Part shown: piece after piece, positions 1-18,367 of the stretch
Layout of the letters: the number at the start of each line of letters is the position of its first letter
Numbering within the stretch: position 1 is the stretch's first letter
Virus genome (UHGV): UHGV-1667981
Length of the DNA stretch: 18,367 nucleotides
Reading direction: 5' to 3' (one strand)
Origin: a virus
Notes under the pieces: generated by a model
Database searches by the model: none
Seen by the model: the letters and a program-made list of their open reading frames with translations, nothing else
What the model was told of the DNA's origin: nothing
Program-made: the position numbers and the translations under genes

Positions 1-124
1 TCCGCACACTCGCGCAGAGGAGTTCCCCGTCGGGCTACGGTCATAGTTAATGCGGGAATACGGCGACGATGCAGCGCGGAATTTAGCGAGCGACCACGAT
101 CGCACACGAGAAACAAAGAGATTT

Positions 125-436
125 TTATACTGCAGAGGAACAAGCTGGCGGGTAATTCAGCGTAGTGAATACCGGCATCTCCATCTTGTATGCGTAATGA
201 TACTCAGCAGTTGCTCCAGCAGACGCTTTCCAGCCAGGAAGCATCAAAATAGCATCCGCACAACGAAGCATTGCAAAGCAAATATCCATGTATTCACGTT
301 GTGTCAGACCATTAGGCAAAGTGGCTGGATTCAAGACAGAGTGACCATGTCGTGACAAACGATCTGCCTCTTTATTAAAGGCGTCACGATTAAAGTTCTC
401 ATATCCCGTCATTGGCCCGGCAATATAAATTTTCAT
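125..436 (-). CDS. DUF4406 / nucleoside 2-deoxyribosyltransferase-like protein (103 aa)
   Basis: ORF track 125..436(-). N-terminal MKIYIAGPMTG...NFNRDAF...HSVLNP pattern recalled as typical of the DUF4406 nucleoside deoxyribosyltransferase-like family. No strong SD seen upstream. Family assignment is from memory of the motif, not a search. Confidence 0.55.
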   Translation of the reverse strand: MKIYIAGPMTGYENFNRDAFNKEADRLSRHGHSVLNPATLPNGLTQREYMDICFAMLRCADAILMLPGWKASAGATAEYHYAYKMEMPVFTTLNYPPACSSAV

Positions 437-477
437 TCACTATCCAACAAATTGAGTTCGTTTTTGATACAGAGGGA

Positions 478-945
478 TTAATTCAGGCATTGCGTCTTGA
501 TGTATTCTTGAAGCGTTCTCAGTGCTGTTTGGTCGCGGATAATTCCGTCCCGGATACCGAGAACGTTTCGTCCAGCAACTGGAGAGAGTTCGACGGTGGC
601 ATCATTGCCCATGCCGGAGGCGCTGGAGGTTTCGGCTGAGGATGGCACAGGGCATTTTCCTTTGACGAGCACCCTGCCACCATTATCAAGCTTGCGCCGA
701 AGAGCATCATTTTCAGCTTTCGCATCAGCTAACTCCTTCGTGTATTTAGCATCAAGTGCATCAGCATCACGCTGGCGCTGCTGCATGTCAGTAATGGTGG
801 CGGCCGCCTGCTTCAGTTCACTGACTTTTTTATCGCGCTGCTCTTTGTAGGTAATGGCGTTATCACGGTAATGATTAACAGCCCATGACAGGCAGACGAT
901 GATGCAGATAACCAGAGCGGAGATAATCGCGGTTACCCTGCTCAT
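478..945 (-). CDS. Rz-like i-spanin (lysis protein)
   Basis: ORF 478..957(-), but codon at 957 is GTG; in-frame ATG at 945 forms an ATGA overlap with the endolysin stop and follows a G-run. N-terminal hydrophobic anchor ([18 protein letters not shown]), then charged coiled-coil region, with a second ORF embedded in another frame, as in Rz/Rz1. Confidence 0.8.
519..725 (-). CDS. Rz1-like o-spanin lipoprotein, embedded within Rz in a different frame
   Basis: ORF 519..725(-) lies entirely inside the Rz ORF. 19-aa signal ending in lipobox-like IMVAGC, followed by a proline-rich segment ([11 protein letters not shown]). Embedded architecture is characteristic of Rz1. Confidence 0.7.
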
Positions 946-1442
946 TGTTGCCCCCACAAACAGACCTCACGCTCAATCTCACGGCGAGTCATCAGCCCTT
1001 TCCATTGCTTACCGCCAGCGTATGTCCAGCGACGTAGCTGGTCACATGCGCCTTTGATATCGCCCTGGTTTATTTTGCGAAGAAGCGTCGATGTTCTGAA
1101 ATTGCCAGCCCCCACGTTGTAGACGAACGAGTAAAGAGCGCCGCGCGTTGTTTCCGGTATATCGACTTTGATGTACGGGTTAATTTGTCTGGCGACAGTG
1201 GCAAGGTCTTTATTCAGGAGAGCTTTGCATTCTGCTTCGGTATACGTTTTACCGAGCATGATGTCTTTTCCAGTGTGTCCGTAACATACAGTCCATACGC
1301 CAACAATATCTTTGTATGGTATGTAACTGACACCTTCCAGACCATCGTTACCACTTGGGCCAGTGATGAGCATAGACGCTATGGCAATAGCCCCGCCACC
1401 AATAGCAGCTGTGACAGCTTTGCGTAATGATGACTGCATCAT
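942..1442 (-). CDS. Phage endolysin, T4-lysozyme (GH24) fold with N-terminal SAR (signal-anchor-release) domain
   Basis: ORF 942..1442(-), 166 aa. Gly/Ala-rich weakly hydrophobic N-terminus ([20 protein letters not shown]) typical of SAR endolysins. Catalytic spacing E-x8-D-x5-T visible in [25 protein letters not shown]. 4-nt overlap with holin stop. Confidence 0.9.
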
Positions 1443-1711
1443 ATTTCCTTCGGTGCTCTCTTCCCCAGCTCTCCAATAACCATCGCTGTAGCAGAAAGAT
1501 TATTGGTATTAGTTTTATCCAATATGTCCTGCAATATCTTCGTGCGCTTCATCTGCTCGCGTTTATTGAGCCGGTATGTAAGCACACCGAGGATAATGCT
1601 GAACGCGACACCGATAATGAAGCCCCAATCCTGCAATGACAGGCTGGCAAAGAACGCAGCAAGACCAGCGCTACCATAAGATGCACTGCTGTATCGTTCA
1701 TCCATCTTCAT
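1439..1711 (-). CDS. Holin (pinholin-like, two predicted TM segments)
   Basis: ORF 1439..1711(-), 90 aa. Two hydrophobic stretches ([12 protein letters not shown] and [16 protein letters not shown]) then charged C-terminus. GAGG SD about 9 nt upstream of ATG. Sits immediately upstream of the endolysin with overlapping stop/start. Confidence 0.75.
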
Positions 1712-1806
1712 ATCTCTTACCTCGCAATAGTTGCTGAGGTTTCGGCTTGGAAACTATATGGCGAAAATAACCCCTACCAAAAACGGCAGGGGAATATATT
1801 CTCCAG

Positions 1807-2928
1807 TTACTCAAATAACTTTTTCACTTCATCAACTGTCTGAAGATAACGTTCGCCCTCAATCTCAATACCTATTGCCTGACGTCCTAACTTCAGCGCA
1901 GCTTTAATAGTTGAGCCTGATCCCATAAAGAAATCGGCAACGATATCTCCGGGGCGTGAACTACTCTTTATAATATGTTCCATCATCGCTGCAGGTTTTT
2001 CACATGGGTGCTTGCCAGGATAATATTGCACAGGAGGAAACTCCCATACATCGGTATAAGGTACATCAGCAGTAACATGAAATGGACGGCGTAAATTTTC
2101 ATACTGAGCCTTCAAATCATCATACTGCTTCTTTACTTCCTCATAATGCAATTTCAGATCGCTATAACGCTTTTCATGTTCTGAATAATCAACATTAAAA
2201 GGATATGGACACGGGACACCGAGTGAATCTGCCTTCCTGCGAAATAATTCGCATAGTTTATTAAAATCAATTAATGATGGAAGCCGCCACTGCGAATAAG
2301 AAAACCAGTGTGAACACATCTGCTTTCCTGTCGCTGAATTAATGTCTGCGGCTGATATATCTAACTGACGGCGAGCCAGCGAAAAAGCATCAATTAGTGG
2401 AGAAAAAATATTTTTTCTTAAATCTGCACATTTTGAAGCATAACCTGACTGACCTTTAGCATAACCTGACGCGCCGTAATGCTCTGCAAATAATATTCTT
2501 TCAGTAGCAGGAAAATAAGCCCTTAAACTTTCTTTATGACAACCGCGCCACATACCACTGGGTTTAGCCCAAATGATATGGTTCAGAACATTGAAACGGT
2601 CGCGAGTTAATAATTCAATTTTTGACGCAAGGCGAGAGCCGGTAAACATATACAGGCTGCCATTAGGGGCCAATATCCGCCAAAATTCTGCCAAAAATTC
2701 GTCAATCCACCCCAAAAAGTCAGCATCGCTATCCCACTGGTTATCCCATGCGTTAGCCTTTACGCCGAAGTATGGTGGGTCTGTTGCAATCAAATTGACC
2801 GAGTTATCAGGGATGGTTTTGATAAATTGCAGAGAATCTGCGCAAACGAGTTGTGCGCCATGAATATTAGTGGTTTTGAACATAGCTATTATTTTTTTGC
2901 CTGGGTAAGCTAACCCGGCGATGCGCAT
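1807..2928 (-). CDS. DNA methyltransferase, N6-adenine/N4-cytosine family (beta-class motif order)
   Basis: ORF 1807..2928(-), 373 aa. DPPY catalytic motif (IATDPPYF) near the N-terminus and AdoMet-binding FxGxG motif (DFFMGSGST) near the C-terminus. Start codon uncertain (alternative internal Met at MFKTTNIH). No adjacent restriction endonuclease gene seen, so it appears orphan. Confidence 0.85.
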   Translation of the reverse strand: MRIAGLAYPGKKIIAMFKTTNIHGAQLVCADSLQFIKTIPDNSVNLIATDPPYFGVKANAWDNQWDSDADFLGWIDEFLAEFWRILAPNGSLYMFTGSRLASKIELLTRDRFNVLNHIIWAKPSGMWRGCHKESLRAYFPATERILFAEHYGASGYAKGQSGYASKCADLRKNIFSPLIDAFSLARRQLDISAADINSATGKQMCSHWFSYSQWRLPSLIDFNKLCELFRRKADSLGVPCPYPFNVDYSEHEKRYSDLKLHYEEVKKQYDDLKAQYENLRRPFHVTADVPYTDVWEFPPVQYYPGKHPCEKPAAMMEHIIKSSSRPGDIVADFFMGSGSTIKAALKLGRQAIGIEIEGERYLQTVDEVKKLFE

Positions 2929-3018
2929 CGCGGGTGGGCTTTAGGTTCAGCCTATAGCTCTGGCATGGGTTGACCGCAGGACAAGCTGCAACTTGTCCTG
3001 CGCCCACTTTTCAGGCAC

Positions 3019-3040
3019 AAAAAAACCGCCATAAAGGCGG
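3019..3040 (-). terminator. Intrinsic terminator (minus strand): 5-bp GC stem CCGCC/GGCGG with 5-nt loop followed by U7
   Basis: Plus strand 3019-3040 is aaaaaaa-ccgcc-ataaa-ggcgg; on the minus strand this is a hairpin followed by 7 T. Lies between the small upstream minus-strand genes and the methylase-lysis block. Confidence 0.5.
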
Positions 3041-3127
3041 CTTGTTGGCTGTTGGGTACAAAAAACCCAACTTAACAAAACAATAACTAAAAACCGTCAT
3101 TTTGCCAAGCTTTTTCGTTTTTGTGCT

Positions 3128-3145
3128 GTGCGACCGTGGTCGCAC
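3128..3145. repeat. 18-bp palindrome GTGCGACC-GT-GGTCGCAC (copy 1 of 3); candidate SopB/ParB-type centromere site
   Basis: Perfect 8-bp inverted arms with 2-bp spacer; arms extend to 11 bp here (3125..3148). Same 18-mer recurs at 7507..7524 and, with 7-bp arms, at 9950..9965. Resembles the F-plasmid sopC core TGGGACC-AC-GGTCCCA as recalled. Confidence 0.5.
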
Positions 3146-3150
3146 AGCTT

Positions 3151-3378
3151 TTAGAAAGTTGCCTGCTTATATTCATCGGTCAAAGAATATCGACCAGATC
3201 CGCTACGCTTTGCAACCCCAAAACAGATCATCTGTTCGATGATAAATTCAACGGCAGCTTGACTCAAAAAACAGGCTTCGCTTAACTCTTTCAGGGAAAT
3301 GTGTGGGTATCCACGCATAACACATTCCACACTCAGGGCCGCTTCAGTCATATTTCCACGAATTTCATTAATATTCAT
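3151..3378 (-). CDS. Hypothetical small protein (75 aa)
   Basis: ORF track 3151..3378(-); no recognisable motif. Positioned upstream of the hairpin-rich control region. Confidence 0.45.
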   Translation of the reverse strand: MNINEIRGNMTEAALSVECVMRGYPHISLKELSEACFLSQAAVEFIIEQMICFGVAKRSGSGRYSLTDEYKQATF

Positions 3379-3391
3379 AACGCCTCTCTAA

Positions 3392-3613
3392 TCAATCTTG
3401 AAACTGGAAATCAACATCAGCCATAAAGCGGTTCAACTCAGCCAGTTTTGGCCCCATAGTCCCAACTAAGCGACCAGCCAGTCGGTCTGTTAGGTTGGTA
3501 CTGTTGAAACCATATTCCTTTTCGAAACGTTCAACCTTCTGCCACAACTCATACAGTTCGTTAGCTATCTCCGCAACGTCGCCGCGCATTTTTTCGTTAC
3601 CTTGATAATTCAT
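3392..3613 (-). CDS. Hypothetical small protein (73 aa from second Met)
   Basis: ORF 3392..3631(-); the in-frame ATG at 3613 is preceded by GGAGGG with a 4-nt spacer, so the shorter start is favoured. No recognisable domain. Confidence 0.5.
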   Translation of the reverse strand: MNYQGNEKMRGDVAEIANELYELWQKVERFEKEYGFNSTNLTDRLAGRLVGTMGPKLAELNRFMADVDFQFQD

Positions 3614-3778
3614 AATACCCTCCAAATTCATATAGTTAGTGGGTTATTGCCCCTCAATGACACGAACTGTAACTCTGCCAAACGAACACATCCAGTGTTA
3701 TTTTTCGCTTTTTAATGAAATTTTTAATTTGCGTTGTTTTCTTGTTTTGGTGTATTTTATGGATGTGGAGGCTATAAT

Positions 3779-4090
3779 ATGTTTAACGTGATAACCCACC
3801 CTGCAGCACTGGATGAACTGCTTGAACTACCAGATGATTTGCGAGGTCGCATGGCCAGATTAATTGAGCGACTGGAGAAAGAAGGCAACAAACTGAAGAT
3901 GCCCCATAGCCGTGTAATAGGTGGAGGGCTTTTTGAACTACGAGTAGGGGATAAAAACATCGCAAGAACGCTGTACGCCTACGCGACTGGTAACGAAATT
4001 TATCTATTGCATGCATTTGTAAAAAAGACACAGAAAACACCGGTGAAGGCTATCGAAATCGCCAGAACTCGCCTGAAGGAGATGAACTGA
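3779..4090 (+). CDS. Type II toxin, RelE/ParE superfamily, HigB-like (Gp49-like)
   Basis: ORF 3734..4090(+); favoured start ATG 3779 with GGAGG SD 8 nt upstream. Motifs GGGLFELRV and LLHAFVKKTQKTP are recalled as typical of HigB/Gp49-like toxins. Toxin-first order, stop overlaps antitoxin start (TGATG). Confidence 0.8.
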   Translation: MFNVITHPAALDELLELPDDLRGRMARLIERLEKEGNKLKMPHSRVIGGGLFELRVGDKNIARTLYAYATGNEIYLLHAFVKKTQKTPVKAIEIARTRLKEMN

Positions 4091-4377
4091 TGAAAGCGAA
4101 AGGCATCCCGTTTAACGAAGTAAAAGAAAAACTCCTCAACACTCCAGAAGCCGTCAAAGGATATGAAGAGGCCGACAAAGAGCTGGAGATGGTCGAAATG
4201 TTATACGAAATGAGGGAAAGAGCAGGTTTAACGAAATCAGCTCTGGCTGAACGAATGGGGTTACGACCGTCAGCCATCAGCCGCCTGGAAAGCAATCCTT
4301 TAGGGGCAAGTATGAAAACTTTGGCTAAATATGCTCATGCCTGCGGCGCAGCCATCGATATTCGCGCTGTTTATTAA
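4090..4377 (+). CDS. HTH (XRE-family) antitoxin, HigA-like
   Basis: ORF 4090..4377(+), 95 aa. Helix-turn-helix segment LTKSALAERMGLRPSAISRLE. AAGGAG SD 8 nt upstream. Translationally coupled to the upstream toxin. Confidence 0.85.
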   Translation: MKAKGIPFNEVKEKLLNTPEAVKGYEEADKELEMVEMLYEMRERAGLTKSALAERMGLRPSAISRLESNPLGASMKTLAKYAHACGAAIDIRAVY

Positions 4378-4393
4378 TTAGACTCTTTTACTA

Positions 4394-4413
4394 CCCCGTC
4401 CAGAAGGGCGGGG
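4394..4413. other. GC-rich hairpin between convergent genes (8-bp stem with one G-U, AGAA loop); possible non-canonical terminator
   Basis: ccccgtcc-agaa-gggcgggg. No U-tract on either side, so not a canonical intrinsic terminator. Confidence 0.3.
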
Positions 4414-4419
4414 TGTGCA

Positions 4420-4623
4420 TCAATGATGTGAACGCTCAACAGCGATAGTTTTCTGACAATGCTGGGCAATCTCTCGCGACATGTTGATGAGTCGTGAAAC
4501 CTCACCAATATGTAGGCTGGCTTCTGGAGAAGCCAGGGTGACGCTAACCAGATCCAGAATGGCGTCAATATCTCTTAAATTTGAATCGAGTTGTTCAAGA
4601 GTTGATACGGCTGCTTCAGACAT
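4420..4623 (-). CDS. Small protein (67 aa) downstream of a LexA box; candidate SOS-inducible antirepressor
   Basis: ORF 4420..4623(-). A CTGT-N8-ACAG LexA box lies 37-56 bp upstream of the start and overlaps a candidate -10. Function is inferred from context only; no sequence family recognised. Confidence 0.5.
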   Translation of the reverse strand: MSEAAVSTLEQLDSNLRDIDAILDLVSVTLASPEASLHIGEVSRLINMSREIAQHCQKTIAVERSHH

Positions 4624-4659
4624 TAAATCTCATACCATTTAACTAAAAAAGGTTGTTTG

Positions 4660-4679
4660 TACTGTATAAAATTACAGGG
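4660..4679. promoter_or_regulatory. LexA (SOS) box tACTGTATAAAATTACAGgg
   Basis: Both CTGT and ACAG half-sites intact with an AT-rich 8-bp spacer; 15/20 matches to the TACTGTATATATATACAGTA consensus by eye. Overlaps a candidate promoter (TTGAGT-17-TACAGT on the minus strand) for the 4420..4623 gene. Confidence 0.6.
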
Positions 4680-4705
4680 TAAAACTCAAACTTTACGGTC
4701 AATTT

Positions 4706-4948
4706 TCAATGAATTAACTGCGTAAACTGCTGTGTGGCCCGATACTTATGCTCTCTCCCTATGCCACGATCAACTTTCTCAAGAAGTCCAGTACGGACAG
4801 CAGAATCAAGCATCCTTTTAACAATTCTGCTATTTAACCCAACATCAAAAGCAAGCATCGAAGCGAAAACAAACCCATCACCACCATCAGAAAAGCTCTT
4901 TTCGCTCCGTTTTCGTATCATTTCAAAAAGCAATGCCTTTTTATCCAT
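4706..4948 (-). CDS. Hypothetical small protein (80 aa), possibly DNA-binding
   Basis: ORF 4706..4948(-). GGAGGG SD 4 nt upstream of ATG, immediately preceded by the CGTGACCAGTCACG palindrome. DNA-binding role is a guess. Confidence 0.5.
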   Translation of the reverse strand: MDKKALLFEMIRKRSEKSFSDGGDGFVFASMLAFDVGLNSRIVKRMLDSAVRTGLLEKVDRGIGREHKYRATQQFTQLIH

Positions 4949-4956
4949 TTATCCCT

Positions 4957-4971
4957 CCGTGACCAGTCACG
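4957..4971. promoter_or_regulatory. Palindrome CCGTGAC-CA-GTCACG (copy 1 of 2); candidate regulator binding site
   Basis: 14-bp core CGTGACCAGTCACG; its reverse complement CGTGACTGGTCACG recurs at 14594..14607 inside a longer 20-bp palindrome. Sits directly upstream of the SD of the 4706..4948 gene. Confidence 0.35.
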
Positions 4972-5293
4972 CTTTGAGCGCAAGTTTCAGCCTCGTGGTT
5001 GTAAGGTGGCATGACCCTTCGCCATCAAAAATGCATTCTGAAACAGGCATTTTTTGACCACATCGTGGGCAAGTAGTAGATAGCTGCTTCTGCAGCTCCT
5101 TATAGTTTTTCCTGATCAACAAACCAATGACTTCGTTCTCCGAATATGGAACTCGCCCTGGTCTACGCAATACACAAATTTCCCCCAACATACGTAACTC
5201 GTCAGGTTCTAGAATCCAGTCCCGTCTTGATGTGCCTTCCTTCTTCAACCGTTCCCTGCGTCTCCTTTGCCGTTCTGCCGGTGTCAGCGCCAT
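4967..5293 (-). CDS. Hypothetical protein (108 aa) with Arg-rich N-terminus and CPRCG...C..H putative zinc-binding cluster
   Basis: ORF track 4967..5293(-); QRRRRERLKK then CPRCGQ...SECIFDGEGSCH. No confident family assignment. Confidence 0.5.
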   Translation of the reverse strand: MALTPAERQRRRRERLKKEGTSRRDWILEPDELRMLGEICVLRRPGRVPYSENEVIGLLIRKNYKELQKQLSTTCPRCGQKMPVSECIFDGEGSCHLTTTRLKLALKA

Positions 5294-5308
5294 AAATCCT
5301 CCTGAAAA

Positions 5309-5968
5309 TTACTTAACCCAATTAACTACACCGCCAGCGGCCACAACCGCCCTTTCACAGTCACGCTCATATCTCAAAGGTTGAAATACACCATCAATAA
5401 AATATTTATCTCCACCAAACGTTGCAGGAAGTGAAACAGAAAACTGAACATGACCATCCGGAGTTACCGGAGAGTTGCCAGCCTCATACGCGACCCTTAT
5501 CCAGTGCATAAACATTTCAGTACTTACACATCCACAATCAACATCAATTTTGTCATGCTGCTGTTCCAGCCATTGCTCAAAAGTTAACTTGTAAGTTTGG
5601 CTTACAGGTTTGGCTTCCAGTTCTGCTACGCGCTGTTTTGCAGCATCCAGTTCAATCGACAATTTTTCCAACTGCTCTTTATGCTTCTTGTATTCCTGAT
5701 ATGCGTGCCAGGACTGACCTTTGCGCACACTATCAGTAATATCAGTAATCTGTTCTGGTGTTAGCGTAGTCAGTGGCTGTGCTGGGAAAATCAGCACTTT
5801 CCCGGAATCCCAATCAAAACCAGCGTGAATTGACTGAACCTCAACTGAGGGTGTTGAACCAATGCTGCCAGGCGAATGAATAACGATTGTTACATCCATA
5901 TCGCGACGATGGCTGTGGTTGTTGGACAAAATACGATTCACCAACTCAGAAAATTTGGAAAATTTCAT
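5309..5968 (-). CDS. Hypothetical protein (219 aa) with central coiled-coil segment
   Basis: ORF track 5309..5968(-); KEQLEKLSIELDAAKQRVAELEA heptad-like segment. Overlaps the upstream gene's stop (5965..5968), suggesting translational coupling. Confidence 0.55.
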   Translation of the reverse strand: MKFSKFSELVNRILSNNHSHRRDMDVTIVIHSPGSIGSTPSVEVQSIHAGFDWDSGKVLIFPAQPLTTLTPEQITDITDSVRKGQSWHAYQEYKKHKEQLEKLSIELDAAKQRVAELEAKPVSQTYKLTFEQWLEQQHDKIDVDCGCVSTEMFMHWIRVAYEAGNSPVTPDGHVQFSVSLPATFGGDKYFIDGVFQPLRYERDCERAVVAAGGVVNWVK

Positions 5969-6255
5969 GCTGATTCCCCTTTCTCTGCTCTCTCCTGTCG
6001 GAACATCACTATCATCAGGTCGCCTTTTGTCGCTATCTTGGCTGTTGTGCCTGGCTCAATGCGGCTAAGTTCAAATGCGTCATAGAACGCCTCTAACACT
6101 TTCTGGCGTCTTTCCTGTTTGCGGTGCTTTCCCCACTGCTTTAGAAAAACAGAGGCCGCCCACTTCCCCGCACTGAACATGATGTAAAACCAACCGAGAA
6201 GTGCCAGACCGATATTTAGGGCCGTATCGATCGTTATCGTGGTGTCGATATTCAC
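5965..6255 (-). CDS. Hypothetical small membrane protein (96 aa, one N-terminal TM helix)
   Basis: ORF track 5965..6255(-); hydrophobic LNIGLALLGWFYIMF followed by a charged tail. Start overlaps the upstream gene's stop. Confidence 0.45.
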   Translation of the reverse strand: MNIDTTITIDTALNIGLALLGWFYIMFSAGKWAASVFLKQWGKHRKQERRQKVLEAFYDAFELSRIEPGTTAKIATKGDLMIVMFRQERAEKGESA

Positions 6256-6674
6256 TACGCCACCTCCTGTAAATTTCCCTGATAAAAAGCCAGCACACGC
6301 TGCATAACTTCACTTTTCCGGCAATCGTGACAAATCATGTTCAAGCGCCTGTCGTAACGACGTATTTCTCCGTCAGGTAATGACCAGATAAGGTCTGGAT
6401 CAACCACTACCGATTTCTTCGGCTTTACTCTTGATAGTTTTTTACGGGCGTTTTGCCAGTCCTTGCGTGCTTGTGCAGACAGAAATATCCCGGAGCCAGA
6501 GATATACAAATCACCACTGGCAGCAAGCTCTCTTGATAAACGACTAACAGCACACCGGCTAATACCAGTTTCATCCGCAAGTTGCCTAACCGTTCCTCGT
6601 CCATTCAGGCGCACGAATTCCACAATTTGTTTATTCAGTTCTTCCCTCTGTTCTGGTGTAAAAGCCTTTGCCAT
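6255..6674 (-). CDS. Hypothetical DNA-binding protein (139 aa) with N-terminal HTH and CHDC motif
   Basis: ORF track 6255..6674(-); HTH-like segment TVRQLADETGISRCAVSRLSRELA. Start overlaps the exonuclease gene stop at 6674. Confidence 0.55.
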   Translation of the reverse strand: MAKAFTPEQREELNKQIVEFVRLNGRGTVRQLADETGISRCAVSRLSRELAASGDLYISGSGIFLSAQARKDWQNARKKLSRVKPKKSVVVDPDLIWSLPDGEIRRYDRRLNMICHDCRKSEVMQRVLAFYQGNLQEVA

Positions 6675-7273
6675 TACGATTCTCCTTGCCCTTTTACAAG
6701 ACGGGAGAAAATTGCGGATACATATTTAGCCTGATGAATAGCATCAGCCAGGGCATTGTGTCGTTCGCCATCAAATGGCATATCTTTTTTAGGATTAAAA
6801 CCAATAAACTGACCAAGATTAACGATTGTTCGAACATCCTGATCATTAAAATATTCCCATGGACAGGCTAAGCCAACGCGCTCATAAGCACCGCGTAAAA
6901 TTACATTATCGAACGTTGCTCCATTTCCCCATACTTTCAACTTTTTTAAATTACATGCATGGCAAGTAATAAAGTGTGATAATTCAAAAAGTGCATCATT
7001 AATATCAAGGGCATCATTAGTACAAATAGCGGCTCTGGCTTCCTTGCTCTGTTTCAACCACCATAAAATGGTATCACCATCGGCGATACCACCATTCAAC
7101 ATCGAGCTTCTGAGATTCACTGGCACATAAAAAGTAGGACCTAATTCCTCACTTTCTGGAGAAAAAAACACTGCCCCGATAGAAACAATTGGAGCACATG
7201 TGTTAGTACCCATTGTTTCAAGGTCAATCATTACATCAGACCGTTTCCTGTCGTAAATAATCTGATTAGTCAC
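6674..7273 (-). CDS. DEDDh-type 3'-5' exonuclease (DnaQ-like fold)
   Basis: ORF 6674..7273(-), 199 aa; GTG start with GAGGAG SD 8 nt upstream. Exo I-like motif MIDLETMG (D-x-E) and C-terminal H-x4-D (ERHNALADAIH). Confidence 0.7.
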   Translation of the reverse strand: MTNQIIYDRKRSDVMIDLETMGTNTCAPIVSIGAVFFSPESEELGPTFYVPVNLRSSMLNGGIADGDTILWWLKQSKEARAAICTNDALDINDALFELSHFITCHACNLKKLKVWGNGATFDNVILRGAYERVGLACPWEYFNDQDVRTIVNLGQFIGFNPKKDMPFDGERHNALADAIHQAKYVSAIFSRLVKGQGES

Positions 7274-7296
7274 GAATAATTCTCCTCAACGTTTAT

Positions 7297-7524
7297 CTAT
7301 ACCCAAATTTTCTGTTGATATGTTCTGGATGGTTTTGGCGTTCTTTCTGATTCAGGTAAATGAACATAAACACAATATCCATCACCTAAAAAATCAGAAC
7401 GAACAACCAGAACTTTCTTACCACGCCGCCGATAAGTATCTGAAAGACGCTCTGCTTCATCATGCGTCATCGGCCCCTGCTTAAATGGCGTTATTTTCAT
7501 TTTCTTGTGCGACCACGGTCGCAC
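7297..7524 (-). CDS. Hypothetical small protein; start codon ambiguous (7524, 7500 or 7470)
   Basis: ORF track 7297..7524(-). The longest version overlaps the 3' end of the 7481..7801 ORF and the palindrome at 7507..7524; a shorter start at 7470 (MTHDEAERL, preceded by AGGGG) avoids the overlap. Confidence 0.3.
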   Translation of the reverse strand: MRPWSHKKMKITPFKQGPMTHDEAERLSDTYRRRGKKVLVVRSDFLGDGYCVYVHLPESERTPKPSRTYQQKIWV

Positions 7525-7801
7525 CCTCTCTGATTTCCAAGTAACGCTTAATCCAAAGATTTTCTATATGCTTATTACCTGGCTGATTTGATAAATACCA
7601 ATCGGCAATTACAGACTGCTTATTACTATCTGGTCGTGTCCTGTAACCACAAGTTGGACACCAGATAACATATTCATTTCTTACCCCCGAATACCTTAAT
7701 TCTGGCTTCGACGGTTTCCTGAACATAACTTGTTTACAAAGGCAGAATGGCACTTCCTGCCCTATGGCGTTTGATGATTTCACTGCGCTTCTCCGCCGCA
7801 T
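7481..7801 (-). CDS. Hypothetical Cys-rich protein (106 aa), possible zinc ribbon
   Basis: ORF track 7481..7801(-); FCLC...WCPTCGY cysteine pairs. C-terminal codons GCG ACC GTG GTC GCA CAA (ATVVAQ) are the 18-bp palindrome. Overlaps the upstream gene by 68 nt at its 5' end, so the start is uncertain. Confidence 0.4.
   Translation of the reverse strand: MRRRSAVKSSNAIGQEVPFCLCKQVMFRKPSKPELRYSGVRNEYVIWCPTCGYRTRPDSNKQSVIADWYLSNQPGNKHIENLWIKRYLEIREGATVVAQENENNAI
7507..7524. repeat. 18-bp palindrome GTGCGACC-AC-GGTCGCAC (copy 2 of 3, opposite orientation)
   Basis: Exact reverse complement of the 18-mer at 3128..3145. Lies at the overlap junction of two minus-strand ORFs. Confidence 0.5.
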
Positions 7802-8444
7802 TTAATAATGCAGTTCGATTTAAGCTCAGACATCGCGACTTAATTAAAAGCCAGCGTTCTTTATAATCTTGTCTCCAGCTATCAATAGATATATTCAGTA
7901 GAAAACTCAGATGCCTGTCCTGTTCTCTCTCATCAACTGCCTCAGCACACGTAAGTTCTGATTTAACCTGCTGTGCCGCGTAATAAATCAATTTCCGCAT
8001 GGCTTTTTTCGTGGAGGCCTTCATTTTTTTAAAGCCGCCCCCCGAATGAGCAACCAGAAAATCAAGCCATAACCACTGACAAACAATCACATCATTGTTG
8101 TAATCAGGCTTGCATCCGTAGCAATAATAAAGCCAGGCTGATTCCTCGTTATTCAACTGACCAATAGCCCTGCGCCAGCTGGCGCTCTGAAAATCAATAT
8201 CAGTGAGCAACATTGATGATTGTTTAAATGTTTTCCCCTGATGGAATCTAACCGGCTCAGCAGGAACGGACACTTCGTATGAGTTATCATCCCCCACACT
8301 GATTGACCGGACTGGTTTATAGTTAAACCGTCCTGACCTACCGAGACGCATCTGCTCAAGCTGGACCTCCAGAATGCCACCCTGGCGATAATGAACATCA
8401 GCCAATGCCGTAGAGACGCAGCTGCGTATATACTCAAGCTCCAC
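7734..8444 (-). CDS. Hypothetical protein (236 aa); candidate Q-like late regulator by position downstream of cro
   Basis: ORF 7734..8444(-), GTG start preceded by AAGGAG. Several Cys (YYCYGCKPDY). Function is inferred only from synteny with the N15-type immB order (cB, cro, Q) as recalled; no motif-level support. Confidence 0.5.
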   Translation of the reverse strand: MELEYIRSCVSTALADVHYRQGGILEVQLEQMRLGRSGRFNYKPVRSISVGDDNSYEVSVPAEPVRFHQGKTFKQSSMLLTDIDFQSASWRRAIGQLNNEESAWLYYCYGCKPDYNNDVIVCQWLWLDFLVAHSGGGFKKMKASTKKAMRKLIYYAAQQVKSELTCAEAVDEREQDRHLSFLLNISIDSWRQDYKERWLLIKSRCLSLNRTALLNAAEKRSEIIKRHRAGSAILPL

Positions 8445-8655
8445 GCTTACTACTCTCCTTAATCGACTGCTTTACCCGCCGAGTTGTAAAGTCACTCTTC
8501 AGCTTATAAGCAGTACGAACTTCAATATCGCTTTGCCGCAATGAAGGAATCTCTCCAGCGGTTAACCATTGGTAAACAGCTCCGGGTGTTACACCTACCC
8601 CTGCCGCTGCTTTTTCTACACTGCCAAAATGGCGAATAAGTTCTTCTGGTTTCAT
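8434..8655 (-). CDS. Cro-like HTH regulator (divergent from the repressor)
   Basis: ORF 8434..8682(-); first ATG at 8655 gives MKPEELIRHFGSVEKAAAGVGVTPGAVYQWL, an HTH-like segment. Divergent from the CI-like gene across an operator-containing intergenic region. Confidence 0.7.
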   Translation of the reverse strand: MKPEELIRHFGSVEKAAAGVGVTPGAVYQWLTAGEIPSLRQSDIEVRTAYKLKSDFTTRRVKQSIKESSKRGA

Positions 8656-8682
8656 GTTGTTATTATAAACAATAAACAACAA

Positions 8683-8724
8683 TTAAAGCCAGCTATAACA
8701 AATAAATTTTATAGCCAGCTATAA
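8683..8724. promoter_or_regulatory. Two operator-like sites in the cro/repressor intergenic region: TTAAAGCCAGCTATAA (8683..8698) and palindromic TTATAGC-CA-GCTATAA (8709..8724)
   Basis: AGCCAGCTATAA repeated directly at 8687 and 8713 (26-bp spacing); the second copy has 7-bp inverted arms. Located between divergent HTH regulator genes, the classic position for operators. Confidence 0.55.
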
Positions 8725-8746
8725 GAAGATCATTTATGATTACAGT

Positions 8747-9343
8747 ATGAAAACACGAGGCGAACGACTGAAAGCACGCCGTTTAGAGATGAAGCTGACG
8801 TTGCGAGAAGTTGCTGAGGCTGTCGATATCTCTATAGCAGGCGTCCAAAACTTAGAACGTGGCGACGTAATGCCGTCACTGGAGATAGGTATTGCCCTGG
8901 CTAAGTGCTTACGCAAGCCAGTGCATTGGGTGCTATATGGGACAGAATATGACCCTGATCGCATTCCTGTTATTGGCACAACTGAAAGTGGGCCAGATGA
9001 AGAGTGGAAGCCGGGACAGGTTCCAAATACTGAGCGATTCCTGCCATTCATCAGCCAGCGCAATACTGTGTATGCGTTAACTATCAGCAATCTTACGCAG
9101 GGAAACTATCAGCCAGGCGATTTTCTCCTGGTCGATTCTGCGCTGGAACTGGTCCCCGGCGAGGATGTTCTGGTTCGTGATACTGCAGGAAATATCACTA
9201 TCCAGCGCCTGGCCCGTTTTGATGATGAAAATTACTATCTGGATGGAACAAACTCACAACGCGCCATCTTCAGGAAAAGCGATCTTGAATTTGTTCACCA
9301 AATAGTCGGAACGATCAAATCATTCATGGTTGAGGGTAGATGA
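8747..9343 (+). CDS. CI/CB-like prophage repressor: N-terminal XRE-type HTH plus C-terminal LexA/S24-like domain
   Basis: ORF 8747..9343(+), 198 aa. HTH region LTLREVAEAVDISIAGVQNLERG; C-terminal PGDFLLVD...GEDVLVRD resembles the S24 fold. No obvious Ser in a G-x-S-M context, so autocleavage may be absent. Confidence 0.85.
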   Translation: MKTRGERLKARRLEMKLTLREVAEAVDISIAGVQNLERGDVMPSLEIGIALAKCLRKPVHWVLYGTEYDPDRIPVIGTTESGPDEEWKPGQVPNTERFLPFISQRNTVYALTISNLTQGNYQPGDFLLVDSALELVPGEDVLVRDTAGNITIQRLARFDDENYYLDGTNSQRAIFRKSDLEFVHQIVGTIKSFMVEGR

Positions 9344-9442
9344 CTTAATACGGGGTTTATTGTTTGCTGTAAATCTGGTTTAATGCAGGGCATATGTTCT
9401 GTGGGTTGACTCAGGTTACAGCAGCAGAAAAAAGACGAAAAA

Positions 9443-9471
9443 AACCCGAGTCGGCAAACTCGGGTCCTTTT
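9443..9471 (+). terminator. Intrinsic terminator downstream of the repressor gene (8-bp stem ACCCGAGT/ACTCGGGT, 6-nt loop, T-tract)
   Basis: acccgagt-cggcaa-actcgggt then ccTTTTc; preceded by an A-tract, so it could act bidirectionally. Confidence 0.6.
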
Positions 9472-9587
9472 CAGGAAGCAGCCACAACAAAGCGACGGAT
9501 TCCGTCAATCAAAGATGCGTTTATTGTGGCTGCTCCTGCGGATTTTTTCAACCCGAAAAAACATAATTCGCATGGAATGGCTAAAAA

Positions 9588-12500
9588 ATGACATTAAACG
9601 ATTTCTATGCGGATCGCTTTGGCAGCGATCCGTTCTCGCTAATTGAAGCAGCACGGGATGAACTAACCGAGCTGGCACAGATGGCTGGTATCAACTGGCC
9701 TGCCTGTTCCGACAACATCCAACTCAACCCTCGCGGGGGTGTTGAGCGTTACTCTTCATACAATAAAACATCTCCAGAAGCTCTCGAGAAGAGCCTCAAA
9801 GGACGCGTAGAAATTTACTCCCGGCTGGAACACAGCAAAGGGATTGATTATCCGTTCATTAACTTCGTCCATAAAGGCAGCGATGCTGGCTCATGGAGCG
9901 GTTTCTCCTTCCTGTTTTCTGAATATCGCCGTGAGCAACAGCGGAATAATGCGACCGTGGTCGCACAACCGGAAGAAGAACGGGCAAGAATAGAACGTCA
10001 GGCCGAAGCACGTCGTCGCCGTGAAGAACAAAAACGAATTAATGACCTGAAAAACAACCAAATGGACCATGAACGTTTGCTGGGATGGCTGGCATTTCAC
10101 AGCGCGTGGGAACATGCTCCTGCAGAAGACGGCTCGTGGCCATATGCGATTAAAAAAGGTATTCGTGACGTTTTTAATTCGTGTGATGTGCGTCGCGTGA
10201 CCAGTCACGACAGCGCAAAATGGAGCAGGGGGCCAACCACGTATATGGCTATCCCTCTGGCTCACCTGGACGGTCGTTACGATGGTCGTATTGTGGGTTG
10301 GCAGCGAATCGACAAACAAGGTGGAAAATACCAGACCAGCGCCGTAACCAGCGGCGATTTCGTCGGTGCCTGCTTTGTTATCGGTGAGCTAAAAGGGGCG
10401 CAAAACATCGCTGTTACAGAAGGTTTTGCTACTGGTGCATCCATCTGGCTTGCCACGAAAAAAGATAAACGCTTTGACGCTGTGGTTGTCGCTGTATCCG
10501 CTAACAACATGGTTCATGTTGTGGAACAACTGGTAAACATGTACCCGGCGGCAAAAATCACCTGCGCACTGGATAATGACAGGAAATCAGCTACAGAAGG
10601 AAAAGGGAATACCGGCCTGCGGACTGGCTATGAAATCTTATCGAAATTCAACGATGTCCGCTGCGTCTATCCAACTTTTGAAGACGATCCGCAAATGGAG
10701 TGCAGTGACTTCAACGACCTGCACAAACTACGTGGACTTCGTGAAACAGCACGTCAACTGTTTGCAACTGCAAACCGCCTGAAAACTGGCACTGATTTGC
10801 TATCTCTGACGCTCAACCGCCTGAAGACAATTAAGCGGGATAACCGTCGTACTTTTGCCAAAGAGCTGCTGAGAGCGGTGGATATTGGCATGCTAACCTG
10901 CCCGGTTCCTAACAGTCCGTCAGATTTATTTAACATGTTCTGCATCGTTCTGCGTGAAATGGGACTGGAAAATATCTATCGCGCTACGGTAAAAGACCAC
11001 ATTGCCCGTCGCCTGAATAAAAAGTGCCGTATTGCCCAGGCTCCGCGCTCTTTCAGCGAACGCATAACTGATCCCAATAAACGCCCTCAACATATCACCT
11101 ATAAGCGTTTTGAAACTTCGGTAATGACCGATGATGTCCTGAAGTACGTGCAATCACTACAGGGGATAGTCATCGTCCGTGCTGGTATGGGTTCCGGCAA
11201 ATCTACTGGATTGTTACGACCGTTAATGCATAGCTCAGAACGTGGTATCTCTGTTGCTCACCGTGTCTCCCTTATTGGTGGCCTGTGGGAAATGATGACA
11301 GAAGGAAAAGGTGTAAAAGCCGATATCCTGCACTATCAGGACCCTGGCTATCAGGAAATGGCTCCATACGCCAGTAAACTGACCATCTGCATAAACTCGA
11401 TTGTTAAAAACTGCTGGCAACCGTTGATGCGCCAGCACGACTATTTTGGCTTTGACGAGGCCACGCAAGGGCTACGTGCCGTTCTTTCCGGTCGGGCTAT
11501 GGAAAACCCGGTTGCTGTATTCAATACGCTAATTGACGCGCTGGCCAGAACGGAACAACACCCAATCATGGTGGATGCTGATGCGAACGATCTACTGGTT
11601 GACCTGGCTGAACTGGCTATGAAACGCCGTGAAGAACTAGGTTTACCGGCATGGCTGCAGATCCACGTAATTGAATTACCTGTTGATGTTTGCAACCGCG
11701 AAACAGGTGAGCCAATCCGGGTTTTTTATACAGAAAAAGATCGCATCATGACCGAGGTGGTGAAAGCTGTATCGGATGGCGAAAAAATCATGTTGGCCAC
11801 CGACAGCTCCACCTTTGCAGAAGATGTGACAGCCACCCTGAGAATGCATTTTCCTGGTAAGAAATTTCTGTGTGTAAACCAGAAAAACAAACCAGAGCCA
11901 GAAGTTGAAGCATTTACCAATCAACCGAAAAAGATGGTCAAAAAATACGACGGCCTGATTTATAGCCCGTCTATTTCATCCGGCGTGTCGATTGAGCAAA
12001 AACATTTTGACCGTCATTTCGGCATGTTCTGTGGTGAAGTTGTACCCAGCGACGCAGTGCAAATGCTACGCCGCGACCGTACAGCAAAAGAATTTATTAT
12101 CGGCTTTGATAAAGCTCGTGCAAAACGTGAAACTGACCCGCAAAAAATAGAACGAGCATTCGCCCAGGCATTGCTTGCTACCGCAGGTATGAACGGTGAA
12201 CTTACGGATGTCGTTTTCGATGGCGACCGTATATCAATGGGGGTGGCCAATACCGACTTTACCAGGATGAAAATTAAAGCAGCCGCAATTGAAGCGACTG
12301 CGCGTAACGACTACGCCAGCAACATGATCTGCATCATGCACAGCGACGGTTATAAGGTATCACCGCTGGCCACCGATTATGCTGCGAATGATATCGGTAA
12401 AGATCTGCGTAAAGAAGCGCGGGATATTGTGTGGGAACAGACACTGGATCTGCACCTCAATACAGAAACTCCACAAGAATCAGAGCGTGAAGAACTGCTA

Positions 12501-13583
12501 AAAAAACGCGCGCTGACGCTTGAAGAACAGGCAAAACTTGTCCGCTGGGATATTGAAAACGAACTGAAACTACCGGTTGAAGAAGGCACGCTGAAATTCT
12601 ATTTCGATGGTGCTCGAGACAAAGTTCGCCGCTATGAAACAATGCTTTTAGATGAGGTAACAGCTCGTCGTTACGACCGGGAAGAAGCAGCCATCAATTT
12701 TACCTACGCATACCGTCAGGCGGGACAGTGGCAATATTTTGTAGTGACCGCGATGACTCGCGAGCAGGCTGATGATGTCTTTAAAACTAAATTCCCTGGA
12801 ATAATCGATCACAAGGTAAAAGCTACTCCTACTGTTGAAGTCGGGGCGCGCGGTTTCTATGCGCTTAAATCAGCAACTCTCCGGCAGTACTTTATCGACT
12901 GCGGTATCAACCCTGAAACTATGACCGGCGAGGCGACTCAGGAGCGTCTCAAATTCGCTCGAGATAACCTCATGACAGCCGAACGCCGTGACCTGTTGAA
13001 TAACGTTCTGCACATTGGTGGTTTTATGACGCCAAAAGGGAAGCCTAAAGTGCCGGAAGCGTTGTTTAAAAACATTTGCGACTCTCTTGGCCTTAAAACA
13101 GGTAAACGTCGCGGCAGAGACGGCGATAAGCGTCCAACCTTGCGTTTTGTTGAGCCCGAATCAGCGGCATTTATGCTGGATATTCTTGTTCAGCGTCAGA
13201 AAGATGGCCTAACCCTAAAAACGCGTAAAGCCGAGAAGACAGCCATCGAAATGGATCGCGATTTGGATCTCAATATATATATGGATGATAAAACGCGATC
13301 CACAAACGAGCAGGTTCAAAACGCCCCTCATTCAGTAATTTCTGAGGCTTTGGCCGTATTGCCGGTGGCTGTTCCTGAGTCCTGGGCGATGAGTGCGCTT
13401 TCCGGTGAGGAGCTGGCCACTATGTCATCATGGTCATCAACCAGCATAGCTATGACGTTTGCATCTCTGTACCTCACAGAGTTCATGGATCACTTGTCCA
13501 GCAATGAACTGCGGCGGTTACGAGAATACATTACCGGGAATAGCTCATGCAGCTACGAAGAGCAGGGCGCTTTCTATGGGTAA
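9588..13583 (+). CDS. repA: Multifunctional replication protein, primase-helicase (N15 RepA-type, 1331 aa)
   Basis: ORF 9588..13583(+). TOPRIM-like primase signature (AVTEGFATGASIW ... CALDNDRKS) in the N-terminal third; Walker A RAGMGSGKSTG and Walker B-like FGFDEATQG in the middle. Size and architecture match N15 RepA (about 1300 aa) as recalled. Confidence 0.9.
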   Translation: MTLNDFYADRFGSDPFSLIEAARDELTELAQMAGINWPACSDNIQLNPRGGVERYSSYNKTSPEALEKSLKGRVEIYSRLEHSKGIDYPFINFVHKGSDAGSWSGFSFLFSEYRREQQRNNATVVAQPEEERARIERQAEARRRREEQKRINDLKNNQMDHERLLGWLAFHSAWEHAPAEDGSWPYAIKKGIRDVFNSCDVRRVTSHDSAKWSRGPTTYMAIPLAHLDGRYDGRIVGWQRIDKQGGKYQTSAVTSGDFVGACFVIGELKGAQNIAVTEGFATGASIWLATKKDKRFDAVVVAVSANNMVHVVEQLVNMYPAAKITCALDNDRKSATEGKGNTGLRTGYEILSKFNDVRCVYPTFEDDPQMECSDFNDLHKLRGLRETARQLFATANRLKTGTDLLSLTLNRLKTIKRDNRRTFAKELLRAVDIGMLTCPVPNSPSDLFNMFCIVLREMGLENIYRATVKDHIARRLNKKCRIAQAPRSFSERITDPNKRPQHITYKRFETSVMTDDVLKYVQSLQGIVIVRAGMGSGKSTGLLRPLMHSSERGISVAHRVSLIGGLWEMMTEGKGVKADILHYQDPGYQEMAPYASKLTICINSIVKNCWQPLMRQHDYFGFDEATQGLRAVLSGRAMENPVAVFNTLIDALARTEQHPIMVDADANDLLVDLAELAMKRREELGLPAWLQIHVIELPVDVCNRETGEPIRVFYTEKDRIMTEVVKAVSDGEKIMLATDSSTFAEDVTATLRMHFPGKKFLCVNQKNKPEPEVEAFTNQPKKMVKKYDGLIYSPSISSGVSIEQKHFDRHFGMFCGEVVPSDAVQMLRRDRTAKEFIIGFDKARAKRETDPQKIERAFAQALLATAGMNGELTDVVFDGDRISMGVANTDFTRMKIKAAAIEATARNDYASNMICIMHSDGYKVSPLATDYAANDIGKDLRKEARDIVWEQTLDLHLNTETPQESEREELLKKRALTLEEQAKLVRWDIENELKLPVEEGTLKFYFDGARDKVRRYETMLLDEVTARRYDREEAAINFTYAYRQAGQWQYFVVTAMTREQADDVFKTKFPGIIDHKVKATPTVEVGARGFYALKSATLRQYFIDCGINPETMTGEATQERLKFARDNLMTAERRDLLNNVLHIGGFMTPKGKPKVPEALFKNICDSLGLKTGKRRGRDGDKRPTLRFVEPESAAFMLDILVQRQKDGLTLKTRKAEKTAIEMDRDLDLNIYMDDKTRSTNEQVQNAPHSVISEALAVLPVAVPESWAMSALSGEELATMSSWSSTSIAMTFASLYLTEFMDHLSSNELRRLREYITGNSSCSYEEQGAFYG
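9950..9965. repeat. Palindrome TGCGACC-GT-GGTCGCA (copy 3 of 3), inside repA coding sequence
   Basis: Shares the 16-bp core gcgaccgtggtcgcac (9951..9966) with the 18-mer at 3128..3145; 7-bp inverted arms here, because the flanking base is A rather than G. Encodes ATVVAQ in the repA frame, the same peptide the copy at 7507..7524 encodes in the 7481..7801 ORF. Confidence 0.5.
13252..13302. other. Candidate internal replication origin element within the 3' part of repA: 9-bp inverted repeat flanking an (AT)n tract with three GATC sites
   Basis: tggatcgcg (13252..13260) and cgcgatcca (13294..13302) flank atttggatctcaatatatatatggatgataaaa. GATC at 13254, 13266 and 13297. Confidence 0.35.
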
Positions 13584-13771
13584 TCAGTGGATATTATCTT
13601 TGTGTCTCTTGCTTTATGTGTTCCAGCAATGGTTTTGGTTCATAGATCGAAAGTCTCACAAGGAAAACATGAAGGCCAGGAAGGCGATGTTTCGTGGTGA
13701 ACAATTTGCGCAGACTTATCGTATGTGGAAACGTTTCTATCGTGAATTTTCGGTGAACGGGGAGTAAAAAT

Positions 13772-14098
13772 ATGTCTACTACTGCATTTTTGGACAAACT
13801 TGATTACCGTCAGCTGCAGTTCTGCCGGGATGAATGCGAACGACGCATTAGGGCTATCCAGGAGGAAGAAAAAAAGGTCGCCTGGGCTGTAACAGATCGT
13901 GGCCTTATCTTTGGCTGGTTCCGTACGGAGGATTATCTGAAAGCAGTGGAATTATTGGCGCGTGAAGCTGCTGAGCGTTGGGAACGAGCCGACAAGAAAA
14001 ACCCGGAGACGAAGTATGAACTGAATCTCTACATCGAGGGCAACCATCTACCATTGTCAGAGTATAACGCTTTGTTTGCTGATGGTGAGTGGGGTTAA
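13772..14098 (+). CDS. Hypothetical protein (108 aa)
   Basis: ORF track 13772..14098(+); GGAG SD about 7 nt upstream. No recognisable domain. Confidence 0.55.
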   Translation: MSTTAFLDKLDYRQLQFCRDECERRIRAIQEEEKKVAWAVTDRGLIFGWFRTEDYLKAVELLAREAAERWERADKKNPETKYELNLYIEGNHLPLSEYNALFADGEWG

Positions 14099-14302
14099 AA
14101 ATGGATGTTCAATTATACAAATACGAATCCCCTTTGGTTGACATCCTCCACGCCCTTCATGGCGTGGACTCCTGCCACGCTCTGGCAGCGCCTGAACCGT
14201 TTGTGGTTCGTTCCGCTTTACCGGTCTGAAGTAGCAAATGTATTGTTATGGTGTATAAATACTCTTTCTTTTCAATAGAAAGCCAAAAGAAGGAGTATTT
14301 AT

Positions 14303-14530
14303 ATGGTGAACTGCAACAAAAATGAAGAAACTCGCCTGGTTTGGACGGTAGTAATCGGAGATAAAAAGGGCGGTGAAGAGCCTCATTTTGATTATTCTGT
14401 GGCTTTGCAGGCTCTCATCCTTGAAGCGCAGATATACCAACAAGAGATGCAGAAGAACCCTCAACTGGAACCTCGACCAATTGGCCTATTCTGCGAGCGA
14501 GTATCAGCGGCTGAACTCCCTGATATCTGA
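14303..14530 (+). CDS. Hypothetical small protein (75 aa)
   Basis: ORF track 14303..14530(+); AGGAG SD 7 nt upstream. No recognisable domain. Confidence 0.5.
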   Translation: MVNCNKNEETRLVWTVVIGDKKGGEEPHFDYSVALQALILEAQIYQQEMQKNPQLEPRPIGLFCERVSAAELPDI

Positions 14531-14591
14531 TGCCCTCCAACAGCTGATCAGGTTCTGATCAGTTAGTAAAGCAAACTATAAAAACACCTGT

Positions 14592-14611
14592 CCCCGTGAC
14601 TGGTCACGGGG
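14592..14611. promoter_or_regulatory. 20-bp perfect palindrome CCCCGTGAC-TG-GTCACGGGG (copy 2 of the GTGAC-N2-GTCAC motif)
   Basis: 9-bp inverted arms; core matches the reverse complement of the site at 4958..4971. Lies at the entry to the structured region upstream of the antirepressor operon. Confidence 0.4.
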
Positions 14612-14637
14612 TAAAATGTCTTTTCAAATTATTGACG

Positions 14638-14746
14638 TGTGCGTCGTTTTGACGGTAAAGTTACTTCGCTGCGGTAAATCCCGTAGCCGGGACTCTCAAC
14701 CCCGAAATCCGAACGACGCACAACACGCGCCAGCGTGTTTTTTTGT
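14638..14746 (+). ncRNA. Candidate structured small RNA or leader (c4/CA-RNA-like) ending in an intrinsic terminator
   Basis: Long-range stem gtgcgtcgtt (14640..14649) pairs with aacgacgcac (14712..14721), enclosing about 60 nt. Followed by terminator hairpin aacacgc-gcca-gcgtgtt plus T-run (14722..14746). No credible coding ORF here. Identity as a regulatory RNA is inferred from position and structure only. Confidence 0.35.
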
Positions 14747-14844
14747 GTGTATGAGCCTGCGCATATCCGAATTATGGTGGCTCAGGTGGGGCAGCCGAAA
14801 GGCTGGCCGGTGTCGTTTGGGCCGGTGTTGAGAACCCCGCTTGG

Positions 14845-14890
14845 GCTACCACCCCATAGAGATTCTCAACTCTGGTGGTAGCACTGTTTT
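14845..14890 (+). terminator. Attenuator-like hairpin (9-bp stem GCTACCACC/GGTGGTAGC, 20-nt loop) followed by TTTT, just upstream of the antirepressor operon SD
   Basis: Loop contains TTCTCAAC, which is complementary to GTTGAGAA at 14827..14834 and is also repeated (CTCTCAAC) at 14693..14700. T-run starts 4 nt after the stem. Confidence 0.35.
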
Positions 14891-14910
14891 ACCAAACAAG
14901 AGTGCATACC

Positions 14911-15075
14911 ATGTTCAAATTCAAATTTGCGGCAGTCGTTCGCACAGACAAAAAGTCACACATCCATCATCTTTCCACCATCGCGTCATCTGAACGGGAA
15001 GCTCGTCGCCAGTTCGCCAGCCGGTTTGTCCTGGTATTGTCTGCCCGTATTCCGGTGCGCGAGGTGGCTGCATGA
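14911..15075 (+). CDS. Small protein (54 aa), first gene of the antirepressor operon; possibly Icd-like
   Basis: ORF 14875..15075(+); ATG 14911 preceded by AAGAG with 8-nt spacer. Stop overlaps the next gene's start (ATGA). Icd-like role is a guess from operon position. Confidence 0.45.
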   Translation: MFKFKFAAVVRTDKKSHIHHLSTIASSEREARRQFASRFVLVLSARIPVREVAA

Positions 15076-15305
15076 ATCAGGTAAAAATGAACACTGTTGG
15101 CCTGCTGGAATCGTTGGATGAACGTCTGGCTCAGGTCTATGCGCTTGTGTCATCCGCCCATCGTACAGTCTCCAGCTGTGAGGCGTCGATTTATCTCTCA
15201 GAAGCCGGGAAGCTCCTTCAAATTGCGTGTGAGTTGACACACAAAGCACAGGGGTATTCAGCATCTCTCTCGTCGCAATTGCAGCACAATAAGGAGGCCA
15301 AATGA
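15072..15305 (+). CDS. Hypothetical protein (77 aa), second gene of the antirepressor operon
   Basis: ORF track 15072..15305(+); GAGGTGG SD upstream; ATGA overlaps at both ends indicate translational coupling. Confidence 0.55.
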   Translation: MNQVKMNTVGLLESLDERLAQVYALVSSAHRTVSSCEASIYLSEAGKLLQIACELTHKAQGYSASLSSQLQHNKEAK

Positions 15306-16084
15306 GCGCGTTAGCTGTATTTTCGTTTCAGGAAGAGCATCAGGTTCGTGTAGTGATGATTAACGGCGATCCGTGGTTTGTAGCGGCTGATGTTTGTAAT
15401 GCCATCGGGATTATCAATCATCGTGATGCTGTTGGTAAGTTGGATGAAGACGAAAAGGGGGTCGGTTCAACAGACACCCTTGGAGGTAAACAGGGAGTGA
15501 CAATTATTAACGAATCCGGCCTCTATACCCTAATCCTCCGCTGCCGTGACGCGGTGAAGCAAGGCACAACAGCTTGGCGGTTTCGCAAATGGGTAACGAA
15601 CGAAGTCTTGCCCTCTATTCGCAAAAATGGAGAGTACGTTTACGTCGAGCCAGAGCCAATGCGAGCAGCAGAGCCGTTGAACTGGAGGCAGAAAGAGTAT
15701 CTGCGAGGGCTGATTAACGATATTGCACAAAGTTTTCAATACCGAAATGCCTGGATTAGCGGTGTATGGTTGGCTTTGCGTCGGGCGTGTCGTAATCCAT
15801 CCCCGAACCCCATAACTGTTGATGATTTGCCAGCAATTACGGCAGAACTGCGCCGGATTTTGACGGCTGCTGAGTCGGCATTGGGGAACATGCGCACGTA
15901 TGAACGAGAGTTGTTGCGTGATGTTGTTCGTGGTGGTAGGCGGAGTATGTCGTGTGGTGATTTGCCCATCACCGATATCAACTCTGATCTGGAAAAGGCG
16001 TTACCCGCGCATTTTGAACTGGCAGTTCAAAAACTTGAGCAGTTGTCCGCGCAGCTAAAGCCAGCAGAAATCACCAATAAATAG
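15302..16084 (+). CDS. Prophage antirepressor with Bro-N/AntA-type N-terminal domain
   Basis: ORF 15302..16084(+), 260 aa; AAGGAGG SD. N-terminal motifs (GDPWFVAADVCNAIGI, LGGKQGVTIINESGLYTLILRC, WRFRKWVTNEVLPSIRKNGEY) match the Bro-N/AntA antirepressor domain as recalled. Confidence 0.8.
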   Translation: MSALAVFSFQEEHQVRVVMINGDPWFVAADVCNAIGIINHRDAVGKLDEDEKGVGSTDTLGGKQGVTIINESGLYTLILRCRDAVKQGTTAWRFRKWVTNEVLPSIRKNGEYVYVEPEPMRAAEPLNWRQKEYLRGLINDIAQSFQYRNAWISGVWLALRRACRNPSPNPITVDDLPAITAELRRILTAAESALGNMRTYERELLRDVVRGGRRSMSCGDLPITDINSDLEKALPAHFELAVQKLEQLSAQLKPAEITNK

Positions 16085-16221
16085 GGGTTGGCCAGCCCGA
16101 ATTCATGCCCTTCTTAGAGAGGGAAAGCTTCGCAGTCGGGGCGGTGATGTCTGTGGTTGCAGCCGCGTTTCCTCCGTTACTTCTGCCCTTTGCAGGGGGT
16201 GGGCGAGGCAGGCCACATAAC

Positions 16222-16246
16222 AAGGCACCGATTAATTCGGTGCCTT
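16222..16246. terminator. Hairpin between convergent antirepressor and protelomerase genes (9-bp stem, AATTAATT-like loop); probable bidirectional terminator
   Basis: aaggcaccg-attaatt-cggtgcctt; short T-runs on both sides. Confidence 0.45.
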
Positions 16247-16257
16247 TAACGTATGCT

Positions 16258-18177
16258 TTAGCCGAAATATGTCAGCCATGCTAACTGCATTGCTGACATG
16301 GGGCTGTTTGCACTGCCTGACCACGCATAATTCTGGCCATTATAATGAAACTCGACAACGTATGAGCCATCACCAATATTTCTCACTGGCTTAAATACCG
16401 GCTTAGATACAGGCGAAGAAGGTGCGGGTGGCTGCTGTTCTTCTACGCTTTCTTCCTCTTCCTCTTCCTCTTCCTCTTCCTCTTCCTCTTCCTCTATCTC
16501 AATTTCGTCGTCATCCAGATCGTCATCATCTGATAATTCATCCGCCTGTTCAGGTATTGCTTCCAGCTCTTCTTCGTCAGGCATAACGATTTCTGGAGTA
16601 TCTATTTTCAGCTGCCATTGTCCATTTTCGCCAACAAATTGCCCCAGAGCATCAGCAGCAAATTCCAGGTATCGACTAATCATTGTTGGGCTAAATTTGA
16701 ATGCTCTTAGCGTGCTGTTCGTGATTTTTATAGAGGGGTCCTGCTCTACCAGCTGCTTAACTGTGTTATGCAGACGAACCCCGGCATCTCCTCTGGCGAA
16801 TCCAGGCATTTCGTCATCAAGCTGCTGCAATGCTTCCAGCCTGGTATTTTCGTTTCCAGTATTTGGCCTCCATGTCTTTGAGAAGTTGGCCAGCTTGAAT
16901 TGCTTATAGTGTAATTGAGTGTTTTCATCGTCATGGCCTAAAATTTCCATAAAGAAAACATCCTCATCTACGTTTTTCCAACGAGGATCTACGCGGAAAA
17001 ACATTTCATACGCAATACGGGCATAAATAGCACGACTATCTTTATAAACACGGCGGTCATCTTTGAAAAATGATTTAACCCACGGGTTAAAAGCCTTTGC
17101 TAATATGGCATTAATACGTCCGTTTTCAGAGCGTGTGTCGTTATCTCCATAACCTTTAACGACATCATCAAAATCAGATGCTGCTGGGCATGATCGAAGT
17201 ACATTTATTAAATAAACAAATGTTTTTGCTTCGCATAATGTATATATTTTTCTGGTTATATCATCAGAAGTTCTTTTTTTAGCTTGGCCTAAAAAATCAA
17301 CGGTATACTTACCAGAAACAGTAAATGTACCTTGATACATAATCTCAATCATTCGTCTTCCTGACAATGCAGCAAGTGCAAATGCCAAAGGAGCCATACC
17401 TGAACGAGTGTTTAGATTATTTAATGTAGCAGGGCTATTTATAATATCGTAAATAGCTTGCATATATTTAGGGTAATCAATGACCACCACGTTACGTTTC
17501 TTATTGTGCAGAACGTCTGCCCATCGTTGCTGGATAGATGCGCGTTCGGCAGGGCTTAGTTGAAGATGATAGAGAATCTCATGGTTAACTTTTAGCTGAT
17601 TCAACTCCTCAAGCAAGGCAGATCCTTGCTGTAGTAATTTATATAAATAATCGCGCTTATCTTTCCAGTTATCGCTAGTTAAATCAGAAATGGCGAATTG
17701 CCACTCTTTATATTTATTTGATAATTTTAATAACTTATTATGACTTTTGTTATCACCAATTCTGATATTAGATAAATCTTCTGATAAAGGGAGAATTAAT
17801 TTTAATTTTGCCTGTAAAGCTGACATTCTCTGGCGAATATCGGCAGCAGGTAGAGAAAGCCATGATAATAGCTCCTCATTATATAAAGGATACTTTTCAG
17901 ATAGGCGATGTATATTTTTTTCAAAGCTATGATGAAGTTTATCATCAAACCGTTTTCTGGCCCTGCTCATATAGGTATTGAATGTGTTGGCTGTAATTCT
18001 TTTTTCTAATCCTTTCCCCCTAAACTTTCGCTTGTCATTAAATAATGCATTTTTAAATTTTAATGCAACAGCCTTTATTTTTTTTGTTTTTTCTCCTTGA
18101 GGACGGTCAGAGTTATCTATTGACTCAACATCGCTAACAAGTGAGTTTATTAATTCACCGATTTTTACTTTTCTCAT
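16258..18177 (-). CDS. telN: Protelomerase (telomere resolvase, TelN/TelK family)
   Basis: ORF 16258..18177(-), 639 aa; strong SD GGAGAGGAAAG upstream. Recognised from memory as closely resembling N15 TelN / phiKO2 TelK along its length (e.g. MRKVKIGELIN..., RSGMAPLAFALAALSGRRMIEI, ILGHDDENTQLHYKQF). Adjacent to a telomere-palindrome half-site at the window end. No alignment was run. Confidence 0.9.
   Translation of the reverse strand: MRKVKIGELINSLVSDVESIDNSDRPQGEKTKKIKAVALKFKNALFNDKRKFRGKGLEKRITANTFNTYMSRARKRFDDKLHHSFEKNIHRLSEKYPLYNEELLSWLSLPAADIRQRMSALQAKLKLILPLSEDLSNIRIGDNKSHNKLLKLSNKYKEWQFAISDLTSDNWKDKRDYLYKLLQQGSALLEELNQLKVNHEILYHLQLSPAERASIQQRWADVLHNKKRNVVVIDYPKYMQAIYDIINSPATLNNLNTRSGMAPLAFALAALSGRRMIEIMYQGTFTVSGKYTVDFLGQAKKRTSDDITRKIYTLCEAKTFVYLINVLRSCPAASDFDDVVKGYGDNDTRSENGRINAILAKAFNPWVKSFFKDDRRVYKDSRAIYARIAYEMFFRVDPRWKNVDEDVFFMEILGHDDENTQLHYKQFKLANFSKTWRPNTGNENTRLEALQQLDDEMPGFARGDAGVRLHNTVKQLVEQDPSIKITNSTLRAFKFSPTMISRYLEFAADALGQFVGENGQWQLKIDTPEIVMPDEEELEAIPEQADELSDDDDLDDDEIEIEEEEEEEEEEEEEEESVEEQQPPAPSSPVSKPVFKPVRNIGDGSYVVEFHYNGQNYAWSGSANSPMSAMQLAWLTYFG
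16448..16495. repeat. Hexanucleotide microsatellite (TTCCTC)x7 encoding a poly-Glu run in the protelomerase C-terminal region
   Basis: Seven perfect tandem TTCCTC units at 16454..16495 with partial flanking units; on the coding strand this is GAG/GAA giving EEEEEEEEEEEEEEEE. Confidence 0.9.
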
Positions 18178-18211
18178 CTTTCCTCTCCTGATTATTCGCT
18201 CGGATTATCGT

Positions 18212-18307
18212 AACACAATTTGAGAATAAGATAACTAATAACGCGTTAACTTAGCTACAAACTAACAGAACACAATAACGGATAGTAAACAAAAACACAA
18301 TATCGGA
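18212..18307. repeat. tos-like repeats upstream of the protelomerase gene: AACACAAT-containing direct repeats
   Basis: AACACAATAACGGA (18269..18282) and AACACAATATCGGA (18294..18307) are 14-bp direct repeats with one mismatch; AACACAAT also at 18212..18219; related GCACATAAT in the terminal half-site. Inverted CGGAAC/GTTCCG at 18304..18309 and 18333..18338. Confidence 0.5.
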
Positions 18308-18340
18308 ACGCTAAAAATTGTTCCTTGACTTTGTTCCGAA

Positions 18341-18367
18341 AATCAGCACATAATTCCCCATTATACG
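18341..18367. other. Telomere-resolution site half (telO-like): AATCAGCACATAATTCCCCATTATACG, ending at the palindrome centre
   Basis: The final 10 bases CCATTATACG are the left half of the N15 telO core CCATTATACGCGCGTATAATGG as recalled; the preceding ATCAGCACATAAT resembles the flanking N15 telRL arm. The window stops exactly where the palindrome would turn. Confidence 0.65.

Follow-up and report, generated by a model that had tools for sequence, protein, structure and literature searches.

A probable Q-type late control region beside a SopB partition site in an N15-like telomere phage-plasmid, and a conserved fold downstream of its terminator

The spacer that precedes the methylase and lysis genes in this viral DNA is most probably (we would say about 85%) the region that controls the late operon in an N15-like telomere phage-plasmid, in which a Q-type promoter-terminator cassette lies beside a SopB site. 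The evidence that carries this reading is homology to the equivalent spacer of N15 and phiKO2, the order of the elements, their conservation among relatives, and the family to which the encoded Q protein belongs. A late control region at this place is already known, and the result confirms the annotation of N15 and phiKO2 rather than being a discovery. The Q model leaves unexplained a conserved fold downstream of the terminator, which is treated separately below.

The spacer and its relatives

The window, by which we mean the whole stretch of 18,367 nucleotides analyzed here (UHGV virus genome UHGV-1667981), is part of an N15-like telomere phage-plasmid with 97% identity to the Escherichia phages YDC107_1 and PhiR46_1. 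The spacer is the homolog of the gene 51-52 spacer in N15 and phiKO2, and in alignment the spacer and its flanks have 75% DNA identity to N15. The initial annotation had described a gap of 220 bp, a length that rests on the longest open reading frame (start 2928). Because the methylase ATG at 2883 is common to all relatives and is the one annotated in YDC107_1, the spacer is better drawn as 2884-3150, or 267 bp. The context of this start codon (CTATG or CCATG) is kept in all clades, while the annotated start of N15 gene 52 lies about 230 nt too far downstream. The methylase gene has no Shine-Dalgarno sequence.

The features of the control region, with the genes and the second palindrome that bear on its function, are as follows:

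3125-3148, no strand: predicted SopB (ParB-type) centromere palindrome, GCTGTGCGACC-ac-GGTCGCACAGC
3109-3124, minus strand: A-rich stretch CACAAAAACGAAAAAG that abuts the -35 on its upstream side and resembles an UP element
3103-3108, minus strand: -35 hexamer TTGGCA, at the same position as the minus_35_signal annotated in N15 and phiKO2
3080-3085, minus strand: -10 hexamer TATTGT, with a predicted start at about A3073
3066-3074, minus strand: -10-like TAAGTT plus GGG, at -1 to +8, a candidate sigma70-dependent pause element (SDPE) and predicted Q loading site
3051-3071, minus strand: 5' hairpin GUUGGGU/ACCCAAC with a 7-nt loop, nt +3 to +23 of the late transcript
3019-3043, minus strand: intrinsic terminator analogous to tR', with its stem at 3043-3026 followed by U7 at 3025-3019
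1807-2883, minus strand: DNA N6/N4 methylase, the first late gene (PF01555, E = 1e-46; start codon 2883-2881)
7734-8444, minus strand: gene for a Q82-family antiterminator of 236 aa (Pfam PF06323, E = 9.4e-83)
7507-7524, no strand: a further SopB palindrome, the counterpart of N15 IR2, located 210 nt past the stop codon of Q

All four elements that had been listed for the gap (the palindrome, the GTTGGGT/ACCCAAC hairpin, the terminator, and the hairpin with an 11-bp stem) are present in the minus-strand order proposed, and the late-type genes said to follow the terminator can now be named as methylase, holin, lysozyme, and Rz. The elements follow one another as palindrome, promoter, TAAGTTGGG, hairpin, and terminator in more than 30 distinct variants from E. 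coli, Klebsiella, Enterobacter, and Yersinia clades. N15 and phiKO2 likewise share with the window the succession of palindrome, -35, -10, start-site TAAGTTGGG, terminator, and leader, then methylase and lysis genes, along with the same Q family and a similar dispersal of palindrome copies.

The leader could not be read as coding sequence, since indels between clades break every frame. No tRNA or tmRNA was found, and Rfam searches of both strands over 2800-3250 gave no family match at the gathering threshold; the best sub-threshold scores in a search to E = 10 were AgrB (27.3 bits versus 40) and ctRNA_pGA1 (22.9 versus 45). A gp51 query against genome contigs retrieved only 2 loci, both of them apparent contaminants in unrelated assemblies.

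Promoter, start-site element, and terminator

A possible late promoter had been suggested for this region, and its -35 and -10 hexamers do fall at the positions annotated in the N15 and phiKO2 records, the label "putative late promoter" being that of phiKO2. TTGGCA-17 nt-TATTGT matches the consensus at 9 of 12 positions. By itself such a match is at chance level (32 promoter-like matches in the window versus 30.8 expected), so the credibility of the promoter comes from its conservation across relatives. The -10 is TATTGT in the window versus TATCTT in N15, and other relatives carry TATCGT, TATCAT, TACTGT, or TAAAAT, the last in the PY54 promoter TTGCAA-17-TAAAAT. The spacer between -35 and -10 is poorly conserved between clades. 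Ahead of the -35, GAAAAAG is kept in the N15 and phiKO2 clades, and the A-rich stretch around it may serve as an UP element.

Every one of these -10 variants stands 5 nt before the TAAGTT element, a spacing that is fixed across clades. The element itself, at -1 to +5, occurs as TAAGTT, TATGTT, TACGTT, or TAAGCT, with T1, A2, and T6 invariant in all clades. It was considered as the true -10 and rejected: a -35 is missing 16-18 nt upstream of it, while TTGGCA-17-TATTGT fits. Clade alignments showed no conserved repeat next to the pause element that could be assigned as a Q-binding element.

The hairpin formed by GTTGGGT and ACCCAAC exists as the initial annotation described it, with its position shifted by 6 nt: it lies at 3051-3071 and not at 3045-3065. 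It was found in 32 of 32 variants, and the changes in its 3' arm are wobble-compatible (21 G.U cells), with 85% of cells paired as against at most 57% when the arms are slid. Double-sided compensation is missing, since the invariant SDPE makes up the 5' arm. In the window the stem is a perfect 7 bp, whereas that of N15 needs two G.U pairs. The segment from 3073 to 3016 folds at -23.5 kcal/mol (z = -3.8 versus shuffles). A long-range 5' UGGG/ACCCA pairing predicted by RNAalifold was set aside, having no covariation and being broken in PY54.

The canonical minus-strand terminator with its U7, placed at 3019-3040, was accurately located. Its 8-bp stem has a CCGCC/GGCGG core, and the pair AAGCCGCC/GGCGGTTT lies at 3043-3023. 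It is among the four best terminator-like sites of the window; the number of such sites, 23 compared with 18 +/- 4.4 in shuffles, is not significant. The sequence GGCGGTTTTTTT is invariant in all relatives, and covariation therefore cannot support the terminator, since it never varies. The N15 and phiKO2 records have a rho-independent terminator annotated at the equivalent position. A late RNA terminated here is predicted to be about 50-55 nt long. The hairpins at 2975-3002 and 2914-2934 were considered as additional intrinsic terminators and rejected because the minus strand has no U-tract after them.

A Q82-family protein and a model for antitermination

The candidate Q-like protein encoded at 7734-8444 proves to be a member of the Q82 family, scoring 277.7 bits against PF06323 with a cut-off of 25. 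PF06323 is one of three Q families, whose cassette consists of a promoter, an SDPE, and a terminator (PMC9388147). The 236-aa protein has 66% identity to N15 Q and, in an alignment covering 93% of its length, 28% identity to phage 82 Q; a PDB sequence search with it found no solved relative. Its gene is upstream of the late promoter and not adjacent to it, with 4.6 kb between the stop codon at 7734 and the -35 at 3108. Some ten genes lie in between, as does a divergent toxin-antitoxin pair. Q is likewise distant from the late promoter in N15, where the arrangement is the same. The proposal of late control by a Q-type arrangement is supported by the Q family, by homology to N15 and phiKO2, and by the -10-like hexamer and GGG at the start site.

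The start site, the pause, the dependence on Q, and the effect of SopB are predicted features of the model that follows. A constitutive sigma70 promoter would fire at about A3073, and TAAGTT plus GGG would then recapture sigma70, so that RNA polymerase pauses at about +15/+16. Without Q, transcription would stop at the terminator (3043-3019) and yield an RNA of 50-55 nt with the 5' hairpin. On derepression of the Cro-Q operon, the Q82-family protein would load on the paused complex and make it terminator-resistant, and this complex would go on to transcribe the late genes, from the methylase through the lysis genes and beyond. The SopB site at about -63.5 and its twin just downstream of Q (IR3 and IR2 in N15) would couple the partition system to late expression.

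The late promoter PR' of lambda resembles this arrangement in having a constitutive promoter, a dedicated Q protein, and, ahead of its late and lysis genes, an intrinsic terminator. Its sequence TAAATT-6 nt-AACGATGGG places a -10-like hexamer and GGG at the start of the transcript, which we liken to TAAGTTGGG in the window. The differences are that lambda Q belongs to PF03589, a family unrelated to the Q82 family PF06323 of the window; that lambda makes a terminated RNA of about 194 nt, versus the predicted 50-55 nt in the window; that the Q gene adjoins the PR' unit in the lambda-type cassette and is 4.6 kb away in the window; and that the window, unlike the lambda cassette, has a ParB-type centromere site abutting the promoter. 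The late promoter of phages 82 and 434 works with the same Q family (28% identity). In phage 434 the sequence is TATACT-14 nt-TATGTTG, TATGTTG being the second -10-like element, so that the hexamer begins 14 nt after the -10, whereas in the window it begins after 5 nt; the pause is therefore predicted to lie nearer the start than in 434, in a lambda-like geometry. In phage 434, too, a short terminator is present, and the ATGCC(C)TGA that comes after it resembles GTGCCTGA in the window, but 434 has neither a centromere site nor the conserved three-way junction downstream.

Alternatively, the gene 50-51 unit might simply end in the spacer and be followed there by an ordinary methylase promoter, with Q uninvolved and the palindrome serving partition only. 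Such a reading would fit a terminator 108 nt past the stop codon of gp51, where it would end that operon's transcripts as well, a promoter with a modest consensus match, and a centromere-type palindrome that is found away from promoters too. We nevertheless consider this highly improbable: a promoter upstream of a terminator would have its own transcripts aborted, which makes sense only with antitermination; a Q82-family gene is present; the invariant start-site TAAGTTGGG would have no role; and the palindrome stays next to the promoter despite differing sequence, with a shift of one helical turn.

The partition palindrome beside the promoter

A copy of the 18-bp palindrome had been listed in the gap, and its core GTGCGACCNNGGTCGCAC is matched exactly at 3128-3145, centered at about -63.5 from the predicted late start. 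No match occurred in 200 shuffles. Other copies lie in the window at 7507-7524 and 9949-9966, with a degenerate copy at 88-105. The core is identical to that of the N15 sites IR1-4 (PMC7205306, Table 4), and the four window palindromes (9949, 7507, 3128, and 88) are syntenic with IR1-4 at 33479, 35930, 41124, and 45561, their places being within repA, past Q, ahead of the late promoter, and in the late region. From its sequence, the palindrome at 3128-3145 is assigned as an N15-type SopB centromere site. N15 IR3 occupies the equivalent place, 5 nt past gene 51, and IR2 lies 183 nt after gene 40 (Q); the center of the palindrome is AC in the window versus AT in N15. The phiKO2 record labels the equivalent palindrome a "putative plasmid partitioning site," and in PY54 the place is taken by another palindrome, TGGGACCATGGTCCCA, which lies 11 bp nearer the promoter. 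The sopAB operon of N15 is located beyond telN.

In N15, pairing of IR2 with IR3 may bring Q close to the late promoter. An effect of partition on late expression is stated by Ravin, Rech and Lane (2008, J Bacteriol 190:3538), according to whose title the N15 Sop system facilitates late gene expression.

A conserved three-way junction downstream of the terminator

The hairpin with an 11-bp stem at 2975-3002 had been described correctly, with 14-nt arms and 93% complementarity. It lies outside the promoter-terminator module and is part of a separate conserved structure downstream of the terminator, which consists of these features:

2934-3007, plus strand favored (tentative): 74-nt three-way junction with P1 (GUGGGC/GCCCAC), P3, and P2, the last being the hairpin at 2975-3002
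2914-2934, no strand preference: palindromic hairpin P4, CCCGGCGAUGCGCAUCGCGGG, with a conserved TGCGC center
2906-2911, plus strand: hexamer TAAGCT (TAGGCT after TGn in other clades), an unproven candidate for a plus-strand extended -10

P4, picked up as a palindrome at 2915-2934, was missing from the initial annotation. Its arms differ wholly between clades (CCCGCGA/UCGCGGG versus UUGCUG/CAGCAA), with the center kept. Searches with a covariance model found no second copy of the three-way junction in the genomes searched, nor in the lambda or 434 loci. The pattern TGGGCGC..CCCATGCC was non-specific in viral contigs and gave no new homolog, and the RefSeq annotation of 16 E. coli plasmids has nothing under this region.

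One reading of these hairpins, which we hold tentatively, is that 2934-3007, perhaps with 2914-2934, forms a structured RNA on the plus strand, convergent with the late promoter and ending at or near the shared terminator region. Such an RNA would be fully complementary to nt +67 to +140 of an escaped late transcript and could neutralize leaky methylase and lysis expression or interfere with transcription; it would be an addition to the Q model and not a replacement for it. The fold of 2934-3007 is more stable on the plus strand, at -42.2 kcal/mol (z = -5.6) versus -35.0 kcal/mol (z = -4.25) on the minus strand, and the preference for plus recurs in all 24 distinct variants of the core, by 4.6-13.2 kcal/mol and always with the same three-way junction. 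Part of this bias, about 2.5 kcal/mol as judged from shuffle means, is explained by the composition of the plus strand, which is 56% G+T. The promoter-proximal segment, an internal control, has the opposite preference, for the minus strand, in all 32 of its variants. Minimum free energy folds of the junction contain 70 G.U pairs on the plus strand versus 14 on the minus, and the half-compensated pairs of P2 are all G.U on the plus strand, equivalent to C.A on the minus. Covariation in the junction is strong, in an alignment that was fitted to the structural model: both partners have changed in 15 pairs, and the share of paired cells is 89.8% versus 79.6% in shuffles, with none of 500 shuffles reaching the score.

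The signals at the two ends of such an RNA are less consistent with it. About 25 nt upstream on the plus strand is TGnTAGGCT, which has the form of an extended -10 and is conserved in six clades, but no convincing -35 accompanies it, and in the E. coli clade TGn is not at its canonical spacing (TGGGTAAGCT). The variable purine of TARGCT covaries with UGGGCYUU, which suggests a transcribed hexamer rather than a promoter, and TAAGCT may instead be part of a transcribed helix. At the other end, P1 with UUUU as a plus-strand terminator was weakened by the U-run after P1, which is not conserved (it is missing in the Klebsiella clade and in the variant L132), and the reversed late terminator offers only UU(N)U. 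The region also matches no Rfam family, as noted above.

A shape of this kind recurs among the cis-antisense and immunity RNAs of phages. The P1 c4 and N15 CA RNA type (RF01695) is a compact Y-shape with a closing stem and two hairpins, like the junction, and the window has its own C4-like RNA of the same Y-shape at 14770-14856. The closing stem is 6 bp in the junction versus 17 bp in that C4-like RNA, and over 2800-3250 there was no match to RF01695 even at E up to 10 and no sequence similarity to it. Generalized from these modeled folds, the proposal would be that N15-like telomere phages encode an undescribed structured RNA of about 75-130 nt opposite the late operon, with its core at 2934-3007, convergent with that operon and sharing its terminator region. 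We regard this as rather unlikely on present evidence.

The same helices could instead act in the minus-strand late mRNA as a structured 5' leader that stabilizes or processes the transcript or controls methylase translation. Once Q acts, minus-strand transcription would certainly run through the region, the fold on that strand far exceeds shuffles in stability, as does that of the whole leader (3073-2884; z = -4.7), the junction always precedes the methylase ATG, and P4 has no strand preference. Selection on the minus strand should nevertheless leave G.U intermediates on that strand, and nearly all of them are on the plus; a leader function is for this reason doubtful.

It is very unlikely that the palindromic elements act as DNA, either as protein sites (for example, for the neighboring winged-helix gp51) or as a single-strand initiation site for replication. 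The palindromic center TGCGCA of P4 is conserved, hairpins of single-stranded DNA also tolerate G.T wobble, and the phiKO2 record does annotate gp51 as a winged-helix protein. Against a protein recognition site stands the covariation of arms whose sequence changes completely, which is typical of a folded nucleic acid. A single-strand initiation site is disfavored by fork orientation: as judged from the gene map, a leftward fork from the repA origin would make the minus strand the lagging-strand template, and the structure favors the plus strand.

Implications for late control in N15-like phage-plasmids

If the Q-type reading holds, the control region would be the switch that keeps lysis and virion genes silent during life as a low-copy linear plasmid. 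It would also be a natural case of a partition site wired to a phage antitermination promoter, and the comparative data strengthen the case that this coupling is functional: the site stays beside the promoter despite sequence change, with a shift of one helical turn in PY54. An RNA from the opposite strand, should it exist, could safeguard a plasmid prophage against leaky expression of the methylase and lysis genes, or could modulate Q-dependent read-through. If the antisense-biased junction proved to be such an RNA, late control would gain a further layer in a phage-plasmid family that is widespread in Klebsiella and E. coli.

A late control region shared with N15-family phages

The spacer between gp51 (3151-3378, minus strand) and the methylase gene (1807-2883, minus strand) carries a late control region that is already known from the annotation of N15-family phages and from regions studied in that family. 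In a megablast of the whole window, 94-95% of the sequence aligns at 97% identity with two members of Ravinvirus, Escherichia phages YDC107_1 and PhiR46_1; N15, phiKO2, and related telomere phages of Klebsiella, Enterobacter, and Yersinia match at lower identity. The spacer and its flanks align with N15 at 75% identity and with phiKO2 at 73%. The homologous N15 spacer lies between genes 51 and 52, where the record marks a minus_35 signal, a minus_10 signal, and a "putative rho-indep. transcription terminator"; the phiKO2 record labels the same three features "putative late promoter" and "terminator," and places an 18-bp "putative plasmid partitioning site" ahead of the late promoter. Among 5426 complete E. 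coli genomes, 16 contain this spacer, in each case on a plasmid and with no annotation beneath it.

More than 50 distinct spacer versions were collected: some belong to annotated phages, others were reached through gp51 in IMG/VR contigs, and the rest come from viral and metagenome contigs that matched DNA patterns. The order of elements is identical in all of them. Generic promoter and terminator scans of the window gave no enrichment over shuffles, so the functional case rests on comparison with relatives. In the initial annotation, a Q-like protein was proposed to act on a late promoter and its tR'-like terminator, and homology to the annotated and studied N15-family regions supports this as the probable arrangement. 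The four elements it listed (palindrome, GTTGGGT/ACCCAAC hairpin, terminator, and 11-bp hairpin) are all present; the last two were placed correctly, while the GTTGGGT/ACCCAAC hairpin lies six bases from the position assigned to it. A fifth palindrome, at 2915-2934, was absent from that list.

Features of the spacer
3125-3148: palindrome GCTGTGCGACC-ac-GGTCGCACAGC, with the 18-bp core GTGCGACCNNGGTCGCAC at 3128-3145
Minus strand: A-rich stretch and -35 hexamer TTGGCA (TTGCAA in PY54)
Minus strand: -35/-10 spacer of 17 nt, variable in sequence
Minus strand: -10 hexamer, with variants TATTGT, TATCTT, TATCGT, TATCAT, TACTGT, and TAAAAT
Minus strand, exactly 5 nt after the -10: second -10-like hexamer, TAAGTT, TATGTT, TACGTT, or TAAGCT
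3051-3071, minus strand: 5' hairpin, its 5' arm formed by the invariant second-hexamer sequence
3043..3023, minus strand: terminator AACCGCC-loop-GGCGGTTTTTTT, a CCGCC/GGCGG core with extended stem, and U7 at 3025..3019
2934-3007: three-way junction of P1 (closing stem GUGGGC/GCCCAC), P2 (the 11-bp hairpin, 2975-3002), and P3 (imperfect hairpin of about 12 bp)

Start-site element, 5' hairpin, and terminators

Across the spacer versions compared, bases 1, 2, and 6 of the second hexamer are invariant and are followed by GG(G/C); the terminator is invariant across relatives. The 58-nt segment that runs from the predicted start (+1, A3073) as far as the U-run has a folding energy of -23.5 kcal/mol (z -3.8). 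In a 21-sequence alignment, 88% of cells in this promoter-proximal segment are paired, compared with at most 57% when partners are slid, and no double-sided compensatory changes were found near the promoter. Because the 5' arm of the 5' hairpin is the invariant TAAGTTGGG, all change falls on the 3' arm, where it is almost entirely wobble-compatible (21 G.U cells). N15 pairs GUUGGG with CCUGAC through two G.U pairs, and PY54 and two further homologous loci (L132 and L071) keep the hairpin in a shifted register. At the 5' end of the late transcript this hairpin is probably a genuine RNA element, and it may act as a protective 5' stem-loop or as part of a Q-utilisation site.

Two other strong terminator-like sites lie on the minus strand. 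One, at 1771-1792 between methylase and holin, is annotated also in N15 and phiKO2 and would pose a second read-through barrier to Q-modified polymerase; the other, at 9436-9473, has a 17-bp stem and lies between the repressor region and repA.

The Q protein and its cassette

The Q-like candidate of the initial annotation, a 236-aa protein encoded at 7734-8444, matches Pfam PF06323, the Q82 family (PMC9388147), from end to end (E 9.4e-83); its identity is 66% with N15 Q and 28% with phage 82 Q. By published definition, a Q cassette comprises a promoter, a sigma-dependent pause element, a terminator, and the late genes (PMC9388147; bioRxiv 10.1101/651190). Downstream of the late promoter the window encodes the methylase (PF01555), a holin, a lysozyme, and an Rz-type spanin. 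As for two further traits that define such cassettes, the Q gene lies 4.6 kb upstream of the late promoter rather than adjacent to it, an arrangement shared with N15, and no Q-binding element could be assigned in the spacer versions compared.

Lambda PR' reads TTGACT-17-TAAATT-tgactc-AACGATGGG in the lambda record, and the window reads TTGGCA-17-TATTGT-tttgt-TAAGTTGGG. Phage 434, which has a Q82-type gene, reads TTGCAA-17-TATACT, with TATGTTG 14 nt on, a short terminator, and then ATGCCCTGA. The window thus pairs a Q82-family protein with lambda-like second-hexamer spacing. Pausing occurs at +16/+17 in lambda and at +25 in phage 82; these positions fit offsets of 6 nt and 14 nt, so that a pause near +15/+16 is predicted for the window.

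A putative partition site ahead of the late promoter

GTGCGACCNNGGTCGCAC is the palindrome of the E. coli and Klebsiella clades at this site and the core of the N15 SopB sites IR1-IR4 (PMC7205306 Table 4), the N15 copy at the homologous position being IR3. Judged by sequence, the window palindrome is an IR3-type SopB site of the ParB type. Further core copies occur at 7507-7524 and 9949-9966, with a degenerate copy at 88-105, where chance would predict none. Each of the four copies has a syntenic counterpart in N15: one lies within repA, one follows Q by approximately 200 nt, one immediately precedes the late promoter, and one is in the late region. Authors working on N15 Sop reportedly proposed that SopB-mediated pairing of the Q-side and late-promoter-side sites helps Q.

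PY54-type phages carry a different palindrome, TGGGACCATGGTCCCA, in the same place, at about 1590-1610 of the PY54 locus L007. Relative to the SopB site in N15-type phages, its centre is 11 bp nearer the -35, at -52.5 versus -63.5 in the window. The partition site keeps its promoter-adjacent position despite its changed sequence, and the shift equals one helical turn. In phages of the Klebsiella phage 020009 type (L006, about 1480-1550; also L010 and L049-L051), the late promoter is preceded by a tandem pair of SopB palindromes spaced 47 bp apart, compared with a single copy in the window.

The gene directly upstream of this promoter is always that for gp51 (75 aa), which might regulate the adjacent region. 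It is annotated as a winged helix-turn-helix protein in phiKO2 and a PhiH1 repressor-like protein in KpLi5; Pfam gave only a sub-threshold PCI match. Two IMG/VR loci (L060 and L061) encode homologues (54% identity) but lack the module of late promoter, terminator, and leader after the gene, which can therefore occur in another context. Among GTDB species representatives, homologues were found only in the alphaproteobacterial KCTC assemblies of Novosphingobium arvoryzae and Limoniibacter endophyticus (L009 and L010), whose contigs resemble a Klebsiella-type N15-like phage and are thus probably contamination.

The methylase start

The longest methylase ORF starts at 2928, but this start codon falls within the fifth palindrome and is missing from the phiKO2 and PY54 clades, whereas the ATG at 2883 is conserved in every clade and is the annotated start in YDC107_1. 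With the conserved ATG as the start, the spacer measures 267 bp, not the 220 bp first reported. In N15 (NC_001901), the annotation starts gene 52 approximately 230 nt 3' of the ATG that all relatives conserve and that serves as the start in YDC107_1 (L001, 2849 versus 3084), and the 284-aa RefSeq protein probably lacks part of its N-terminus. No Shine-Dalgarno sequence precedes the methylase start in any clade (2884-2900, minus strand); an A-rich run, AAAAAAAUAAUAGCUAUG, does. ORF61 of Yersinia phage vB_YenS-P840 (L008, 1365-1532), a "hypothetical protein" whose annotation covers the conserved non-coding leader between late terminator and methylase, is probably a spurious call, since indels between clades break all frames.

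A three-way junction with an antisense strand preference

Downstream of the terminator, the 11-bp hairpin sits within a core of 72-77 nt whose conservation exceeds that of the flanking genes; this core folds as a three-way junction that the Q model leaves unexplained. Fitting 24 distinct versions to a covariance model, which leans the alignment towards the model, gave 89.8% of cells paired versus 79.6% in shuffles (reached by 0/500), changes on both sides in 15 of 30 pairs (4/500 shuffles), and a covariation score of 0.293 versus 0.130 (0/500 shuffles). Slid controls paired at most 50% of cells, and 9 of the 11 P2 pairs are compensated. No Rfam family matches the region; searches with the covariance model gave a single copy per genome and no match in the lambda or 434 loci. 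Elsewhere, 14668-14856 (plus strand) is the N15 immA-type anti-immunity RNA region, with matches at Rfam gathering level to isrK (RF01394, 54.9 bits, 14668-14743) and C4 antisense RNA (RF01695, 71.8 bits, 14770-14856). This C4-like immunity RNA is likewise Y-shaped, with a 17-bp closing stem, but is unrelated to the junction in sequence.

The core favours the plus strand, antisense to the late operon, in all 24 distinct versions, by 4.6-13.2 kcal/mol (in the window, -42.2, z -5.6, versus -35.0, z -4.25, on the minus strand). At half-compensated positions, the plus strand consistently has G.U where the minus strand has C.A mismatches, and the minimum free energy folds hold 70 and 14 G.U pairs, respectively. 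The plus strand is, however, 56% G+T, which explains approximately 2.5 kcal/mol of the bias (shuffle means). As an internal control, all 32 variants of the promoter-proximal segment prefer the minus strand. The preference thus switches strands at the terminator, a pattern that convergent transcription units with a common terminator region would give.

We put the existence of a functional plus-strand RNA antisense to the late operon at about one chance in three. A plus-strand hexamer, TA(A/G)GCT, is conserved approximately 25 nt before P1, and in six clades a TGn ahead of it gives an extended -10 form, but this candidate promoter has no -35, and the E. coli clade has TGGGTAAGCT at non-canonical spacing. 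The hexamer's variable base covaries with a base in UGGGCYUU, so it may itself be transcribed rather than act as a promoter element. Nor is the U-run after P1 conserved, and only UU(N)U follows the reversed terminator. As the main alternative, these helices would work in the late mRNA leader.

To the known late control region, this analysis adds the identification of the palindrome as a putative IR3-type SopB site, an invariant -10-like element at the start site, a corrected methylase start, and an antisense-biased three-way junction, the last of which would justify a strand-specific transcript experiment.

What the first reader, a model, noticed from the sequence alone, without database searches (positions are those of the whole stretch)
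3128..9967. Dispersed 18-bp palindrome GTGCGACC-N2-GGTCGCAC, three copies, two of them in-frame inside genes
Copies at 3128..3145, 7507..7524 (reverse orientation) and 9950..9965 (16-bp core, 7-bp arms). Three occurrences of a 16-18-bp palindrome in 18 kb is far beyond chance. Both intragenic copies (repA and the 7481..7801 ORF) encode the same hexapeptide ATVVAQ, so the DNA site appears to be maintained at the expense of coding freedom. The motif closely resembles the F-plasmid SopB binding core TGGGACC-AC-GGTCCCA as recalled, and N15 is known to scatter single inverted-repeat centromere sites around its genome rather than clustering them. No partition gene is in this window, so the cognate sopAB-like genes would lie elsewhere on the replicon.
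Basis: partly seen in the sequence, partly recalled or inferred. Interest (0 to 1): 0.75.

Follow-up and report, generated by a model that had tools for sequence, protein, structure and literature searches.

The report
N15-type SopB centromere sites, dispersed

Summary
GTGCGACC-NN-GGTCGCAC occurs at 3128, 7507 and 9949 (16-bp core intact in all three). A fourth, decayed copy lies at 88..105. Shuffles expect 0.03 matches.

The window is the right arm of an N15-like linear phage-plasmid: lysis genes, methylase, Q, cro/cB, repA, telN, then a hairpin telomere.

The motif is letter for letter the published N15 SopB-binding site. The window copies sit at positions orthologous to N15 IR1 (in repA), IR2 (3' of Q), IR3 (19 nt upstream of the late promoter) and IR4. 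The phiKO2 GenBank record annotates the same four places as putative partition sites.

The window has no sopAB. Complete close relatives (96-98% identical) carry sopA/sopB on the other arm, and their SopB helix-turn-helix is of the N15 type.

New support found here:
- The site codons in repA show almost no synonymous variation.
- Yersinia phage PY54 has an F-like ParB helix-turn-helix and carries the F-type TGGGACC-NN-GGTCCCA at the same aligned codons. There ATVVA becomes GTTVP in both genes.

Binding and stabilisation were not tested here.

The parts
9949..9966 (.). IR1-equivalent centromere site inside repA (ATGCGACCGTGGTCGCAC; 16-bp core perfect), read as A122-TVVA-Q127
   Evidence: The flanks are homologous to N15 33479..33496, which is IR1 of PMC7205306 Table 4. 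PMC2847241 states that an N15 centromere site lies within repA.
7507..7524 (.). IR2-equivalent site, perfect. It lies at the 3' end of the lar-like ORF downstream of Q, 6 nt upstream of the ATG (7500) of the next small gene.
   Evidence: The flanks are homologous to N15 35930..35947 (IR2). The same place is annotated in phiKO2 at 40345..40362.
3128..3145 (.). IR3-equivalent site, perfect, with arms extendable to 10 bp. It lies 5 nt after the stop of the gp51-like gene and 19 nt upstream of the -35 hexamer of the late promoter.
   Evidence: It is homologous to N15 41124..41141 (IR3), which lies upstream of the annotated N15 -35/-10, and to phiKO2 45384..45401.
88..105 (.). Decayed IR4-equivalent copy (GAGCGACCACGATCGCAC). 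It has a G-to-A change in one GGTC half-site and lies 19 nt after the stop of the DUF4406 gene.
   Evidence: Relatives have a perfect copy at this place. The changed G corresponds to a guanine contacted by a conserved Arg in the F SopB-DNA structure (PMC2910045).
3080..3108 (-). Late promoter-like element (TTGGCA-17-TATTGT), homologous to the annotated N15 late promoter
3023..3043 (-). Terminator-like hairpin with a T-run, downstream of the late promoter (Q-antitermination target by analogy with N15 and lambda)
   Evidence: It is homologous to the N15 stem_loop at 41229..41250.
7734..8444 (-). Q antiterminator gene
   Evidence: Pfam Phage_antiter_Q, E 9.4e-83
7481..7801 (-). Lar-like zinc-ribbon ORF ('QD1'), which carries IR2 near its 3' end
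   Evidence: Conserved ORF in five lineages. Weak Pfam Lar_restr_allev match below the cut-off. The PY54 homologue is annotated as Lar-like.
9588..13583 (+). repA (primase/helicase-type replication protein), which carries IR1
   Evidence: RefSeq calls the relatives 'CyRepA1 family'.
16258..18177 (-). Protelomerase telN. The window then ends (18367) inside the telO palindrome, that is, at the hairpin telomere.
   Evidence: Pfam TelK domains. The window end ...CCCATTATACG matches half of the PhiR46_1 tel site.

Best explanation
The palindromes are the dispersed centromere (parS/sopC-like) sites of an N15-type linear phage-plasmid. A SopB (ParB-family) dimer, encoded with SopA on the other arm of the replicon, is expected to bind each 16-bp core TGCGACC-NN-GGTCGCA through its helix-turn-helix. 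It should then nucleate a partition complex, which the SopA ATPase positions so that each daughter cell inherits the low-copy prophage. Shown here: sequence identity with the experimentally defined N15 sites, orthologous placement, DNA-level purifying selection, co-variation of site type with ParB recognition helix, and presence of sopAB in complete relatives. Inferred: binding and partition function in this particular element. By analogy with N15 (Ravin, Rech and Lane 2008, J Bacteriol 190:3538, recalled, not readable here), the copies beside Q (7507) and beside the late promoter (3128) probably also help Q-dependent late transcription after induction. The copy at 88..105 is probably weakened or inactive.
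For: Motif statistics: 4 matches against 0.03 expected.

Identity of the element: the window is about 97% identical to Ravinvirus phage-plasmids YDC107_1 and PhiR46_1 and to about 15 E. coli plasmid records of about 46 kb.

Match to the known sites: N15 has exactly four matches. Their flanks equal the IR1-IR4 oligonucleotides used to build an N15 centromere on which N15 SopB forms foci (PMC7205306). PMC2847241 says sopAB stabilises plasmids that carry the N15 centromere site within repA. PMC2910045 says N15 and F sites differ at one base per half-site and that SopB residues 179-200 set the specificity.

Placement: the phiKO2 record annotates 'putative plasmid partitioning site' at the same four relative positions. 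In complete relatives every copy lies in the right arm and none in the roughly 25-kb structural arm.

Cognate proteins: relatives encode SopA and a ParB 72-73% identical to N15 SopB, with helix-turn-helix GNVK(A/S)LAEAE(G/N)(I/V)DRNII(S/T)RC.

Co-variation: F SopB and PY54 SpyB share ENISRKII and go with TGGGACC sites. The N15 group has (I/V)DRNI and goes with TGCGACC sites.

DNA-level selection: in 18 distinct repA segments the codons GCG, ACC and GTC show no synonymous variant, and the fourth site codon (usually GTG), which carries the two central N positions, varies in 2 of 18. Flanking four-fold-degenerate codons have 2-4 variants each.

Distribution: in IMG/VR, 24 of 25 multi-site stretches are N15-like. 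In bacterial genomes, 117 of 120 stretches are singletons with no DNA similar to the window, mostly in high-GC genomes, as chance predicts.
Against: No sopA/sopB lies in the window, and the window's own replicon could not be recovered because there is no exact match. The cognate protein is therefore inferred from relatives that are 96-98% identical. The palindrome-preserving C/G switch in PY54 would equally preserve a hairpin, so on its own it does not separate protein binding from nucleic-acid structure. The only estimate is a calculation: about 0.001 expected per 4.6-Mb genome for 16 specified bases. IR4-type copies also occur in integrated lambdoid prophages that need no centromere.
Confidence: 0.92

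Rival explanations
1. The copies at 7507 and 3128 act mainly as regulatory elements. SopB bound at both would bring the Q gene region and the late promoter together (or modulate the promoter by spreading) to permit late gene expression, with partition resting mostly on the repA copy. This adds to the centromere reading rather than excluding it.
For: The site at 7507 lies just downstream of Q. The site at 3128 lies 19 nt upstream of the -35 hexamer of the conserved late promoter, which is followed by a terminator. This arrangement is kept in N15, phiKO2 and PY54. Ravin, Rech and Lane 2008 (cited in PMC11652158; content recalled from memory) reported delayed lysis for N15 IR2 and IR3 mutants.
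Against: In N15 the four IRs are described together as the centromere sites IR1-4 (PMC7205306). Nothing in the sequence separates a regulatory copy from a partition copy. Not testable here.
Confidence: 0.4
2. The palindromes work as RNA or DNA hairpins (transcription terminators, RNA stability or processing signals, or cruciforms) rather than as protein-binding sites.
For: Each folds into a GC-rich hairpin (-9.6 to -20.1 kcal/mol). N15 IR4 is annotated as a putative rho-independent terminator. The symmetric C/G switch in PY54 and the symmetric variant in phage 2B8 keep the pairing.
Against: None of the four is followed by a T-run, and none is flagged by the terminator scan. Folding is a trivial property of any palindrome. 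One copy sits in the middle of the repA reading frame, where termination would be harmful. The site type tracks the ParB recognition helix. N15 SopB has been shown to form foci on an array of these sites (PMC7205306).
Confidence: 0.03
3. They are binding sites for another phage-encoded dimeric protein (a repressor, or the target of the adjacent methylase or a restriction system), or a generic host repeat.
For: A DNA methylase gene (1807..2928) lies near one copy. Palindromes are typical targets of dimeric regulators.
Against: The N15 CB repressor operators are annotated elsewhere. The motif is absent from the structural arm of complete relatives. In bacterial genomes it appears as singletons in unrelated taxa, at about the rate chance predicts. 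There are published genetic and cytological data for SopB.
Confidence: 0.03

Closest known systems
N15 centromere sites IR1-IR4 of the Sop partition system (Ravin and Lane 1999, J Bacteriol 181:6898; Grigoriev and Lobocka 2001, Mol Microbiol 42:355; used in PMC7205306)
   Same: The 16-18-bp palindrome is identical. The sites are single copies dispersed over the right arm. They occupy the same four positions (repA, 3' of Q, upstream of the late promoter, after the DUF4406-like gene). sopAB lies on the other arm next to the telomere (in relatives).
   Different: The host element is a different Ravinvirus lineage, about 76% DNA identity to N15 in the shared regions. The IR4-equivalent is decayed in this window. 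Close relatives have an extra fifth copy about 220 bp beyond the window's left end.
phiKO2 'putative plasmid partitioning sites' (GenBank NC_005857 misc_features; Casjens et al. 2004)
   Same: Same motif, four copies, and same relative positions, including the one inside repA.
   Different: The host is Klebsiella. Those sites are annotated from sequence only, as here.
F plasmid sopC
   Same: Same type Ia ParABS system. The 16-bp inverted repeat differs at one base per half-site (TGGGACC against TGCGACC). The SopB proteins are homologous (PMC2910045).
   Different: F has 12 tandem 43-bp repeats next to sopB (10 in another account, PMC7205306). Here the sites are single copies scattered over about 10 kb, two of them inside genes. 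No F-type core is present in the window.
PY54 dispersed F-type sites with SpyA/SpyB
   Same: Dispersed palindromes lie at the same aligned codons of repA and of the lar-like gene, upstream of the methylase/late region, and after the DUF4406 gene.
   Different: The core is TGGGACC (F-type), and the ParB helix-turn-helix is ENISRKII as in F. There are eight copies, some of them in the structural arm.

Membership tests
N15-type SopB centromere sites (IR1-IR4) | Palindrome with the 16-bp core TGCGACC-NN-GGTCGCA, as in the published N15 IRs | tested here: met
   The cores are perfect at 3129..3144, 7508..7523 and 9950..9965. The copy at 88..105 has two core mismatches.
N15-type SopB centromere sites (IR1-IR4) | Single copies dispersed at positions orthologous to IR1 (repA), IR2 (3' of Q), IR3 (5' of the late promoter) and IR4 | tested here: met
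   Flank homology and gene context
N15-type SopB centromere sites (IR1-IR4) | Cognate sopA/sopB operon on the same replicon | not testable with these tools
   The window holds no par genes, and no exact source record was found. Three complete close relatives carry sopA/parB on the other arm.
N15-type SopB centromere sites (IR1-IR4) | SopB recognition helix of N15 specificity (residues 179-200 of N15 SopB) | tested here: met
   Tested in relatives only. They have GNVK(A/S)LAEAE(G/N)(I/V)DRNII(S/T)RC, N15 has GNVKALAEAEGIDRNIVNRC, and F has [20 protein letters not shown] (PMC2910045).
N15-type SopB centromere sites (IR1-IR4) | SopB binding and SopAB-dependent plasmid stabilisation or incompatibility | not testable with these tools
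   Experimental. Shown for N15 itself in the literature.
N15-type SopB centromere sites (IR1-IR4) | The motif is specific to the element and is not a generic host repeat | tested here: inconclusive
   The viral scan shows clustering in N15-like contigs, and the bacterial scan gives mostly singletons in unrelated genomes. IR4-type copies do occur in lambdoid prophages.
F plasmid sopC | Tandem 43-bp repeats adjacent to sopB, with core TGGGACC-NN-GGTCCCA | tested here: not met
   There is no F-type core with up to 3 mismatches in the window or its relatives. The copies are dispersed, not tandem.
Intrinsic (rho-independent) terminator | GC-rich hairpin followed directly by a U-tract | tested here: not met
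   No T-run follows any copy, and none is listed by the terminator scan.

The most novel reading that the evidence does not exclude
The centromere palindromes are hard-wired into two protein-coding genes (repA and the lar-like gene) in one fixed reading frame. When this phage-plasmid family changed ParB specificity (N15-type TGCGACC against F/PY54-type TGGGACC), every dispersed site switched in concert. That forced Ala-to-Gly and Ala-to-Pro replacements in both proteins, so the partition system dictates protein sequence. In addition, decayed or orphan copies sit at what look like mosaic junctions with integrated lambdoid prophages. This hints that the sites travel with, or mark, recombination modules exchanged between phage-plasmids and ordinary prophages. 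I could not check whether either point has already been published: Casjens et al. 2004 and Hertwig et al. 2003 were not readable.
Probability: 0.2. Interest if true: 0.35.

Novelty: already known. Interest (0 to 1): 0.12.

Why it matters
It matters little for discovery. The Sop system of N15, with its dispersed IR1-IR4 centromere sites, has been characterised genetically, biochemically and cytologically since 1999, and it is even used in commercial linear cloning vectors. Three practical points follow. First, these sites should be annotated in the many unannotated N15-like E. coli phage-plasmids. Second, the repA copy means any mini-replicon built from this element carries a centromere. Third, the comparison between the N15 group and PY54 is a clean natural example of centromere and ParB co-evolution overriding protein-coding preference.

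Tried and rejected
- I looked for the window's exact source in 5,426 complete E. coli genomes and in the phage collection. The best matches were 96-98% identical, so the window's own sopAB could not be read.
- I tried to read the primary papers: Ravin and Lane 1999 (PMC94163), Ravin et al. 2008 (PMC2394991) and Casjens et al. 2004 (PMC355964). None is held. Their content is cited through papers that quote them, or is marked as recalled.
- The whole-collection motif scans stopped at 120 rows, so they give distribution patterns but not a count for host chromosomes. Counting the bare 18-mer in E. coli chromosomes with BLAST is not feasible, because the query is too short for a significant E-value.
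- I rejected F-type sopC membership, because there is no TGGGACC core.
- I rejected the terminator reading.
- I rejected the idea that the shared hexapeptide is itself evidence of constraint, since sharing a frame has a 1-in-3 chance. I replaced it with the synonymous-site test.
- YDC107_1 (CP025712.1) could not serve as a complete reference. The record is a fold-back assembly around the telomere and lacks the sop arm.
Full report
**Observation.** A search for GTGCGACC-NN-GGTCGCAC with up to 3 mismatches finds four sites:
- 3128..3145, perfect;
- 7507..7524, perfect;
- 88..105, GAGCGACCACGATCGCAC, with two mismatches.

Dinucleotide-preserving shuffles expect 0.03 matches, and none of 200 shuffles reaches four. 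Direct reading confirms the sequences. The repA copy is read GCG ACC GTG GTC GCA CAA, giving A122-TVVA-Q127. The copy in ORF 7481..7801 (-) is read in the same frame and gives ATVVAQ.

**What the window is.** The window is about 97% identical over about 95% of its length to Escherichia phages YDC107_1 (genus Ravinvirus) and PhiR46_1. It is 96-98% identical to about 15 E. coli plasmid records of about 46 kb. It is about 74-76% identical to N15 and phiKO2 across Q-cro-cB-repA. Pfam confirms Q (7734..8444 -), a DNA methylase (1807..2928 -), RepA (9588..13583 +) and a protelomerase (16258..18177 -). The last bases...CCCATTATACG, are half of the tel palindrome annotated at the end of PhiR46_1. The window is therefore the right arm of an N15-like linear phage-plasmid and runs to the hairpin telomere. 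No exact source record was found.

**Identity of the motif.** N15 itself contains exactly four matches, at 33479 (in repA), 35930, 41124 and 45561. Their flanks match the four oligonucleotide pairs 'IR1-IR4' that Lane and co-workers joined to build an N15 centromere array, on which N15 SopB forms foci (PMC7205306 Table 4 and text). The only difference is one base of IR1. Three other papers agree:
- PMC2910045 states that the N15 and F sites differ at one nucleotide per half-site, and that residues 179-200 of N15 SopB carry the specificity.
- PMC3597684 gives the F site as TGGGACCACGGTCCCA.

**Orthologous placement.** The four window copies have flanks homologous to N15 IR1-IR4 and lie in the same order.
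- 9949 lies in repA at the same aligned codons as IR1.
- 7507 lies at the 3' end of a conserved lar-like ORF that overlaps the end of Q, 6 nt before the ATG of the next small gene.
- 3128 lies 5 nt after the gp51-like stop and 19 nt upstream of TTGGCA-17-TATTGT. That element aligns with the annotated N15 late promoter and is followed by a conserved terminator.
- 88 lies 19 nt after the DUF4406 gene.

The phiKO2 GenBank record annotates 'putative plasmid partitioning site' at the same four relative positions. In complete relatives (PhiR46_1, pPEC1013-3, pZ1323HEC0355-3, N15, phiKO2, MStein-2023a) every copy is in the right arm and none is in the structural arm.

**Cognate proteins.** The window has no par genes. 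The complete relatives carry sopA and a ParB-family gene next to the other telomere. Those ParBs are 72-73% identical to N15 SopB, and their closest solved structure is F SopB (E 6e-39). Their recognition region reads GNVK(A/S)LAEAE(G/N)(I/V)DRNII(S/T)RC. N15 has GNVKALAEAEGIDRNIVNRC and F has [20 protein letters not shown].

**New supporting evidence: co-variation.** Yersinia phage PY54 is a more distant telomere phage (RepA about 47% identical). It has no N15-type site but has eight TGGGACC-NN-GGTCCCA (F-type) sites. Its ParB, SpyB, has ENISRKII, as in F. Four of the eight sites are positional homologues of IR1-IR4. In repA the PY54 site occupies exactly the aligned codons: GGG ACC ACG GTC CCA (G-T-T-V-P) against GCG ACC GTG GTC GCA (A-T-V-V-A). 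The same holds in the lar-like ORF, which reads ...GTTVPQ... against ...ATVVAQ.... The amino-acid differences Ala/Gly and Ala/Pro are exactly what the centromere specificity base dictates.

**New supporting evidence: selection at the DNA level.** Among 18 distinct repA segments collected from all fetched loci, the site codons GCG, ACC and GTC show no synonymous variant. The fourth codon (usually GTG) contains the two unspecified central positions of the site and varies in 2 of 18 segments. Flanking four-fold-degenerate codons show 2-4 variants each. This is direct evidence that the DNA sequence, not the peptide, is under selection.

**Distribution.** In IMG/VR, 72 of 120 matching stretches contain DNA similar to the window, and 24 of 25 multi-site stretches do. 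Across 185,579 species genomes, 117 of 120 stretches are singletons with no DNA similar to the window, in taxa that are mostly high in G+C. The only multi-site N15-like case is a 46-kb Pseudocitrobacter contig. About 140 chance hits are expected in 596 Gb for 16 specified bases, and more in high-GC DNA. The calculated expectation is about 0.001 per genome.

**Rival readings.** All copies fold as hairpins, as any palindrome must (-9.6 to -20.1 kcal/mol). None has a downstream T-run, and none appears in the terminator scan. A terminator inside repA would also be harmful. The symmetric C/G switch cannot by itself separate a hairpin from the binding site of a dimer, but the link to the ParB recognition helix and the published SopB data do. 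A regulatory role for the Q-proximal and promoter-proximal copies fits the anatomy. It was reported for N15 by Ravin, Rech and Lane (2008), a paper cited in PMC11652158; I recall its content but could not read it. This adds to the centromere function rather than replacing it.

**The fourth copy.** At 88..105 one half-site reads GATC instead of GGTC. In the F SopB-DNA structure the two guanines of this half-site step are contacted by conserved arginines (PMC2910045). Mutating the neighbouring guanine abolishes binding (PMC3597684). The copy is therefore probably weakened, which is an inference. The same allele, with 200 bp of identical flank, occurs in an integrated lambdoid prophage of E. coli NCCP 15734 and in three IMG/VR stretches, whereas the N15-like relatives have a perfect copy there. 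The left 1.4 kb of the window (DUF4406, Rz, lysozyme) is thus a mosaic module shared with lambdoid phages.

**Verdict.** It is the already-described N15-type Sop centromere, found in an uncharacterised close relative. Confidence in the mechanism is about 0.9. The steps not shown here are the presence of sopAB on this very replicon, and binding and stabilisation.

Noticed in passing
window 88..105 (and L250 1588..1605): The decayed IR4-type copy GAGCGACCACGATCGCAC, with 200 bp of flank, is identical to a copy in an integrated lambdoid prophage of the E. coli NCCP 15734 chromosome. N15-like relatives have a perfect site here. The window's left 1.4 kb (DUF4406, Rz, lysozyme) is a mosaic module shared with lambdoid phages.
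   Followed up: partly
L001 18300..18317; L251 93..110; L065 2127..2144: Close relatives carry a fifth copy about 220 bp beyond the 88..105 site, about 130 nt outside the window's left end. Lambdoid phage 2B8 has a palindrome-preserving variant, GTGCAACCACGGTTGCAC, at that place. Other lambdoid phages share sequence only from just to the right of the IR, which suggests a mosaic junction at the site. A 131-kb Escherichia sp. contig holds a single perfect copy.
   Followed up: partly
window 18357..18367: The window ends in ...CCCATTATACG, half of the telO-like palindrome CCATTATACGCGCGTATAATGG annotated at the end of PhiR46_1. The right end of the window is therefore the hairpin telomere of the linear prophage.
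   Followed up: partly
window 7481..7801 (-): This is a conserved 106-aa zinc-ribbon ORF (CLC...CPTC) with a weak Lar_restr_allev match. It overlaps the 3' end of Q by 68 nt. It is intact in N15, phiKO2, MStein-2023a and PY54, but it is not annotated in the N15 RefSeq record or by PGAP in the relatives.
   Followed up: partly
L001 (CP025712.1) about 34650..46701: The YDC107_1 'complete genome' record is a fold-back assembly. The repA-telN arm is duplicated in inverted orientation around the telomere, and the arm carrying sopAB and part of the tail genes is missing.
   Followed up: no
L248 (Klebsiella phage Kpn_R1) 24257..41593: This more divergent relative has eight N15-type sites. Several are closely spaced pairs (24257/24284, 32688/32843, 36090/36137), so site number is variable within the family.
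   Followed up: no
window 3126..3147: The IR3-equivalent palindrome extends to 10-bp arms (CTGTGCGACC-AC-GGTCGCACAG), giving the most stable hairpin of the four (-20.1 kcal/mol). The significance is unknown.
   Followed up: no

Follow-up and report, generated by a model that had tools for sequence, protein, structure and literature searches.

A probable type II toxin-antitoxin operon, orthologous to N15 gp49-gp48 and oriented against its neighbours, in an N15-like linear phage-plasmid

The gp49/gp48 locus of N15, both the founding member and the source of the name of the Pfam family PF05973 ('Gp49'), consists of genes 49 and 48 (312 and 288 nt), which are flanked by genes 47 and 50 and read in the opposite direction to their neighbours. 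The N15 cassette reportedly stabilised heterologous replicons, and is said to specify a toxin that is bacteriostatic in E. coli and is neutralised by the antitoxin, and to have a separate promoter ahead of each of its two genes. In the form in which the original study is relayed by citing papers, gp49-gp48 constitutes a stabilising toxin-antitoxin (TA) system (Dziewit et al. 2007, J Bacteriol 189:1983, cited in PMC2701414, PMC3606827, PMC3581621 and PMC5906591). The gp49 (PF05973) toxins as a group have been described as ribosome-dependent mRNases of the RelE/ParE superfamily, with a toxin-first gene order (PMC11980606).

A number of other characterised systems serve as points of reference for the pair described here. 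The tad-ata pair of Paracoccus aminophilus pAMI2 and the s045-s044 pair of SXT, each of which is credited with a plasmid-stabilising phenotype, likewise combine a COG4679/DUF891 toxin with an XRE antitoxin in a toxin-first order (PMC2701414, PMC3606827), but they are distant homologues carried by other kinds of element, and are likened to the present pair by description. The HigBA systems of Rts1 and E. coli K-12 exhibit the same toxin-first order, a RelE-superfamily toxin, an XRE-HTH antitoxin and a role in plasmid maintenance (PMC11980606), although their toxins are assigned to PF05015 and PF09907, and not to Gp49. HigB1/HigA1 of Mycobacterium tuberculosis (the TAC system) and HigBA of Streptococcus pneumoniae (7nbu, 7awk and 6af3) belong by sequence to the Gp49-type fold family (E = 8e-5 to 0.04); their catalytic positions match those of the present toxin, and cleavage of mRNA in the A site on the ribosome provides the corresponding mechanistic model. 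The M. tuberculosis system differs, however, in its low sequence identity and in needing a SecB-like chaperone, which is absent from the locus considered here. The phd-doc pair of P1 resembles the present pair as an addiction module on a plasmid prophage (PMC7969092), but comprises unrelated proteins, including a Fic/Doc kinase toxin, in an antitoxin-first order on a circular replicon.

The window, by which is meant the entire stretch of 18,367 nucleotides of the virus genome UHGV-1667981 that was analysed, exhibited 97% identity over its whole length to YDC107_1 and PhiR46_1, two Escherichia phages of the genus Ravinvirus, and was found to encode a 1331-aa RepA-type primase and a 639-aa protelomerase. 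This match, together with the presence of the repA and protelomerase genes, identifies the window at the level of sequence as an N15-like linear phage-plasmid. Among 5426 complete E. coli genomes, 16 contained the region, in each case (16/16) on a plasmid of 36–75 kb and never (0) in a chromosome, and one plasmid record exhibited 99.9% identity over window positions 3151–4948.

According to the initial annotation, the pair is inserted on the opposite strand within an array of minus-strand genes and is the sole plus-strand coding unit between 125 and 8700, and this arrangement was borne out by the available coding sequences: all others between window positions ~125 and ~8150, as read from the annotated record of YDC107_1, are on the minus strand, as are the ORFs at 7734–8444 and 8434–8682. 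The left neighbour of the pair is a gp50-like gene that starts at 3631 on the minus strand, while to the right a gp47-like gene (4420–4623, minus strand, with its stop at 4420; phrog_6301) is convergent with the antitoxin gene. A centromere-like site (3125–3148) lies ~480 bp from the pair. N15-like elements possess an active partition system in addition to the TA pair. Elsewhere in the window, two shadow ORFs on the plus strand (412–639 and 596–850), opposite the spanin gene, matched PHROG families of unknown function; neither carries a gene annotation in YDC107_1.

The first gene of the pair extends from 3779 to 4090 on the plus strand (stop codon 4088–4090) and encodes a 103-aa toxin of the Gp49 family. 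Its start was assigned to ATG 3779 because every homologue begins with MFNVITHP, and because a Shine-Dalgarno sequence, GGAGG (3767–3771, plus strand), is present 7 nt upstream; this motif was invariant in all of the aligned sequences (7/7). The start proposed by the ORF lister, TTG 3734, was considered unlikely. The second gene (4090–4377, plus strand; stop codon 4375–4377) encodes an antitoxin of 95 aa with an XRE-type HTH domain at residues ~36–92. The two genes overlap in the sequence TGATG, with a single base common to both, and the toxin-first, stop/start-overlapping organisation initially proposed for this plus-strand unit was thereby upheld.

Profile searches conducted with both proteins likewise supported the proposed combination of a RelE/ParE-superfamily toxin with an XRE-HTH antitoxin. 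The toxin matched PF05973 (Gp49, DUF891, COG4679) over profile positions 1–90 of 90 with a score of 101 bits (cut-off 23.9 bits; E = 3.4e-29), and phrog_2523 with E = 5e-43. Gp49 was the sole family recovered in the Pfam scan of the toxin at E ≤ 0.01, there being no match to PF05015 or PF09907, the families of the Rts1 and E. coli HigB proteins. The antitoxin matched HTH_3 (E = 8.1e-12), HTH_31 (E = 7e-9) and HTH_19 within residues 36–92, each above cut-off, and its best match in the PDB was HigA2 of M. tuberculosis (7ewc). A search of NCBIfam returned no match for the toxin and sub-threshold HTH matches only for the antitoxin. The initial designation of the pair as HigB/HigA-like consequently holds for the gene layout but not for the toxin family, which is Gp49/Tad and not that of HigB from Rts1 or E. 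coli. A toxin of 100% identity is present in public records, where it bears the RefSeq label "type II toxin-antitoxin system RelE/ParE family toxin".

Among solved structures, the nearest to the toxin by sequence were 6af3 (HigB of S. pneumoniae, E = 8e-5) and 7nbu (M. tuberculosis HigB1 bound to the ribosome, E = 0.03), and it is from these matches that a BECR/RelE fold is predicted; an AlphaFold2 model built from the toxin sequence alone reached a mean pLDDT of 48, which was insufficient for searching by fold. In the alignment with 7nbu, toxin residues R45, E53, R55 and N60 correspond to K58, E66, R68 and N73 of HigB(TAC), and F80, K82, Q85 and K86 correspond to F93, K95, Q98 and K99, while R63 is one position off R77. 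Since these HigB(TAC) residues (K58, E66, R68, N73, R77, F93, K95, Q98 and K99) have been named as those of the catalytic pocket (PMC9098466), the RelE-type catalytic set is, as judged by alignment, intact in the toxin.

Retention of these residues argues against an explanation in which the HTH protein would act mainly in phage regulation, the pair adjusting the lytic-lysogenic programme instead of functioning as a TA system, with convergent transcription against the early-right operon possibly playing a part. Such a role would accord with the head-on transcription of the pair relative to the operon around it, and also with the RefSeq label of N15 gp48, which is simply that of a transcriptional regulator. 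However, the same two genes also occur on plasmids outside any phage context, and their replacement by hicAB in some relatives (see below) is more readily reconciled with a TA system than with a dedicated regulator, so that a primarily regulatory function is considered extremely improbable.

Direct comparison with N15 gave amino-acid identities of 91% for the toxin (gp49) and 85% for the antitoxin (gp48), the alignments being ungapped and the lengths equal (103 and 95 aa). Together with occupation of the same gp47/gp50 slot in the same opposite orientation, these values define the pair, on sequence grounds, as the positional ortholog of N15 gp49/gp48. The two loci are alike in their toxin-first overlap, their neighbours (gp47, gp50 and gp51), their orientation and their linear phage-plasmid host (Ravinvirus), but they differ by ~20–24% at the nucleotide level, nearly all of this divergence being synonymous, and in an upstream inverted repeat that is perfect in N15 and degenerate in the window. 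The pair is already known and annotated, being that of N15 gp49/gp48 (Tad-Ata type); given that the locus is the Pfam namesake, that its N15 ortholog has been published as a stabilising TA system and that the toxin has a RefSeq annotation, it has little discovery value. Only the pattern of TA exchange at the gp47/gp50 slot is to a mild degree new. No specific mention of a Gp49/XRE pair was found in a study of telomere phages (PMC12042878) or in a survey of phage-plasmids (PMC7969092), and a search for published experiments on the window allele found none. For annotation, the pair is of use as a marker of the N15-like linear phage-plasmid character of the window, in which a probable addiction module adjoins the centromere-like site.

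The window genes were 72–86% identical in nucleotide sequence to those of N15 and phiKO2 and to two plasmid copies; in these comparisons, dN/dS values of 0.02–0.04 were obtained for the toxin and 0.06–0.09 for the antitoxin, the synonymous sites being saturated. Such low values at these levels of nucleotide identity are indicative of strong constraint on both proteins, and the coding sequences of both genes accordingly bear the signature of strong purifying selection.

Occupancy of the slot was surveyed in 37 IMG/VR loci anchored on gp50, 36 of which were informative: the Gp49/XRE pair was present in 33/37 and hicAB in 3/37, the one remaining locus (1/37) being cut off by a contig end. An empty gp47/gp50 slot was recorded in none of ~40 relatives (N15, phiKO2, Klebsiella, Enterobacter and the 36 IMG/VR loci). 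Five elements in all carried hicAB in the slot, namely Enterobacter phage MStein-2023a (L003), L026, L028, L031 and a Citrobacter plasmid. In MStein-2023a, part of the gp48 antitoxin (residues 1–60, 73% identity) survives in truncated form alongside hicAB, from which it follows that the gp49-type cassette had been replaced in this element, and had not simply never been present. It might be ventured, as a tentative and unlikely generalisation, that the gp47/gp50 junction is an obligatory 'TA slot' of N15-like telomere phage-plasmids within which two unrelated type II TA families, Gp49/XRE and HicAB, interchange. If true, this would imply selection on TA function as such, and through the head-on orientation against the early-right operon, TA expression (or release of the toxin) could be tied to the maintenance-to-lytic switch, or alternatively to competition with other phages and plasmids.

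Within window positions 3151–4948, only 3702–4379 was also found, at 82–84% nucleotide identity, in non-phage IncF/IncI plasmids such as pSB4_227 and pRHB10-C04_2, where it is surrounded by IS elements. These limits of similarity delineate a mobile cassette on the plus strand, consisting of the regulatory region, toxin gene and antitoxin gene, which includes ~77 bp of DNA upstream of the toxin gene and has its right limit at the stop of the antitoxin gene. The GC content of the cassette is 44%, compared with 41–43% for its flanks and 45.5% for the window. The earlier likening of this organisation to that of a moron was therefore justified in so far as the cassette is small and self-contained, is oriented independently of its surroundings and is also present on IS-rich conjugative plasmids, but not in respect of its GC content, which is like that of the flanks, or of its distribution: comparison of relatives for presence and absence nowhere revealed an empty site, and a sporadic moron was rejected. 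The description "conserved accessory slot" fits better.

The same data bear on whether the cassette is wholly selfish, a hitch-hiker that is hard to lose, moves horizontally and confers no net benefit on the phage-plasmid. Its exact bounding at 3702–4379 in IS-rich regions of unrelated IncF/IncI plasmids is consistent with this explanation, as are the decayed remnants found in ColV/IncF plasmids and the higher nucleotide identity of the window copy to plasmid copies (82–86%) than to N15 (76–80%). Nevertheless, the slot is never empty in relatives from E. coli, Klebsiella and Enterobacter, another TA system being present wherever the pair is missing, and the toxin has retained its 91% identity to N15 next to phage genes that exhibit 82% (gp50), 73% (gp51), and 54% and 68% (the gp47-like genes). 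A cassette devoid of benefit to its phage-plasmid is thus thought very unlikely. The filled slot, the replacement by hicAB and the sharing of the cassette with conjugative plasmids together raise a modest, testable point concerning the vertical inheritance of phage-plasmids. As a separate observation, the antitoxin-only fragments in ColV/IncF plasmids were considered as intact orphan antitoxins of an 'anti-addiction' kind and rejected as such, since ACG stands in place of the ATG start codon and the coding sequence is truncated beside IS30.

The spacer upstream of the toxin gene is AT-rich, with a GC content of 35% over 3632–3778 and 27% over 3695–3778, compared with 45.5% for the whole window. 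The proposal that the pair has its own AT-rich promoter region consequently stood with regard to base composition, but not with regard to a recognisable promoter: a consensus sigma-70 scan detected no site inside 3640–3778, its lone match was at 3609–3636, and the number of matches was not above that in shuffled sequence. A relaxed scan yielded at best ≤8/12 consensus positions. The best promoter candidate is inferred to be TTGCGT-N18-TATTTT (3729–3758, plus strand), which is conserved in all relatives and agrees with the consensus at 7/12 positions, below the scan threshold. The 5' leader, when folded as RNA, was not significantly structured (z = +0.6).

An imperfect inverted repeat, TTTCGC-N6-ATGAAA (3703–3720), marks the left edge of the cassette and is a candidate antitoxin operator. 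A perfect form, TTTCAC-N6-GTGAAA, was present in 27/39 homologous upstream regions, and in two non-phage plasmids a symmetric double change (TTTCAT-N6-ATGAAA) has left the palindrome intact, while several phage copies are altered in one arm only; the degenerate repeat of the window matches at 4/6 positions only. The corresponding repeat is annotated in the N15 record as a putative terminator stem-loop. By analogy with HigA, which autoregulates at palindromes (PMC11980606), we think it more likely that the repeat would serve as an antitoxin operator than as a terminator.

The pair is very probably a functional type II TA operon of the Tad-Ata or Gp49-XRE kind (HigBA-like), as befits an ortholog of N15 gp49-gp48, and the literature on its homologues suggests that toxicity, an mRNase mechanism, plasmid stabilisation and autoregulation should be expected of it. 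The toxin and antitoxin genes would be co-transcribed from the AT-rich upstream region, and the TGATG overlap would couple their translation; the antitoxin would then bind and neutralise the toxin, and its HTH domain would probably repress the operon at the left-edge inverted repeat. In a daughter cell deprived of the linear plasmid prophage, the antitoxin would be expected to decay faster than the toxin, whereupon the freed RelE-like toxin would cleave mRNA at the A site of the ribosome and arrest growth, plasmid-free segregants thereby being removed. Such post-segregational killing, which would keep the linear plasmid prophage in the lineage, is the most likely role of the pair, and the one that fits best with a slot that always holds a type II TA system and with the inheritance of a low-copy linear plasmid. 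The confinement of the region to plasmids (16/16) gives it indirect support. The contribution to phage-plasmid addiction suggested in the initial annotation is therefore regarded as probable, its published support being that for the N15 ortholog as conveyed by citing papers (Dziewit et al. 2007). Deletion of the genes of the related SXT pair did not raise the loss of that element (PMC2654960), and stabilisation of a test plasmid does not for this reason prove a native maintenance role. The active partition system of N15-like elements, the degenerate candidate operator of the window and the failure to detect a consensus promoter also count against the proposed explanation.

It was also suggested initially that the pair could act in defence of the abortive-infection type, a function that is compatible with addiction. 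A competing phage that stopped host transcription or triggered decay of the antitoxin would in this event cause the toxin to halt translation and the infection to be aborted, with a resultant gain in protection for both the lysogen population and the resident phage-plasmid. There is a precedent in a gp49-family HigB of an E. coli toxin-antitoxin-chaperone module that is reported to act in abortive infection (PMC11980606), and a Gp49-like C-terminal domain in the PADLOC NsnC model was matched at residues 43–95 (E = 2.7e-7). An Abi-family gene is present ~670 bp from the cassette in one conjugative plasmid, and the slot is occupied in some relatives by hicAB, another TA pair. Full-length matches to PADLOC models were lacking, however, those obtained being partial-domain or generic HTH matches only. 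Moreover, no SecB-like chaperone gene follows the antitoxin gene, the next gene (4420–4623) being the convergent gp47-like one, and no published phage-defence test of an N15-type pair was found. Defence by abortive infection or against superinfection is accordingly deemed unlikely as the main function, and post-segregational killing is preferred.

The GC-rich hairpin reported to trail the pair was confirmed at 4392–4415, between the convergent antitoxin and gp47-like genes, with a 10-bp stem and a predicted folding energy in a 55-nt fold of −22 kcal/mol as plus-strand RNA (z = −3.3) and −15.9 kcal/mol as minus-strand RNA. The terminator scan did not call it, a U tract being absent after the stem on both strands. 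As regards the autonomous transcription unit that a moron would represent, the AT-rich upstream region does travel with the cassette, but a consensus promoter was not detected and the hairpin has no U tract. The hairpin is located outside the stretch common to the non-phage plasmids and was not seen in 96 nt of aligned N15 sequence, while a similar hairpin is present in the Klebsiella relative KpLi5.

The complete toxin-antitoxin cassette was also located on two non-phage plasmids, pSB4_227 from Shigella boydii (L004) and pRHB10-C04_2 from E. fergusonii (L005), where the copies lay within stretches rich in IS elements; the plasmids are of the IncFIA and IncI types. These copies exhibited amino-acid identities to the window proteins of 94% for the toxin and 88% for the antitoxin, and at the level of nucleotide sequence the window cassette was nearer to them than to its N15 equivalent. 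An Abi-family gene lay ~670 bp from the copy in pRHB10-C04_2.

A dead remnant of the same cassette, carrying no annotation, was found in the ColV plasmid p1ColV5155 (NZ_CP005931.1; L045:1501-1731). The ColV/IncF remnant retained the terminal ~25 nt of toxin coding sequence and ~70 antitoxin codons at 84% identity, the start codon of the antitoxin having been changed from ATG to ACG, and was cut off near IS30 and the tsh gene. Dead remnants were also present in many other ColV/IncF plasmids.

Among phage relatives, the Enterobacter phage MStein-2023a carried hicA-hicB in place of the Gp49/XRE pair in the slot between gp47 and gp50 (L003:1959-2827), and retained a shortened remnant of the gp48 antitoxin in the form of a 63-aa ORF; this truncated remnant is evidence that hicA-hicB supplanted the toxin-antitoxin cassette at a fixed site. 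The same slot was occupied by hicA-hicB, without the Gp49/XRE pair, in three N15-like IMG/VR loci (L026, L028 and L031) and in the N15-like Citrobacter plasmid NZ_CP032182.1.

At a distance of ~480 bp from the toxin-antitoxin pair, and immediately downstream of the gp51-like gene, the window contained a perfect 24-bp palindrome (GCTGTGCGACCACGGTCGCACAGC; 3125-3148), the core of which was identical to the 'putative plasmid partitioning site' of phiKO2 (L006:846-863); the palindrome is probably one of the dispersed centromere sites of the N15 type. Past this palindrome in the minus-strand reading (~3015-3110), there followed a -35-like hexamer (TTGGCA) together with a GC hairpin that carries a T run (GCCGCCTTTATGGCGGTTTTTTT); they match two elements that N15 and phiKO2 have annotated at this position, a 'putative late promoter' and a terminator. 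The segment is presumably the late promoter region, subject to Q antitermination, that precedes the methylase and lysis genes.

At the left end of the window, two plus-strand ORFs matched PHROG families of unknown function (412-639, phrog_17757, E=9e-22; 596-850, phrog_35444, E=9e-20) and lay opposite the minus-strand spanin/lysis gene at 478-957; both are most likely shadow ORFs that records of other phages list as genes. A small minus-strand ORF at 125-436, recorded as hypothetical in the annotated Escherichia phage YDC107_1, gave a partial match to phrog_355, 'nucleoside 2-deoxyribosyltransferase' (E=1e-44; profile positions 76-179 of 249).

What the first reader, a model, noticed from the sequence alone, without database searches (positions are those of the whole stretch)
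4420..4679. Well-formed LexA box controlling a 67-aa gene: candidate SOS-inducible antirepressor
tACTGTATAAAATTACAGgg (4660..4679) has both CTGT and ACAG half-sites with 8-bp AT-rich spacing and overlaps a plausible promoter for the minus-strand 67-aa ORF. The resident repressor appears to lack an obvious autocleavage serine context, so SOS induction may run through a small LexA-controlled antirepressor, as described for coliphage 186 Tum, Gifsy prophages and N15. This would be a second, separate anti-immunity input alongside the Bro-N antirepressor operon.
Basis: partly seen in the sequence, partly recalled or inferred. Interest (0 to 1): 0.65.

Follow-up and report, generated by a model that had tools for sequence, protein, structure and literature searches.

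The report
N15-type LexA-controlled antirepressor gene antC
This is the local copy of a published switch from phage N15, in which the host DNA-damage repressor LexA keeps a tiny phage gene silent until damage occurs and its product then inactivates the prophage repressor; it is real and well conserved, but ordinary.

Summary
A perfect CTGT-N8-ACAG LexA box lies at 4662-4677 (20-mer 4660-4679), 38 nt upstream of a 67-aa minus-strand ORF (4420-4623).

The window is an N15-like linear plasmid-prophage (Ravinvirus), 99% identical to Escherichia phages PhiR46_1 and YDC107_1. The ORF is the syntenic orthologue (54% identity) of an unannotated N15 ORF between genes 47 and 48. That ORF carries the same LexA box, which fits the published antC, the SOS-regulated antirepressor of repressor CB (Mardanov & Ravin 2007).

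All 34 distinct upstream regions recovered from 70 related loci keep the box 38-42 nt before the start codon (one, phiKO2, with a single half-site mismatch), although the proteins diverge to about 46%. Five upstream regions aligned in detail share TTGNNN-17-TACAGT, so the box covers the spacer and the -10.

The 198-aa repressor is 78% identical to N15 CB. Its degenerate S24-like domain lacks the Ser/Lys dyad (Asn115, Gln153).

This is a new member of a known kind, of low interest. The useful by-product is annotation: the family is called "hypothetical" everywhere, and the N15 RefSeq record lacks the CDS.

The parts
4660..4679 (.). LexA (SOS) box. The + strand reads TACTGTATAAAATTACAGGG; in the direction of the gene it reads CCCTGTAATTTTATACAGTA. 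The core CTGT-N8-ACAG is at 4662-4677.
   Evidence: the only perfect match in the window; 19.1 bits, at the level of known SOS boxes; conserved in 34 of 34 distinct upstream regions. ATACAGTA is invariant in five diverged phages.
4684..4689 (-). Candidate -35 hexamer TTGAGT of the antC promoter.
   Evidence: Read. TTTG is invariant in the upstream alignments. The 17-nt spacing to TACAGT is conserved in the five upstream regions aligned. This is inferred; the promoter scan did not call it.
4661..4666 (-). Candidate -10 hexamer TACAGT, lying inside the promoter-proximal half of the LexA box.
   Evidence: invariant. The overlap with the box implies that LexA occludes RNA polymerase. This is inferred.
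4629..4638 (-). Translation-initiation region. It holds a conserved GGTA (4636-4633), a weak Shine-Dalgarno-like GAG (4631-4629) 5 nt before the ATG, and a two-codon upstream ORF ATG-GTA-TGA (4638-4630).
   Evidence: GGTA is invariant. In N15 the same upstream ATG is in frame and gives a 75-aa form.
4420..4623 (-). antC orthologue: a 67-aa acidic protein predicted to be a two-helix hairpin, the candidate antirepressor of CB.
   Evidence: 54% identity to the N15 ORF, E 1e-15; phrog_6301, E 3.7e-35; synteny; helices 3-29 and 33-66, pLDDT 91; coding-type substitution pattern.
4390..4416 (.). GC-rich hairpin between the convergent antC and HTH-antitoxin genes, a probable transcription stop for both.
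   Evidence: -14.6 kcal/mol, z = -2.1. It has no clear U-tract and the terminator scan did not call it.
8747..9343 (+). CB prophage repressor (198 aa): an HTH_3 domain plus a degenerate, non-catalytic S24-like C-terminal domain. It is the inferred target of the 67-aa protein.
   Evidence: HTH_3 at 3e-11; Peptidase_S24 scores 21.3 bits against a 23.3 cutoff; 77.8% identity to N15 cB. UmuD Ser60 aligns with Asn115 and Lys97 with Gln153. N115 and Q153 are invariant in 12 CB variants.

Best explanation
The 67-aa gene is the antC orthologue of an N15-like linear plasmid-prophage.

In the lysogen, host LexA binds the box at 4660-4679. The box covers the spacer and the -10 element of a weak promoter (TTGAGT-17-TACAGT), so antC stays silent.

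DNA damage activates RecA, LexA cleaves itself, and antC is transcribed. The small acidic helical-hairpin protein then binds the CB repressor, which cannot self-cleave, and removes it from its operators. This derepresses cro, Q and repA and starts lytic growth.

Shown here: the box, its score, its conservation at a fixed distance from the start codon, the orthology and synteny with N15, and the loss of the catalytic dyad in CB.

Inferred: LexA binding, the exact promoter, and AntC-CB binding in this phage. These are carried over from the published N15 work.
For: Identity of the element: the window is 99% identical to Ravinvirus phages PhiR46_1 and YDC107_1.

Orthology: gene order gp46-gp47-ORF-gp48-gp49 is collinear with N15. 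The ORF is 54% identical to the unannotated N15 ORF at 39619-39831.

N15 itself has only two credible LexA boxes. One precedes the umuD-like gene 26. The other lies 39 nt before this ORF.

The box is conserved in 34 of 34 distinct upstream regions, while the proteins fall to about 46% identity. Its weight-matrix score is 19.1 bits. The TTGNNN-17-TACAGT spacing is conserved in the five upstream regions aligned, and TTTG and TACAGT are invariant across the 32 distinct upstream regions.

CB is 77.8% identical to N15 CB and has Asn and Gln at the Ser and Lys positions.

Literature: N15 AntC is LexA-controlled and acts on CB (PMC3121763, PMC4488713, PMC11652158, all citing Mardanov & Ravin 2007). 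The N15 repressor is non-proteolytic (PMC10432266). No cleavage site or dyad is found in N15 or phiKO2 CB (PMC4997575).
Against: There is no experiment on this phage.

The primary N15 paper is not in the held library. Equating the N15 ORF with the published antC therefore rests on position, the LexA box and my recollection.

The promoter matches only 8 of 12 consensus positions and was not called by the scan.

At 54% identity to N15 AntC, this protein is the most diverged of its syntenic neighbours (68-85%), so its specificity or strength may differ.

The bare CTGT-N8-ACAG pattern occurs by chance 0.2 times per window.
Confidence: 0.9

Rival explanations
1. The gene is SOS-regulated but is not an antirepressor. 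On this view the small protein does some other damage-response job, such as modulating RecA like DinI, inhibiting cell division like SulA or Icd, or acting as a small toxin, and prophage induction runs through another route.
For: No Pfam family matches. Fold searches return only generic helical hairpins with E above 0.5. Every database entry is called hypothetical. The window also holds a separate Bro-N antirepressor operon that could supply anti-immunity.
Against: The gene is orthologous and syntenic to the only LexA-boxed small ORF of N15, and in N15 the LexA-controlled gene is the antirepressor needed for induction (PMC3121763, PMC4488713). There is no match to DinI or Tum. A weaker match to phrog_10889, annotated 'anti-repressor', has E 4.5e-8. 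CB cannot self-cleave, so some SOS-linked antirepressor is needed (PMC10432266).
Confidence: 0.06
2. The LexA-like palindrome is fortuitous or non-functional. On this view the ORF is expressed only by read-through from the upstream CB-repressed early operon (cro, Q ... gp46, gp47), so it plays no part in triggering induction.
For: CTGT-N8-ACAG is expected 0.2 times per window by chance. No promoter or terminator was called between gp47 and the ORF, so read-through from upstream is possible as well.
Against: The box keeps a fixed position in 34 of 34 distinct upstream regions, and ATACAGTA is invariant while the flanks and the coding sequence diverge. It scores at the level of real SOS boxes, and only 1 of 200 shuffles reaches that score.
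Confidence: 0.03

Closest known systems
AntC of coliphage N15 (Mardanov & Ravin 2007, J Bacteriol 189:6333)
   Same: - Same phage group (Ravinvirus).
- Same genomic slot, between gp47 and the gp49/gp48 toxin-antitoxin pair.
- Same protein family (54% identity; phrog_6301).
- Same LexA box position and the same TTGNNN-17-TACAGT arrangement.
- Orthologous, non-cleavable CB repressor (78% identity).
   Different: - It is a diverged allele and the most diverged gene in its neighbourhood.
- The C-terminal tail differs.
- Activity and specificity have not been tested.
Tum of coliphage 186 (p95 SOS operon)
   Same: The logic is the same. A LexA box overlaps the -10 of a dedicated promoter (one search shows TACTGTATGTTTATACAGTA at the p95 -10). 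The product is an antirepressor that blocks DNA binding by a non-cleavable CI.
   Different: There is no detectable homology (hhalign probability 0.1%). Tum is 146 aa and includes a DinI-like half. The phage lineage (P2-like) and the repressor family also differ.
Gifsy and Fels-1 antirepressors GfoA, GftA and FsoA (Lemire et al. 2011, PMC3121763)
   Same: They are small (about 70-80 aa) LexA-controlled antirepressors encoded outside the immunity region, and they act by binding non-cleavable repressors.
   Different: There is no detectable homology to the Gifsy-2 ORF that follows dinI (hhalign probability 0.2%), which belongs to a different PHROG (phrog_4847). I took that ORF to be gftA from its position only. 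The Gifsy genes sit in a dinI-antirepressor-irsA operon, whereas antC here is monocistronic.
Bro-N/Ant antirepressors with C4 antisense RNA control (P1/P7 immI, N15 immA antB)
   Same: They also counteract the primary repressor, and one is present in the same window (15302-16084, with the C4 RNA at 14770-14856).
   Different: The protein is unrelated and much larger (260 aa, Bro-N domain). Control is by an antisense RNA, not by LexA.

Membership tests
N15 AntC family (LexA-controlled antirepressor of telomere phage-plasmids) | Sequence homology to the N15 antC product | tested here: met
   tblastn gives 54% identity over 63 aa, E 1e-15. Both proteins hit phrog_6301, at 3.7e-35 and 1.5e-25. The motif SPEASLH is almost fully conserved. 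Caveat: the N15 ORF is equated with published antC by its position and its LexA box, because the paper is not held.
N15 AntC family (LexA-controlled antirepressor of telomere phage-plasmids) | Same genomic position in an N15-like genome (after gene 47, convergent with genes 48/49) | tested here: met
   Ortholog table. Annotated relatives.
N15 AntC family (LexA-controlled antirepressor of telomere phage-plasmids) | LexA box overlapping the gene's own promoter | tested here: met
   The box is present and conserved. The overlap with the candidate -10 TACAGT is read from the sequence. The promoter itself is inferred.
N15 AntC family (LexA-controlled antirepressor of telomere phage-plasmids) | Cognate CB-type repressor that cannot self-cleave | tested here: met
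   The repressor is 77.8% identical to N15 CB. Its S24 match is below the cutoff. Asn115 and Gln153 occupy the Ser and Lys positions. Literature: PMC4997575, PMC10432266.
N15 AntC family (LexA-controlled antirepressor of telomere phage-plasmids) | The protein binds CB and relieves repression, and is required for SOS induction | not testable with these tools
   This needs pull-down or two-hybrid assays, reporter assays and a deletion mutant.
E. coli-type SOS box (LexA operator) | 16-bp core CTGT-N8-ACAG with an A/T-rich spacer, scoring like known operators | tested here: met
   perfect core.
E. coli-type SOS box (LexA operator) | Bound by LexA in vitro or in vivo | not testable with these tools
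   This needs EMSA, a footprint or ChIP.
Tum/DinI family (phage 186) | Sequence homology to Tum or to the DinI domain | tested here: not met
   hhalign probability is 0.1%. There is no Pfam hit, DinI included.
Gifsy-type small antirepressors (GfoA/GftA/FsoA) | Sequence homology | tested here: not met
   hhalign probability is 0.2% against the Gifsy-2 ORF downstream of dinI, which falls in a different PHROG. I identified that ORF as gftA from its position only.

The most novel reading that the evidence does not exclude
The window's AntC allele and its CB allele may form a distinct specificity pair. If so, AntC/CB pairs would define cross-talk groups among N15-like plasmid prophages sharing a cell, as with the Gifsy antirepressors.

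The allele is 54% identical to N15 AntC, and a 76% variant is found next to an identical CB. The strongly acidic first helix (net charge -5) might work as a DNA mimic on the CB HTH domain.

None of this is excluded by the data, and none of it is shown.
Probability: 0.25. Interest if true: 0.35.

Novelty: new member of a known kind. Interest (0 to 1): 0.15.

Why it matters
The mechanism adds little, because LexA-controlled antirepression in N15 was published in 2007.

The practical value is in annotation. Every member of this small family is labelled "hypothetical protein", phiKO2 calls it Gp47, and the N15 RefSeq record has no CDS there at all. As a result, the SOS trigger goes unnoticed in N15-like phage-plasmids, which are common in E. 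coli, Klebsiella and Enterobacter and sometimes carry resistance genes.

A simple signature would let these elements be flagged as SOS-inducible: a CTGT-N8-ACAG box 38-42 nt before a gene of 67 to about 80 aa that contains SPEASLH.

Tried and rejected
- Primary paper: Mardanov & Ravin 2007 could not be read by DOI or PMC id. Four literature searches for a text that gives antC coordinates found only citing papers, and one apparent hit was an author's surname.
- Promoter and terminator scan: nothing was called on the minus strand. The promoter and the hairpin were therefore read by eye and supported by conservation and folding.
- Foldseek of the AlphaFold model against the PDB and BFVD gave only generic helical hairpins with E above 0.5, which is uninformative.
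- Homology to Tum and to the presumed Gifsy-2 GftA was tested and rejected.
- The scan of species-representative genomes gave only 2 loci. The viral collection was the useful one.
- AntC identity correlates with CB identity (Spearman 0.83). I do not use this as evidence of co-evolution, because shared phylogeny alone would produce it. A 76% AntC variant also pairs with a 100% identical CB.
- Exhaustive HMMER over 1.84 billion representatives found only 5 hits, so the family is narrow and no distant annotated relative turned up.
- The membership of phrog_10889 ('anti-repressor', E 4.5e-8) could not be inspected.

Full report
**What is in the sequence**

The + strand at 4660-4679 reads TACTGTATAAAATTACAGGG. 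The core CTGT-N8-ACAG lies at 4662-4677, its spacer is entirely A/T, and it is the only perfect match in the 18,367-bp window.

The minus-strand ORF at 4420-4623 begins with ATG and encodes 67 aa: MSEAAVSTLEQLDSNLRDIDAILDLVSVTLASPEASLHIGEVSRLINMSREIAQHCQKTIAVERSHH. The box ends 38 nt upstream of that ATG.

**Is it more than chance?**

The bare 8-base pattern is not. About 0.2 matches are expected per window, and 39 of 200 shuffles have at least one. Two other tests are decisive.

- Weight matrix. It gives the site 19.1 bits, at the leave-one-out median of the known boxes (18.5). The next best site in the window scores 11.3, and 1 of 200 shuffles reaches 19.1.
- Conservation. I collected 70 related loci from annotated phages, IMG/VR and GTDB genomes. 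All 34 distinct upstream regions carry the box 38-42 nt before the homologous start codon. It is perfect in 33 of them, and phiKO2 has ATGT in one half-site. In the alignments, ATACAGTA, the CTGT half and an upstream TTTG are the most conserved blocks, while the flanks vary.

**What the element is**

The window is an N15-like linear plasmid-prophage. The region is 99% identical to Escherichia phages PhiR46_1 and YDC107_1, the latter classified as Ravinvirus.

An ortholog table against N15 shows collinearity from the protelomerase through RepA, CB, Cro and Q to the lysis genes. It includes gp46 (80%), gp47 (68%), the 67-aa ORF (54%), gp48 (85%) and gp49 (85%).

The N15 counterpart is an ORF at 39619-39831 that is not annotated in either N15 record. 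It is preceded by CCCTGTGTTTATATACAGTA.

N15 has only two credible LexA boxes. One is immediately upstream of the umuD-like gene 26, and the other is this one. A third perfect core, inside the tape-measure gene, has a G/C-rich spacer.

N15 AntC is described in the literature as a LexA-controlled antirepressor that acts on the CB repressor and is encoded apart from immA and immB (PMC3121763, PMC4488713, PMC11652158, all citing Mardanov & Ravin 2007). I could not open the primary paper. Equating this N15 ORF with antC is therefore an inference from position, the LexA box and recollection. I consider it very probable.

**The gene product**

The ORF evolves as a coding sequence. Among 33 distinct alleles, 43, 34 and 61 of 66 aligned codons vary at positions 1, 2 and 3 respectively.

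The family is small:
- Exhaustive HMMER over 1.84 billion representatives found five hits.
- A profile search found 37 clusters, all from Enterobacteriaceae-type contigs and none named.
- Pfam has no match.
- PHROGs places it in phrog_6301 ('unknown function', E 3.7e-35), with a weaker match to phrog_10889 ('anti-repressor', E 4.5e-8).

AlphaFold2 with 21 homologues gives a confident two-helix hairpin (helices 3-29 and 33-66, pLDDT 91). The near-invariant SPEASLH sits at the turn. Fold searches return only generic hairpins. The protein is acidic, with net charge -5 that is carried entirely by helix 1.

**The repressor**

The 198-aa protein at 8747-9343 is 77.8% identical to N15 CB. It has an HTH_3 domain and a Peptidase_S24 match below the curated cutoff (21.3 against 23.3 bits).

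In the HMMER alignment to UmuD, the catalytic Ser60 aligns with Asn115 and Lys97 aligns with Gln153. Both residues are invariant in 12 diverged CB sequences. The neighbouring Ser114 of this allele is Gly or Glu in the others.

This agrees with published work. N15 and phiKO2 CB lack the cleavage site and the Ser/Lys dyad (PMC4997575), and the N15 repressor is not proteolysed under SOS conditions (PMC10432266).

**How it most likely works**

Reading the minus strand gives TTGAGT (4689-4684), a 17-nt spacer, then TACAGT (4666-4661). The LexA box (4679-4660) covers most of the spacer and the whole -10.

This promoter matches only 8 of 12 consensus positions, and the scan did not call it. However, the same TTGNNN-17-TACAGT spacing is kept in N15, phiKO2, Enterobacter phage MStein-2023a and KpLi5. 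Phage 186 p95 has a comparable arrangement, with the LexA box starting at the -10.

The inferred cycle has four steps:
1. LexA occludes RNA polymerase in the lysogen.
2. DNA damage leads to LexA self-cleavage.
3. antC is transcribed from a short leader with a weak Shine-Dalgarno sequence (GAG at 4631-4629).
4. AntC binds CB and lytic genes are derepressed.

A GC-rich hairpin at 4390-4416 (-14.6 kcal/mol) lies between antC and the convergent antitoxin gene. It probably ends both transcripts, although it lacks a clear U-tract. Only the sequence anatomy and the conservation are shown here; the binding steps are inferred from N15.

**Comparison with known systems**

The gene is a member of the N15 AntC family by homology, synteny, operator and cognate repressor.

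It works like Tum of phage 186 and the Gifsy antirepressors, but it is not homologous to them. The hhalign probability is 0.1% against Tum and 0.2% against the Gifsy-2 ORF that follows dinI. That ORF belongs to a different PHROG.

The Bro-N antirepressor at 15302-16084 is 74% identical to N15 gp30.

**Novelty and verdict**

What it describes is the orthologue of a system published in 2007, in a phage of the same genus. I rate it a new member of a known kind, with low interest (0.15).

The residual points of interest are these:
- The family is unannotated everywhere, including in the N15 RefSeq record.
- AntC is the fastest-diverging gene in its neighbourhood.
- A 76%-identical AntC allele occurs next to an identical CB, which leaves open questions about specificity and cross-talk.

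The region occurs in 16 of 5,426 complete E. coli genomes, always on plasmids.

Noticed in passing
window 14668-14856 (+): Rfam gathering-level hits to isrK (14668-14743, 54.9 bits) and to the C4 antisense RNA (14770-14856, 71.8 bits). They lie just upstream of the icd-like ORF (15072-15305) and the Bro-N antirepressor (15302-16084). This is the P1 immI / N15 immA type of anti-immunity operon with its processed antisense RNA.
   Followed up: partly
N15 record NC_001901 39619-39831 (L003 2501-2713): The N15 RefSeq and GenBank records have no CDS for the LexA-boxed ORF between genes 47 and 48. phiKO2 calls its homologue Gp47, YDC107_1 calls it 'putative gp47', and every other database entry is 'hypothetical protein'. 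The characterised antirepressor is effectively missing from annotation.
   Followed up: yes
window 4630-4638 (-): An ATG 15 nt upstream of the antC start opens a two-codon ORF here (ATG GTA TGA). In N15 the same ATG is in frame and gene callers produce a 75-aa form (MVYDSM...). In the Klebsiella phages that ATG is absent. The true start in N15 is therefore ambiguous, and the GGTA within it is invariant.
   Followed up: partly
loci L028-L036 (IMG/VR contigs), AntC at about 6001-6201: A second AntC allele, only 75-76% identical to the window's, sits next to a CB repressor that is 99-100% identical to the window's. The substitutions are spread along both helices and are mostly conservative.
   Followed up: partly
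window 3734-4377 (+): A Gp49-family (HigB/RelE-like) toxin and an HTH_3 antitoxin pair, 85% identical to N15 gp49 and gp48, converge on antC and share the hairpin at 4390-4416.
   Followed up: partly
window 5309-7273 (-): Four consecutive genes have no N15 counterpart. They are annotated in relatives as PmgU-domain/Ea22, hypothetical, LygF and exonuclease. This is a mosaic replacement inside an otherwise collinear early operon.
   Followed up: no
N15 NC_001901 21660-21675 (L016): A second good LexA box (CTGTATAAAAAAACAG) lies 16 nt upstream of N15 gene 26, which is UmuD-like. The equivalent region is outside this window.
   Followed up: no
phiKO2 and Klebsiella N15-like phages (hits H42-H49): tblastn with the distant family member P0014 reports two matching places per record in phiKO2 and the Klebsiella phages, but one place in the E. 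coli phages. This may point to a second AntC-like paralogue in the Klebsiella group. In addition, the phiKO2 box has a mismatched half-site, ATGT.
   Followed up: no
window 8747-9343 (+), residues 73-90: The CB linker PVIGTTESGPD resembles the LexA cleavage-site region (PLVGRVAAGEP; my manual alignment from memory), with Ser-Gly in place of Ala-Gly. This suggests that CB descends from a self-cleaving repressor that lost its dyad (Asn115, Gln153).
   Followed up: partly

Follow-up and report, generated by a model that had tools for sequence, protein, structure and literature searches.

The closest described counterparts of the locus analysed here are genes 41-45.1 of phage N15 and genes 39-44 of phiKO2, which occupy the same position (Q to gene 46) in the same operon. 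The flanks are also the same, cro, Q, a Lar-like gene and p75 preceding the slot and gp46, gp47 and the gp48/49 toxin-antitoxin pair coming after it; the slot likewise holds a DEDDh exonuclease gene in first place, plus small genes. The exonuclease of N15 and phiKO2 is of the RNase_T type (PF00929), not of the Rv2179c type, and the N15 enzyme also carries a fused Lar domain. In a paper on telomere phages, cro and q were called “the only cistrons” of this operon in N15 and phiKO2 (PMC4488713).

The exo-xis/ea and nin genes of lambdoid phages (lambda Ea22 and Ren; Ea22 with DUF551 in Stx phages) are comparable in being small, non-essential, early and mosaic at the domain level. The ea genes are transcribed leftward in the pL operon, whereas the cassette genes of the present locus belong to a rightward cro-Q operon. 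P1-like phages (Punavirus) and phage-plasmids of ~100 kb are 92% identical in nucleotide sequence to positions 5616-6256 of the window (the whole 18,367-nucleotide stretch of virus genome UHGV-1667981). They carry the same DUF4752 gene and, starting in overlap with its end, a second gene with the N-terminal domain of the protein named CC below, but differ in the C-terminal half of that second gene and in all neighbours; there is no adjacent exonuclease or DUF977 gene. Among exonucleases, the characterised relatives are phage T4 DexA, which functions in intron homing and in the scavenging of host DNA, and its Escherichia coli homologue EcD (“HREX”), which digests T4 DNA containing 5hmC, spares unmodified dsDNA and, when plasmid-borne, protects cells from T4 (PMC12153337).

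Element and operon organization

The window is 99% identical to a Ravinvirus, Escherichia phage YDC107_1, and the flanks of the segment at 4706-7273 code for protelomerase, RepA, cB, cro and Q. The initial annotation had placed the segment in the early region of an N15-like element; this match, together with the operators and TATAAT box upstream of cro, bears it out. The segment is considered, with a probability of roughly 0.7, to form the middle of the early rightward (cro-Q) operon in a linear phage-plasmid of the N15 type, in which backbone genes and a cassette form a mosaic (Table 1).

Table 1. Coordinates of genes and the control region in and around the segment
Feature	Position	Strand	Family match or remark
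Divergent control region	8683..8746	-	Between cB-like repressor gene (8747-9343, +) and cro
cro-like lytic repressor	8434..8682	-	PF14549 P22_Cro, 2.5e-22; first operon gene
Q-type antiterminator	7734..8444	-	PF06323, 9e-83
Lar-like zinc-ribbon protein, backbone	7481..7801	-	phrog_6795, 1.5e-45
p75, small conserved backbone protein	7297..7524	-	phrog_1212, 1.8e-25
EXO, predicted DEDDh 3'-5' exonuclease, Rv2179c-like/DexA family, 199 aa	6674..7273	-	PF16473, 4.4e-68; phrog_255, 3e-81; first cassette gene
DUF977 protein, 139 aa, cassette	6255..6674	-	PF06163, 1.9e-28; phrog_142, 1.3e-41
DUF4752 small protein, 96 aa, cassette	5965..6255	-	PF15944, 1.3e-38
CC, 219 aa, last cassette gene	5309..5968	-	phrog_6026, phrog_368
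CYS, 108 aa, backbone, homologue of N15 gp46/phiKO2 gp45	4967..5293	-	phrog_536, 5.6e-32
p80, 80 aa, backbone, homologue of N15 gp47/phiKO2 gp46	4706..4948	-	phrog_13995, 2.8e-47
p67, small acidic protein, backbone	4420..4623	-	phrog_6301, 3.7e-35

The six packed minus-strand genes described initially were confirmed in all their ORFs, junctions and Shine-Dalgarno sequences; what did not hold were the limits of the segment, which are arbitrary and cut one longer operon, and the statement that the operon ends in the exonuclease gene, which on the coding strand is the first of the six. The ORFs are real genes, with Pfam or PHROG E-values of 1e-28 to 3e-81. In order from EXO to p80 the junctions are TAATG and TAGTG (1-nt overlaps), ATGA (4-nt overlap) and gaps of 15 and 18 nt, and Shine-Dalgarno-like sequences precede all six starts (GAGGAG, AAGGAG, AGGAGG, AAGGGGA, AGGAGG and GGAGGG). 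Such an arrangement of overlapping or abutting same-strand genes with ribosome-binding sites points to translational coupling. Compact coupling of this sort is usual in phage early operons, and the stop/start overlaps would be an instance of it and not the sign of a common mechanism.

Upstream, p75, the Lar-like gene, Q and cro share this strand and are contiguous, gaps nowhere exceeding 23 nt, and it is because the string from cro to the gp47-like gene is free of gaps that the limits at 4706 and 7273 are arbitrary. When the string was scanned for sequence patterns, neither a promoter nor a terminator on the minus strand was convincing; promoter-like sites numbered 6, against 11.4 expected by chance. 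In the divergent control region the palindrome TTATAGCCAGCTATAA occurs twice (8683-8698 and 8709-8724) together with the TATAAT box, and CB operator sites are annotated at the same position in N15. The region is the putative early promoter (P_R) with its repressor operators, and thus the likely true start of the operon. A transcript from this repressor-controlled promoter would cover cro, Q, the Lar-like gene, p75, EXO, the DUF977 and DUF4752 genes, CC and the gp46-like and gp47-like genes, a model based on the absence of gaps and of signals in what was a crude scan. Under such a promoter the operon would be expected to be off in a lysogen and to be expressed after induction or infection. Given the published wording on cro and q, a terminator or promoter that escaped recognition may lie behind Q. 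In the N15 and phiKO2 records a putative late promoter stands further downstream, before the methylase gene, and late promoter and terminator are both downstream of gp51.

Backbone genes

Backbone and cassette were told apart by tblastn against N15, phiKO2 and PY54. N15 and phiKO2 keep cro, Q, the Lar-like gene, p75, gp46, gp47 and the toxin-antitoxin pair, and no homologue of EXO, the DUF977 and DUF4752 proteins or CC was detected in either. The segment is made up of backbone genes (CYS and p80, continuing p75 and the Lar-like gene upstream) and a replaceable cassette at 5309-7273, for which the interval from p75 to gp46 is a recombination hotspot.

Cro, whose start is probably the ATG at 8655, is 87% identical to N15 Cro, and Q is 66% identical to Q of both N15 and phiKO2. 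The Lar-like ORF overlaps the end of Q, and its identity to ORFs (unannotated or annotated) is 79% in N15 and 72% in phiKO2; its match to PF14354 (3.6e-4) is under the Pfam cut-off. The upstream border of the variable slot is p75, 52% identical in N15 and phiKO2; lambdoid prophages have it as well, at a distance of 2-6 kb on the downstream side of DUF977.

The downstream border is CYS, 80% and 81% identical to its N15 and phiKO2 homologues. It has a basic N-terminal helix and, in the alignment, five invariant cysteines (C40, C75, C78, C87 and C95); only 27 homologues were found among 5.8 billion proteins, and the AF2 model (pLDDT 54) was too poor to use. Next to it, p80 is 68% and 61% identical to N15 gp47 and phiKO2 gp46 and is possibly a small winged-helix protein, its wHTH-type Pfam matches being sub-threshold. 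As counterparts of N15 gp46 and gp47, both CYS and p80 are outside the swapped cassette. After a spacer of 82 nt follows p67, which is 54% identical to an unannotated N15 ORF, has a weak match to an anti-repressor family (phrog_10889, 4.5e-8) and probably closes the series ahead of the convergent toxin-antitoxin pair. A hairpin is predicted at ~4391-4416 (deltaG -14.6, z -2.1).

Exonuclease

EXO matched PF16473 with 228.9 bits (cut-off 27), residues 13-188 covering profile positions 2-176 of 177, and the DEDDh motifs (DxE, D and Hx4D) are present as D17, E19, D122, H172 and D177. The DxE pair and the central Asp stand in invariant alignment columns; the C-terminal Hx4D was misaligned against DexA by MAFFT. 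The start is ambiguous between GTG 7273, which has a good Shine-Dalgarno sequence, and ATG 7231, used by PGAP (185 aa). The namesake of the PF16473 family is an exoribonuclease. EXO shares phrog_255 and the DEDDh fold family with T4 DexA, to which it is 29% identical (PDB 8kel, phmmer E=1e-7), and it is predicted to be a DexA-family DEDDh 3'-5' exonuclease.

Phage records with a relative numbered 727, and among 5426 complete E. coli genomes 1873 had one; the relatives stand in early operons of ST64B, mEpX2 (Rad52-SSB-EXO-Abc2) and KpLE1-like, P2-like and P22-like prophages. Most likely EXO would trim 3' ends of DNA or degrade DNA in lytic growth, be it in support of recombination or replication, for nucleotide scavenging or to destroy competing DNA. 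A role as recombination or replication accessory, suggested at first for all of the genes, is still plausible for EXO.

Another reading of EXO is that it is an HREX-type nuclease like EcD, selectively degrading the hydroxymethylcytosine DNA of T-even phages, with exclusion of superinfecting or competing phages as the purpose of the cassette. Besides the homology to DexA, the N-termini are alike (MIDTET in EcD, MIDLET in EXO), both are short forms without the extra loops inserted in DexA (EcD being likened from its published description), and the catalytic residues and an acidic equivalent of DexA D169 are kept, the latter as D164, which is invariant. Against it, the column of DexA W152, needed for 5hmC recognition, holds Phe in EXO; relatives have Ser, Arg or Trp there, and a Trp three residues before it is conserved. 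At 29% identity the alignment of these recognition residues is uncertain. The S87/D90 region is aligned ambiguously (the equivalent of D90 falls in a gap with MAFFT and is Asp with HMMER), and the tetramer-interface residues are without confident alignment. The 120 closest homologues of EXO, all of which are at least 59% identical to it, do not include EcD, and PADLOC gave only the generic DEDDh match noted below. In contrast to EcD and DexA, moreover, EXO belongs to a temperate element, in which its lytic operon is under repression, and would be off in the very lysogen needing protection. The reading is unlikely on these grounds. An extension of it sets out from the DEDDh 3'-5' exonuclease that N15-like phage-plasmids all keep at the head of a slot otherwise shuffled freely, the family being exchanged and the function retained. 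That EXO, in this lineage, discriminates modified foreign DNA as EcD does is decidedly doubtful. If true, EXO would be a weapon against co-infecting T-even-like phages, used from the early operon of a temperate element, and the “bacterial” HREX defence reported in 2025 would be a widespread prophage early-gene function.

DUF977, DUF4752 and CC proteins

The genes other than that for the exonuclease had been held to lack a recognisable family; they match DUF977, DUF4752 and PHROG families (Table 1). The DUF977 protein scored 99.6 bits against PF06163 (cut-off 22.1; residues 1-136 to profile positions 1-134 of 134), and weak HTH_24, IclR and MarR matches at residues 12-54 make its N-terminal region winged-HTH-like. 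DUF977 genes are located after the replication genes in Qin-type prophages, the place that Ren has in lambda, and 67 of 80 loci have DUF977 without other cassette genes. Identification with Ren was considered and rejected: the likeness is limited to a C-terminal motif of 20 aa (residues 112-131 against Ren 73-92, 50% identity), similarity along the length is absent and the common phrog_142 label reflects remote clustering. The protein may be a winged-HTH DNA binder in the slot that lambda gives to Ren.

The DUF4752 protein scored 131.3 bits against PF15944 (cut-off 27; residues 7-89 to profile positions 1-83 of 84). By hydropathy it has one N-terminal hydrophobic helix (residues 12-30) and then a basic tail, in keeping with its earlier description as a single-TM protein. 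A gene with the CC N-terminal domain directly follows DUF4752 in 31 loci, and a CC match was present in 64 of 80, P1-like phage-plasmids included. The protein would be membrane-anchored and travel with that domain.

CC is modular, with a putative N-terminal alpha/beta region (~1-65), a predicted long central helix (71-119), a middle region and, after residue 172, a swapped C-terminal module of 47 aa; the AF2 model, in which beta-rich parts flank the helix, was too poor to use (mean pLDDT 46). The 1684 homologues bear the NCBI name “DUF551 domain-containing”. Residues 1-183 are 95% identical to P0220, which then carries PF04448; CC itself has no Pfam match to PF04448 (DUF551) at E<=0.1, and its last 47 aa differ from those of relatives. 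Ead_Ea22 was likewise absent (no Pfam match at E<=0.1 and no NCBIfam match), and pairwise comparison with lambda Ea22 found no similarity (BLASTP E=0.37). The putative architecture, an N-terminal region, a coiled coil and a portable C-terminal module, would resemble that of Ea22/DUF551 proteins, for which the same mosaic design has been described (PMC10834534). By this analogy CC may be an oligomeric coiled-coil protein of the Ea22 kind whose C-terminal module can be swapped, and it and the DUF977 and DUF4752 proteins may be individually mobile, non-essential modulators.

Variability of the slot

The slot between p75 and gp46 was 1110-3885 bp long in 45 N15-like loci and had 29 architectures. 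Its first gene was a DEDDh exonuclease in 45/45, of the RNase_T type in 29 and of the Rv2179c/DexA type in 16, and that an enzyme of either family opens the slot in every locus suggests that the activity itself is selected. Near-invariant linkage with overlapping codons, as seen in the clade of the window, is also what a functional module would be expected to give. The full gene set, however, is confined to this near-identical clade; elsewhere the genes are dispersed, each turning up by itself in early operons of prophages that are lambdoid, P2-like, P22-like or P1-like. Nor are they a conserved unit among N15-like elements, N15 and phiKO2 being without four of the six, and this is the outcome that the initial annotation had named as refuting its reading. 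PY54 gene 51 is 61% identical to EXO. An insertion in the neighbouring RdgC-like ORF46 of PY54 is tolerated (PMC10612081), which was counted for non-essentiality. The cassette of EXO, DUF977, DUF4752 and CC would have been put together from accessory early genes circulating among temperate enterobacterial phages.

A single functional system made up of EXO, DUF977 and DUF4752, perhaps also CC, and acting in exclusion, anti-defence or plasmid maintenance is very improbable. One example would be a nuclease effector working with a membrane partner and a sensor that binds DNA. The stop/start overlaps join the three genes, EXO is followed by DUF977 in 16/16 loci of the clade and DUF4752 comes next in 14/16, and the block stays while the downstream genes vary. 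The clade is nearly clonal, however (Q 97-99% identical), so that the linkage may be recent ancestry. Outside it the genes are never together: DUF977 mostly occurs alone, DUF4752 is partnered by the CC N-terminal domain and not by EXO, the neighbours of EXO differ with each phage type, and PY54 has EXO without DUF977 and DUF4752. PADLOC-DB v2 models run against all members gave marginal matches only (generic DEDDh 0.0017, CasR 0.0044, AriA 0.0029). With no defence model matched, the set not conserved and the genes occurring separately, the earlier idea of an uncharacterised anti-defence or exclusion module is not upheld.

Little credence is given to a first-slot exonuclease that serves as an accessory to replication and is peculiar to linear phage-plasmids with hairpin ends, with the other genes as passengers (proofreading for a RepA-recruited host polymerase and processing of telomere or cos ends are variants): its first place despite family exchange and the DnaQ-like RNase_T domains of the N15 and phiKO2 versions favour it, but the Rv2179c type is common in circularly replicating lambdoid, P2-like and P22-like prophages and thus not specific to linear replicons, the PY54 exonuclease gene is not first in its slot, and DexA, the closest characterised relative, is not a proofreading enzyme.

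Significance

The segment is an ordinary mosaic early region and not a dedicated multi-protein system. Mosaicism is the textbook pattern of accessory early regions in temperate phages, and the genes fall into existing Pfam and PHROG families and have annotated database entries from the near-identical phages YDC107_1 and PhiR46_1. In N15-like phage-plasmids the interval from p75 to gp46 constitutes a defined cargo hotspot and could help the engineering of N15-based linear vectors. Every DexA-family exonuclease gene of E. coli that was inspected lay in an early operon of a prophage, and this location provides context for the recent claim of a bacterial defence role.

Genome and Gene Organization

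Nucleotides 4600-8700 of the window matched Escherichia phage YDC107_1 (genus Ravinvirus) at 99.1% identity from end to end, and PhiR46_1 at 98.4%. The window shares with both a protelomerase, a 1331-aa RepA, a cB-type repressor, cro, Q, a Gp49/HTH toxin-antitoxin pair, a methylase and lysis genes, and is an N15-like linear phage-plasmid. The isrK and C4 antisense RNAs are neighbours ahead of a Bro-N antirepressor gene and form with it a secondary immunity region of the P1/N15 immC type.

The coordinates of the six minus-strand ORFs (see table) agreed with those of the initial annotation. Direct reading of the minus strand located a Shine-Dalgarno sequence ahead of every start. The genes for the exonuclease (EXO), the HTH protein (DUF977), the single-transmembrane protein (DUF4752) and the coiled-coil protein (CC) overlap successively at TAATG, TAGTG and ATGA, while gaps of 15 and 18 nt separate CC from the cysteine protein (CYS) and CYS from the 80-aa protein (p80). 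The six ORFs are real genes because strong family matches were obtained for all of them; plus-strand ORFs within the region (e.g. 4734-5057) were dismissed as antisense artefacts, the minus-strand genes all being strongly family-supported. No RNA family was found in the six-gene region by Rfam search. GenBank and metagenome collections begin EXO at GTG 7273 (199 aa), behind a strong Shine-Dalgarno site, and PGAP begins it at ATG 7231 (185 aa), in agreement with the N-termini of most homologues.

Features of the window and the matches obtained for each
Feature	Coordinates	Strand	Matches and other characteristics
EXO	6674-7273	-	PF16473 Rv2179c-like, 4e-68; DEDDh residues D17, E19, D122, H172, D177
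HTH (DUF977)	6255-6674	-	PF06163 DUF977, 2e-28, full length; weak winged-HTH matches, residues 12-54
TM (DUF4752)	5965-6255	-	PF15944 DUF4752, 1e-38; one hydrophobic helix, then basic tail
CC	5309-5968	-	phrog_6026, phrog_368; 1684 database homologues, NCBI name "DUF551 domain-containing"
CYS	4967-5293	-	phrog_536
p80	4706-4948	-	phrog_13995
Lar-like ORF	7481-7801	-	79% identical to N15 11654-11971
p75	7297-7524	-	53% identical to N15 11931-12152
p67	4420-4623	-	67 aa, acidic; 54% identical to N15 15620-15808; weak anti-repressor PHROG match, 4.5e-8
Toxin-antitoxin pair	3734-4377	+	Gp49-family (PF05973) toxin, HTH_3 antitoxin; 85% identical to N15 gp49/gp48; toxin matches NsnC in PADLOC, 3.7e-7
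isrK	14668-14743	+	Rfam, 54.9 bits
C4 antisense RNA	14770-14856	+	Rfam, 71.8 bits
Bro-N antirepressor gene	15302-16084		

Protein Families

The exonuclease had been thought the only recognizable member of the set; Pfam or PHROG matches were obtained for six of six genes. The functions by which these families are labelled have weak support. Of two labels that appear in PHROGs and GenBank, neither was supported when set against the lambda protein itself: "Ren-like" was reduced to a 20-residue C-terminal motif on comparison with lambda Ren, and for "Ea22", applied to CC, comparison with lambda Ea22 gave no similarity; a Pfam search with CC gave neither Ead_Ea22 nor DUF551 matches. Independent support for the "transcriptional regulator" label of phrog_536 was sought and not found. 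Sequence and profile searches of the PDB with DUF977, CC, DUF4752 and p80, and with a CYS profile, yielded nothing significant (best, the RpoN C-terminal HTH, E=0.15). The operon proteins gave no usable NCBIfam match and only noise-level PADLOC matches.

AlphaFold2 models of CC (mean pLDDT 46, 28-sequence alignment) and CYS (54, 19 sequences) were of low confidence and unsuited to fold comparison, and conclusions from these predictions were limited to secondary structure. CYS homologues numbered 27 in a collection of 5.8 billion proteins; fragments excepted, they were 108-113 aa long, with C40, C75, C78, C87 and C95 invariant.

Backbone and Cassette

All operon proteins were compared with N15, phiKO2 and PY54 using tblastn. 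The backbone conserved in N15/phiKO2 comprised, upstream, cro (87%/85%), Q (66%), the Lar-like ORF (79%/72%) and p75 (about 52%) and, downstream, CYS (N15 gp46, 80%), p80 (gp47, 68%), p67, the toxin-antitoxin pair (85%) and gp50. Homologues of the four cassette proteins EXO, DUF977, DUF4752 and CC (5309-7273) were not found by tblastn in N15 or phiKO2, and PY54 had EXO only (61% identity). Three conserved ORFs are unannotated in the N15 record NC_001901, namely the counterparts of the Lar-like ORF (which overlaps the end of Q), p75 and p67.

With the gp46-like gene as anchor, 50 loci were collected from viral contigs, and the variable slot between p75 and gp46 was delimited in 45; its length ranged from 1110 to 3885 bp, with 29 gene orders. 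Within the near-clonal clade of the window (Q 97-99% identical), EXO was followed by DUF977 in 16/16 loci and then by DUF4752 in 14/16, after which came one to five variable genes, as was also seen in annotated plasmids. None of the four cassette genes was present in the N15/phiKO2-type clade, and the whole cassette, at a coverage of at least 80%, was found in 17 of 5426 E. coli genomes. The initial annotation had envisaged a coherent module of unknown function, with conservation as a unit as its own test; the gene set was not so conserved, and an observation that was largely correct had been mis-framed.

A DEDDh exonuclease was the first slot gene in every one of the 45 loci. It was of the RNase_T type (PF00929) in 29, as are N15 gp41 and phiKO2 gp39, and of the Rv2179c type, as in the window, in 16, with no detectable sequence similarity between the two types. 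It looks as though one enzyme has been replaced by an analogue, which suggests that exonuclease activity, and not a gene set, is retained in the slot. N15 gp41 (gene 41, 12161-13075) combines the RNase_T exonuclease and a Lar restriction-alleviation zinc ribbon in one fusion protein; in the window the Lar-like ORF is free-standing, two genes upstream of EXO. A functional link between this ORF and the exonuclease is possible.

Transcription

The operon had been described as ending in the exonuclease. Read on the coding strand, EXO comes first among the six genes, and these do not appear to form an operon of their own: p75, the Lar-like ORF, Q and cro precede them on this strand, either overlapping or with a gap of 23 nt. 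A consensus scan of the minus strand (8700-4400) revealed no convincing promoter or terminator, promoter-like sites numbering 6 against 11.4 expected. The palindrome TTATAGCCAGCTATAA occurred twice upstream of cro, together with a TATAAT box, at the position where the N15 record has annotated CB operators. In lambda, genes downstream of Q are Q-dependent late genes. This reading was rejected for the six genes: in the N15 and phiKO2 records the late promoter and terminator, putatively Q-dependent, come after gp51, and no gap follows Q. A single repressor-controlled early transcript running from cro to p80 or p67 is inferred. The transcript would stop close to a modest hairpin (deltaG -14.6, z -2.1), which lies in the interval from p67 to the convergent antitoxin gene. 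As a caveat, one paper gives cro and q as the sole cistrons of this operon in N15 and phiKO2 (PMC4488713). An 82-nt spacer ahead of p67 contains a weak promoter-like TTGAGT-17-TACAGT, and PY54 has antA at the equivalent operon end.

Occurrence of the Cassette Genes Elsewhere

DUF977 (71-75% identity) occurred without other cassette genes in 67 of 80 loci. Chromosomal prophages of the Qin type have it after the cro-YdaT-replication genes, where lambda has ren. A CC match was present at 64 of 80 DUF4752 loci, and in 31 loci the gene directly after DUF4752 was 93-97% identical to CC over its first 110-120 residues and different in the remainder. This pair, also seen at 92% DNA identity in P1-like and ~100-kb phage-plasmids, is the one pairing kept across element types. 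Residues 1-183 of CC were 95% identical to relatives that then bear a true DUF551 domain, whereas CC of the window has a different 47-residue end. Ea22 proteins are described as carrying portable C-terminal domains on a shared N-terminus and coiled coil (PMC10834534), and CC resembles them in its swapped C-terminus on a common N-terminal part.

EXO relatives were found in 727 phage records and in 1873 of the 5426 complete genomes of E. coli, in every case inspected within a prophage early operon. The gene adjoins xis in ST64B, lies between Rad52/SSB and Abc2 in mEpX2, accompanies yfdPQR and DUF551 in a KpLE1-like prophage, stands between cox and the gene for primase in a P2-like prophage, and precedes abc2 in a P22-like prophage. 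An Rv2179c-type domain also forms the C-terminus of ~810-aa early-left "exonuclease" proteins encoded beside xis in chromosomal Qin-type prophages of E. coli (L172, 11597-14068; L173, 13034-14397; one of the two a pseudogene; compare phrog_2082, matched at positions 638-820 of 823).

Relationship of EXO to DexA and EcD

The solved structure closest to EXO by sequence was 8kel (E=1e-7), identical in sequence to T4 DexA; EXO and DexA share phrog_255 and 29% identity. EcD, an E. coli homologue of DexA, selectively digests 5hmC T4 DNA and protects cells against T4 (PMC12153337). EXO resembles EcD, as described there, in being a short form without the DexA insertions, and the N-termini are MIDTET (EcD, from cloning primers) and MIDLET (EXO). 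The acid equivalent to DexA D169 is kept in EXO, the DexA W152 position is Phe, and the alignment of the tetramer-interface region is ambiguous. EcD (HAK9828821.1) was not among the best 120 EXO homologues nor in the loci compared; its primer 23-mer gave no match, and the 20-mer one chance match in viral contigs and one in an Acetatifactor MAG.

DexA homologues have been proposed as bacterial defence in a paper from which the word "prophage" is absent (PMC12153337). The E. coli and Salmonella homologues inspected here (L009, L010, L226-L228) were all in a prophage early operon. Given the placement of EXO in a lytic operon that is probably under repressor control, the enzyme seems more likely to serve the lytic growth of the element itself than to protect the lysogen; it could process ends or support recombination, scavenge nucleotides, or attack competing DNA. 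The segment is a catalogued, ordinary mosaic accessory part of the N15-like early operon, and its sole mildly notable point is a DEDDh exonuclease kept by position and exchanged in family, with a possible link to DexA and EcD.

Follow-up and report, generated by a model that had tools for sequence, protein, structure and literature searches.

The DNA analysed here, referred to as the window, is the whole 18,367-nt stretch of UHGV-1667981, an N15-like linear plasmid-prophage; N15 is the model for prophages of this kind. On the minus strand, a 108-aa ORF (4967..5293) homologous to N15 gp46 (phrog_536) is followed by an 80-aa ORF (4706..4948) of the N15 gp47 family, which is predicted to fold as a winged helix. 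Downstream of both lies a 67-aa antC-like ORF (4420..4623, minus strand), which together with the only LexA-type box in the window (4662-4677) makes up a second, SOS-controlled antirepressor locus (4420..4677); PMC4488713 is the source for what antC does in N15. The plus strand carries repA (9588..13583), encoding a primase/helicase-type replication protein of 1331 aa, and the first antirepressor operon. The latter has a sigma-70-like promoter at 14632..14661 (TTGACG, 18 nt, TAAAGT), an isrK-like leader (14668-14743, with the isrK model beginning at 14668), a C4 antisense RNA 3′ of this leader (14770-14856) and the icd/antA/antB homologues (14875-16084), the leader and the C4 RNA being its control RNAs. 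SopB-type inverted repeats are found at 3128-3145, 7507-7524 and 9949-9966.

The palindrome and its three positions

The initial annotation drew attention to a palindrome at two regulatory positions, CCGTGACCAGTCACG at 4957-4971 and CCCCGTGACTGGTCACGGGG at 14592-14611, each described as the reverse complement of the other. Both sequences are present at these coordinates and the reverse complementarity holds across a 14-bp core. However, a pattern search of the window finds not two but three exact copies of CGTGACYRGTCACG, the additional one lying inside repA, and the 20-mer at 14592-14611 is not the perfect palindrome it was taken to be, since its arms are 9 bp long and its TG centre is not self-complementary. 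The extension of this copy to 14592-14611 occurs solely in UHGV-1667981, and neither N15 nor phiKO2 conserves its CCCC/GGGG ends. What is conserved is a 12-bp core, GTGAC-N2-GTCAC.

Each of the three copies has its own distinctive surroundings. Copy C (4958..4971) reads CGTGACCAGTCACG on the plus strand and CGTGACTGGTCACG in the direction of transcription. As the initial annotation recognized, it is located upstream of the Shine-Dalgarno (SD) sequence of the 80-aa gene, GGAGGG (4953-4958, complement), whose first base is the last G of the copy; the TGA stop of the 108-aa ORF (4967-4969, complement) falls within the copy as well. Copy C sits 26-29 nt before the gp47 ATG in 52 of 53 related loci and 63 nt before it in the remaining one (L052), and it is mismatched at the outermost base in the closest relatives, YDC107_1 and PhiR46_1. 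Copy B (10196..10209) covers codons 203-208 (R-V-T-S-H-D), within the first fifth of repA; a SopB-type inverted repeat lies 245 bp upstream of it. Copy A (14595..14608, CGTGACTGGTCACG) is indeed at the entry to the antirepressor control region, with the promoter, the isrK-like leader, the C4 RNA and icd/antA/antB all downstream. A gap of 23 bp separates it from the downstream -35 hexamer TTGACG (14632), which places its centre at about -66.5 from the inferred start of this immA-type operon. In a promoter scan, no consensus-like sigma-70 promoter overlaps any of the three copies, although weak or activator-dependent promoters are possible. A scan for intrinsic terminators (a GC-rich hairpin and a T tract) picks up none of them, and the tails that follow, TAAAATG, ACAGCGC and GAGGGAT, are not T tracts.

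The three exact copies compare with about 0.1 expected by chance. When up to two mismatches are allowed, the window has four matches against a mean of 0.10 in dinucleotide shuffles of its sequence, and none of 200 shuffles reaches four.

Conservation of the sites and of the gp46 gene

The complete genomes of N15 and MStein and 50 kb of phiKO2, which are about 75% identical to the window at the nucleotide level, have exactly three copies each at syntenic places, all exact save for a single mismatch in the ant copy of phiKO2. About 50 metagenomic relatives, like N15, phiKO2 and an Enterobacter relative, keep the copies at the syntenic places covered, with no more than one outer-base mismatch. 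Counted without N15, MStein and phiKO2, 53 loci keep every copy within range, either exactly or with one outer-base mismatch. In repA, the 14 bp of copy B and the bases next to them do not vary across 25 distinct contexts and no synonymous change is found inside the palindrome, while flanking third-codon positions vary; selection on the DNA itself at this copy is evident from these alignments. The arms of the palindrome are invariant, while the centre may be AT, GC, AC/GT, TG/CA or GG. Invariant arms around a variable centre are the pattern expected of a symmetric dimer on double-stranded DNA, and a double-stranded site for a dimeric protein, as the initial annotation proposed, remains the best prediction from the motif.

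The palindrome tracks the gp46 family, members of which are present in all 14 palindrome-bearing phage sequences examined, while PY54 has neither the gene nor the palindrome. Homologues with 29-40% identity are found in epsilon15-like, ZF40, Mu-like, P2-like and Vibrio phages, and each of these genomes has one to three copies of GTGAC-N2-GTCAC, usually with one on the stop codon of the homologue. In epsilon15, TL-2011b, Klebsiella ST512phi13.3, ZF40, three prophage or metagenomic contigs and a Mu-like prophage, a site is on the gene end, abuts it or lies about 20 nt inside it. The distance is larger in two Vibrionaceae phages (138-226 nt downstream of the homologue) and in YenM_42.18, whose sole copy is 3.4 kb away. 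Over 478 kb of gp46-positive DNA, there are 34 sites with a 2-nt spacer, against none or one for each other spacing from 0 to 8 and for everted or direct arrangements of the half-sites. IncN plasmids encode a full-length homologue and have three copies of a variant with a 1-nt spacer, one of which abuts the SD sequence of the homologue itself; no consensus promoter was found before this gene.

The converse relationship is looser. Exact CGTGACATGTCACG is present in 120 IMG/VR loci, of which 28 have a gp46-family ORF within the fetched piece, eight of them with the site at the stop codon. The other loci include inherited copies that end a lambda-like tail gene M and a head protein, and the exact AT-centre 14-mer is also seen in phage contigs whose fetched piece has no gp46-family ORF, for example at the end of tail gene M. 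Since most of the 120 loci have no such ORF in the piece, the 14-mer alone is not diagnostic of the family. It is also conceivable that a third, linked factor accounts for the co-occurrence of gene and site. A general link of the site to intrinsic terminators was also considered and rejected. In epsilon15 and TL-2011b a terminator follows every copy, but among 70 distinct sites this is so for at least five, against a 2% background, a minimum because detection on the minus strand is incomplete and misses at least one known case. The small number of such sites points to a lineage-specific association.

Proposed identity of the binding factor

The most probable reading is that the 108-aa protein, a predicted ribbon-helix-helix (RHH) protein, binds as a dimer to the three (C)GTGAC-YR-GTCAC(G) copies, which would be its double-stranded DNA operators. 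Besides the RHH domain, the protein is predicted to have a basic, arginine-rich N-terminal helix and a C-terminal Cys cluster. The modelled β-α-α fold matches solved RHH proteins; this assignment comes from a monomer model in which residues 19-29 are extended and the RHH strand is unformed. A symmetric 12-bp site is consistent with reading by the paired strands of an RHH dimer, though no proof of it. Searches with gp46 against Pfam, NCBIfam, PADLOC and PDB sequences give nothing significant, while the ZF40 homologue has a weak NCBIfam match to PRK11675 (E 0.004, below the cut-off). The family resembles the YbfE-type ‘LexA regulated protein’ and CopG-family RHH proteins in having a basic segment followed by an RHH domain. 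However, a Cys-cluster domain is absent from those proteins, no GTGAC operator is known for them, and the YbfE-type match to the ZF40 homologue scores far below the curated cut-off. Assignment of the Cys cluster to a TraR/DksA-type zinc finger was rejected, since the profile matches YbiI and TraR only at E ~0.07 and the Cys spacing differs.

An alternative is that the palindromes act as RNA hairpins in processing, translational coupling or attenuation, perhaps bound by the arginine-rich N-terminus of gp46 in an N/boxB-like manner. The initial annotation had set a hairpin aside because of its 2-nt loop, but the element folds with a 4-nt loop, reaching -14.2 kcal/mol (z -2.6) at 14592-14611 and -12.6 for the repA copy, and several of the copies directly adjoin an SD sequence, 11-19 nt ahead of the start codon. 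It is the comparative data, not loop size, that make RNA the disfavoured form. There is no stem covariation, the arms being invariant across proteins of about 30% identity while the would-be loop varies, and the repA copy is oriented opposite to the other two. In addition, the 4958 copy has a z score of only -0.34, the epsilon15 copies are outside the minimum-free-energy fold, and the predicted gp46 fold is that of an RHH protein binding double-stranded DNA. An RNA element is consequently unlikely.

The half-sites GTGAC and GTCAC are identical to those of E. coli matS, a 13-bp site with the consensus GTGAC-RNY-GTCAC and a 3-nt spacer (PMC3603311, PMC8669397), and two readings build on this identity. 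In the first, which we consider improbable, the gp46 family would be the mobile-element counterpart of MatP, a site-specific DNA organiser that reads matS-like half-sites set apart by a spacing of its own, which is N2 in phages and N1 in IncN plasmids as against N3 in the host. Such a protein might bridge the two or three sites of its element, or exclude or recruit host condensin or divisome factors; unlike a conventional repressor, it would couple repA, the antirepressor operon and its own locus physically. The gp46 family alignment has an hhalign probability of 0.2% against E. coli MatP (MatP sequence checked against 4d8j), and the MatP coiled coil contrasts with the C-terminal Cys cluster of the gp46 family, which differs further in being encoded by mobile elements and in having a site at the end of its own gene. 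In the second reading, the sites would be matS-like targets of host MatP itself, or of another host factor, that position or organise the plasmid prophage. This is quite improbable, since the spacer is 2 nt rather than 3 in each of the window's three copies, as it is in all 34 sites of the gp46-positive genomes, with a single true matS-type site in the 478 kb, and since the motif tracks a phage gene over integrated prophages of several families while being absent from the telomere phage PY54. Prophages are also reported to avoid matS (PMC3603311).

Candidate binders in the initial annotation were the 80-aa protein (gp47) and a 139-aa protein, which belongs to DUF977. Modelling of gp47 gives a MarR/PefI-like winged helix, and the SD sequence of its gene adjoins copy C, but the gp47 family is confined to N15-like phages and the motif-free PY54, and 10 other gp46-positive sequences examined have the motif without gp47; it is the 108-aa protein encoded just upstream whose family co-occurs with the motif. 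Homologues of the DUF977 protein are absent from N15, phiKO2, MStein and PY54, the first three of which have all three sites. Both candidates are very unlikely.

Just as doubtful is the idea that the palindromes are additional partition (centromere) sites, bound by SopB or a different partition protein. SopB inverted repeats are scattered in N15-type phages, PY54 has a SpyB-type repeat syntenic to copy B, and RHH proteins bind centromeres in other systems. The palindrome even resembles N15 IR1-IR4 in being a dispersed, 2-nt-centred palindrome of the same phages, with one of the repeats also inside repA. However, these repeats have the sequence GTGCGACC-NN-GGTCGCAC (PMC7205306, Table 4), with a different half-site spacing and a ParB-type binder, and the two families also differ in the freedom of the centre to vary. 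The palindrome is not this SopB centromere sequence, and the inverted repeats map separately from it in the window; moreover, motif and gene are found together in integrating phages that have no partition genes, such as epsilon15, ZF40 and Mu-like phages. Finally, functionless repeats arising by chance or from coding constraint are hardly credible, since, although copy B is within a conserved coding segment, synonymous positions are frozen solely within the palindrome, genomes of about 75% identity repeatedly have three exact copies each, and the shuffle and spacing statistics contradict it.

Possible role in replication and antirepressor control

The described control circuits of N15 are CB/Cro/Q, the CA RNA with AntA/AntB, LexA with AntC, and SopAB with its IR sites. 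The palindrome is not accounted for by any of them. The CB/Cro operators of N15-type immB are 16-bp AT-rich sequences, TA-N10-TA, between cB and cro and upstream of repA (PMC4997575), and the N15 operator regions contain no such palindrome. The sole LexA box of the window (CTGT-N8-ACAG, 4662-4677) is likewise distinct from it. Full-text literature searches for the exact motif strings return no relevant paper, although a mention in older N15 papers is possible.

Gene and site make up a compact module, common to many phages and IncN plasmids, in which one proposed operator lies on the stop codon of the gene itself. Based on gene order, we infer that the 108-aa protein is made from the early rightward operon. 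It would then occupy the end of its own gene, just before gp47 and the LexA-controlled antC-like gene, as well as the repA site and the site 23 bp upstream of the -35 hexamer of the c4/icd/antA/antB operon. Since no site overlaps a consensus promoter, the bound protein would most likely act as a transcription roadblock or an upstream modulator. Such action could tie expression of the replication gene and of the antirepressors to the early lytic programme, and RNA polymerase stalling at the regulator’s own stop codon could provide autoregulation, with gp47, directly downstream of copy C, as a possible regulated target. The positions of the sites (-66.5, intragenic and at a gene end) are not those of a classical repressor, so the regulatory outcome is a guess.

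Two known systems offer partial parallels. In phage P22, the operators of Arc and Mnt overlap the ant promoter. These RHH repressors of the immI antirepressor operon have no sequence relationship to gp46, and differ in that the palindrome is centred at about -66.5 and has two further sites, in repA and on the stop codon of the regulator. LacI, bound to O3 at the 3′ end of lacI, reportedly acts as a roadblock that gives non-stop lacI mRNA, an observation ascribed to Abo and co-workers in 2000. The likeness lies in an operator at the end of the regulator’s own coding sequence, and serves the proposed autoregulatory roadblock as an analogy only.

If the gp46 protein does bind these sites, N15-like phages would have a further conserved regulator that touches repA and both antirepressor loci, and early lytic transcription, replication and anti-immunity would be joined by a link open to testing. 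A precise 12-bp operator would also be assigned to a family for which neither Pfam nor NCBIfam has a model and which bears just the generic label ‘transcriptional regulator’, yet ranges over sipho-, podo-, myo-, Mu-like and P2-like temperate phages and IncN conjugative plasmids.

Occurrence and conservation of the palindrome

Escherichia phages YDC107_1 and PhiR46_1 share 97% identity with the window; for N15, phiKO2 and related telomere phages of Klebsiella and Enterobacter (genus Ravinvirus) the figure is about 75%. Along the window the lysis genes come first, followed by the early rightward genes (minus strand here), cro/cB, repA (9588..13583), the icd/antA/antB antirepressor operon and the protelomerase gene. 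The YDC107_1 record (L001, CP025712.1; locus 22218-30309) repeats genes in inverted order around the protelomerase/telomere region, a mirroring that looks like assembly read-through of the hairpin telomere.

A pattern search locates the exact palindrome CGTGACYRGTCACG at three places in the window, 4958-4971 (the gene 46/47 junction), 10196-10209 (within repA) and 14595-14608 (upstream of the antirepressor operon immA). The two sequences reported in the initial annotation are present at the first and last of these and both positions are real, but the third exact copy, in repA, had been overlooked. With up to two mismatches, four matches are observed against a shuffle mean of 0.10, and none of 200 shuffles reaches four. 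The supposed perfect 20-bp palindrome at 14592-14611 consists of 9-bp arms flanking a non-palindromic TG, and its CCCC/GGGG extension is restricted to this phage lineage.

The 46/47 copy holds the TGA stop codon of a 108-aa ORF, 4967..5293(-), the window member of the gp46 family. As previously described, it lies just upstream of the SD of the 80-aa gene, 4706..4948(-), the member of the gp47 family; the final base of the palindrome is the first G of GGAGGG. The antirepressor promoter (TTGACG, 18 nt, TAAAGT) has its -35 hexamer 23 bp downstream of the immA copy, and the Rfam matches to an isrK-like leader (14668-14743) and the C4 antisense RNA (14770-14856) therefore put the centre of that copy near -66.5. 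The Rfam family isrK is an Hfq-binding RNA of Salmonella prophages; its match here, in the antirepressor operon's leader, directly precedes the C4 match. Twin GATC palindromes, CTGATCAG-GTT-CTGATCAG, also kept in N15 and phiKO2, occupy 14544-14562, after the repA operon ends and ahead of the immA copy; a Dam/SeqA target and a hairpin are both possibilities.

N15 and Enterobacter phage MStein-2023a (complete genomes) and phiKO2 (50 kb read) each have exactly three copies in the syntenic places, upstream of immA, within repA and at the 46/47 junction, all exact but for a single mismatch in the immA copy of phiKO2. A gp47 alignment retrieved 53 further loci. Their 46/47 copies either match exactly or differ at one outer base, and the distance from copy to gp47 ATG is 26-29 nt, with a single exception at 63 nt. 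Wherever one of these loci extends to repA, it has an exact copy there, and the immA copy is found where in range; in L008 only the 46/47 copy is seen despite 10 kb of upstream sequence. Read as transcribed, the immA and 46/47 copies have TG as their central dinucleotide, and the repA copy has CA on the sense strand. The sole exception is one IMG/VR contig (L030, 646 and 9973), where GG stands at the centre of both the immA and the 46/47 copy (CGTGACGGGTCACG as transcribed), a parallel two-site change, while the repA copy is still TG.

The repA copy encodes R-V-T-S-H-D, and its 14 bp and adjacent bases are unchanged in 25 distinct contexts. Since the site never changes while neighbouring third-codon positions do, the repA copy is under selection as DNA, not as protein alone. 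At the syntenic position in PY54 (L006, about 30985), a 4-codon insertion in repA makes a SpyB-type centromere-like repeat (GGGACCGTGGTCAC), and the right half-site GTCAC is still present.

The protein family that accompanies the palindrome

The telomere phage PY54 has no copy of the palindrome; it has a gp47 homologue and lacks a gp46 homologue. The gp46 family corresponds to phrog_536, for which no Pfam or NCBIfam model was found, and its homologues, at 29-40% identity, occur in unrelated temperate phages. Every gp46-homologue phage examined carries the GTGAC-N2-GTCAC core. The stop codon of the gp46-family gene lies within the palindrome in epsilon15 (gp49), TL-2011b (gp20), Klebsiella ST512phi13.3 and two prophage contigs, and directly abuts it in ZF40 (gp22) and one metagenomic contig. 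In a Mu-like prophage the palindrome lies within the gene, about 20 nt from its 3' end. Two Vibrionaceae phages have it 138-226 nt beyond the gene, with a further copy 11-19 nt ahead of the terS start codon, and in a P2-like Yersinia phage the distance is 3.4 kb. The Mu-like prophage, on a Serratia plasmid (L192 9497, 15337), has copies in the gp46-family gene 3' end (codons V-T-G-H) and in the transposase gene.

An HMM census finds the gp46 family in all 14 motif-bearing phage sequences and not in the motif-free control; four of these genomes are N15-type and hence not independent, so that about eleven independent lineages are represented. As for spacing, 478 kb of gp46-positive DNA contains 34 N2 sites and 0-1 of each other arrangement (spacings 0 to 8, everted, direct), with no overall half-site enrichment. 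The gp47 family is confined to the N15 group and PY54, a distribution that rules out the 80-aa protein, one candidate binder of the initial annotation, as the partner of the palindrome; modelled as a winged helix, it may well bind DNA. N15, phiKO2, MStein and PY54 all lack a homologue of the other proposed binder, the 139-aa DUF977 protein.

Two further ORFs have the exact 14-mer CGTGACATGTCACG overlapping their stop codon (L070, L078, L099, L113 and other IMG/VR loci). One is of 113 aa (ending in ...FTFEQAFAP) and is taken to be the lambda-like tail protein M, and the other is of about 280 aa; many of these contigs have no gp46-family ORF within the fetched piece.

In IncN conjugative plasmids, stbABC is followed by the gene for a full-length gp46 homologue, which matches the family profile with E 1e-27. 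Their palindrome is a 1-nt-spacer variant, GTGAC-A-GTCAC, in three copies, one abutting the homologue's own SD, one within the ORF itself (codons S-V-T-V-T) and one between ardB and ardR (L190 11920, 12022, 18642; L191 15022, 21722).

Duplex DNA, RNA hairpin and known elements

A hairpin had been discounted because of its 2-nt loop, an argument that is invalid since the palindrome can fold with a 4-nt loop. The preference for a protein site on DNA holds on comparative grounds. The palindrome is favoured to act as duplex DNA because its arms are invariant across highly divergent gp46-family proteins while the centre, the would-be loop, varies, because the repA copy is oriented the other way round from the remaining two, and because the predicted binder is a ribbon-helix-helix (RHH) protein.

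Among known sites, the E. coli matS consensus, GTGAC-RNY-GTCAC (PMC3603311, PMC8669397), has identical half-sites, but the spacer of the palindrome is one base shorter. Vibrio phage K303 (L068 6724) has one true matS-consensus sequence (GTGACACCGTCAC) besides three N2 palindromes. The dispersed SopB centromere repeats of N15, GTGCGACC-NN-GGTCGCAC (PMC7205306), differ in sequence and occur separately in the window, at 3128-3145, 7507-7524 and 9949-9966, with a degenerate copy at 88-105; they are presumably the first palindrome family of the initial annotation, and one lies inside repA, 245 bp upstream of the repA palindrome copy. The palindrome is also unlike the AT-rich TA-N10-TA operators of CB/Cro (PMC4997575), and the only LexA box of the window is elsewhere, at 4662-4677. 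The terminator scan picks up none of the three window copies, and no consensus promoter overlaps any of them.

Possible role in transcription and antirepressor control

The sites overlap no recognisable promoter; one marks the end of a gene, one is within repA and one precedes the antirepressor promoter. The putative binding sites would therefore most likely act as a roadblock or upstream modulator of transcription. The recurrent placement of the palindrome on the regulator's own stop codon suggests autoregulation through stalling of RNA polymerase before the stop, for which LacI at O3 offers an analogy. Stalling at the end of the gp46 gene would also gate the downstream genes, in the window gp47 and then a LexA-controlled antC-like gene. 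This 67-aa ORF, 4420..4623(-), is related to an anti-repressor PHROG and is preceded by a promoter (TTGACC at 4696-4701, minus strand) whose -10 region overlaps the LexA box (CTGTATAAAATTACAG); by sequence, the 4420..4677 region is identified as an antC-type SOS-controlled antirepressor locus. Thus both antirepressor loci of the N15 group, immA and antC, are preceded by the palindrome. One copy flanks an antirepressor-type gene in epsilon15 and TL-2011b, and a LexA box follows the stop-codon copy in ST512phi13.3. With these parallels, the link to antirepressor control proposed in the initial annotation is plausible but not established. Another copy lies in or beside replication genes in N15-type phages, ZF40 and two prophage contigs. 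In the epsilon15-like phages an intrinsic terminator follows every copy by 0-41 nt, an association that fails across all families (5 of 70 sites); the copies in these phages and ST512phi13.3 are at L060 2142, 19517 and 39612, L061 11500 and 32282, and L069 20336.

Full-text literature searches with the motif strings returned nothing relevant, a passing mention in three key older papers being possible, and in the records of N15 and phiKO2 the SopB sites are annotated and the palindrome is not. The palindrome and gp46 would form an RHH regulator-operator pair, as modelled, that is unusual in its domain make-up, in the conserved operator within the gene's own end and in the matS-like half-sites at shifted spacing.

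Follow-up and report, generated by a model that had tools for sequence, protein, structure and literature searches.

The window, as the whole 18,367-bp stretch of virus genome UHGV-1667981 analysed here is termed, presents a plasmid-prophage context of protelomerase, repA and hairpin telomere. According to the ORF list, repA (1331 aa; homologous to N15 gene 37 and phiKO2 gp35) lies on the plus strand at 9588-13583, and the protelomerase ORF (639 aa) on the minus strand at 16258-18177. The 3' end of the window, ...CCATTATACG, lies 1 base before the centre of the telomere palindrome of PhiR46_1 and N15 (the terminal letters at 18350-18367 read ...CCCCATTATACG, and the 22-bp palindrome of both phages is CCATTATACGCGCGTATAATGG), so that the contig ends at the hairpin telomere. 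Its gene content and this telomere end identify the window as the arm next to the telomere in a linear plasmid-prophage of the N15 kind.

Escherichia phage YDC107_1 shows 99% identity to the window (99.1% over positions 8000-10000). Over the same interval PhiR46_1 reaches 97%, and N15, phiKO2 and also several relatives from Klebsiella and Enterobacter about 76%. When 5,426 complete E. coli genomes were searched, 17 had close matches to the window, all 21 matching places being plasmid-borne. Operators are not annotated in this region in the GenBank records of YDC107_1 and PhiR46_1, and a literature search for the lineage returned nothing on the YDC107/PhiR46 immunity region. The YDC107_1 record (CP025712.1) repeats, from about 36,900 on, the protelomerase-repA-cB arm in mirror image, its CDSs there being fragmented in many places, and sopAB is missing from it; the record looks less like a real genome than like an assembly that ran on across the hairpin telomere.

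Upstream of repA lie the genes of an immunity region of the immB type. The prophage repressor gene cB (8747-9343, plus strand, 198 aa) encodes a protein 78% identical to N15 CB, with an N-terminal Pfam HTH_3 domain (43.5 bits) and a C-terminal domain resembling Peptidase_S24 (21.3 bits, under the 23.3 cut-off). Divergent from it is the lytic repressor gene cro (8434-8655, minus strand, 73 aa), whose product shares 87% identity with N15 Cro, shows the all-alpha P22_Cro fold (79 bits) and matches the N15 Cro structures PDB 2HIN and 6ON0 with E = 2e-32. Its recognition helix, residues H0-H8 (TPGAVYQWL), is identical to that of N15. Translation of cro begins at the ATG at 8655 and not at the TTG at 8682 given in the ORF-finder listing. 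Downstream of cro, and also part of immB, is the antiterminator gene Q (7734-8444, minus strand; Phage_antiter_Q, 278 bits), in a gene order that matches N15 and phiKO2.

The ATG annotated as the cB start in N15 (protein start MIKGMKTRG) is out of frame in the clade of the window owing to a 1-nt deletion (region 8736-8749). This ATG at 8736 leaves a mini-ORF of four codons (ATG ATT ACA GTA TGA), the stop of which overlaps the cB ATG. As the 8736 ATG is out of frame here and in frame in N15, MKTRG is the conserved cB start.

Between the cro start codon (CAT, 8653-8655) and the cB ATG at 8747 extends an intergenic region of 91 bp with 24% G+C. The 12-mer AGCCAGCTATAA occurs in it twice (8687-8698 and 8713-8724), 26 bp from start to start, and the second copy sits in a 16-bp palindrome of 7-2-7 architecture, TTATAGC-CA-GCTATAA (TTATAGCCAGCTATAA, 8709-8724). 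Both elements had been described in the initial annotation, and a repeat search carried out without prior input retrieved the same direct repeat of 26-bp period and the same palindrome. No further copy of AGCCAGCTATAA with at most 1 mismatch is found in the 18,367-bp window (0.08 expected from shuffles). The first copy is part of an imperfect 16-bp palindrome as well (TTAAAGCCAGCTATAA, 8683-8698), with 1 mismatch relative to the second.

In a region so rich in A and T, such features might be chance repeats, or promoter hexamers of the TATAA-type -10 class, and no protein sites at all. The palindrome by itself lends this reading some ground: arms of 7 nt appear in 7% of the shuffles of the 91-bp region and are thus only mildly unusual in DNA of this composition, and the sites do overlap -10-like sequences. 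The direct repeat behaves otherwise. Repeats of at least 12 bp appeared in just 53 of 20,000 shuffles of the region (0.27%) and, being so rare, the observed one is beyond chance.

Comparison with relatives points in the same direction. The cro-cB region aligns without gaps to those of N15 and phiKO2, and this alignment reveals a third, more diverged 16-mer that was absent from the initial annotation (TTATTATAAACAATAA, 8660-8675), opposite the N15 OR1 of U45242 (TTATTATAATCAATAA) and differing from it at 1 of 16 positions. A perfect TATAAT hexamer (8667-8662, minus strand), the -10 of cro, lies within the overlap with this 16-mer. The 16-mer at 8683-8698, holding the first copy of the 12-mer, is the positional orthologue of N15 OR2 (TTAAAGCTAGGTATAA, 2 of 16 positions different) and of phiKO2 OR2 (TTAAAGCCAGGTATAA), and is a near-copy of OR3. 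The one at 8709-8724, with the second copy, lies directly upstream of cB and is OR3: its sequence is the same in N15 and phiKO2 and, indeed, in all 8 aligned sequences (the window and seven phages). OR1, OR2 and OR3, none of which has a strand, thus form three 16-bp imperfect palindromes that preserve T-A-N10-T-A, the motif common to all known operators of this kind (PMC4997575), with starts 23 bp and 26 bp apart as in N15. The N15 immB record U45242 annotates OR1, OR2 and OR3 between cro and cB, and OL1 and OL2 between cB and repA, as binding sites of CB.

To avoid circularity, loci for a conservation analysis were gathered through the CB protein and not through the motif, which yielded 51 loci with 25 distinct 83-nt OR segments. 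Their taxonomic spread derives from IMG/VR together with the phage collection, since a scan of the GTDB species genomes with the CB alignment gave one locus, in Pseudocitrobacter. Across the 25 distinct segments, invariant columns amount to 42 of 48 within operators versus 14 of 35 in spacers and flanks (Fisher p = 1e-5); OR1 contributes 13 of its 16 columns and OR3, in these loci chosen by protein similarity, 15 of 16. The OR spacings are constant in all loci, and the variation within operators concentrates mostly on the central four positions, which correspond to bp 7 and 8, the base pairs that N15 Cro does not contact (Hall et al., PMC6649833). Operators in which conservation far exceeds that of the intervening spacers, an OR3 invariant in surroundings only about 76% identical, and orthologous sites that are bound in vitro and co-crystallised with Cro all speak against the chance reading, which is effectively refuted by this conservation and by the published binding on the identical sequence.

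Position 8699 of the window is a C, versus a T in all 50 other loci sampled. At the right-hand end of OR2 it replaces TATAAT, a hexamer marked in the N15 annotation as the putative -10 of a cB promoter, by TATAAC, and could either weaken cB expression in this element or be a sequencing error.

A candidate cB promoter picked up by a promoter scan, TAGCCA-17-TATGAT (8712-8740, plus strand), lies over OR3, at the -35 and -10 positions given for N15 in U45242, and would yield a nearly leaderless cB mRNA. Similarly, the -10 candidates TATGAT (8735-8740) and TATAAT (8667-8662, minus strand) would lead to leaderless mRNAs, and no obvious Shine-Dalgarno sequence is seen at cB or cro. The promoter scan of the region found 2 promoters for 1.8 expected, with no enrichment over shuffles; promoter assignments are therefore made only by homology to the N15 annotation.

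For the orthologous sites of N15 and phiKO2, binding and function have been demonstrated by footprinting, EMSA and reporter assays (PMC4997575, PMC6649833). According to U45242 and PMC4997575, N15 CB is reported to bind all five operators, with footprints on the OR sites. phiKO2 CB likewise binds its five operators, OR1 being the strongest, and also takes OR1 and OR2 of N15, displaying a low sequence specificity that extends to heterologous N15 operators (PMC4997575). In reporter assays CB represses cro and Cro represses cB; phiKO2 Cro occupies OR3 only and represses cB but not itself (PMC4997575). OR3 is bound with a dissociation constant of 44 nM by phiKO2 Cro and of 90 nM by N15 Cro, which was co-crystallised with the orthologous site; with OR1 and OR2, N15 Cro gave no detectable complex at concentrations up to about 1 µM (PMC6649833). 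The initial annotation had placed operator-like sites between divergent repressor and cro-like genes, in agreement with these orthologies, but its implication that the cro-like protein uses both repeats is contradicted by N15 and phiKO2 Cro, both restricted to OR3.

Taken together, we give a probability of about 0.9 to the repeats being OR2 and OR3 which, with OR1, would form a tripartite operator between cB and cro-Q, in a circuit assigned by orthology. In that circuit, CB dimers would bind the three 16-bp imperfect palindromes over the cro/Q and cB promoters, switching lytic transcription off and making cB autoregulated, and OR3 is, by homology, the putative sole high-affinity Cro site. Cro would act essentially at OR3 only, adjoining cB, thereby repressing cB and leaving cro itself unrepressed.

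Induction would also be expected to follow the N15 type. Self-cleavage residues are absent from N15 and phiKO2 CB (PMC4997575), and the alignment of the window CB with LexA agrees with this. In that BLASTP comparison, which is weak (E = 0.19), LexA Lys156 falls opposite CB Gln153 (ITIQRL/VTVKRL), and LexA Ser119 opposite CB Thr117. A CB without the catalytic lysine of LexA would make induction proceed via an antirepressor and not by self-cleavage.

Downstream of cB, a second set of sites overlies the repA promoter. PL (9356-9384, plus strand) comprises a -35 TTTATT (9356-9361), a 17-nt spacer and a -10 TTTAAT (9379-9384), hexamers that are identical to those of PL in N15 (U45242) and invariant in the 8 aligned phages. 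At the position of N15 OL2 (TTATTGCTGACTATAA), overlapping the PL -35 and spacer, lies TTATTGTTTGCTGTAA (9357-9372, 4 of 16 positions different), and at that of N15 OL1 (TTAATCCGATCTATAC), overlapping the PL -10 and start site, the degenerate TTAATGCAGGGCATAT (9380-9395, 7 of 16 different); both are strandless. According to the initial annotation the 12-mer precedes neither repA nor the protelomerase gene. This holds for exact matches, which miss OL1 and OL2 because these homologues have diverged, but relaxed and matrix-based searches recover the related 16-mer at 9357-9372. No operator-like sequence was found upstream of the protelomerase gene.

The repA leader contains additional conserved elements. 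A bidirectional terminator (9436-9473, no strand), detected by a terminator scan and annotated in N15 and phiKO2, is nearly invariant in the alignment, and an antisense, Pinc-like promoter, TTGAAA-17-CACAAT (9551-9523, minus strand), is conserved. A 65-aa ORF (9394-9591) has no Pfam match, spans the terminator and the antisense promoter and is probably not a gene. The KpLi5 record annotates an ORF similar to it.

For a quantitative view, a symmetrised position weight matrix (PWM) was built only from the 10 operators of N15 and phiKO2 and scanned over the window, with shuffle maxima averaging 11.3 bits (95th percentile 14.9 bits). OR3 obtained the top score of the window (23.2 bits) and OR2 the second (21.2 bits), followed by a candidate 16-mer at 14566-14581 (14.2 bits); OL2 (13.15 bits) and OR1 (13.1 bits), equal to each other, completed the top five, and OL1 reached 5.1 bits. 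Scanned over the complete 46-kb PhiR46_1, the matrix gave its three highest scores to OR1, OR2 and OR3, and it found no further strong operator copies in the complete PhiR46_1 and N15 genomes. In the N15 genome, the weakest true site is outscored by four unrelated positions. Since the matrix fails to separate weak true sites such as OR1 and OL1 from the background, OR1, OL2 and OL1 are assigned by position.

The restriction of repressor control to the divergent promoters, as suggested in the initial annotation, would amount to operators acting on cB and cro only, with OL sites decayed and repA free of CB. Several features are consistent with this reading: no exact copy of the motif precedes repA, OL1 has a low score and three mismatches to the consensus in its right half-site, OL1 and OL2 depart from N15 at 7 and 4 of 16 positions, and the changes are fixed in the clade except for one central G/A polymorphism in OL1. 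Nonetheless, both 16-mers occupy the homologous positions with the 23-bp spacing of N15, over invariant PL hexamers, and both retain T-A-N10-T-A. Moreover, OL2 scores as OR1, the strongest CB site in phiKO2, and the CB of phiKO2, low in sequence specificity, accepts heterologous N15 operators. Thus, confinement of control to the divergent promoters is unsupported, with diverged OL homologues overlying a conserved PL, and an OL region released from CB appears unlikely. OL1 may be weakened in the clade, its role as a CB site being uncertain at 5.1 bits. In N15 and phiKO2, CB at OL1 and OL2 over the repA promoter lowers plasmid copy number (PMC4997575); under the orthologous circuit, CB at OL2 and OL1 over PL (9356-9395) would correspondingly set the copy number of the plasmid.

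The 16-mer at 14566-14581 (GTAAAGCAAACTATAA) is intergenic, lies upstream of the immA anti-immunity operon and is exactly conserved in N15 (28576-28591), phiKO2 and YDC107_1. By analogy with phage P1, where Op51 is controlled by C1, it could be a sixth CB site upstream of immA. As such it is not established: its 14.2 bits are below the 14.9 bits of the 95th percentile and hence within the chance range, its whole surroundings are conserved, and a distance of about 94 bp separates it from the inferred transcription start of immA, which lies downstream. Just upstream of it, at 14541-14561, are two copies of the 8-bp palindrome CTGATCAG, 12-13 bp apart, a pair that N15 and phiKO2 also have and that PhiR46_1 retains in part.

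Instead of a protein gene, the immA region has Rfam matches to an isrK-like RNA (14668-14743, plus strand, 54.9 bits) and a C4 antisense RNA (14770-14856, plus strand, 71.8 bits), which are predicted to constitute an RNA-based control of the antirepressor operon. A promoter TTGACG-18-TAAAGT (14632-14661) would set the transcription start near 14668, the first position of the isrK match. A 71-aa ORF (14616-14831), a hypothetical protein in YDC107_1, overlaps both RNAs and, given these Rfam matches, is probably non-coding. N15 vectors, normally at about 5 copies, reach about 50 when the antirepressor is expressed (PMC2847241). A different palindrome of 14 bp, CGTGACTGGTCACG, appears three times in the window (4958-4971; 10196-10209, inside repA; and 14595-14608) for 0.04 expected. 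It resembles the sequence GCGACCGTGGTCGC, annotated inside phiKO2 repA as a 'putative plasmid partitioning site', and its copies are probably dispersed SopB centromere sites of N15-type plasmids.

Within the conserved OR frame, OR2 exhibits lineage-specific alleles. Among 44 loci, 17 carry the window type (TTAAAGCCAGCTATAA), 19 the N15 type (TTAAAGCTAGGTATAA) and 8 the phiKO2 type (TTAAAGCCAGGTATAA). The window and phiKO2 types share a C at operator position 8 and are distinguished by a single G-to-C change at position 11; it is this C that makes the right half-site of OR2 the same as that of OR3 and so creates the 12-bp repeat. The window type is fixed in the clade of the window (17 of 17 loci). 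The clade is further characterised by Ile30-Ala31 at the start of the predicted CB recognition helix, aligned with Gln28 and Gln29 of the 434 repressor, versus Leu-Pro in every other relative sampled, even those with 44-53% identity. The OR2 allele, the Ile-Ala pair and the diverged OL2 and OL1 occur together in 17 of 17 loci which, belonging to one lineage, represent one evolutionary event and not statistical covariation. With Ile30-Ala31 in its helix, CB specificity in the window lineage could differ in detail.

These differences open a further reading, in which the switch of the lineage has shifted: Cro would bind not just OR3 but also OR2, and so repress the promoters of its own gene, and/or the Ile-Ala CB would define a separate immunity specificity, with a set-point of immunity or copy number distinct from N15. 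N15 Cro rejects OR2 because of one contacted-base change per half-site, at bp 4 and at bp 6 (Hall et al., PMC6649833). In the window the bp-6 defect has disappeared, the right half-site TTATAGC being that of OR3, and only the T-to-A change at bp 4 is left; the joint occurrence of the OR2 allele with the CB and OL changes fits this reading too. However, Gln H6 makes direct contact with bp 4 and Thr H0 a water-mediated one, the A-T to T-A swap at this base pair is named as disruptive, and Cro H0-H8 is unchanged. The half-site consensus of the window operators is unaltered (TTAT[A/T]GC), and the co-occurrence counts as one event, not 17.

Cro residue H9, which sits on the water network reading bp 3 and 4 (Hall et al., PMC6649833), is Thr in the window, Gln in N15 and Ala in phiKO2; the relatives as a whole show Q, A, H, S and T there. 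Its Gln-to-Thr replacement was considered as an adaptation to bp 4 of OR2 and rejected, as H9 varies freely while OR3 is invariant, and phiKO2 Cro, with its Ala, is still OR3-specific. The same two observations weigh against a shifted switch, which we regard as a doubtful, tentative proposal for both its Cro and its set-point components. If true, it would restore a lambda-like autoregulation of Cro that is absent from N15, phiKO2 and PY54. Regarding the favoured assignment, we infer for the window lineage the same circuit as in N15 and phiKO2.

Known systems offer points of comparison for this circuit. N15 immB (Lobocka et al. 1996; U45242, AF064539) has the same order Q-cro, OR, cB, OL/PL and repA, and has in common with the window the 16-bp operators, the 23- and 26-bp spacings, the PL hexamers, the leader terminator and the antisense promoter. 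They differ at OR1, OR2, OL2 and OL1 as detailed above, in the Leu-Pro pair of the N15 CB and in the upstream cB ATG, which is in frame in N15. phiKO2 immB (Hammerl et al. 2016, PMC4997575) shares OR3 and the five-operator layout but resides in Klebsiella, versus E. coli for the window, and has Ala instead of Thr at Cro H9. Its behaviour, with CB on five sites and Cro on OR3 only, is by analogy the best available model for the window. In the telomere phage PY54 (Hammerl et al. 2015, PMC4488713), Cro also acts on a single OR3 adjoining the repressor gene, and the OR3 core is closely related; PY54 has one operator between cI and cro, and repressors less than 40% identical, while the window displays the three-operator layout of N15.

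The lambda OR/OL system resembles the window in its divergent repressor and cro genes, in the three imperfect palindromes over divergent promoters, in a second operator set elsewhere and in the preference of Cro for OR3. Nonetheless, lambda operators are 17 bp long with their axis on a base pair, whereas those of the window have 16 bp and an axis between base pairs, and lambda Cro binds the three OR sites with graded affinity, unlike its N15 and phiKO2 counterparts. In addition, lambda OL controls N, while an OL of the window type is expected to control the plasmid replication gene. Finally, the lambda repressor undergoes RecA-stimulated self-cleavage through a Ser/Lys dyad, the lysine of which is missing from the window CB in the weak alignment with LexA.

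The repeats are viewed as orthologues of operators from a genetic switch that ranks among the better characterised ones outside lambda and, as such, carry little discovery value. Published EMSA and crystal structures were obtained with exactly the sequence of OR3, base for base, and the five operator positions and PL are transferable to the records of the lineage (e.g., YDC107_1 and PhiR46_1). Beyond annotation, the natural single-base variant of OR2 and the variant CB helix could serve to test the structural explanation published for why N15-type Cro ignores OR2.

Follow-up and report, generated by a model that had tools for sequence, protein, structure and literature searches.

Is the prophage repressor encoded at 8747..9343 (+) inactivated by RecA-dependent self-cleavage, as in lambda, or must another protein remove it when the DNA is damaged? 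We addressed this question across the whole 18,367-nucleotide stretch of viral DNA in which the gene lies, here called the window. The answer that we consider very probable is that the ORF encodes CB of an N15-type linear plasmid-prophage, a non-cleaving repressor with an S24 fold, and that SOS induction runs via a LexA-gated, AntC-like antirepressor.

The cB gene and its immunity region

Escherichia phage YDC107_1 (Ravinvirus) shares 99.4% identity with the stretch 8400-9700, PhiR46_1 97%, and N15 and phiKO2 about 78%, and sequence similarity identifies the window as an N15-like linear plasmid-prophage. The ORF is intact and uninterrupted and encodes 198 aa. Its product aligns over 198/198 residues with N15 gp38 ('CB prophage repressor') at 78% identity (E 4e-121), is 78-79% identical end to end to CB of N15 and phiKO2, is 99% identical to its cluster representative P0001, and matches PHROG phrog_4 'transcriptional repressor' over residues 1-195 (E 2e-25). 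Synteny with the N15 immB region is also present: cB is divergent from cro-Q and is followed by a terminator-like hairpin, beyond which lies a 1331-aa replication gene (repA), and the element bears a protelomerase. The features of this region are as follows.

7734..8444, minus strand: Q-like antiterminator (Pfam Phage_antiter_Q, E 9e-83)
8434..8682, minus strand: cro (lytic repressor), divergent from cB (Pfam P22_Cro, E 2.5e-22; syntenic with N15 gene 39)
8660-8675, no strand: candidate first OR site in the cB-cro spacer, 16-bp T-A-N10-T-A, TTATTATAAACAATAA (repeat search; aligns with the N15 operator region)
8683-8698, no strand: candidate second OR site in the cB-cro spacer, 16-bp T-A-N10-T-A, TTAAAGCCAGCTATAA (repeat search; N15 alignment)
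8709-8724, no strand: candidate third OR site (OR3) in the cB-cro spacer, 16-bp T-A-N10-T-A, TTATAGCCAGCTATAA (repeat search; identical to the N15 site)
8747..9343 including the stop codon, plus strand: cB, primary-immunity prophage repressor (intact ORF; N15 gp38 orthology)
9357-9372, no strand: putative OL site, 3' of cB and 5' of repA, TTATTGTTTGCTGTAA (N15 alignment; T-A-N10-T-A by inspection)
9380-9395, no strand: putative OL site, 3' of cB and 5' of repA, TTAATGCAGGGCATAT (N15 alignment; T-A-N10-T-A by inspection)
9437..9472, no strand: Rho-independent terminator-like hairpin between cB and repA (inverted repeat; aligns with the annotated putative terminator of N15)
16258..18177, minus strand: protelomerase ORF

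The search for OR-type repeats gave 4 matches where 0.15 were expected. The OR region (8660..8724) lines up with what is annotated in N15 as 'CB prophage repressor operator', and the OL region (9357..9395) with the second such region in the N15 annotation (L001 9878-9916). All three OR and two OL candidates, each a 16-bp T-A-N10-T-A sequence, are present as for an N15-type CB; both the motif and the five-operator layout have been described for N15 and phiKO2 (PMC4997575). OR3 is identical to its N15 counterpart, whereas the other two OR sites and both OL sites differ from N15 at a few bases, which could give the element a different immunity specificity.

Several smaller observations concern the same region. 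The N15 annotation gives cB four additional codons (M-I-N-T ahead of MKTRG) and a 202-aa product. The ATG that lies upstream in the window, at 8736, is in another frame and meets a stop codon, leaving 8747 as the only possible start, so the protein is 198 aa long here compared with the 202 aa annotated for N15. Inspection of positions 8736-8749 revealed no clear Shine-Dalgarno sequence ahead of this start. Database entries of the repressor from Klebsiella and Enterobacter (P0036, P0039, P0045, P0046 and several of 110-157 aa) are truncated or carry frameshifts in the linker, which points to defective prophages or to errors in assembly. Downstream of the cB terminator and ahead of the start of repA, positions 9477-9534 hold a 15-nt inverted repeat (AGCAGCCACAACAAA / TTTATTGTGGCTGCT, 93% complementary, 28-nt loop) with arms that are conserved in N15; it may be a repA regulatory element. 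The protelomerase ORF contains a long acidic run (…DDDDLDDDEIEIEEEEEEEEEEEEEEES…) close to its C-terminus.

Fold of CB and the residues at its catalytic positions

The two domains of CB and the three positions that matter for self-cleavage map to the gene as follows.

8768..8929, plus strand: HTH_3 (XRE-type) DNA-binding domain, residues 8-61 (Pfam PF01381, E 3.3e-11)
8960..9340, plus strand: LexA/CI/UmuD-like (S24 fold) C-terminal domain, residues 72-198, predicted catalytically dead (sub-threshold Pfam match, profile, Foldseek)
8987..8992, plus strand: Ser81-Gly82, position of the LexA Ala84-Gly85 cleavage bond (family alignment; LexA 'VGRVAAGEP' matched by inspection)
9095..9097, plus strand: Thr117 codon (ACG), catalytic Ser position (LexA S119, CI S149, UmuD S60; column of the P0054 GDSM motif and HMM alignment)
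9203..9205, plus strand: Gln153 codon (CAG), catalytic Lys position (LexA K156, CI K192, UmuD K97; family and HMM alignments)

By sequence, the N-terminal domain matches PDB entries for DdrO, P22 C2 and the N-domains of 434 Cro and repressor. When full-length CB was compared with the PDB in this way, only HTH matches had significant E-values, and the S24 match, to UmuD, had an E-value of about 0.7. Interpretable alignments to PDB chains were obtained only with a family profile of the C-domain, and their E-values are 0.01-0.8. Pfam Peptidase_S24 (PF00717) matches residues 99-171 to profile positions 29-97 of 116, starting past the Ser motif of the profile, with 21.3 bits against a gathering score of 23.3. 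The AlphaFold2 model, for which the input was a 20-sequence family alignment, has a mean pLDDT of 87.5 and consists of a five-helix N-domain and an all-beta C-domain with pLDDT mostly 85-94. The top Foldseek matches of the model in the PDB (3bdn, 7jvt, 8gmu, 3k2z and 1jhe, probability 1.00) are lambda repressor (3bdn), a lambda-186 hybrid repressor, lambda CI on the RecA filament (8gmu), LexA and UmuD. A preliminary description of this locus had likened the C-terminal half to the CI/LexA fold, and the sub-threshold Pfam match, the profile alignment and the structural model agree with it: as modeled, the LexA/CI-like (S24 beta) fold of the CB C-domain is real.

We mapped the catalytic positions in two independent ways, by a family alignment containing P0054, a relative that retains the motifs, and by aligning a C-domain profile HMM to solved chains of UmuD and lambda CI. 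Both mappings agree: the Ala-Gly site corresponds to S81-G82, the Ser nucleophile to T117 and the Lys to Q153. In the aligned columns CB reads TTE-SG-PD, ISNLTQ and ITIQRL, where P0054 reads IGNTQ-AG-PD, VVGDSM and VMVKRL. In the HMM alignment the T117 column falls on GDS of UmuD and GNS of CI, and the Q153 column on TVKKL of UmuD and TFKKL of CI. The earlier remark that no Ser could be found in a G-x-S-M-like context at the expected position is thus borne out, in that CB has Thr117 in 'SNLTQ' at the nucleophile position, and the Ser/Lys dyad, which a profile alignment had been proposed to locate or exclude, is absent by both mappings, with Thr117 and Gln153 in its place. The loss extends beyond what had been noted, because the Lys (now Gln153) and the Ala-Gly bond (now Ser81-Gly82) are gone as well.

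The same pattern holds across the family. Among 51 homologs of at least 150 aa each, the Ser-nucleophile column contains I in 23, V in 17, T in 2 (3 with the window), S in 2, K in 2 and other residues in the rest. The Lys-base column contains Q in 31 (32 with the window), Y in 5, L in 4, G in 4, M in 3, F in 2, T in 1 and K in 1, the single Lys being that of P0054. At the cleavage site, AG occurs in 3/51 homologs, P0054 included, and nearly all others have SG or TG; Ser, Lys and Ala-Gly occur together in P0054 only (1/51). Position 117 is Thr in the window CB and Ala in the 99%-identical P0001, a difference implying that the Thr117 hydroxyl is unconstrained. Measured against the Peptidase S24 family, CB scores below the Pfam gathering threshold and has no Ser nucleophile, no Lys base and no Ala-Gly or Cys-Gly bond. 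By these alignments it belongs to the N15 CB repressor family and has the S24 fold but lacks every catalytic hallmark for which we looked.

The domain appears to be maintained nonetheless. Nei-Gojobori dN/dS for CB as a whole is about 0.1 against both N15 and phiKO2; residues 71-198 give 0.09 against N15 and 0.08 against phiKO2, and the HTH domain 0.10 and 0.14, all of these values being approximate because dS is near saturation in the two comparisons. In addition, 14 columns of the C-domain are invariant across homologs down to 25% identity. The substitution pattern points to purifying selection on the dead S24 domain rather than decay, and together with the invariant columns it implies a conserved, non-catalytic role. 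By analogy with related repressors, that role is likely dimerisation or cooperativity and possibly antirepressor docking.

Two readings of the C-domain compete with that of a retained, non-catalytic module. One is that CB still cleaves itself, with Thr117 (or Ser114) working with another general base, so that induction would be directly RecA-dependent as in lambda. The S24 fold is kept, a Thr hydroxyl sits exactly at the nucleophile position with Ser114 three residues upstream, and a pair of a small residue and Gly (Ser-Gly) still occupies the cleavage-site position. Thr117 is a chemically potential nucleophile, and the case for lost catalysis draws chiefly on Gln153 and on the lack of conservation at residue 117. 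At the Lys position CB has Gln and homologs have Q, Y, L, G, M, F or T, with no basic residue conserved; residue 117 is replaced by Ala in the 99%-identical P0001 and by Ile or Val in 40/51 homologs, including N15 CB; and Ser114 is Gly in most orthologs. Hammerl et al. (2016, PMC4997575) came to the same view for these two phages: the site of RecA cleavage and the active-site Ser and Lys 'were not detected in CB of phiKO2 and N15'. We therefore judge self-cleavage to be very unlikely. The other reading, that the C-domain is a functionless, decaying relic and the HTH domain works alone, would account for the missing catalytic residues and for the truncated or frameshifted database versions (P0036, P0039, P0045, P0046 and the several of 110-157 aa). 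We rejected a pseudogene or relic on dN/dS, however, which at 0.08-0.09 is as low in the C-domain as in the HTH domain, and the 14 invariant columns down to 25% identity and the confidently predicted fold (pLDDT mostly 85-94) also speak against it, so that we give this reading practically no weight.

Antirepressors and the route of induction

With the cleavage bond, nucleophile and general base all replaced, CB is predicted to be unable to cleave itself on RecA filaments, and induction would have to go through a LexA-controlled antirepressor. The suggestion in the preliminary description that a non-cleavable repressor fits induction via antirepressors is strengthened by the replaced Ser, Lys and Ala-Gly and by the literature on N15 and phiKO2. 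Its statement that the window holds two antirepressor candidates stands as to their presence but not as to their number, which is three (antC-like, antA-like and antB-like).

4420..4623, minus strand: antC-like small antirepressor, 67 aa (N15/phiKO2 homology, PHROG, LexA box)
4662..4677, no strand: LexA box CTGTATAAAATTACAG, located 38 nt ahead of the start codon of the antC-like ORF
14668-14743, plus strand: isrK-like Rfam match ahead of the C4 RNA (54.9 bits)
14770..14856, plus strand: C4-type antisense RNA of immA (Rfam RF01695, 71.8 bits against a gathering score of 45)
14875..15075: icd-like ORF of the immA operon
15072..15305, plus strand: antA-like antirepressor of the immA operon, 77 aa (62-64% identity to N15 gp31 and phiKO2 Gp28; phrog_6301, phrog_10889)
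15302..16084, plus strand: antB-like BRO-N/Ant protein of the immA operon, 260 aa (Pfam Bro-N, E 1.6e-20; PHROG 'anti-repressor Ant')

The antirepressor gene that is tied to SOS induction is the antC-like one, which lies behind a perfect LexA box. This box is the only perfect CTGT-N8-ACAG match in the 18.4-kb window, where 0.20 are expected. Because a chance match arises in about 20% of shuffled sequences (at least one in 39/200), the weight of the box comes from its conserved position: in N15 a perfect box (CTGTATATAAACACAG) lies just upstream of the syntenic ORF, YDC107_1 likewise carries a perfect one at the corresponding place, and the phiKO2 box deviates by one mismatch. The match is to the core CTGT-N8-ACAG only; the full 20-mer consensus, with up to 3 mismatches allowed, gave none. 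A simple scan for promoters detected no sigma-70 promoter of consensus type around the box, and a weak TTGAGT-17-TACAGT arrangement near it was seen by eye only.

The antC-like protein is 53% identical to the product of an N15 ORF at the same position (L001 4144-4350, minus strand), which is unannotated in the N15 RefSeq record, and 55% identical to phiKO2 Gp47. It matches phrog_6301 (E 4e-35) and phrog_10889 'anti-repressor', and the AntA-like protein of the window falls in both PHROGs too. Searches with the AntC-like protein revealed similarity to AntA-type proteins only. BLASTP of the AntC-like against the AntA-like protein of the window gave no match, and tblastn links N15 AntC with phiKO2 AntA at E 7.5e-8. 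The shared PHROG profiles and the latter match suggest that the two proteins are distant paralogs. A candidate third paralog at 14303..14530 (YDC107_1 labels a nearby ORF 'putative gp31') was rejected, as tblastn showed no similarity. A RelE/ParE-type toxin ORF and an HTH antitoxin-like ORF (3734..4090 and 4090..4377, plus strand) adjoin the antC-like gene and are convergent with it, in a layout (3734-4377) matching N15 genes 49 and 48.

Position, LexA box, PHROG assignment and AntA paralogy together lead us to infer that the ORF at 4420..4623 is the published antC. Mardanov and Ravin reportedly described the LexA-controlled AntC of N15 in 2007. N15 AntC has been placed among the LexA-controlled antirepressors (Lemire et al. 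2011, PMC3121763), acts on the N15 repressor under this control and is named as the antirepressor needed for N15 induction (PMC3121763, PMC4488713).

A second antirepressor route may be provided by immA. The isrK and C4 RNAs directly upstream of the icd/antA/antB-like operon mark, by homology, an RNA-controlled immA of the P1/P4/N15 type. The phiKO2 record describes Gp28 as 'similar to antirepressor encoded by N15 AntA', and the antB-like gene is syntenic with N15 gene 30 and phiKO2 Gp27 ('auxiliary anti-repressor AntB'). A called 71-aa ORF (14616..14831) overlaps the isrK and C4 RNAs and is probably not a gene. This module raises the alternative that CB is non-cleavable but that its relevant inactivator is AntA/AntB of immA, released when C4-RNA control fails, rather than the AntC-like protein. 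The module is complete (C4 RNA at 14770-14856, icd-like ORF, antA-like gene and BRO-N antB-like gene), and since AntA and AntC appear to be paralogous, CB may be a target of both. Against this, the perfect-box search of the window found no LexA box near immA, the sole perfect box being at antC, and the literature names AntC for N15 induction (PMC3121763, PMC4488713). The two routes are also compatible with each other. As a replacement for the AntC route we consider immA improbable, though less so than a self-cleaving CB.

The preferred reading, that of a LexA-gated AntC, can be assembled into the following mechanism. The XRE-type HTH domain of CB would bind the OR (cB-cro) and OL (upstream of repA) operators, shutting off cro-Q and limiting repA, with the C-domain serving as a non-catalytic module of the LexA/CI/UmuD beta fold. 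Host LexA would occupy the SOS box over the promoter of the antC-like gene, so that DNA damage would be sensed indirectly: upon cleavage of LexA, AntC would be made and would bind and inactivate CB. The immA operon (icd-antA-antB), gated by the C4-type antisense RNA, would form a second antirepressor route. Binding of AntC to CB, binding of LexA to the box and resistance of CB to cleavage in vitro are expected by analogy with the N15 literature.

Relation to known systems and consequences for N15-type elements

CB of the window shares with N15 and phiKO2 CB the HTH_3 and degenerate S24 domains, Gln at the Lys position, the divergent cB/cro-Q arrangement and the downstream terminator and repA, and differs at the former Ser position, where it has Thr and they have Ile or Val. 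Lambda CI, LexA and UmuD (MEROPS S24) are the best structural matches to the CB model and have in common with it a DNA-binding N-domain and an S24-fold C-domain preceded by a strand in the cleavage-site region. In contrast to these proteins, the window CB is without the Ala-Gly bond, Ser nucleophile and Lys base and scores below the Pfam family threshold; the N-domain of LexA is moreover a winged helix, whereas that of CB is XRE-type. Systems built on 186 Tum, Gifsy GfoA/GftA and N15 AntC likewise combine a non-cleavable repressor with a small antirepressor gene that lies outside the immunity region behind a LexA box, but the Gifsy and 186 repressors are without an S24-like C-domain of the CB type. 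Like P1/P7 immI and P4 immunity (C4/CI antisense RNA over icd-ant), the window immA consists of a C4 RNA followed by icd-like and ant genes; unlike them, it would serve as a secondary route whose target is a CI-like repressor rather than one of the P1 C1 type.

The one homolog with all three hallmarks, P0054 (L003 10001-10606, a contig of Logan accession SRR11077329), is 42% identical to CB and keeps Ala-Gly, the Ser of GDSM and Lys. Its contig has the same repressor-cro-Q layout, adjoining P22_Cro and Q genes, and the 10 kb on the cro-Q side of this single partial contig contain no antC homolog and no perfect LexA box. By its motifs, P0054 may be a self-cleaving member of the CB repressor lineage. 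The close relatives in which antC lies behind a LexA box are the window, N15, YDC107_1 and, with one mismatch in the box, phiKO2. The CB family could conceivably capture a switch in induction mode, from self-cleavage (P0054) to a LexA-gated antirepressor in the members that have lost the hallmarks, although we hold this only tentatively and would sooner bet against it; coming from a single partial contig, the P0054 pattern is a lead and not a result. If the switch is true, the CB family would be a natural before-and-after pair for the rewiring of SOS sensing in phages. More speculatively, the dead S24 domain may have been retained as a docking surface for AntC.

That CB is a pseudo-protease and that induction goes through LexA and AntC is already published for N15 and is here rediscovered in a 78%-identical ortholog. 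Slightly new are the explicit mapping to S81-G82, T117 and Q153, the purifying selection on the dead domain, and the existence of P0054 with all three hallmarks. Names given to orthologs, such as 'LexA family transcriptional regulator' and 'S24 family peptidase', wrongly imply self-cleavage. In N15-type phage-plasmids the repressor would instead be a pseudo-protease, and DNA-damage induction would depend on host LexA and a tiny antirepressor gene. Predictions of inducibility and immunity should thus seek antC and its LexA box rather than a Ser/Lys dyad. N15-type phage-plasmids are widespread in Enterobacteriaceae, and the finding on CB matters mainly for annotation.

Follow-up and report, generated by a model that had tools for sequence, protein, structure and literature searches.

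A candidate antisense-driven leader switch upstream of repA in an N15-like linear phage-plasmid

The inc region of N15, the leader between cB and repA, was reportedly described by Lobocka et al. 1996 (J Bacteriol 178:2902). In pT181 and pIP501, systems also mentioned in PMC4485353, transcription attenuation is driven by an antisense RNA and the output helix is an intrinsic terminator. Binding of the antisense RNA of pMV158 starts at its 5' tail and not at a kissing loop (PMC4485353; PMC5717011), and in the IncB/IncI-alpha/IncK plasmids a few changes in the antisense RNA are enough to alter compatibility (PMC10724649). Literature searches on antisense control in N15 and phage-plasmids yielded no accessible article dealing with such control of N15 repA.

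The DNA analyzed here, virus genome UHGV-1667981 (18,367 nucleotides; the window), belongs to the N15-like linear phage-plasmids. With a probability of roughly 0.6, the inverted repeats in front of its repA are considered to be a copy-number control module of the N15 type, in which refolding of the leader, driven by a countertranscript, lowers RepA. The antisense region most likely sets the amount of RepA and hence the copy number of the linear phage-plasmid.

The cB-repA leader and its relation to N15

The features of the region are collected in the table. The cB product matches Pfam HTH_3 and, weakly, Peptidase_S24, while RepA matches Toprim_3 and Herpes_ori_bp. The first 300 aa of RepA are 83.5% identical to N15 RepA, and the product of this primase-helicase repA is annotated in relatives as 'plasmid replication protein, CyRepA1 family'. 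The region is 98–99% identical to Escherichia phages YDC107_1 and PhiR46_1 and 82% identical to N15 and phiKO2. ORFs, Pfam matches and the N15 feature table give the same order as in N15, namely cB, bidirectional terminator, leader and repA. By sequence and gene order, the region 9472–9587 corresponds to the cB-repA leader of N15 as its positional ortholog. At homologous positions, the N15 record (U45242.1) lists PL, OL1 and OL2, both terminators and 'Pinc; promoter of putative antisense RNA'.

Table. Features of the cB-repA region (positions in the window; minus-strand elements are given in their own direction)
Feature	Position	Strand	Remarks
cB prophage repressor gene	8747–9343	+	198-aa ORF; N15 cB homologue
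Putative repA promoter PL	-35 TTTATT 9356–9361; -10 TTTAAT 9379–9384	+	position relative to U45242.1 annotation, alignment
CB operators overlapping PL	OL2 9357–9372; OL1 9380–9395	+	N15 annotation, alignment
Bidirectional rho-independent terminator	9437–9472	both	inverted repeat; minus-strand terminator call
Predicted countertranscript ('inc' RNA)	9516 to 9437	-	~80 nt; start inferred 7 nt downstream of the -10
Segment A, left arm, proposed anti-anti-SD	9472–9495	+	includes GCAGCCACAA; pairs with C
Segment B, variable apical region	9494–9516	+	palindrome and complement of antisense 5' tail (9507–9516)
Palindrome GACGGATTCCGTC	9494–9506	+	6+6 nt, central T; perfect 6-bp arms
Segment C, right arm, proposed anti-SD	9517–9542 (9517–9538 pairs with A)	+	includes TTGTGGCTGC, CUCCU
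Anti-SD part of segment C	9534–9541	+	UCCUGCGG
Pinc -10 CACAAT	9528–9523	-	promoter scan; inside segment C; N15 'Pinc minus_10_signal'
Pinc -35 TTGAAA	9551–9546	-	promoter scan; N15 annotation
T6/A6 hairpin, apex of OFF-state hairpin	9543–9561	+	predicted folds, U9545-A9559 to C9549-G9555
repA translation initiation region (TIR)	9565–9600	+	AAUUCGCAUGGA 9565–9576 and UGGCU 9578–9582 pair with C
repA SD and start codon	GGAAUGG 9574–9580; AUG 9588–9590	+	part of TIR
repA replication gene	9588–13583	+	1331-aa ORF

The CB operator is a 16-bp element with the motif TA-N10-TA (PMC4997575), and this motif is retained in both the OL1 and the OL2 16-mers. PL was not called by the promoter scan (8/12 consensus matches), and between the terminator and the AUG the scan found no plus-strand candidate for a second repA promoter. 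CATAAT at 9562–9567 was rejected as a repA -10 element, as it has no usable -35 and the stretch differs among clades. The repressor terminator noted upstream of the repeats in the preliminary description is real and stronger on the minus strand, with 17 pairs followed by T7; it is predicted to end the cB and leader transcripts weakly and the countertranscript strongly. N15 is annotated here with both a 'terminator of RNA antisense to repA transcript' and a 'terminator of repA leader transcript', and the terminator sequence is nearly invariant among aligned relatives (alignment A1).

Leader matches were found in 214 plasmid records (176 from Klebsiella) and in 18 of 5426 complete E. coli genomes, each time on a plasmid; a scan of genome contigs gave a single locus. 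In the record of Klebsiella phage Kpn_R1, marked 'UNVERIFIED', the leader is fused directly to about codon 8 of repA, so this record is uninformative as an intermediate relative.

Inverted repeats, predicted countertranscript and proposed leader refolding

The preliminary description reported an outer repeat enclosing a 13-nt palindrome, both of which are present in 9472–9587. The sub-coordinates given for the outer repeat were 2–3 nt off and its arms are longer than stated, and the palindrome had been placed at 9492–9504 rather than at its position in the table. The complementary 10-mers GCAGCCACAA and TTGTGGCTGC lie at 9478–9487 and 9524–9533; their match count in the window is 2 as compared to 0.04 expected, and 0/200 shuffles gave a count of 2. 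As DNA, the outer arms span 9477–9491 and 9520–9534 (15 nt, 93% complementary). As RNA, the outer repeat forms a helix between segments A and C (A:C) of ~20 pairs, 9472–9495 with 9517–9538, at -29.7 kcal/mol, and none of 1000 shuffles was as strong. The literal palindrome string was matched on the plus strand only, since it consists of 6+6 nt around a central T. The reported T6/A6 pair (T6 at 9543–9548, A6 at 9556–9561) is also present and folds as a hairpin of 5–7 bp around CAACC, the loop of which carries the Pinc -35 on the opposite strand. The repA SD is weak, as had been noted, reading GGAATGG in the E. coli clade as compared to GGAAAGG in N15 and other relatives; the 5' end of segment A is itself SD-like, AGGA(A)G. 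Folding z-scores range from -4.4 to -5.1.

The preliminary description missed the minus-strand promoter and the minus-strand terminator of a countertranscript. With these, the region reads as an antisense-RNA control module and not as a self-contained leader. The Pinc hexamers are identical in N15 (U45242.1, 1750–1755 and 1727–1732) with the same spacing and are invariant in alignment A1; the promoter has a 17-nt spacer (9529–9545), a 9/12 consensus match and a modest -10. The predicted countertranscript consists of a single-stranded 5' tail of ~10–13 nt, a G.U-rich hairpin (H1) and the terminator hairpin. Its fold has an energy of -34.3 kcal/mol (z -4.4), the tail, hairpin and terminator architecture was obtained in at least 24 of 32 variants by folding, with the tail and H1 recovered in every variant, and covariance model R1 matches 9437–9516 on the minus strand with 75 bits. 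In silico, this would be a short RNA (within 50–150 nt) that has its own promoter and intrinsic terminator and is antisense to a rep leader. The folds give it a stable stem-loop and an accessible recognition region, with the complement of the tail in the apical loop of A:C. We infer Pinc activity, the RNA ends and the RNA-RNA pairing from sequence.

Across the variants, H1 averages -11.0 kcal/mol and 4.1 G.U pairs on the minus strand, whereas its plus-strand mirror averages -4.4 kcal/mol and 0.3 G.U pairs, which indicates that the fold is strand-specific. On the covariance-model alignment, 79% of cells were paired but pair counts for H1 were no better than in shuffles, and no formal covariation is therefore claimed; the changes in H1 are mostly one-sided, between C-G and U-G. 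The minus-strand excess of G.U pairs and the rebuilding of the layout across lineages lend the structure informal support. RNAalifold recovered only the terminator from a MAFFT alignment of 31 countertranscripts, because indels misalign H1. A search of Rfam (E <= 10) gave only sub-threshold matches driven by the terminator, the best being Leu_leader at 27.6 bits as compared to a gathering threshold of 50.

The preliminary description had simply nested the repeats, but modeling suggests that the right arm, segment C, is common to two mutually exclusive helices, A:C and C:TIR. Folding gives A:C ~21 long-range pairs in 32/32 variants, and 19–22 Watson-Crick matches between A and C are kept in 30 distinct variants despite indels. 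The C:TIR duplex has a predicted energy of -18.9 kcal/mol (z = -2.9) and is moderately unusual (21/2000 shuffles); in the OFF-state fold, repA codons 2–4 (9591–9600) also pair with 9518–9527. RBS accessibility was estimated as equilibrium thermodynamic predictions with crude masking, by which opening the repA RBS region costs 3.9 kcal/mol in the free leader and 11.5 kcal/mol with the antisense target masked. Masking of A alone gave 11.2 kcal/mol, whereas masking of B alone left the value unchanged at 3.9 kcal/mol. When C was masked together with the antisense target the occlusion was lost (5.6 kcal/mol), and when C was shuffled under a masked target the cost was 6.5 +/- 1.4 kcal/mol, with the observed value reached in 2/300 shuffles. 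The mean cost rose from 5.3 to 9.6 kcal/mol upon masking, with a rise in 32/32 variants, and OFF-helix pair probabilities were 0.96–1.0 with the target masked as compared to 0–0.47 in the free leader. With the stem found in 32/32 variants and rebuilt in distant relatives, and with occlusion of the RBS predicted, the suggestion of a structured 5' leader regulating the replication protein holds up.

The mechanism proposed here would begin with transcription of repA from the upstream CB-repressed PL, through the leaky bidirectional terminator. Pinc, inside the leader, would fire back toward the terminator and yield the ~80-nt countertranscript. In the ON fold, A would pair with C and leave the RBS fairly open. 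The countertranscript would probably nucleate by its 5' tail at the apical loop (9507–9516), pair with its target and capture A, which would free C. With the T6/A6 hairpin as apex, the freed C would pair downstream with AAUUCGCAUGGAAUGGCU and the first repA codons, such that the SD and the start region are buried. As copy number and antisense dose go up, RepA synthesis and replication initiation would go down. Refolding and its effects on translation, copy number and incompatibility are predictions of this model.

In a notably compact design, a single 22-nt segment would hold the Pinc -10 and spacer, pair with the activator arm and also act as the anti-SD. The non-Watson-Crick positions in A:C comprise 14 G.U, 10 A.C and 21 others; a comparison of G.U with A.C as a strand test was dropped, as 14 versus 10 shows no bias. 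Also dropped was a pseudoknot that would join the palindrome loop (AUUCC) to the SD (GGAAU), which by eye is not conserved beyond the clade.

Conservation and alternative explanations

The stretch from C to the AUG is 93–100% identical between clades with only 42–55% identity at repA 4-fold sites. Among 28 independently collected sequences of segment C, 9519–9538 shows no variation and positions 9517, 9518 and 9539 vary in 1–2 rows; in the same number of sequences, the Pinc spacer has one variable position. Promoter function alone would not constrain such a spacer. Positions 9543–9560 are invariant in alignment A1 and 9561 varies. Within 9517–9590, variable sites make up 4/51 OFF-helix positions as compared to 7/23 unpaired positions (p = 0.029). 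Since C and the TIR are invariant within the N15-like clade, covariation cannot test either helix there.

Divergence within the intergenic region is highest in segment B, and the left arm (A) has 1–7 gap positions per variant in addition to base changes. The countertranscript body (A+B) is only 68% identical to that of N15. Between N15 and the IMG/VR sequence L021 the flanks are 96–100% identical but the body only 68%, and the antisense bodies of N15 and phiKO2 have 73% identity. The recognition segment (A+B), which turns over much faster than its flanks, could define replication-specificity (incompatibility) types among Klebsiella and E. coli phage-plasmids. However, a reported incompatibility of N15 with phiKO2 (PMC4488713), in spite of only 73% body identity, suggests that incompatibility may not be set by the variable segment.

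A more distant set was compared, consisting of PY54, P840, six distinct IMG/VR contigs (seven loci), a Salmonella arizonae plasmid and an Orbaceae plasmid; Pantoea and Rouxiella relatives are present in the counts only. RepA proteins of the set are 45–62% identical to one another or to that of UHGV-1667981. The bidirectional terminator is present throughout, as is the A:C repeat (9, 5 and 1 of 1000 shuffles), and a minus-strand -10 (TACAAT, TAAAAT or TATAAT) lies inside C. In the four members that were folded (PY54, P840 and the Salmonella and Orbaceae plasmids), masking raised the RBS opening energy in a C-dependent manner in 4/4, although folding predicts that the PY54 SD is already partly occluded when no antisense RNA is bound. 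Except in Orbaceae, the C-distal segment is complementary both to an upstream SD-like segment and to the real SD region, namely GUUUCCGC with GCGGAAAU and CGGAGAUG, GUUUCGCC with GGCGAAAC twice, and CUUCCGC with GCGGAA and CGGAAGUG. Several of the per-lineage anti-SD duplexes are not significant, and anti-SD pairing is weak in the Orbaceae lineage. The same layout is rebuilt on a different sequence basis in the PY54-like, Salmonella and, more weakly, Orbaceae relatives. We tentatively extend the model to all cB-repA leaders of CyRepA1-type telomere phage-plasmids (the N15-, PY54-, Salmonella- and Orbaceae-like lineages), with odds somewhat short of even that they form one uncatalogued RNA module, an SD/anti-SD/anti-anti-SD switch toggled by a countertranscript that starts from a promoter incorporated in the anti-SD arm.

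The countertranscript might instead repress repA without any exchange of A:C for C:TIR, by RNase III cleavage of the 80-bp duplex followed by decay of the repA mRNA, or by transcriptional interference between PL and Pinc. In that case A:C might limit the time window for antisense binding or act as an RNase III or stability element, and at ~20 bp the A:C helix is itself of sufficient length for RNase III to act on. Sense and antisense RNAs are fully complementary over ~80 nt, the two promoters are convergent, and the C:TIR complementarity is only moderately significant, all of which fit such repression. However, it leaves unexplained why the Pinc spacer and AAUUCGCAUGGA are both invariant and mutually complementary, and why the C-distal segment of distant lineages matches both an SD-like copy and the real SD. 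We regard repression without refolding as unlikely but a serious contender.

It is improbable that the outer stem is a plus-strand attenuator of the pT181/pIP501 type, with A:C and U6 (9543–9548) limiting read-through into repA with or without the antisense RNA. The strong GC-rich helix does end at 9538 with U6 beginning at 9543, and the PY54 and Salmonella lineages have a plus-strand terminator-like hairpin and U-run just upstream of the repA SD. Yet the scan called no plus-strand terminator in 9473–9587, 4 nt (CGGA) separate the stem from the U-run, and the U-run doubles as an arm of the T6/A6 hairpin and adjoins the Pinc -35. Antisense pairing with A would moreover dissolve A:C and not induce a helix, which would make the countertranscript an activator, against its 'inc' designation in N15.

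The preliminary description had also offered a protein-binding site. That the repeats are DNA-level sites for CB, RepA or a host factor regulating Pinc or repA transcription now seems very improbable, even with a right arm that overlaps the Pinc -10 and opens with GTTTATTG, an 8-mer identical to the left half of OL2 (direct repeat), and with the perfect 6-bp arms of the palindrome. The palindrome is confined to the E. coli clade (36/118 loci) and lacking in N15, phiKO2 and 82/118 loci, and the gaps and G.U-type changes of the variable left arm suit an RNA helix and not a symmetric operator. TTATTGTGGCTGCTCC (9521–9536) has no 3' TA of TA-N10-TA, and the CB operator motif is absent from the arms. 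In phiKO2, CB binding was mapped only to the part of cB-repA carrying OL1 and OL2 (PMC4997575), which also counts against a protein site. Inverted repeats of short length are frequent, and chance probably accounts for several of the 12 listed, but the reading of these repeats as functionless chance features of an AT/GC-patchy intergenic region appears effectively refuted by the conservation data (extreme as compared to synonymous sites), together with a repeat reached in 0/200 and 0/1000 shuffles, folding z-scores of -4.4 to -5.1 and a layout that recurs in distant lineages.

A leader peptide or translational coupling through a 65-aa ORF at 9394–9591 (ATGA overlap) was rejected. The ORF occurs in UHGV-1667981 alone, where the terminator A-run is 1 nt shorter; in the 31 other variants it is absent or the frames are unrelated.

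Linear phage-plasmids of the N15 type occur commonly in Klebsiella and are also found in E. coli, and their leader region has no annotated ncRNA and no Rfam model. The refolding model provides a mutation-testable account of how RepA synthesis is throttled. If true, it would account for how copy number is controlled in prophages, in addition to CB repression, give a sequence-based handle on the coexistence of these elements, and identify nucleotides for N15-based linear cloning vectors to keep or tune.

Comparison with known systems

The locus resembles the N15 inc region in its identical right arm and TIR, its homologous bidirectional terminator and its 82% overall identity. It differs from N15 in the 13-nt palindrome and the weaker SD (GGAAUGG) of the E. 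coli clade. The N15 annotation calls the antisense RNA 'putative' and mentions no helix-exchange mechanism.

As in pMV158 (PMC4485353; PMC5717011), control would be dual, with a transcriptional repressor (CopG in pMV158, CB in the present locus) and a short countertranscript (RNAII there) whose gene lies between those of the repressor and Rep, which has a single-stranded 5' tail and ends in a terminator hairpin, and which inhibits rep translation in pMV158 and is predicted to do so here. However, RNAII is 48 nt long and its target lies immediately upstream of the repB initiation signals (PMC4485353; PMC5717011), whereas the target here ends 72 nt upstream of the AUG and an indirect refolding step would be needed.

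Such a distance is shared with RNAI of IncB/IncI-alpha/IncK (PMC10724649 and general knowledge), where antisense binding takes place well upstream of the rep RBS and neutralizes an upstream RNA element that keeps the RBS active, as predicted here. In those repA/repZ systems the element is a pseudoknot between a loop and a distal sequence and depends on repY leader-peptide translation, in contrast to the simple exchange of anti-anti-SD, anti-SD and SD helices proposed here, with no conserved leader ORF. The three-segment logic, in which the antisense RNA takes segment 1 and segment 2 pairs with segment 3, is that of pT181 and pIP501. Downstream of the target, no antisense-induced hairpin with an immediate U-run was found; the output helix is predicted to bury the SD and the AUG and forms no terminator. 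R1, with CopB and CopA/CopT-tap (PMC5717011 and general knowledge), likewise combines a repressor with a countertranscript whose target lies ~80 nt upstream of repA. R1 depends on translational coupling to the tap leader peptide, unlike the present locus, where no conserved short ORF at the rep start (as in R1 tap or IncI/IncB repY) was found in 32 variants. Plasmids are known to regulate rep genes through antisense RNAs, and this locus would be a further example.

Orthology of the repressor-repA interval to the N15 inc region

All elements of the preliminary description fall within the 244-nt gap between the repressor gene and repA. A 401-nt region around the repeats shares 98-99% identity with the Escherichia phages YDC107_1 and PhiR46_1; with N15, phiKO2 and further linear 'telomere' phage-plasmids, identity is about 82%. 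The region is matched by 214 plasmid records, mostly from Klebsiella, and occurs in 18 of 5426 complete E. coli genomes, plasmid-borne every time and with the repA CDS as the sole annotation beneath it. No Rfam family covers the leader. In the N15 immB record (U45242.1), PL is the putative repA promoter, overlapped by the CB operators OL1 and OL2. The homologous intergenic region carries a 'putative terminator of repA leader transcript', a 'putative terminator of RNA antisense to repA transcript' on the opposite strand, and 'Pinc; promoter of putative antisense RNA'. N15 Pinc (TTGAAA and CACAAT, 17-nt spacer) has the same sequence and position as the minus-strand promoter found in the window by promoter scan. 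It is nearly certain that the two loci are orthologous. CB binds OL1/OL2 and affects copy number (PMC4997575); N15 and phiKO2 are reported to be incompatible, and PY54 to be compatible with both (PMC4997575; PMC4488713). The phiKO2 record (L032, 957-974) also marks a 'putative plasmid partitioning site' in the 5' part of repA, equivalent to about 9950-9970 of the window.

Features of the repressor-repA interval and its surroundings
Feature	Position	Strand	Remarks
Repressor gene	8747-9343	+	198 aa, HTH/S24-type
9-mer, copies 1 and 2	9354-9362; 9377-9385		left halves of OL2 and OL1
65-aa ORF	9394-9591		runs through terminator and leader; ATGA overlap with repA start
Bidirectional terminator	9437-9472	both	far better on minus strand, with 17 pairs then T7
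Segment A (left arm)	9472-9495	+	SD-like AGGAAG at its start
Outer inverted repeat	9478-9487; 9524-9533		GCAGCCACAA and complement
Arms by repeat finder	9477-9491; 9520-9534		15 nt, one mismatch
Palindrome	9494-9506		GACGGATTCCGTC, 6+6 nt around central T
Weak terminator-like site	9493-9507	-	6 pairs then CTTTGTTGTG
Predicted countertranscript	9516 to 9437	-	about 80 nt
Segment C (right arm)	9517-9542	+	CUCCU within 9517-9538
9-mer, copy 3	9518-9526		start of segment C, over Pinc -10
Pinc	9551 to 9523	-	
T6; A6	9543-9548; 9556-9561		
C:TIR pairing	9534-9544; 9565-9576	+	UCCUGCGGAUU with AAUUCGCAUGGA
C:TIR pairing	9528-9532; 9578-9582	+	GGCUG with UGGCU
C:TIR pairing	9518-9527; 9591-9600	+	CGUUUAUUGU with repA codons 2-4
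repA	9588-13583	+	1331 aa, Toprim/origin-binding
Hairpin in repA codons 8-15	9610-9632		perfect 9 bp, CGGATCGCT / AGCGATCCG, 5-nt loop

The outer repeat described earlier is present at slightly shifted coordinates: GCAGCCACAA is matched twice (0.04 matches expected), a count that none of 200 shuffles reached. The 13-nt palindrome and the T6/A6 pair were likewise recovered, and the SD called weak reads GGAATGG in the window versus GGAAAGG in relatives. Nothing was found in favour of a protein-binding site, which had been offered as one role for these repeats. The 9-mer (G/C)GTTTA(T/A)TG occurs three times in the window; the third copy lacks an operator right half, which makes a CB site there improbable. 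Even so, half an operator lying over Pinc is noteworthy. The hairpin in repA codons 8-15 appears in every leader fold and is retained in N15 with one mismatch (GAG for GAT). The 65-aa ORF is almost certainly not a gene; it is unique to the window because the terminator's A-run is 1 nt shorter there (A7, as against A8 in 98%-identical relatives).

A predicted countertranscript with a variable body

The predicted countertranscript starts about 7 nt downstream of the Pinc -10, ends at the terminator's T-run, and takes in the left arm and the palindrome. Its fold has a predicted energy of -34.3 kcal/mol (z = -4.4). Every variant shares one plan, namely an unpaired 5' tail some 10-13 nt long, a hairpin (H1) and the terminator hairpin. 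On the minus strand H1 has a mean of 11.8 pairs, 4.1 of them G.U, and a mean energy of -11.0 kcal/mol, whereas its plus-strand mirror averages -4.4 kcal/mol with 0.3 G.U pairs, since each G.U turns into an A.C mismatch. The predicted fold is thus specific to the minus strand, which is what one would expect if the RNA is transcribed from it. Covariation in H1, assessed on 33 distinct copies re-aligned with a covariance model of the countertranscript, was not above shuffled controls (79% pairing, mostly one-sided C-G to U-G exchanges). A functional, repressing countertranscript is likely.

Variation was assessed in an alignment of 28 distinct leaders, gathered via BLAST or RepA so that the leader itself played no part in selection. 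Almost no variation is seen in the terminator or between 9517 and the AUG; substitutions and indels abound in the roughly 45 nt that separate them, the countertranscript body. In comparisons of clades with repA four-fold sites only 42-55% identical, identity is 93-100% from segment C to the AUG and 62-82% in the body (A plus B, the variable apical region). N15 (L002, 1675-1720) and an IMG/VR locus (L021) share 96-100% identity across cB, the operators, the terminator and C-to-AUG, and only 68% across the body (about 50 nt). This pattern looks like local turnover or replacement, or diversifying selection of a recognition segment. With exact-pattern scans the collection grew to 117 copies, representing 51 distinct sequences and 32 distinct bodies; the added copies were chosen on the invariant segment and were used for the variable part only.

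The palindrome is the least important of the elements first noticed. It lies in the variable apical region and is restricted to the E. coli clade (36 of 118 loci). In one locus of that clade (L017), a G-to-A change disrupts it on the plus strand and the minus strand retains a G.U pair. Use of the weak terminator-like site at the palindrome would shorten the countertranscript to about 25 nt, and the site is probably incidental.

Several records differ in other respects. In Klebsiella-type A5 variants (KpLi5, L031, 580; 48ST307, L033, 580), repA and the conserved ATG in GCATGGAA share a reading frame, and depositors placed the repA start 15 nt upstream. A6 variants, the window and N15 among them, have this ATG in another frame, so the downstream ATG is the likely common start. 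Klebsiella phage Kpn_R1 (L119, about 660-710; PQ800144.1, 'UNVERIFIED') has A+B fused directly to repA codon ~8, without segment C, Pinc, SD or start codon, and is a misassembly or else a defective replicon. Some IMG/VR contigs carry the locus twice (L015/L016, L050, L063/L067, L041/L072, L044/L075, L074/L082, L127/L128), mostly in opposite orientation and on the same strand in L050; they probably reflect dimeric assemblies or intermediates in the replication of linear plasmids with hairpin ends.

Two predicted, mutually exclusive folds of the repA leader

On the mRNA strand, the left arm's predicted partner is the right arm and not local sequence. The A:C helix has 20 pairs (-29.7 kcal/mol), equalled by none of 1000 shuffles, and is predicted in every one of the 32 variants, averaging 21 pairs. 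Against the invariant C, segment A keeps 19-22 Watson-Crick matches through base changes and 1-7 gap positions per variant; no strand-specific G.U bias was seen in this helix. Segment C can instead pair with the repA translation initiation region (TIR), in a fold with the T6/A6 hairpin at its apex. This duplex is predicted at -18.9 kcal/mol (z = -2.9; 21 of 2000 shuffles reach it). In these models the outer repeat forms the helix of the ON state, its right arm, site of the Pinc -10, has a triple duty, and the T6/A6 pair caps the OFF-state hairpin and brackets the Pinc -35.

Antisense pairing was simulated by masking, that is, barring from pairing, the nucleotides complementary to the countertranscript. 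In the ensemble, A:C then gave way to C:TIR, at pair probabilities of 0.96-1.0. The cost of opening the SD-AUG stretch, an equilibrium prediction throughout, rose accordingly in the window and fell again when C was masked too. Masking A alone gave 11.2 kcal/mol and B alone 3.9; with the target masked and C shuffled the cost was 6.5 +/- 1.4, and 2 of 300 shuffles reached 11.5. Across the 32 variants the mean rose from 5.3 to 9.6 kcal/mol, with an increase in each.

Predicted SD-AUG opening cost (kcal/mol)
Leader	Free	Target masked	Target + C masked
Window	3.9	11.5	5.6
PY54	7.4	11.0	5.1
Salmonella plasmid	4.4	15.2	4.4
Orbaceae plasmid	7.2	11.4	6.4

Within 9517-9590, 4 of 51 OFF-helix positions vary versus 7 of 23 unpaired ones (p = 0.029), and one of the four is a C-to-U change that keeps a G.U pair. 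The 17-nt Pinc spacer has one variable site. A promoter alone would leave the spacer free to vary; its near-invariance fits the two-fold model. We put the specific mechanism, exchange of the A:C for the C:TIR helix, at about even odds.

Distant relatives and comparison with known systems

More distant leaders were taken from PY54, vB_YenS-P840, a Salmonella arizonae plasmid and an Orbaceae plasmid (RepA 45-50% identical to the window) and from PY54-like IMG/VR contigs (61-76% identical to PY54 RepA). They have no nucleotide similarity to the window leader and the same arrangement, bidirectional terminator included. Their inverted repeats form 11-15 pairs around a 10-20 nt loop (9, 5 and 1 of 1000 shuffles reach them). 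The right arm contains a minus-strand -10 (TACAAT, TAAAAT or TATAAT), and a countertranscript of about 70 nt with tail, hairpin and terminator is predicted. The promoter scan called TGCACA-17-TAAAAT in the Salmonella plasmid and TTGCAA-17-TATAAT in the Orbaceae plasmid; it gave no call in PY54, where TACAAT was read by eye. Arm changes are compensatory between lineages (AUUGUG/CACAA to AUUGUA/UACAA to AUUUUA/UAAAA). The opening cost again rises with the target masked and falls with C masked too, and for PY54 a partly occluded SD is predicted even in the free leader.

In the PY54-like contigs, the segment directly 3' of the core arm is complementary to both an upstream SD-like copy and the real SD region: GUUUCCGC with CGGAGAUG and GCGGAAAU, CUUCCGC with CGGAAGUG and GCGGAA, and GUUUCGCC with GGGCGAAAC twice, the upstream copy there being identical to the SD region. 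By sequence, this is the classical anti-anti-SD / anti-SD / SD layout. The Orbaceae anti-SD pairing is weak. PY54 (L120, 665-690) and the Salmonella plasmid (L122, 660-691) also have a plus-strand terminator-like hairpin and U-run just 5' of the repA SD. By eye, its GCAAC loop reads, on the other strand, as the -35 TTG of the promoter for the countertranscript (scanned as TGCACA in Salmonella). This may be a genuine attenuator or a side effect of the promoter and UP element.

In the proposed mechanism, repA would be transcribed from CB-controlled PL through a leaky terminator, and by default A would sequester the anti-SD arm C, so that RepA is translated. From the firing of Pinc onwards we infer the following steps. 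A constitutive countertranscript, its concentration following copy number, would pair with its target, probably beginning with its 5' tail and the apical loop by analogy with pMV158 RNAII, for which pairing from the 5' tail was shown (PMC4485353). It would take A away, C would fold onto the initiation region, and translation would stop. As a refinement of antisense rep control, this helix exchange is plausible but unproven. The N15 and phiKO2 antisense bodies differ by 27% although the two are incompatible, so the variable segment may not determine incompatibility; sop and CB could do so instead.

The evidence suggests that CyRepA1 telomere phage-plasmids conserve this module, which is so far uncatalogued. 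Functionally, the proposed mechanism resembles that of I-complex plasmids, in which RNAI neutralises an upstream activator element (PMC10724649). It would share its three-segment logic with pT181/pIP501 attenuation; it involves neither a leader peptide nor an induced terminator, and its output would be translational instead.

Follow-up and report, generated by a model that had tools for sequence, protein, structure and literature searches.

The repA gene of this N15-like telomere phage-plasmid contains a short element (13252-13302) that is the most nucleotide-constrained segment of the whole gene, and that is likely to be the core of the RepA-dependent, bidirectional replication origin of the plasmid prophage, embedded in a linker-coding part of repA. 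The element consists of two inverted arms (TGGATCGCGATTT / AAAACGCGATCCA) around a spacer with 83% A+T, and it occupies identical codons in over 60 lineages of repA, with protein identities as low as about 50%. All positions refer to the window, i.e. the whole stretch of 18,367 nucleotides of virus genome UHGV-1667981 that was analysed here.

Escherichia phage PhiR46_1, which has telL/telR, a protelomerase and ParAB, is 99% identical to the window; the window itself contains protelomerase domains (16258-18177, minus strand) and four centromere-like palindromes. With a protelomerase, hairpin telomere sites and partition functions (telL/telR and ParAB by way of PhiR46_1), the replicon has the features of a linear plasmid prophage. 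The phage has a methylase of its own (1807-2928, minus strand), which is of the N6_N4 type and does not belong to the Dam family. Of 5426 complete E. coli genomes, 17 contain a linear phage-plasmid of this family, to which 213 PLSDB plasmids, mostly from Klebsiella, also belong. RepA shares 75% amino-acid identity with gp37 of N15, 75% with gp35 of phiKO2 and 49% with PY54 RepA; its last 331 residues are 37% identical to PY54 RepA. A protein search with these C-terminal 331 residues returned only six fragments, all of them derived from the 3' part of frameshifted repA genes rather than from independent origin-carrying elements. RepA matches the profiles Pfam Herpes_ori_bp (an SF2 helicase), NCBIfam CyRepA1 and PHROG 4913 'replication', and weakly Toprim_3; RepA proteins of the N15 type have been classified as fusions of an SF2 helicase with a DnaG-type primase (PMC4889955).

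The features of the element and its surroundings are as follows.

9588-13583, plus strand: repA, multidomain replication initiator, an open reading frame of 1331 codons (1331 aa) that encloses the element.
13221-13360: zone of raised synonymous-site conservation (pairwise synonymous identity 0.5-0.87 vs 0.45 overall), the probable extent of the functional origin.
13247-13257, plus strand: box 1, CGAAATGGATC, homologue of the N15 repeat_region CGAAGTGGATC; contains the first invariant GATC (13254-13257).
13252-13260: left 9-bp arm, TGGATCGCG, a perfect inverted repeat with the right arm.
13252-13264: left dyad arm in its extended form, TGGATCGCGATTT, 13 nt; the arms covary across lineages.
13259-13269, plus strand: box 2, CGATTTGGATC, the same as the N15 repeat_region CGATTTGGATC; contains the GATC at 13266-13269.
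13270-13293: A+T-rich spacer (20 of 24 positions A/T), a candidate DNA-unwinding element; contains the near-invariant TATA (13274-13277).
13271-13284: A/T tract, CAATATATATATGG, with an uninterrupted A/T run at 13272-13282.
13290-13302: right dyad arm in its extended form, AAAACGCGATCCA; contains the second invariant GATC (13297-13300).
13294-13302: right 9-bp arm, CGCGATCCA, a perfect inverted repeat with the left arm.
13297-13308, minus strand: box 3, an inverted copy of the box (reverse complement CGTTTGTGGATC), homologue of the third, inverted N15 repeat_region.

A sequence-only reading of this DNA had described a 9-bp inverted repeat flanking an AT tract inside repA, and three GATC sites within 51 bp; the arms and the tract are all in place, and the three sites start at 13254, 13266 and 13297, with a spacing of 12 and 31 bp. 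The inverted repeat extends to 13 nt with one mismatch, with 25 nt separating the arms, and boxes 1 and 2 repeat each other directly at a period of 12 bp. At scales of 15, 20 and 30 bp, no other stretch of repA forms a duplex as unstable as that of the spacer, and the element lies 283 nt before the repA stop. As for its extent, given in that reading as 13240-13310 (71 bp), the core does fall inside these limits, but the constrained zone, at about 13221-13360, is wider; the weakest blastn matches in phages and plasmids retain only 13224-13397. An iteron array (at least three tandem direct repeats of about 17-22 bp) is absent, the element having just a pair of neighbouring 11-bp direct boxes and a single inverted one, and no longer direct-repeat family was found in 12800-13800. 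A further TGGATC at 13486 was considered as a fourth box and rejected, its GATC (13488) being present in just 17 of 52 sequences.

Judged from this single sequence, neither the repeat nor the GATC cluster stands far above chance. About 4.2 perfect 9-bp inverted repeats with a loop of 10-60 nt are expected per dinucleotide-shuffled window, although only one lies in repA, and the probability that three of 41 randomly placed GATCs fall inside 47 bp is about 0.14. GATC is scarce in the window (41 observed vs 68 +/- 8 expected) and the element is its tightest cluster; three of the eight TGGATC sites of the window lie within 51 bp (P about 0.001). The combination of an inverted repeat, an A/T run of at least 10 and three GATCs occurred in none of 1000 shuffles, in a test that was picked after the element had been seen. 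It is because the element is conserved across lineages, and not from these statistics, that we regard it as going beyond chance.

In codon alignments the element occupies the same columns in all lineages. When 20-codon windows over the whole 1331-codon gene are compared with N15, the highest synonymous-codon identity is found at 13242-13301 (0.92 vs a gene mean of 0.44), and this window also ranks first against phiKO2 (0.82 vs 0.45), while its amino-acid identity is just 0.55-0.60, compared with 0.75 gene-wide. Among 20 representatives aligned over 811 codons, the top 10-codon window for synonymous identity is 13251-13280 (0.87 vs 0.45). Across the last kilobase of the gene (50 distinct sequences, 1056 columns), the only invariant runs of at least 4 nt are GATC at 13254-13257, TATA at 13274-13277 and GATC at 13297-13300, and six of the eight invariant third-codon positions lie inside 13256-13298; a single exception to the TATA, which is invariant in these 50 sequences, is the TGTA of lineage L103. 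None of the 52 distinct sequences lacks the first GATC, nor does any additional lineage. The one at 13297 is likewise present in 52 of 52, at a constant 43 bp from the first and with zero indels between them. The GATC of the second box (13266) is found in 50 of 52 distinct sequences, being gone in the YDC107 type; among the lineages, YDC107 and L030 are without it, and L108, L117 and L120 have no GATC at that position, so that not every box can be essential.

The codons themselves reflect this constraint. At the first GATC, Asp is always encoded by GAT and the next codon always begins with C, though it encodes R, H, L or P; at the second invariant GATC, a CGA, GGA or AGA codon precedes TCN. 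The element is encoded within residues 218-242 of the last 331 aa, inside a predicted coil (206-249, pLDDT 23-27, in a structure model of low confidence overall, with a mean pLDDT of 52 from a 6-sequence alignment), and indels adjoin it. It lies where repA codes for a poorly conserved, probably unstructured linker.

In contrast to the invariant GATCs, the arm sequences vary between lineages while their complementarity persists, as seen for GATCGCGATTT, GATCTAACTTG, GATCTAGATTTT and GATCCAGCTTTTA. Paired cells make up 78.7% of the arms, vs 66.0 +/- 1.4 in shuffled alignments (reached in 0 of 500) and 25-44% in slid registers; strict Watson-Crick pairing amounts to 60.6% vs 43.9 +/- 1.9%, and the covariation score is 0.291 vs 0.125 in shuffles, all with controls that remove the effect of shared ancestry in part.

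By alignment, the element is homologous to the N15 repeats both in position and in sequence. Its N15 counterpart is AF064539 30145-30191, where three 11-bp repeats are annotated as repeat_regions in the older record U63085, and the N15 sequence at the codons of the element reads ..GAAGTGGATCGCGATTTGGATCTAAATATAGATATACATGGTAACCCTCGATCCAAAACAG. The two have in common an orthologous initiator, a location at the same codons, some 260-280 nt from the stop, an ATATA core with two direct boxes and an inverted GATC-containing one around it, and a replicon context of cB/cro, protelomerase and dispersed centromere sites. They differ in the arms, which reach 13 nt with a single mismatch here and are shorter (7-9 nt) and less well matched in N15, in the spacer (TAGATATACATGGTAACC in N15, TATATATATGGATGAT here), and in that origin function is predicted here. 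The mapped N15 origin is reported to lie in the 3' part of repA; from this location and the homology, it would cover exactly these bases. Published work has N15 replication start within repA (PMC2847241) and describes an origin within repA together with a RepA that acts as primase, helicase and origin-binding protein (PMC4165912); for PY54, repA alone is enough for circular plasmid replication (PMC10612081). The N15 RepA has been reported to be active only in cis (PMC3155836), and the replication test with RepA in trans that was proposed along with the sequence-only reading may therefore fail even at a true N15-like origin. The alignment with the N15 origin that this reading also suggested leads to the annotated repeats, the papers themselves giving the location just as 'within repA'.

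In PY54, the corresponding site (AJ564013 27863-27909) lies at the same place in repA, 232 nt from the stop, and has outer GATCs exactly 43 bp apart, a TATAGATAT core and the complementary arms GATCTAACTTG / CAAGTTGGATC. It differs in having four GATCs, spaced by 13, 18 and 12 bp, and arms that are unrelated to those of the window except for GATC, in a RepA that is about 49% identical overall. Ziegelin et al. are said to have placed, in 2005, a 212-bp origin of PY54 in the 3' portion of repA. In the distant relative VP882 (31% identity), an analogous inverted repeat of 12 nt encloses an A+T-rich spacer of 27 nt close to the 3' end of repA, but this dyad and A+T layout is without any GATC; in phiHAP-1 no clear analogue of the element was found. 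Given the 3' position in an orthologous repA, the replicon type, and the homology in sequence and position, the element belongs with the N15/PY54-type origins that lie within repA. The proposal that this is the equivalent of the N15 ori is supported by the homology to the N15 repeats, the nucleotide constraint, the minimum of duplex stability and the papers that site the N15 origin within repA. While correct, the origin call is largely expected, and does not point to a new kind of system.

Based on this, we suggest that RepA, with its primase, SF2 helicase and origin-binding functions, would bind the GATC-containing boxes on the two arms (13252-13264 and 13290-13302) as well as the second direct box (13259-13269), that the 24-bp A+T spacer between the arms would then melt, and that RepA would load its own helicase there and prime both strands. 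Replication would be bidirectional, so that the left telomere, telL, about 4.6 kb from the element (PV340565 4597-4643), would be duplicated first and be resolved by the protelomerase. We infer both the binding of RepA to these particular arms and the role of the spacer as the start point of melting. The layout is similar to that of herpes simplex oriS and its initiator UL9, as a mechanistic analogy and not as homology of the DNA sites: in both, two inverted initiator boxes flank a short A+T spacer and the initiator is an SF2 helicase, the helicase region of RepA matching Pfam Herpes_ori_bp. However, the box sequences are unrelated, RepA has a primase too, and the origin here, with its presumed binding of RepA to the arms, lies inside the coding sequence of its own initiator. 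A GC-skew check on the whole 46-kb PhiR46_1 was uninformative: the skew tracks gene orientation and is lowest where cI and cro diverge, not at the element.

The element also shares with E. coli oriC and P1 oriR a conserved cluster of GATCs at and beside an A+T-rich region. The spacing is 12 and 31 bp here and 12, 18 and 13 bp in the Klebsiella and PY54 types; unlike oriC and P1 oriR, the element has just three to four GATCs and no DnaA boxes. No match to the DnaA box TTATCCACA with up to one mismatch exists anywhere in the window; matches with two mismatches occur at 13280 (minus strand) and 13296 (plus strand), and CGATCCACA was rejected as a DnaA box on account of its two mismatches and of flanks that are unconserved in PY54-like lineages. 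We tentatively speculate, as a possibility that we consider less probable than its converse, that the two invariant GATCs, 43 bp apart and with one and often two more GATCs between them, are kept as Dam sites and not for recognition by RepA, in which case host Dam methylation and SeqA sequestration would time the origin or control its copy number, as at oriC and P1 oriR, while the covarying inner arms would give RepA its replicon specificity. Such a role of the GATCs through host Dam/SeqA is our inference; to our knowledge, Dam/SeqA control is unreported for N15-type replicons.

The element might instead be a conserved cis-acting control site, with replication starting elsewhere in or near repA: a RepA-binding enhancer like P4 crr, a handcuffing site for copy control, or a site of SeqA/Dam sequestration. 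Phage P4 requires two separate cis sites, ori and crr, and like the present replicon it relies on a single multidomain protein (alpha) for primase, helicase and origin binding, at an origin without DnaA boxes. A single strongly constrained patch, as found here, would look the same for an origin and for a required cis site, and two GATCs that are invariant amid variable flanks do fit recognition by a host factor. However, no comparable patch of constraint was found in the 3' 2.4 kb of repA, nor gene-wide against N15, and the stability minimum of the gene lies between the arms of a dyad, an arrangement that is classic for initiation sites. Nor is there an iteron cluster of the P4 type: octamers of the TGTTCACC type with up to one mismatch number 14 in the window, vs 13.6 expected, with none clustered at the element, and in this, in the lack of a detected second cis site, and in the fusion of SF2 helicase and DnaG-type primase that makes up its RepA, the replicon differs from P4. 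We thus believe that a control site of this kind is an unlikely explanation.

It is less likely still that the bases are conserved for gene expression, whether because a promoter lies within repA here, because an RNA with an antisense or regulatory role is made, or because a hairpin in the mRNA controls how the RepA C-terminus or the genes downstream are translated. The transcript could indeed form a hairpin, as the single strand folds with z = -3.75, and a sub-threshold match to a miRNA precursor reflects the same hairpin, but that match (20 bits vs a gathering score of 95) is the only one in Rfam, where no family reaches threshold, and no promoter-like site was found on either strand of 12900-13900. 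The N15 hairpin is weak (z = -0.85), so the fold is not conserved there; for the same reason, a stable cruciform was rejected as a shared feature. Moreover, the invariant GATC and TATA are palindromic motifs of double-stranded DNA and not stem positions. Least probable of all, and already disfavoured, is the absence of any function at the DNA level, with repeat, A+T run and GATCs as by-products of protein sequence, codon usage and shared ancestry: the weak single-sequence statistics for the repeat and the GATC triplet and the close relatedness of many of the collected sequences would allow for it, but synonymous conservation reaches its maximum for the gene just where the protein is less conserved, Arg is held to its rare codon CGA and Ser to TCN at the second invariant GATC, the first GATC is followed by a codon that always starts with C while the residue varies, and the arms covary.

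Taken as the replication origin, the element narrows the probable origin to about 60 bp for a whole family of linear phage-plasmids, and its two invariant GATCs, TATA core and covarying arms show precisely what to target by mutagenesis. The result is of use in annotation, for linear cloning vectors based on N15 and for the question of Dam/SeqA control. It also shows how an origin can sit within the gene of its own initiator, in a stretch whose product is a poorly conserved and probably unstructured linker.

The inverted repeat that the sequence-only reading had described within repA is present at 13252-13260 (TGGATCGCG) and 13294-13302 (CGCGATCCA), and reaches 13 nt with one mismatch (TGGATCGCGATTT / AAAACGCGATCCA), with 25 nt between the arms. 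The A/T tract (CAATATATATATGG, 13271-13284) and three GATC sites (starting at 13254, 13266 and 13297) were likewise confirmed, but the unit is better described as three GATC-bearing boxes. At 15-, 20- and 30-bp scales, no other part of the 4-kb repA forms a less stable duplex than the A+T spacer.

Features of the window
1807-2928, minus strand: DNA methyltransferase, 373 aa, N6_N4 type (Pfam PF01555)
9588-13583, plus strand: repA, ORF of 1331 aa
13247-13257: box 1, CGAAATGGATC
13259-13269: box 2, CGATTTGGATC
13297-13308: box 3, inverted copy, GATCCACAAACG
16258-18177, minus strand: protelomerase ORF

Judged on this sequence alone, the element exceeds chance only weakly. About 4.2 perfect 9-bp inverted repeats with a 10-60 nt loop are expected per shuffled window, and with 41 GATC sites placed at random, the probability that three of them share 47 bp is about 0.14. 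Three of the eight TGGATC sites in the window lie within 51 bp (P about 0.001), and repeat, A/T run and three GATC sites combined, a criterion picked after the fact, occurred in 0/1000 shuffles. GATC is markedly rarer than expected in the whole window (41 observed vs 68 +/- 8; 200/200 shuffles had at least 41), so that the conserved GATC cluster at the probable origin stands out.

Over 12900-13700, identity is 99.1% with Escherichia phage PhiR46_1, 77% with several Klebsiella telomere phages and about 66% with N15 and phiKO2. The PhiR46_1 genome, linear and 46.3 kb long, is annotated with telL, telR, a primase/replication gene, cI and ParA/ParB. The RepA protein is 75% identical to N15 gp37 and phiKO2 gp35 and 49% to PY54 RepA, and matches Pfam Herpes_ori_bp (an SF2 helicase family), Toprim_3 (weakly), NCBIfam CyRepA1 and PHROG 4913 ('replication'). 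N15 and PY54 RepA join an SF2 helicase to a primase of the DnaG type (PMC4889955), N15 RepA works only in cis (PMC3155836), and CB repressor binding upstream of repA sets copy number (PMC4488713). The N15 origin lies within repA, whose product combines primase, helicase and origin binding (PMC4165912, citing Mardanov & Ravin 2006). N15 replication likewise starts inside repA according to PMC2847241, and for PY54 repA by itself is enough for replication as a circular plasmid (PMC10612081). The element has counterparts in four phages, and its distance to the repA stop is 232-283 nt in each genome.

Counterparts of the element
N15, AF064539: 30145-30191
phiKO2, NC_005857: 34571-34617
PY54, AJ564013: 27863-27909
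PhiR46_1, PV340565: 4597-4643

At the codons of the element N15 carries CCATCGAAGTGGATCGCGATTTGGATCTAAATATAGATATACATGGTAACCCTCGATCCAAAACAG, and at precisely this place an older N15 record for repA, U63085, has three annotated repeat_regions of 11 bp, two direct and one inverted. By homology, the element belongs as an orthologue to a known kind of origin; the record of this N15 relative has no origin annotation. The earlier origin call had picked the correct element, and on essentially correct grounds. Mapping papers reportedly place the origin in the 3' part of repA (212 bp in PY54), and Ziegelin et al. are said to have found the 3' end of repA dispensable for RepA acting in trans.

To follow the element across lineages, repA 3' regions were gathered from a phage collection (one genome per species) and IMG/VR, and aligned by codon. 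Among 50 distinct sequences over 1056 columns of the last kilobase, the only invariant runs of at least 4 nt are GATC at 13254-13257, TATA at 13274-13277 and GATC at 13297-13300, and six of the eight invariant third-codon positions fall inside 13256-13298. The spacing of the outer GATCs is exactly 43 bp in every case, with no indels in the interval, and both persist in lineages that have diverged further, to RepA identities as low as about 50%; one of these reads TGTA instead of TATA. Of 52 sequences, 50 have the middle GATC (13266) and 32 have a fourth (13284), which the window and N15 lack. The first GATC encodes D-R, D-H, D-L or D-P by lineage, yet Asp is encoded by GAT throughout, followed in every case by a codon starting with C; at the second, CGA, GGA or AGA is followed by Ser TCN, never AGY. 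Judged from this alignment, it is the DNA and not the protein on which selection acts at the conserved GATC sites.

Synonymous-codon identity to N15 peaks, among 20-codon stretches of the whole repA, at 13242-13301 (0.92; gene mean 0.44), as it does against phiKO2 (0.82 vs 0.45), while amino-acid identity there is below average (0.55-0.60 vs 0.75). Over 20 representative lineages and 811 codons, the top 10-codon stretch is 13251-13280 (0.87 vs 0.45), the next well-sampled one scoring 0.66; values form a shoulder of 0.5-0.6 between about 13221 and 13360, and the weakest blastn matches in phages and plasmids keep only about 13224-13397. In the predicted structure of the last 331 RepA residues, made from a six-sequence alignment and on the whole of low confidence (mean pLDDT 52), the element codes for residues 218-242, within a predicted coil (206-249, pLDDT 23-27) that is followed by a better-predicted helical domain (250-316). 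The predicted coil, low conservation and adjacent indels suggest that the origin is placed where the protein tolerates it.

The best inverted repeat of each lineage lies in a common register, with different sequences.

Dyad arms by lineage (L117 and L120, collected repA lineages)
This window: left TGGATCGCGATTT, right AAAACGCGATCCA
PY54: left GATCTAACTTG, right CAAGTTGGATC
L117: left GGTGATCTAGATTTT, right AAAATCTGGATCACC
L120: left CTGATCCAGCTTTTA, right TAAAAGCTGGATCAG

Covariation was scored on 30 distinct 58-mers, pairing 13252-13266 with 13302-13288, with column shuffles and slid registers as controls. Paired cells reached 78.7%; column shuffles gave 66.0 +/- 1.4 (0/500) and slid registers 25-44%. 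The covariation score was 0.291 vs 0.125 in shuffles and at most 0.126 in slid registers, and two-sided changes occurred in 9/11 variable pairs. Outside GATC, Watson-Crick-only pairs made up 60.6% vs 43.9 +/- 1.9% shuffled (maximum 51.2% in 2000) and 16-40% slid. Shared ancestry inflates these scores, but the slid controls retain it and score much lower. A stable cruciform was rejected as a shared feature because the single-strand hairpin, strong in the window (z = -3.75), is weak in N15 (z = -0.85); symmetric protein binding fits the dyad better.

In the mechanism that we consider most probable, RepA would bind the boxes of both arms, melting would follow in the A+T spacer, and RepA helicase and primase would start two forks; the nearby left telomere would be duplicated first and then resolved by protelomerase. 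In principle this proposed design is like that of herpes simplex oriS, with two inverted initiator sites around a short A+T spacer and a UL9-family SF2 helicase initiator. The general dyad and A+T spacer design is supported by the distant relative Vibrio phage VP882, whose RepA (31% identity) is alignable only as far as residue 1163. In its repA (L138 4962-5012), 187-238 nt ahead of the stop, an inverted repeat of 12 nt with 92% match (TGGGGACACTTC / GAAGTATCCCCA) encloses a 27-nt A+T-rich spacer, and no other 20-mer of the gene is less stable. This candidate VP882 origin has the layout of the window's element, but neither repeat nor spacer contains GATC.

In the N15-like set the GATCs are invariant and their flanks variable; they could form a fixed portion of the RepA site, or Dam/SeqA could act on them in the way known from oriC and P1 oriR. 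The enterobacterial hosts are Dam-positive, and the phage's own methylase is outside the Dam family. Since the VP882 element lacks GATC, methylation would not be required across the whole family. The methyltransferase at 1807-2928 has weak YhdJ- and CcrM-like matches below NCBIfam cut-offs; its PhiR46_1 counterpart is annotated as DNA adenine methylase.

No DnaA box with at most one mismatch and no P4-type iteron cluster occurs in the window, no promoter-like site in 12900-13900, and no Rfam family at threshold; GC skew tracks transcription direction and does not mark the element. The palindrome TGCGACCGTGGTCGCA has four copies (0.09 expected by chance), at 89-104, 3129-3144, 7508-7523 and, inside repA, 9949-9966, the last sharing 18-bp identity with a phiKO2 site annotated 'putative plasmid partitioning site'. 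An N15 centromere site lies within repA (PMC2847241), and together these point to a second embedded cis site in repA; around 9903-9987, too, the nucleotide sequence agrees closely with N15. Perfect inverted repeats of at least 9 bp occur in two more places: 9477-9534, immediately before the repA start, a position occupied in N15 by the CB operators and a terminator, and 14254-14303, past the small genes downstream of repA in an unstable 50-bp stretch.

In L134 (2649-6612; K. pneumoniae GCA_900503275.1), and also in L136 and L137, a frameshift splits repA into 1115-aa and 203-aa parts, the origin region sitting in the latter, whose product represents 75 member sequences; the split reflects a sequencing artefact that recurs, or else a lineage tolerating loss of the fused C-terminus. 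Several assemblies, among them E. coli plasmid records of 61-75 kb, hold two repA-region copies, oppositely oriented on one contig in IMG/VR (L014/L015, L039/L040, L035/L057, L044/L045); the likely explanation is either that assembly turned hairpin-telomere molecules into inverted duplications, or that the records show head-to-head dimers arisen by replication. Between repA and protelomerase, where a TelA-ImmA toxin-immunity pair has been placed (PMC12042878), the Klebsiella relative L134 has a Pesticin-domain protein (7583-8575), and the window has other small ORFs and a Bro-N protein (15302-16084).

The category of origin is already known; what may be added for specialists is fine structure, with GATC invariant at two sites, TATA at the core, arms that covary and a location in linker-coding sequence.
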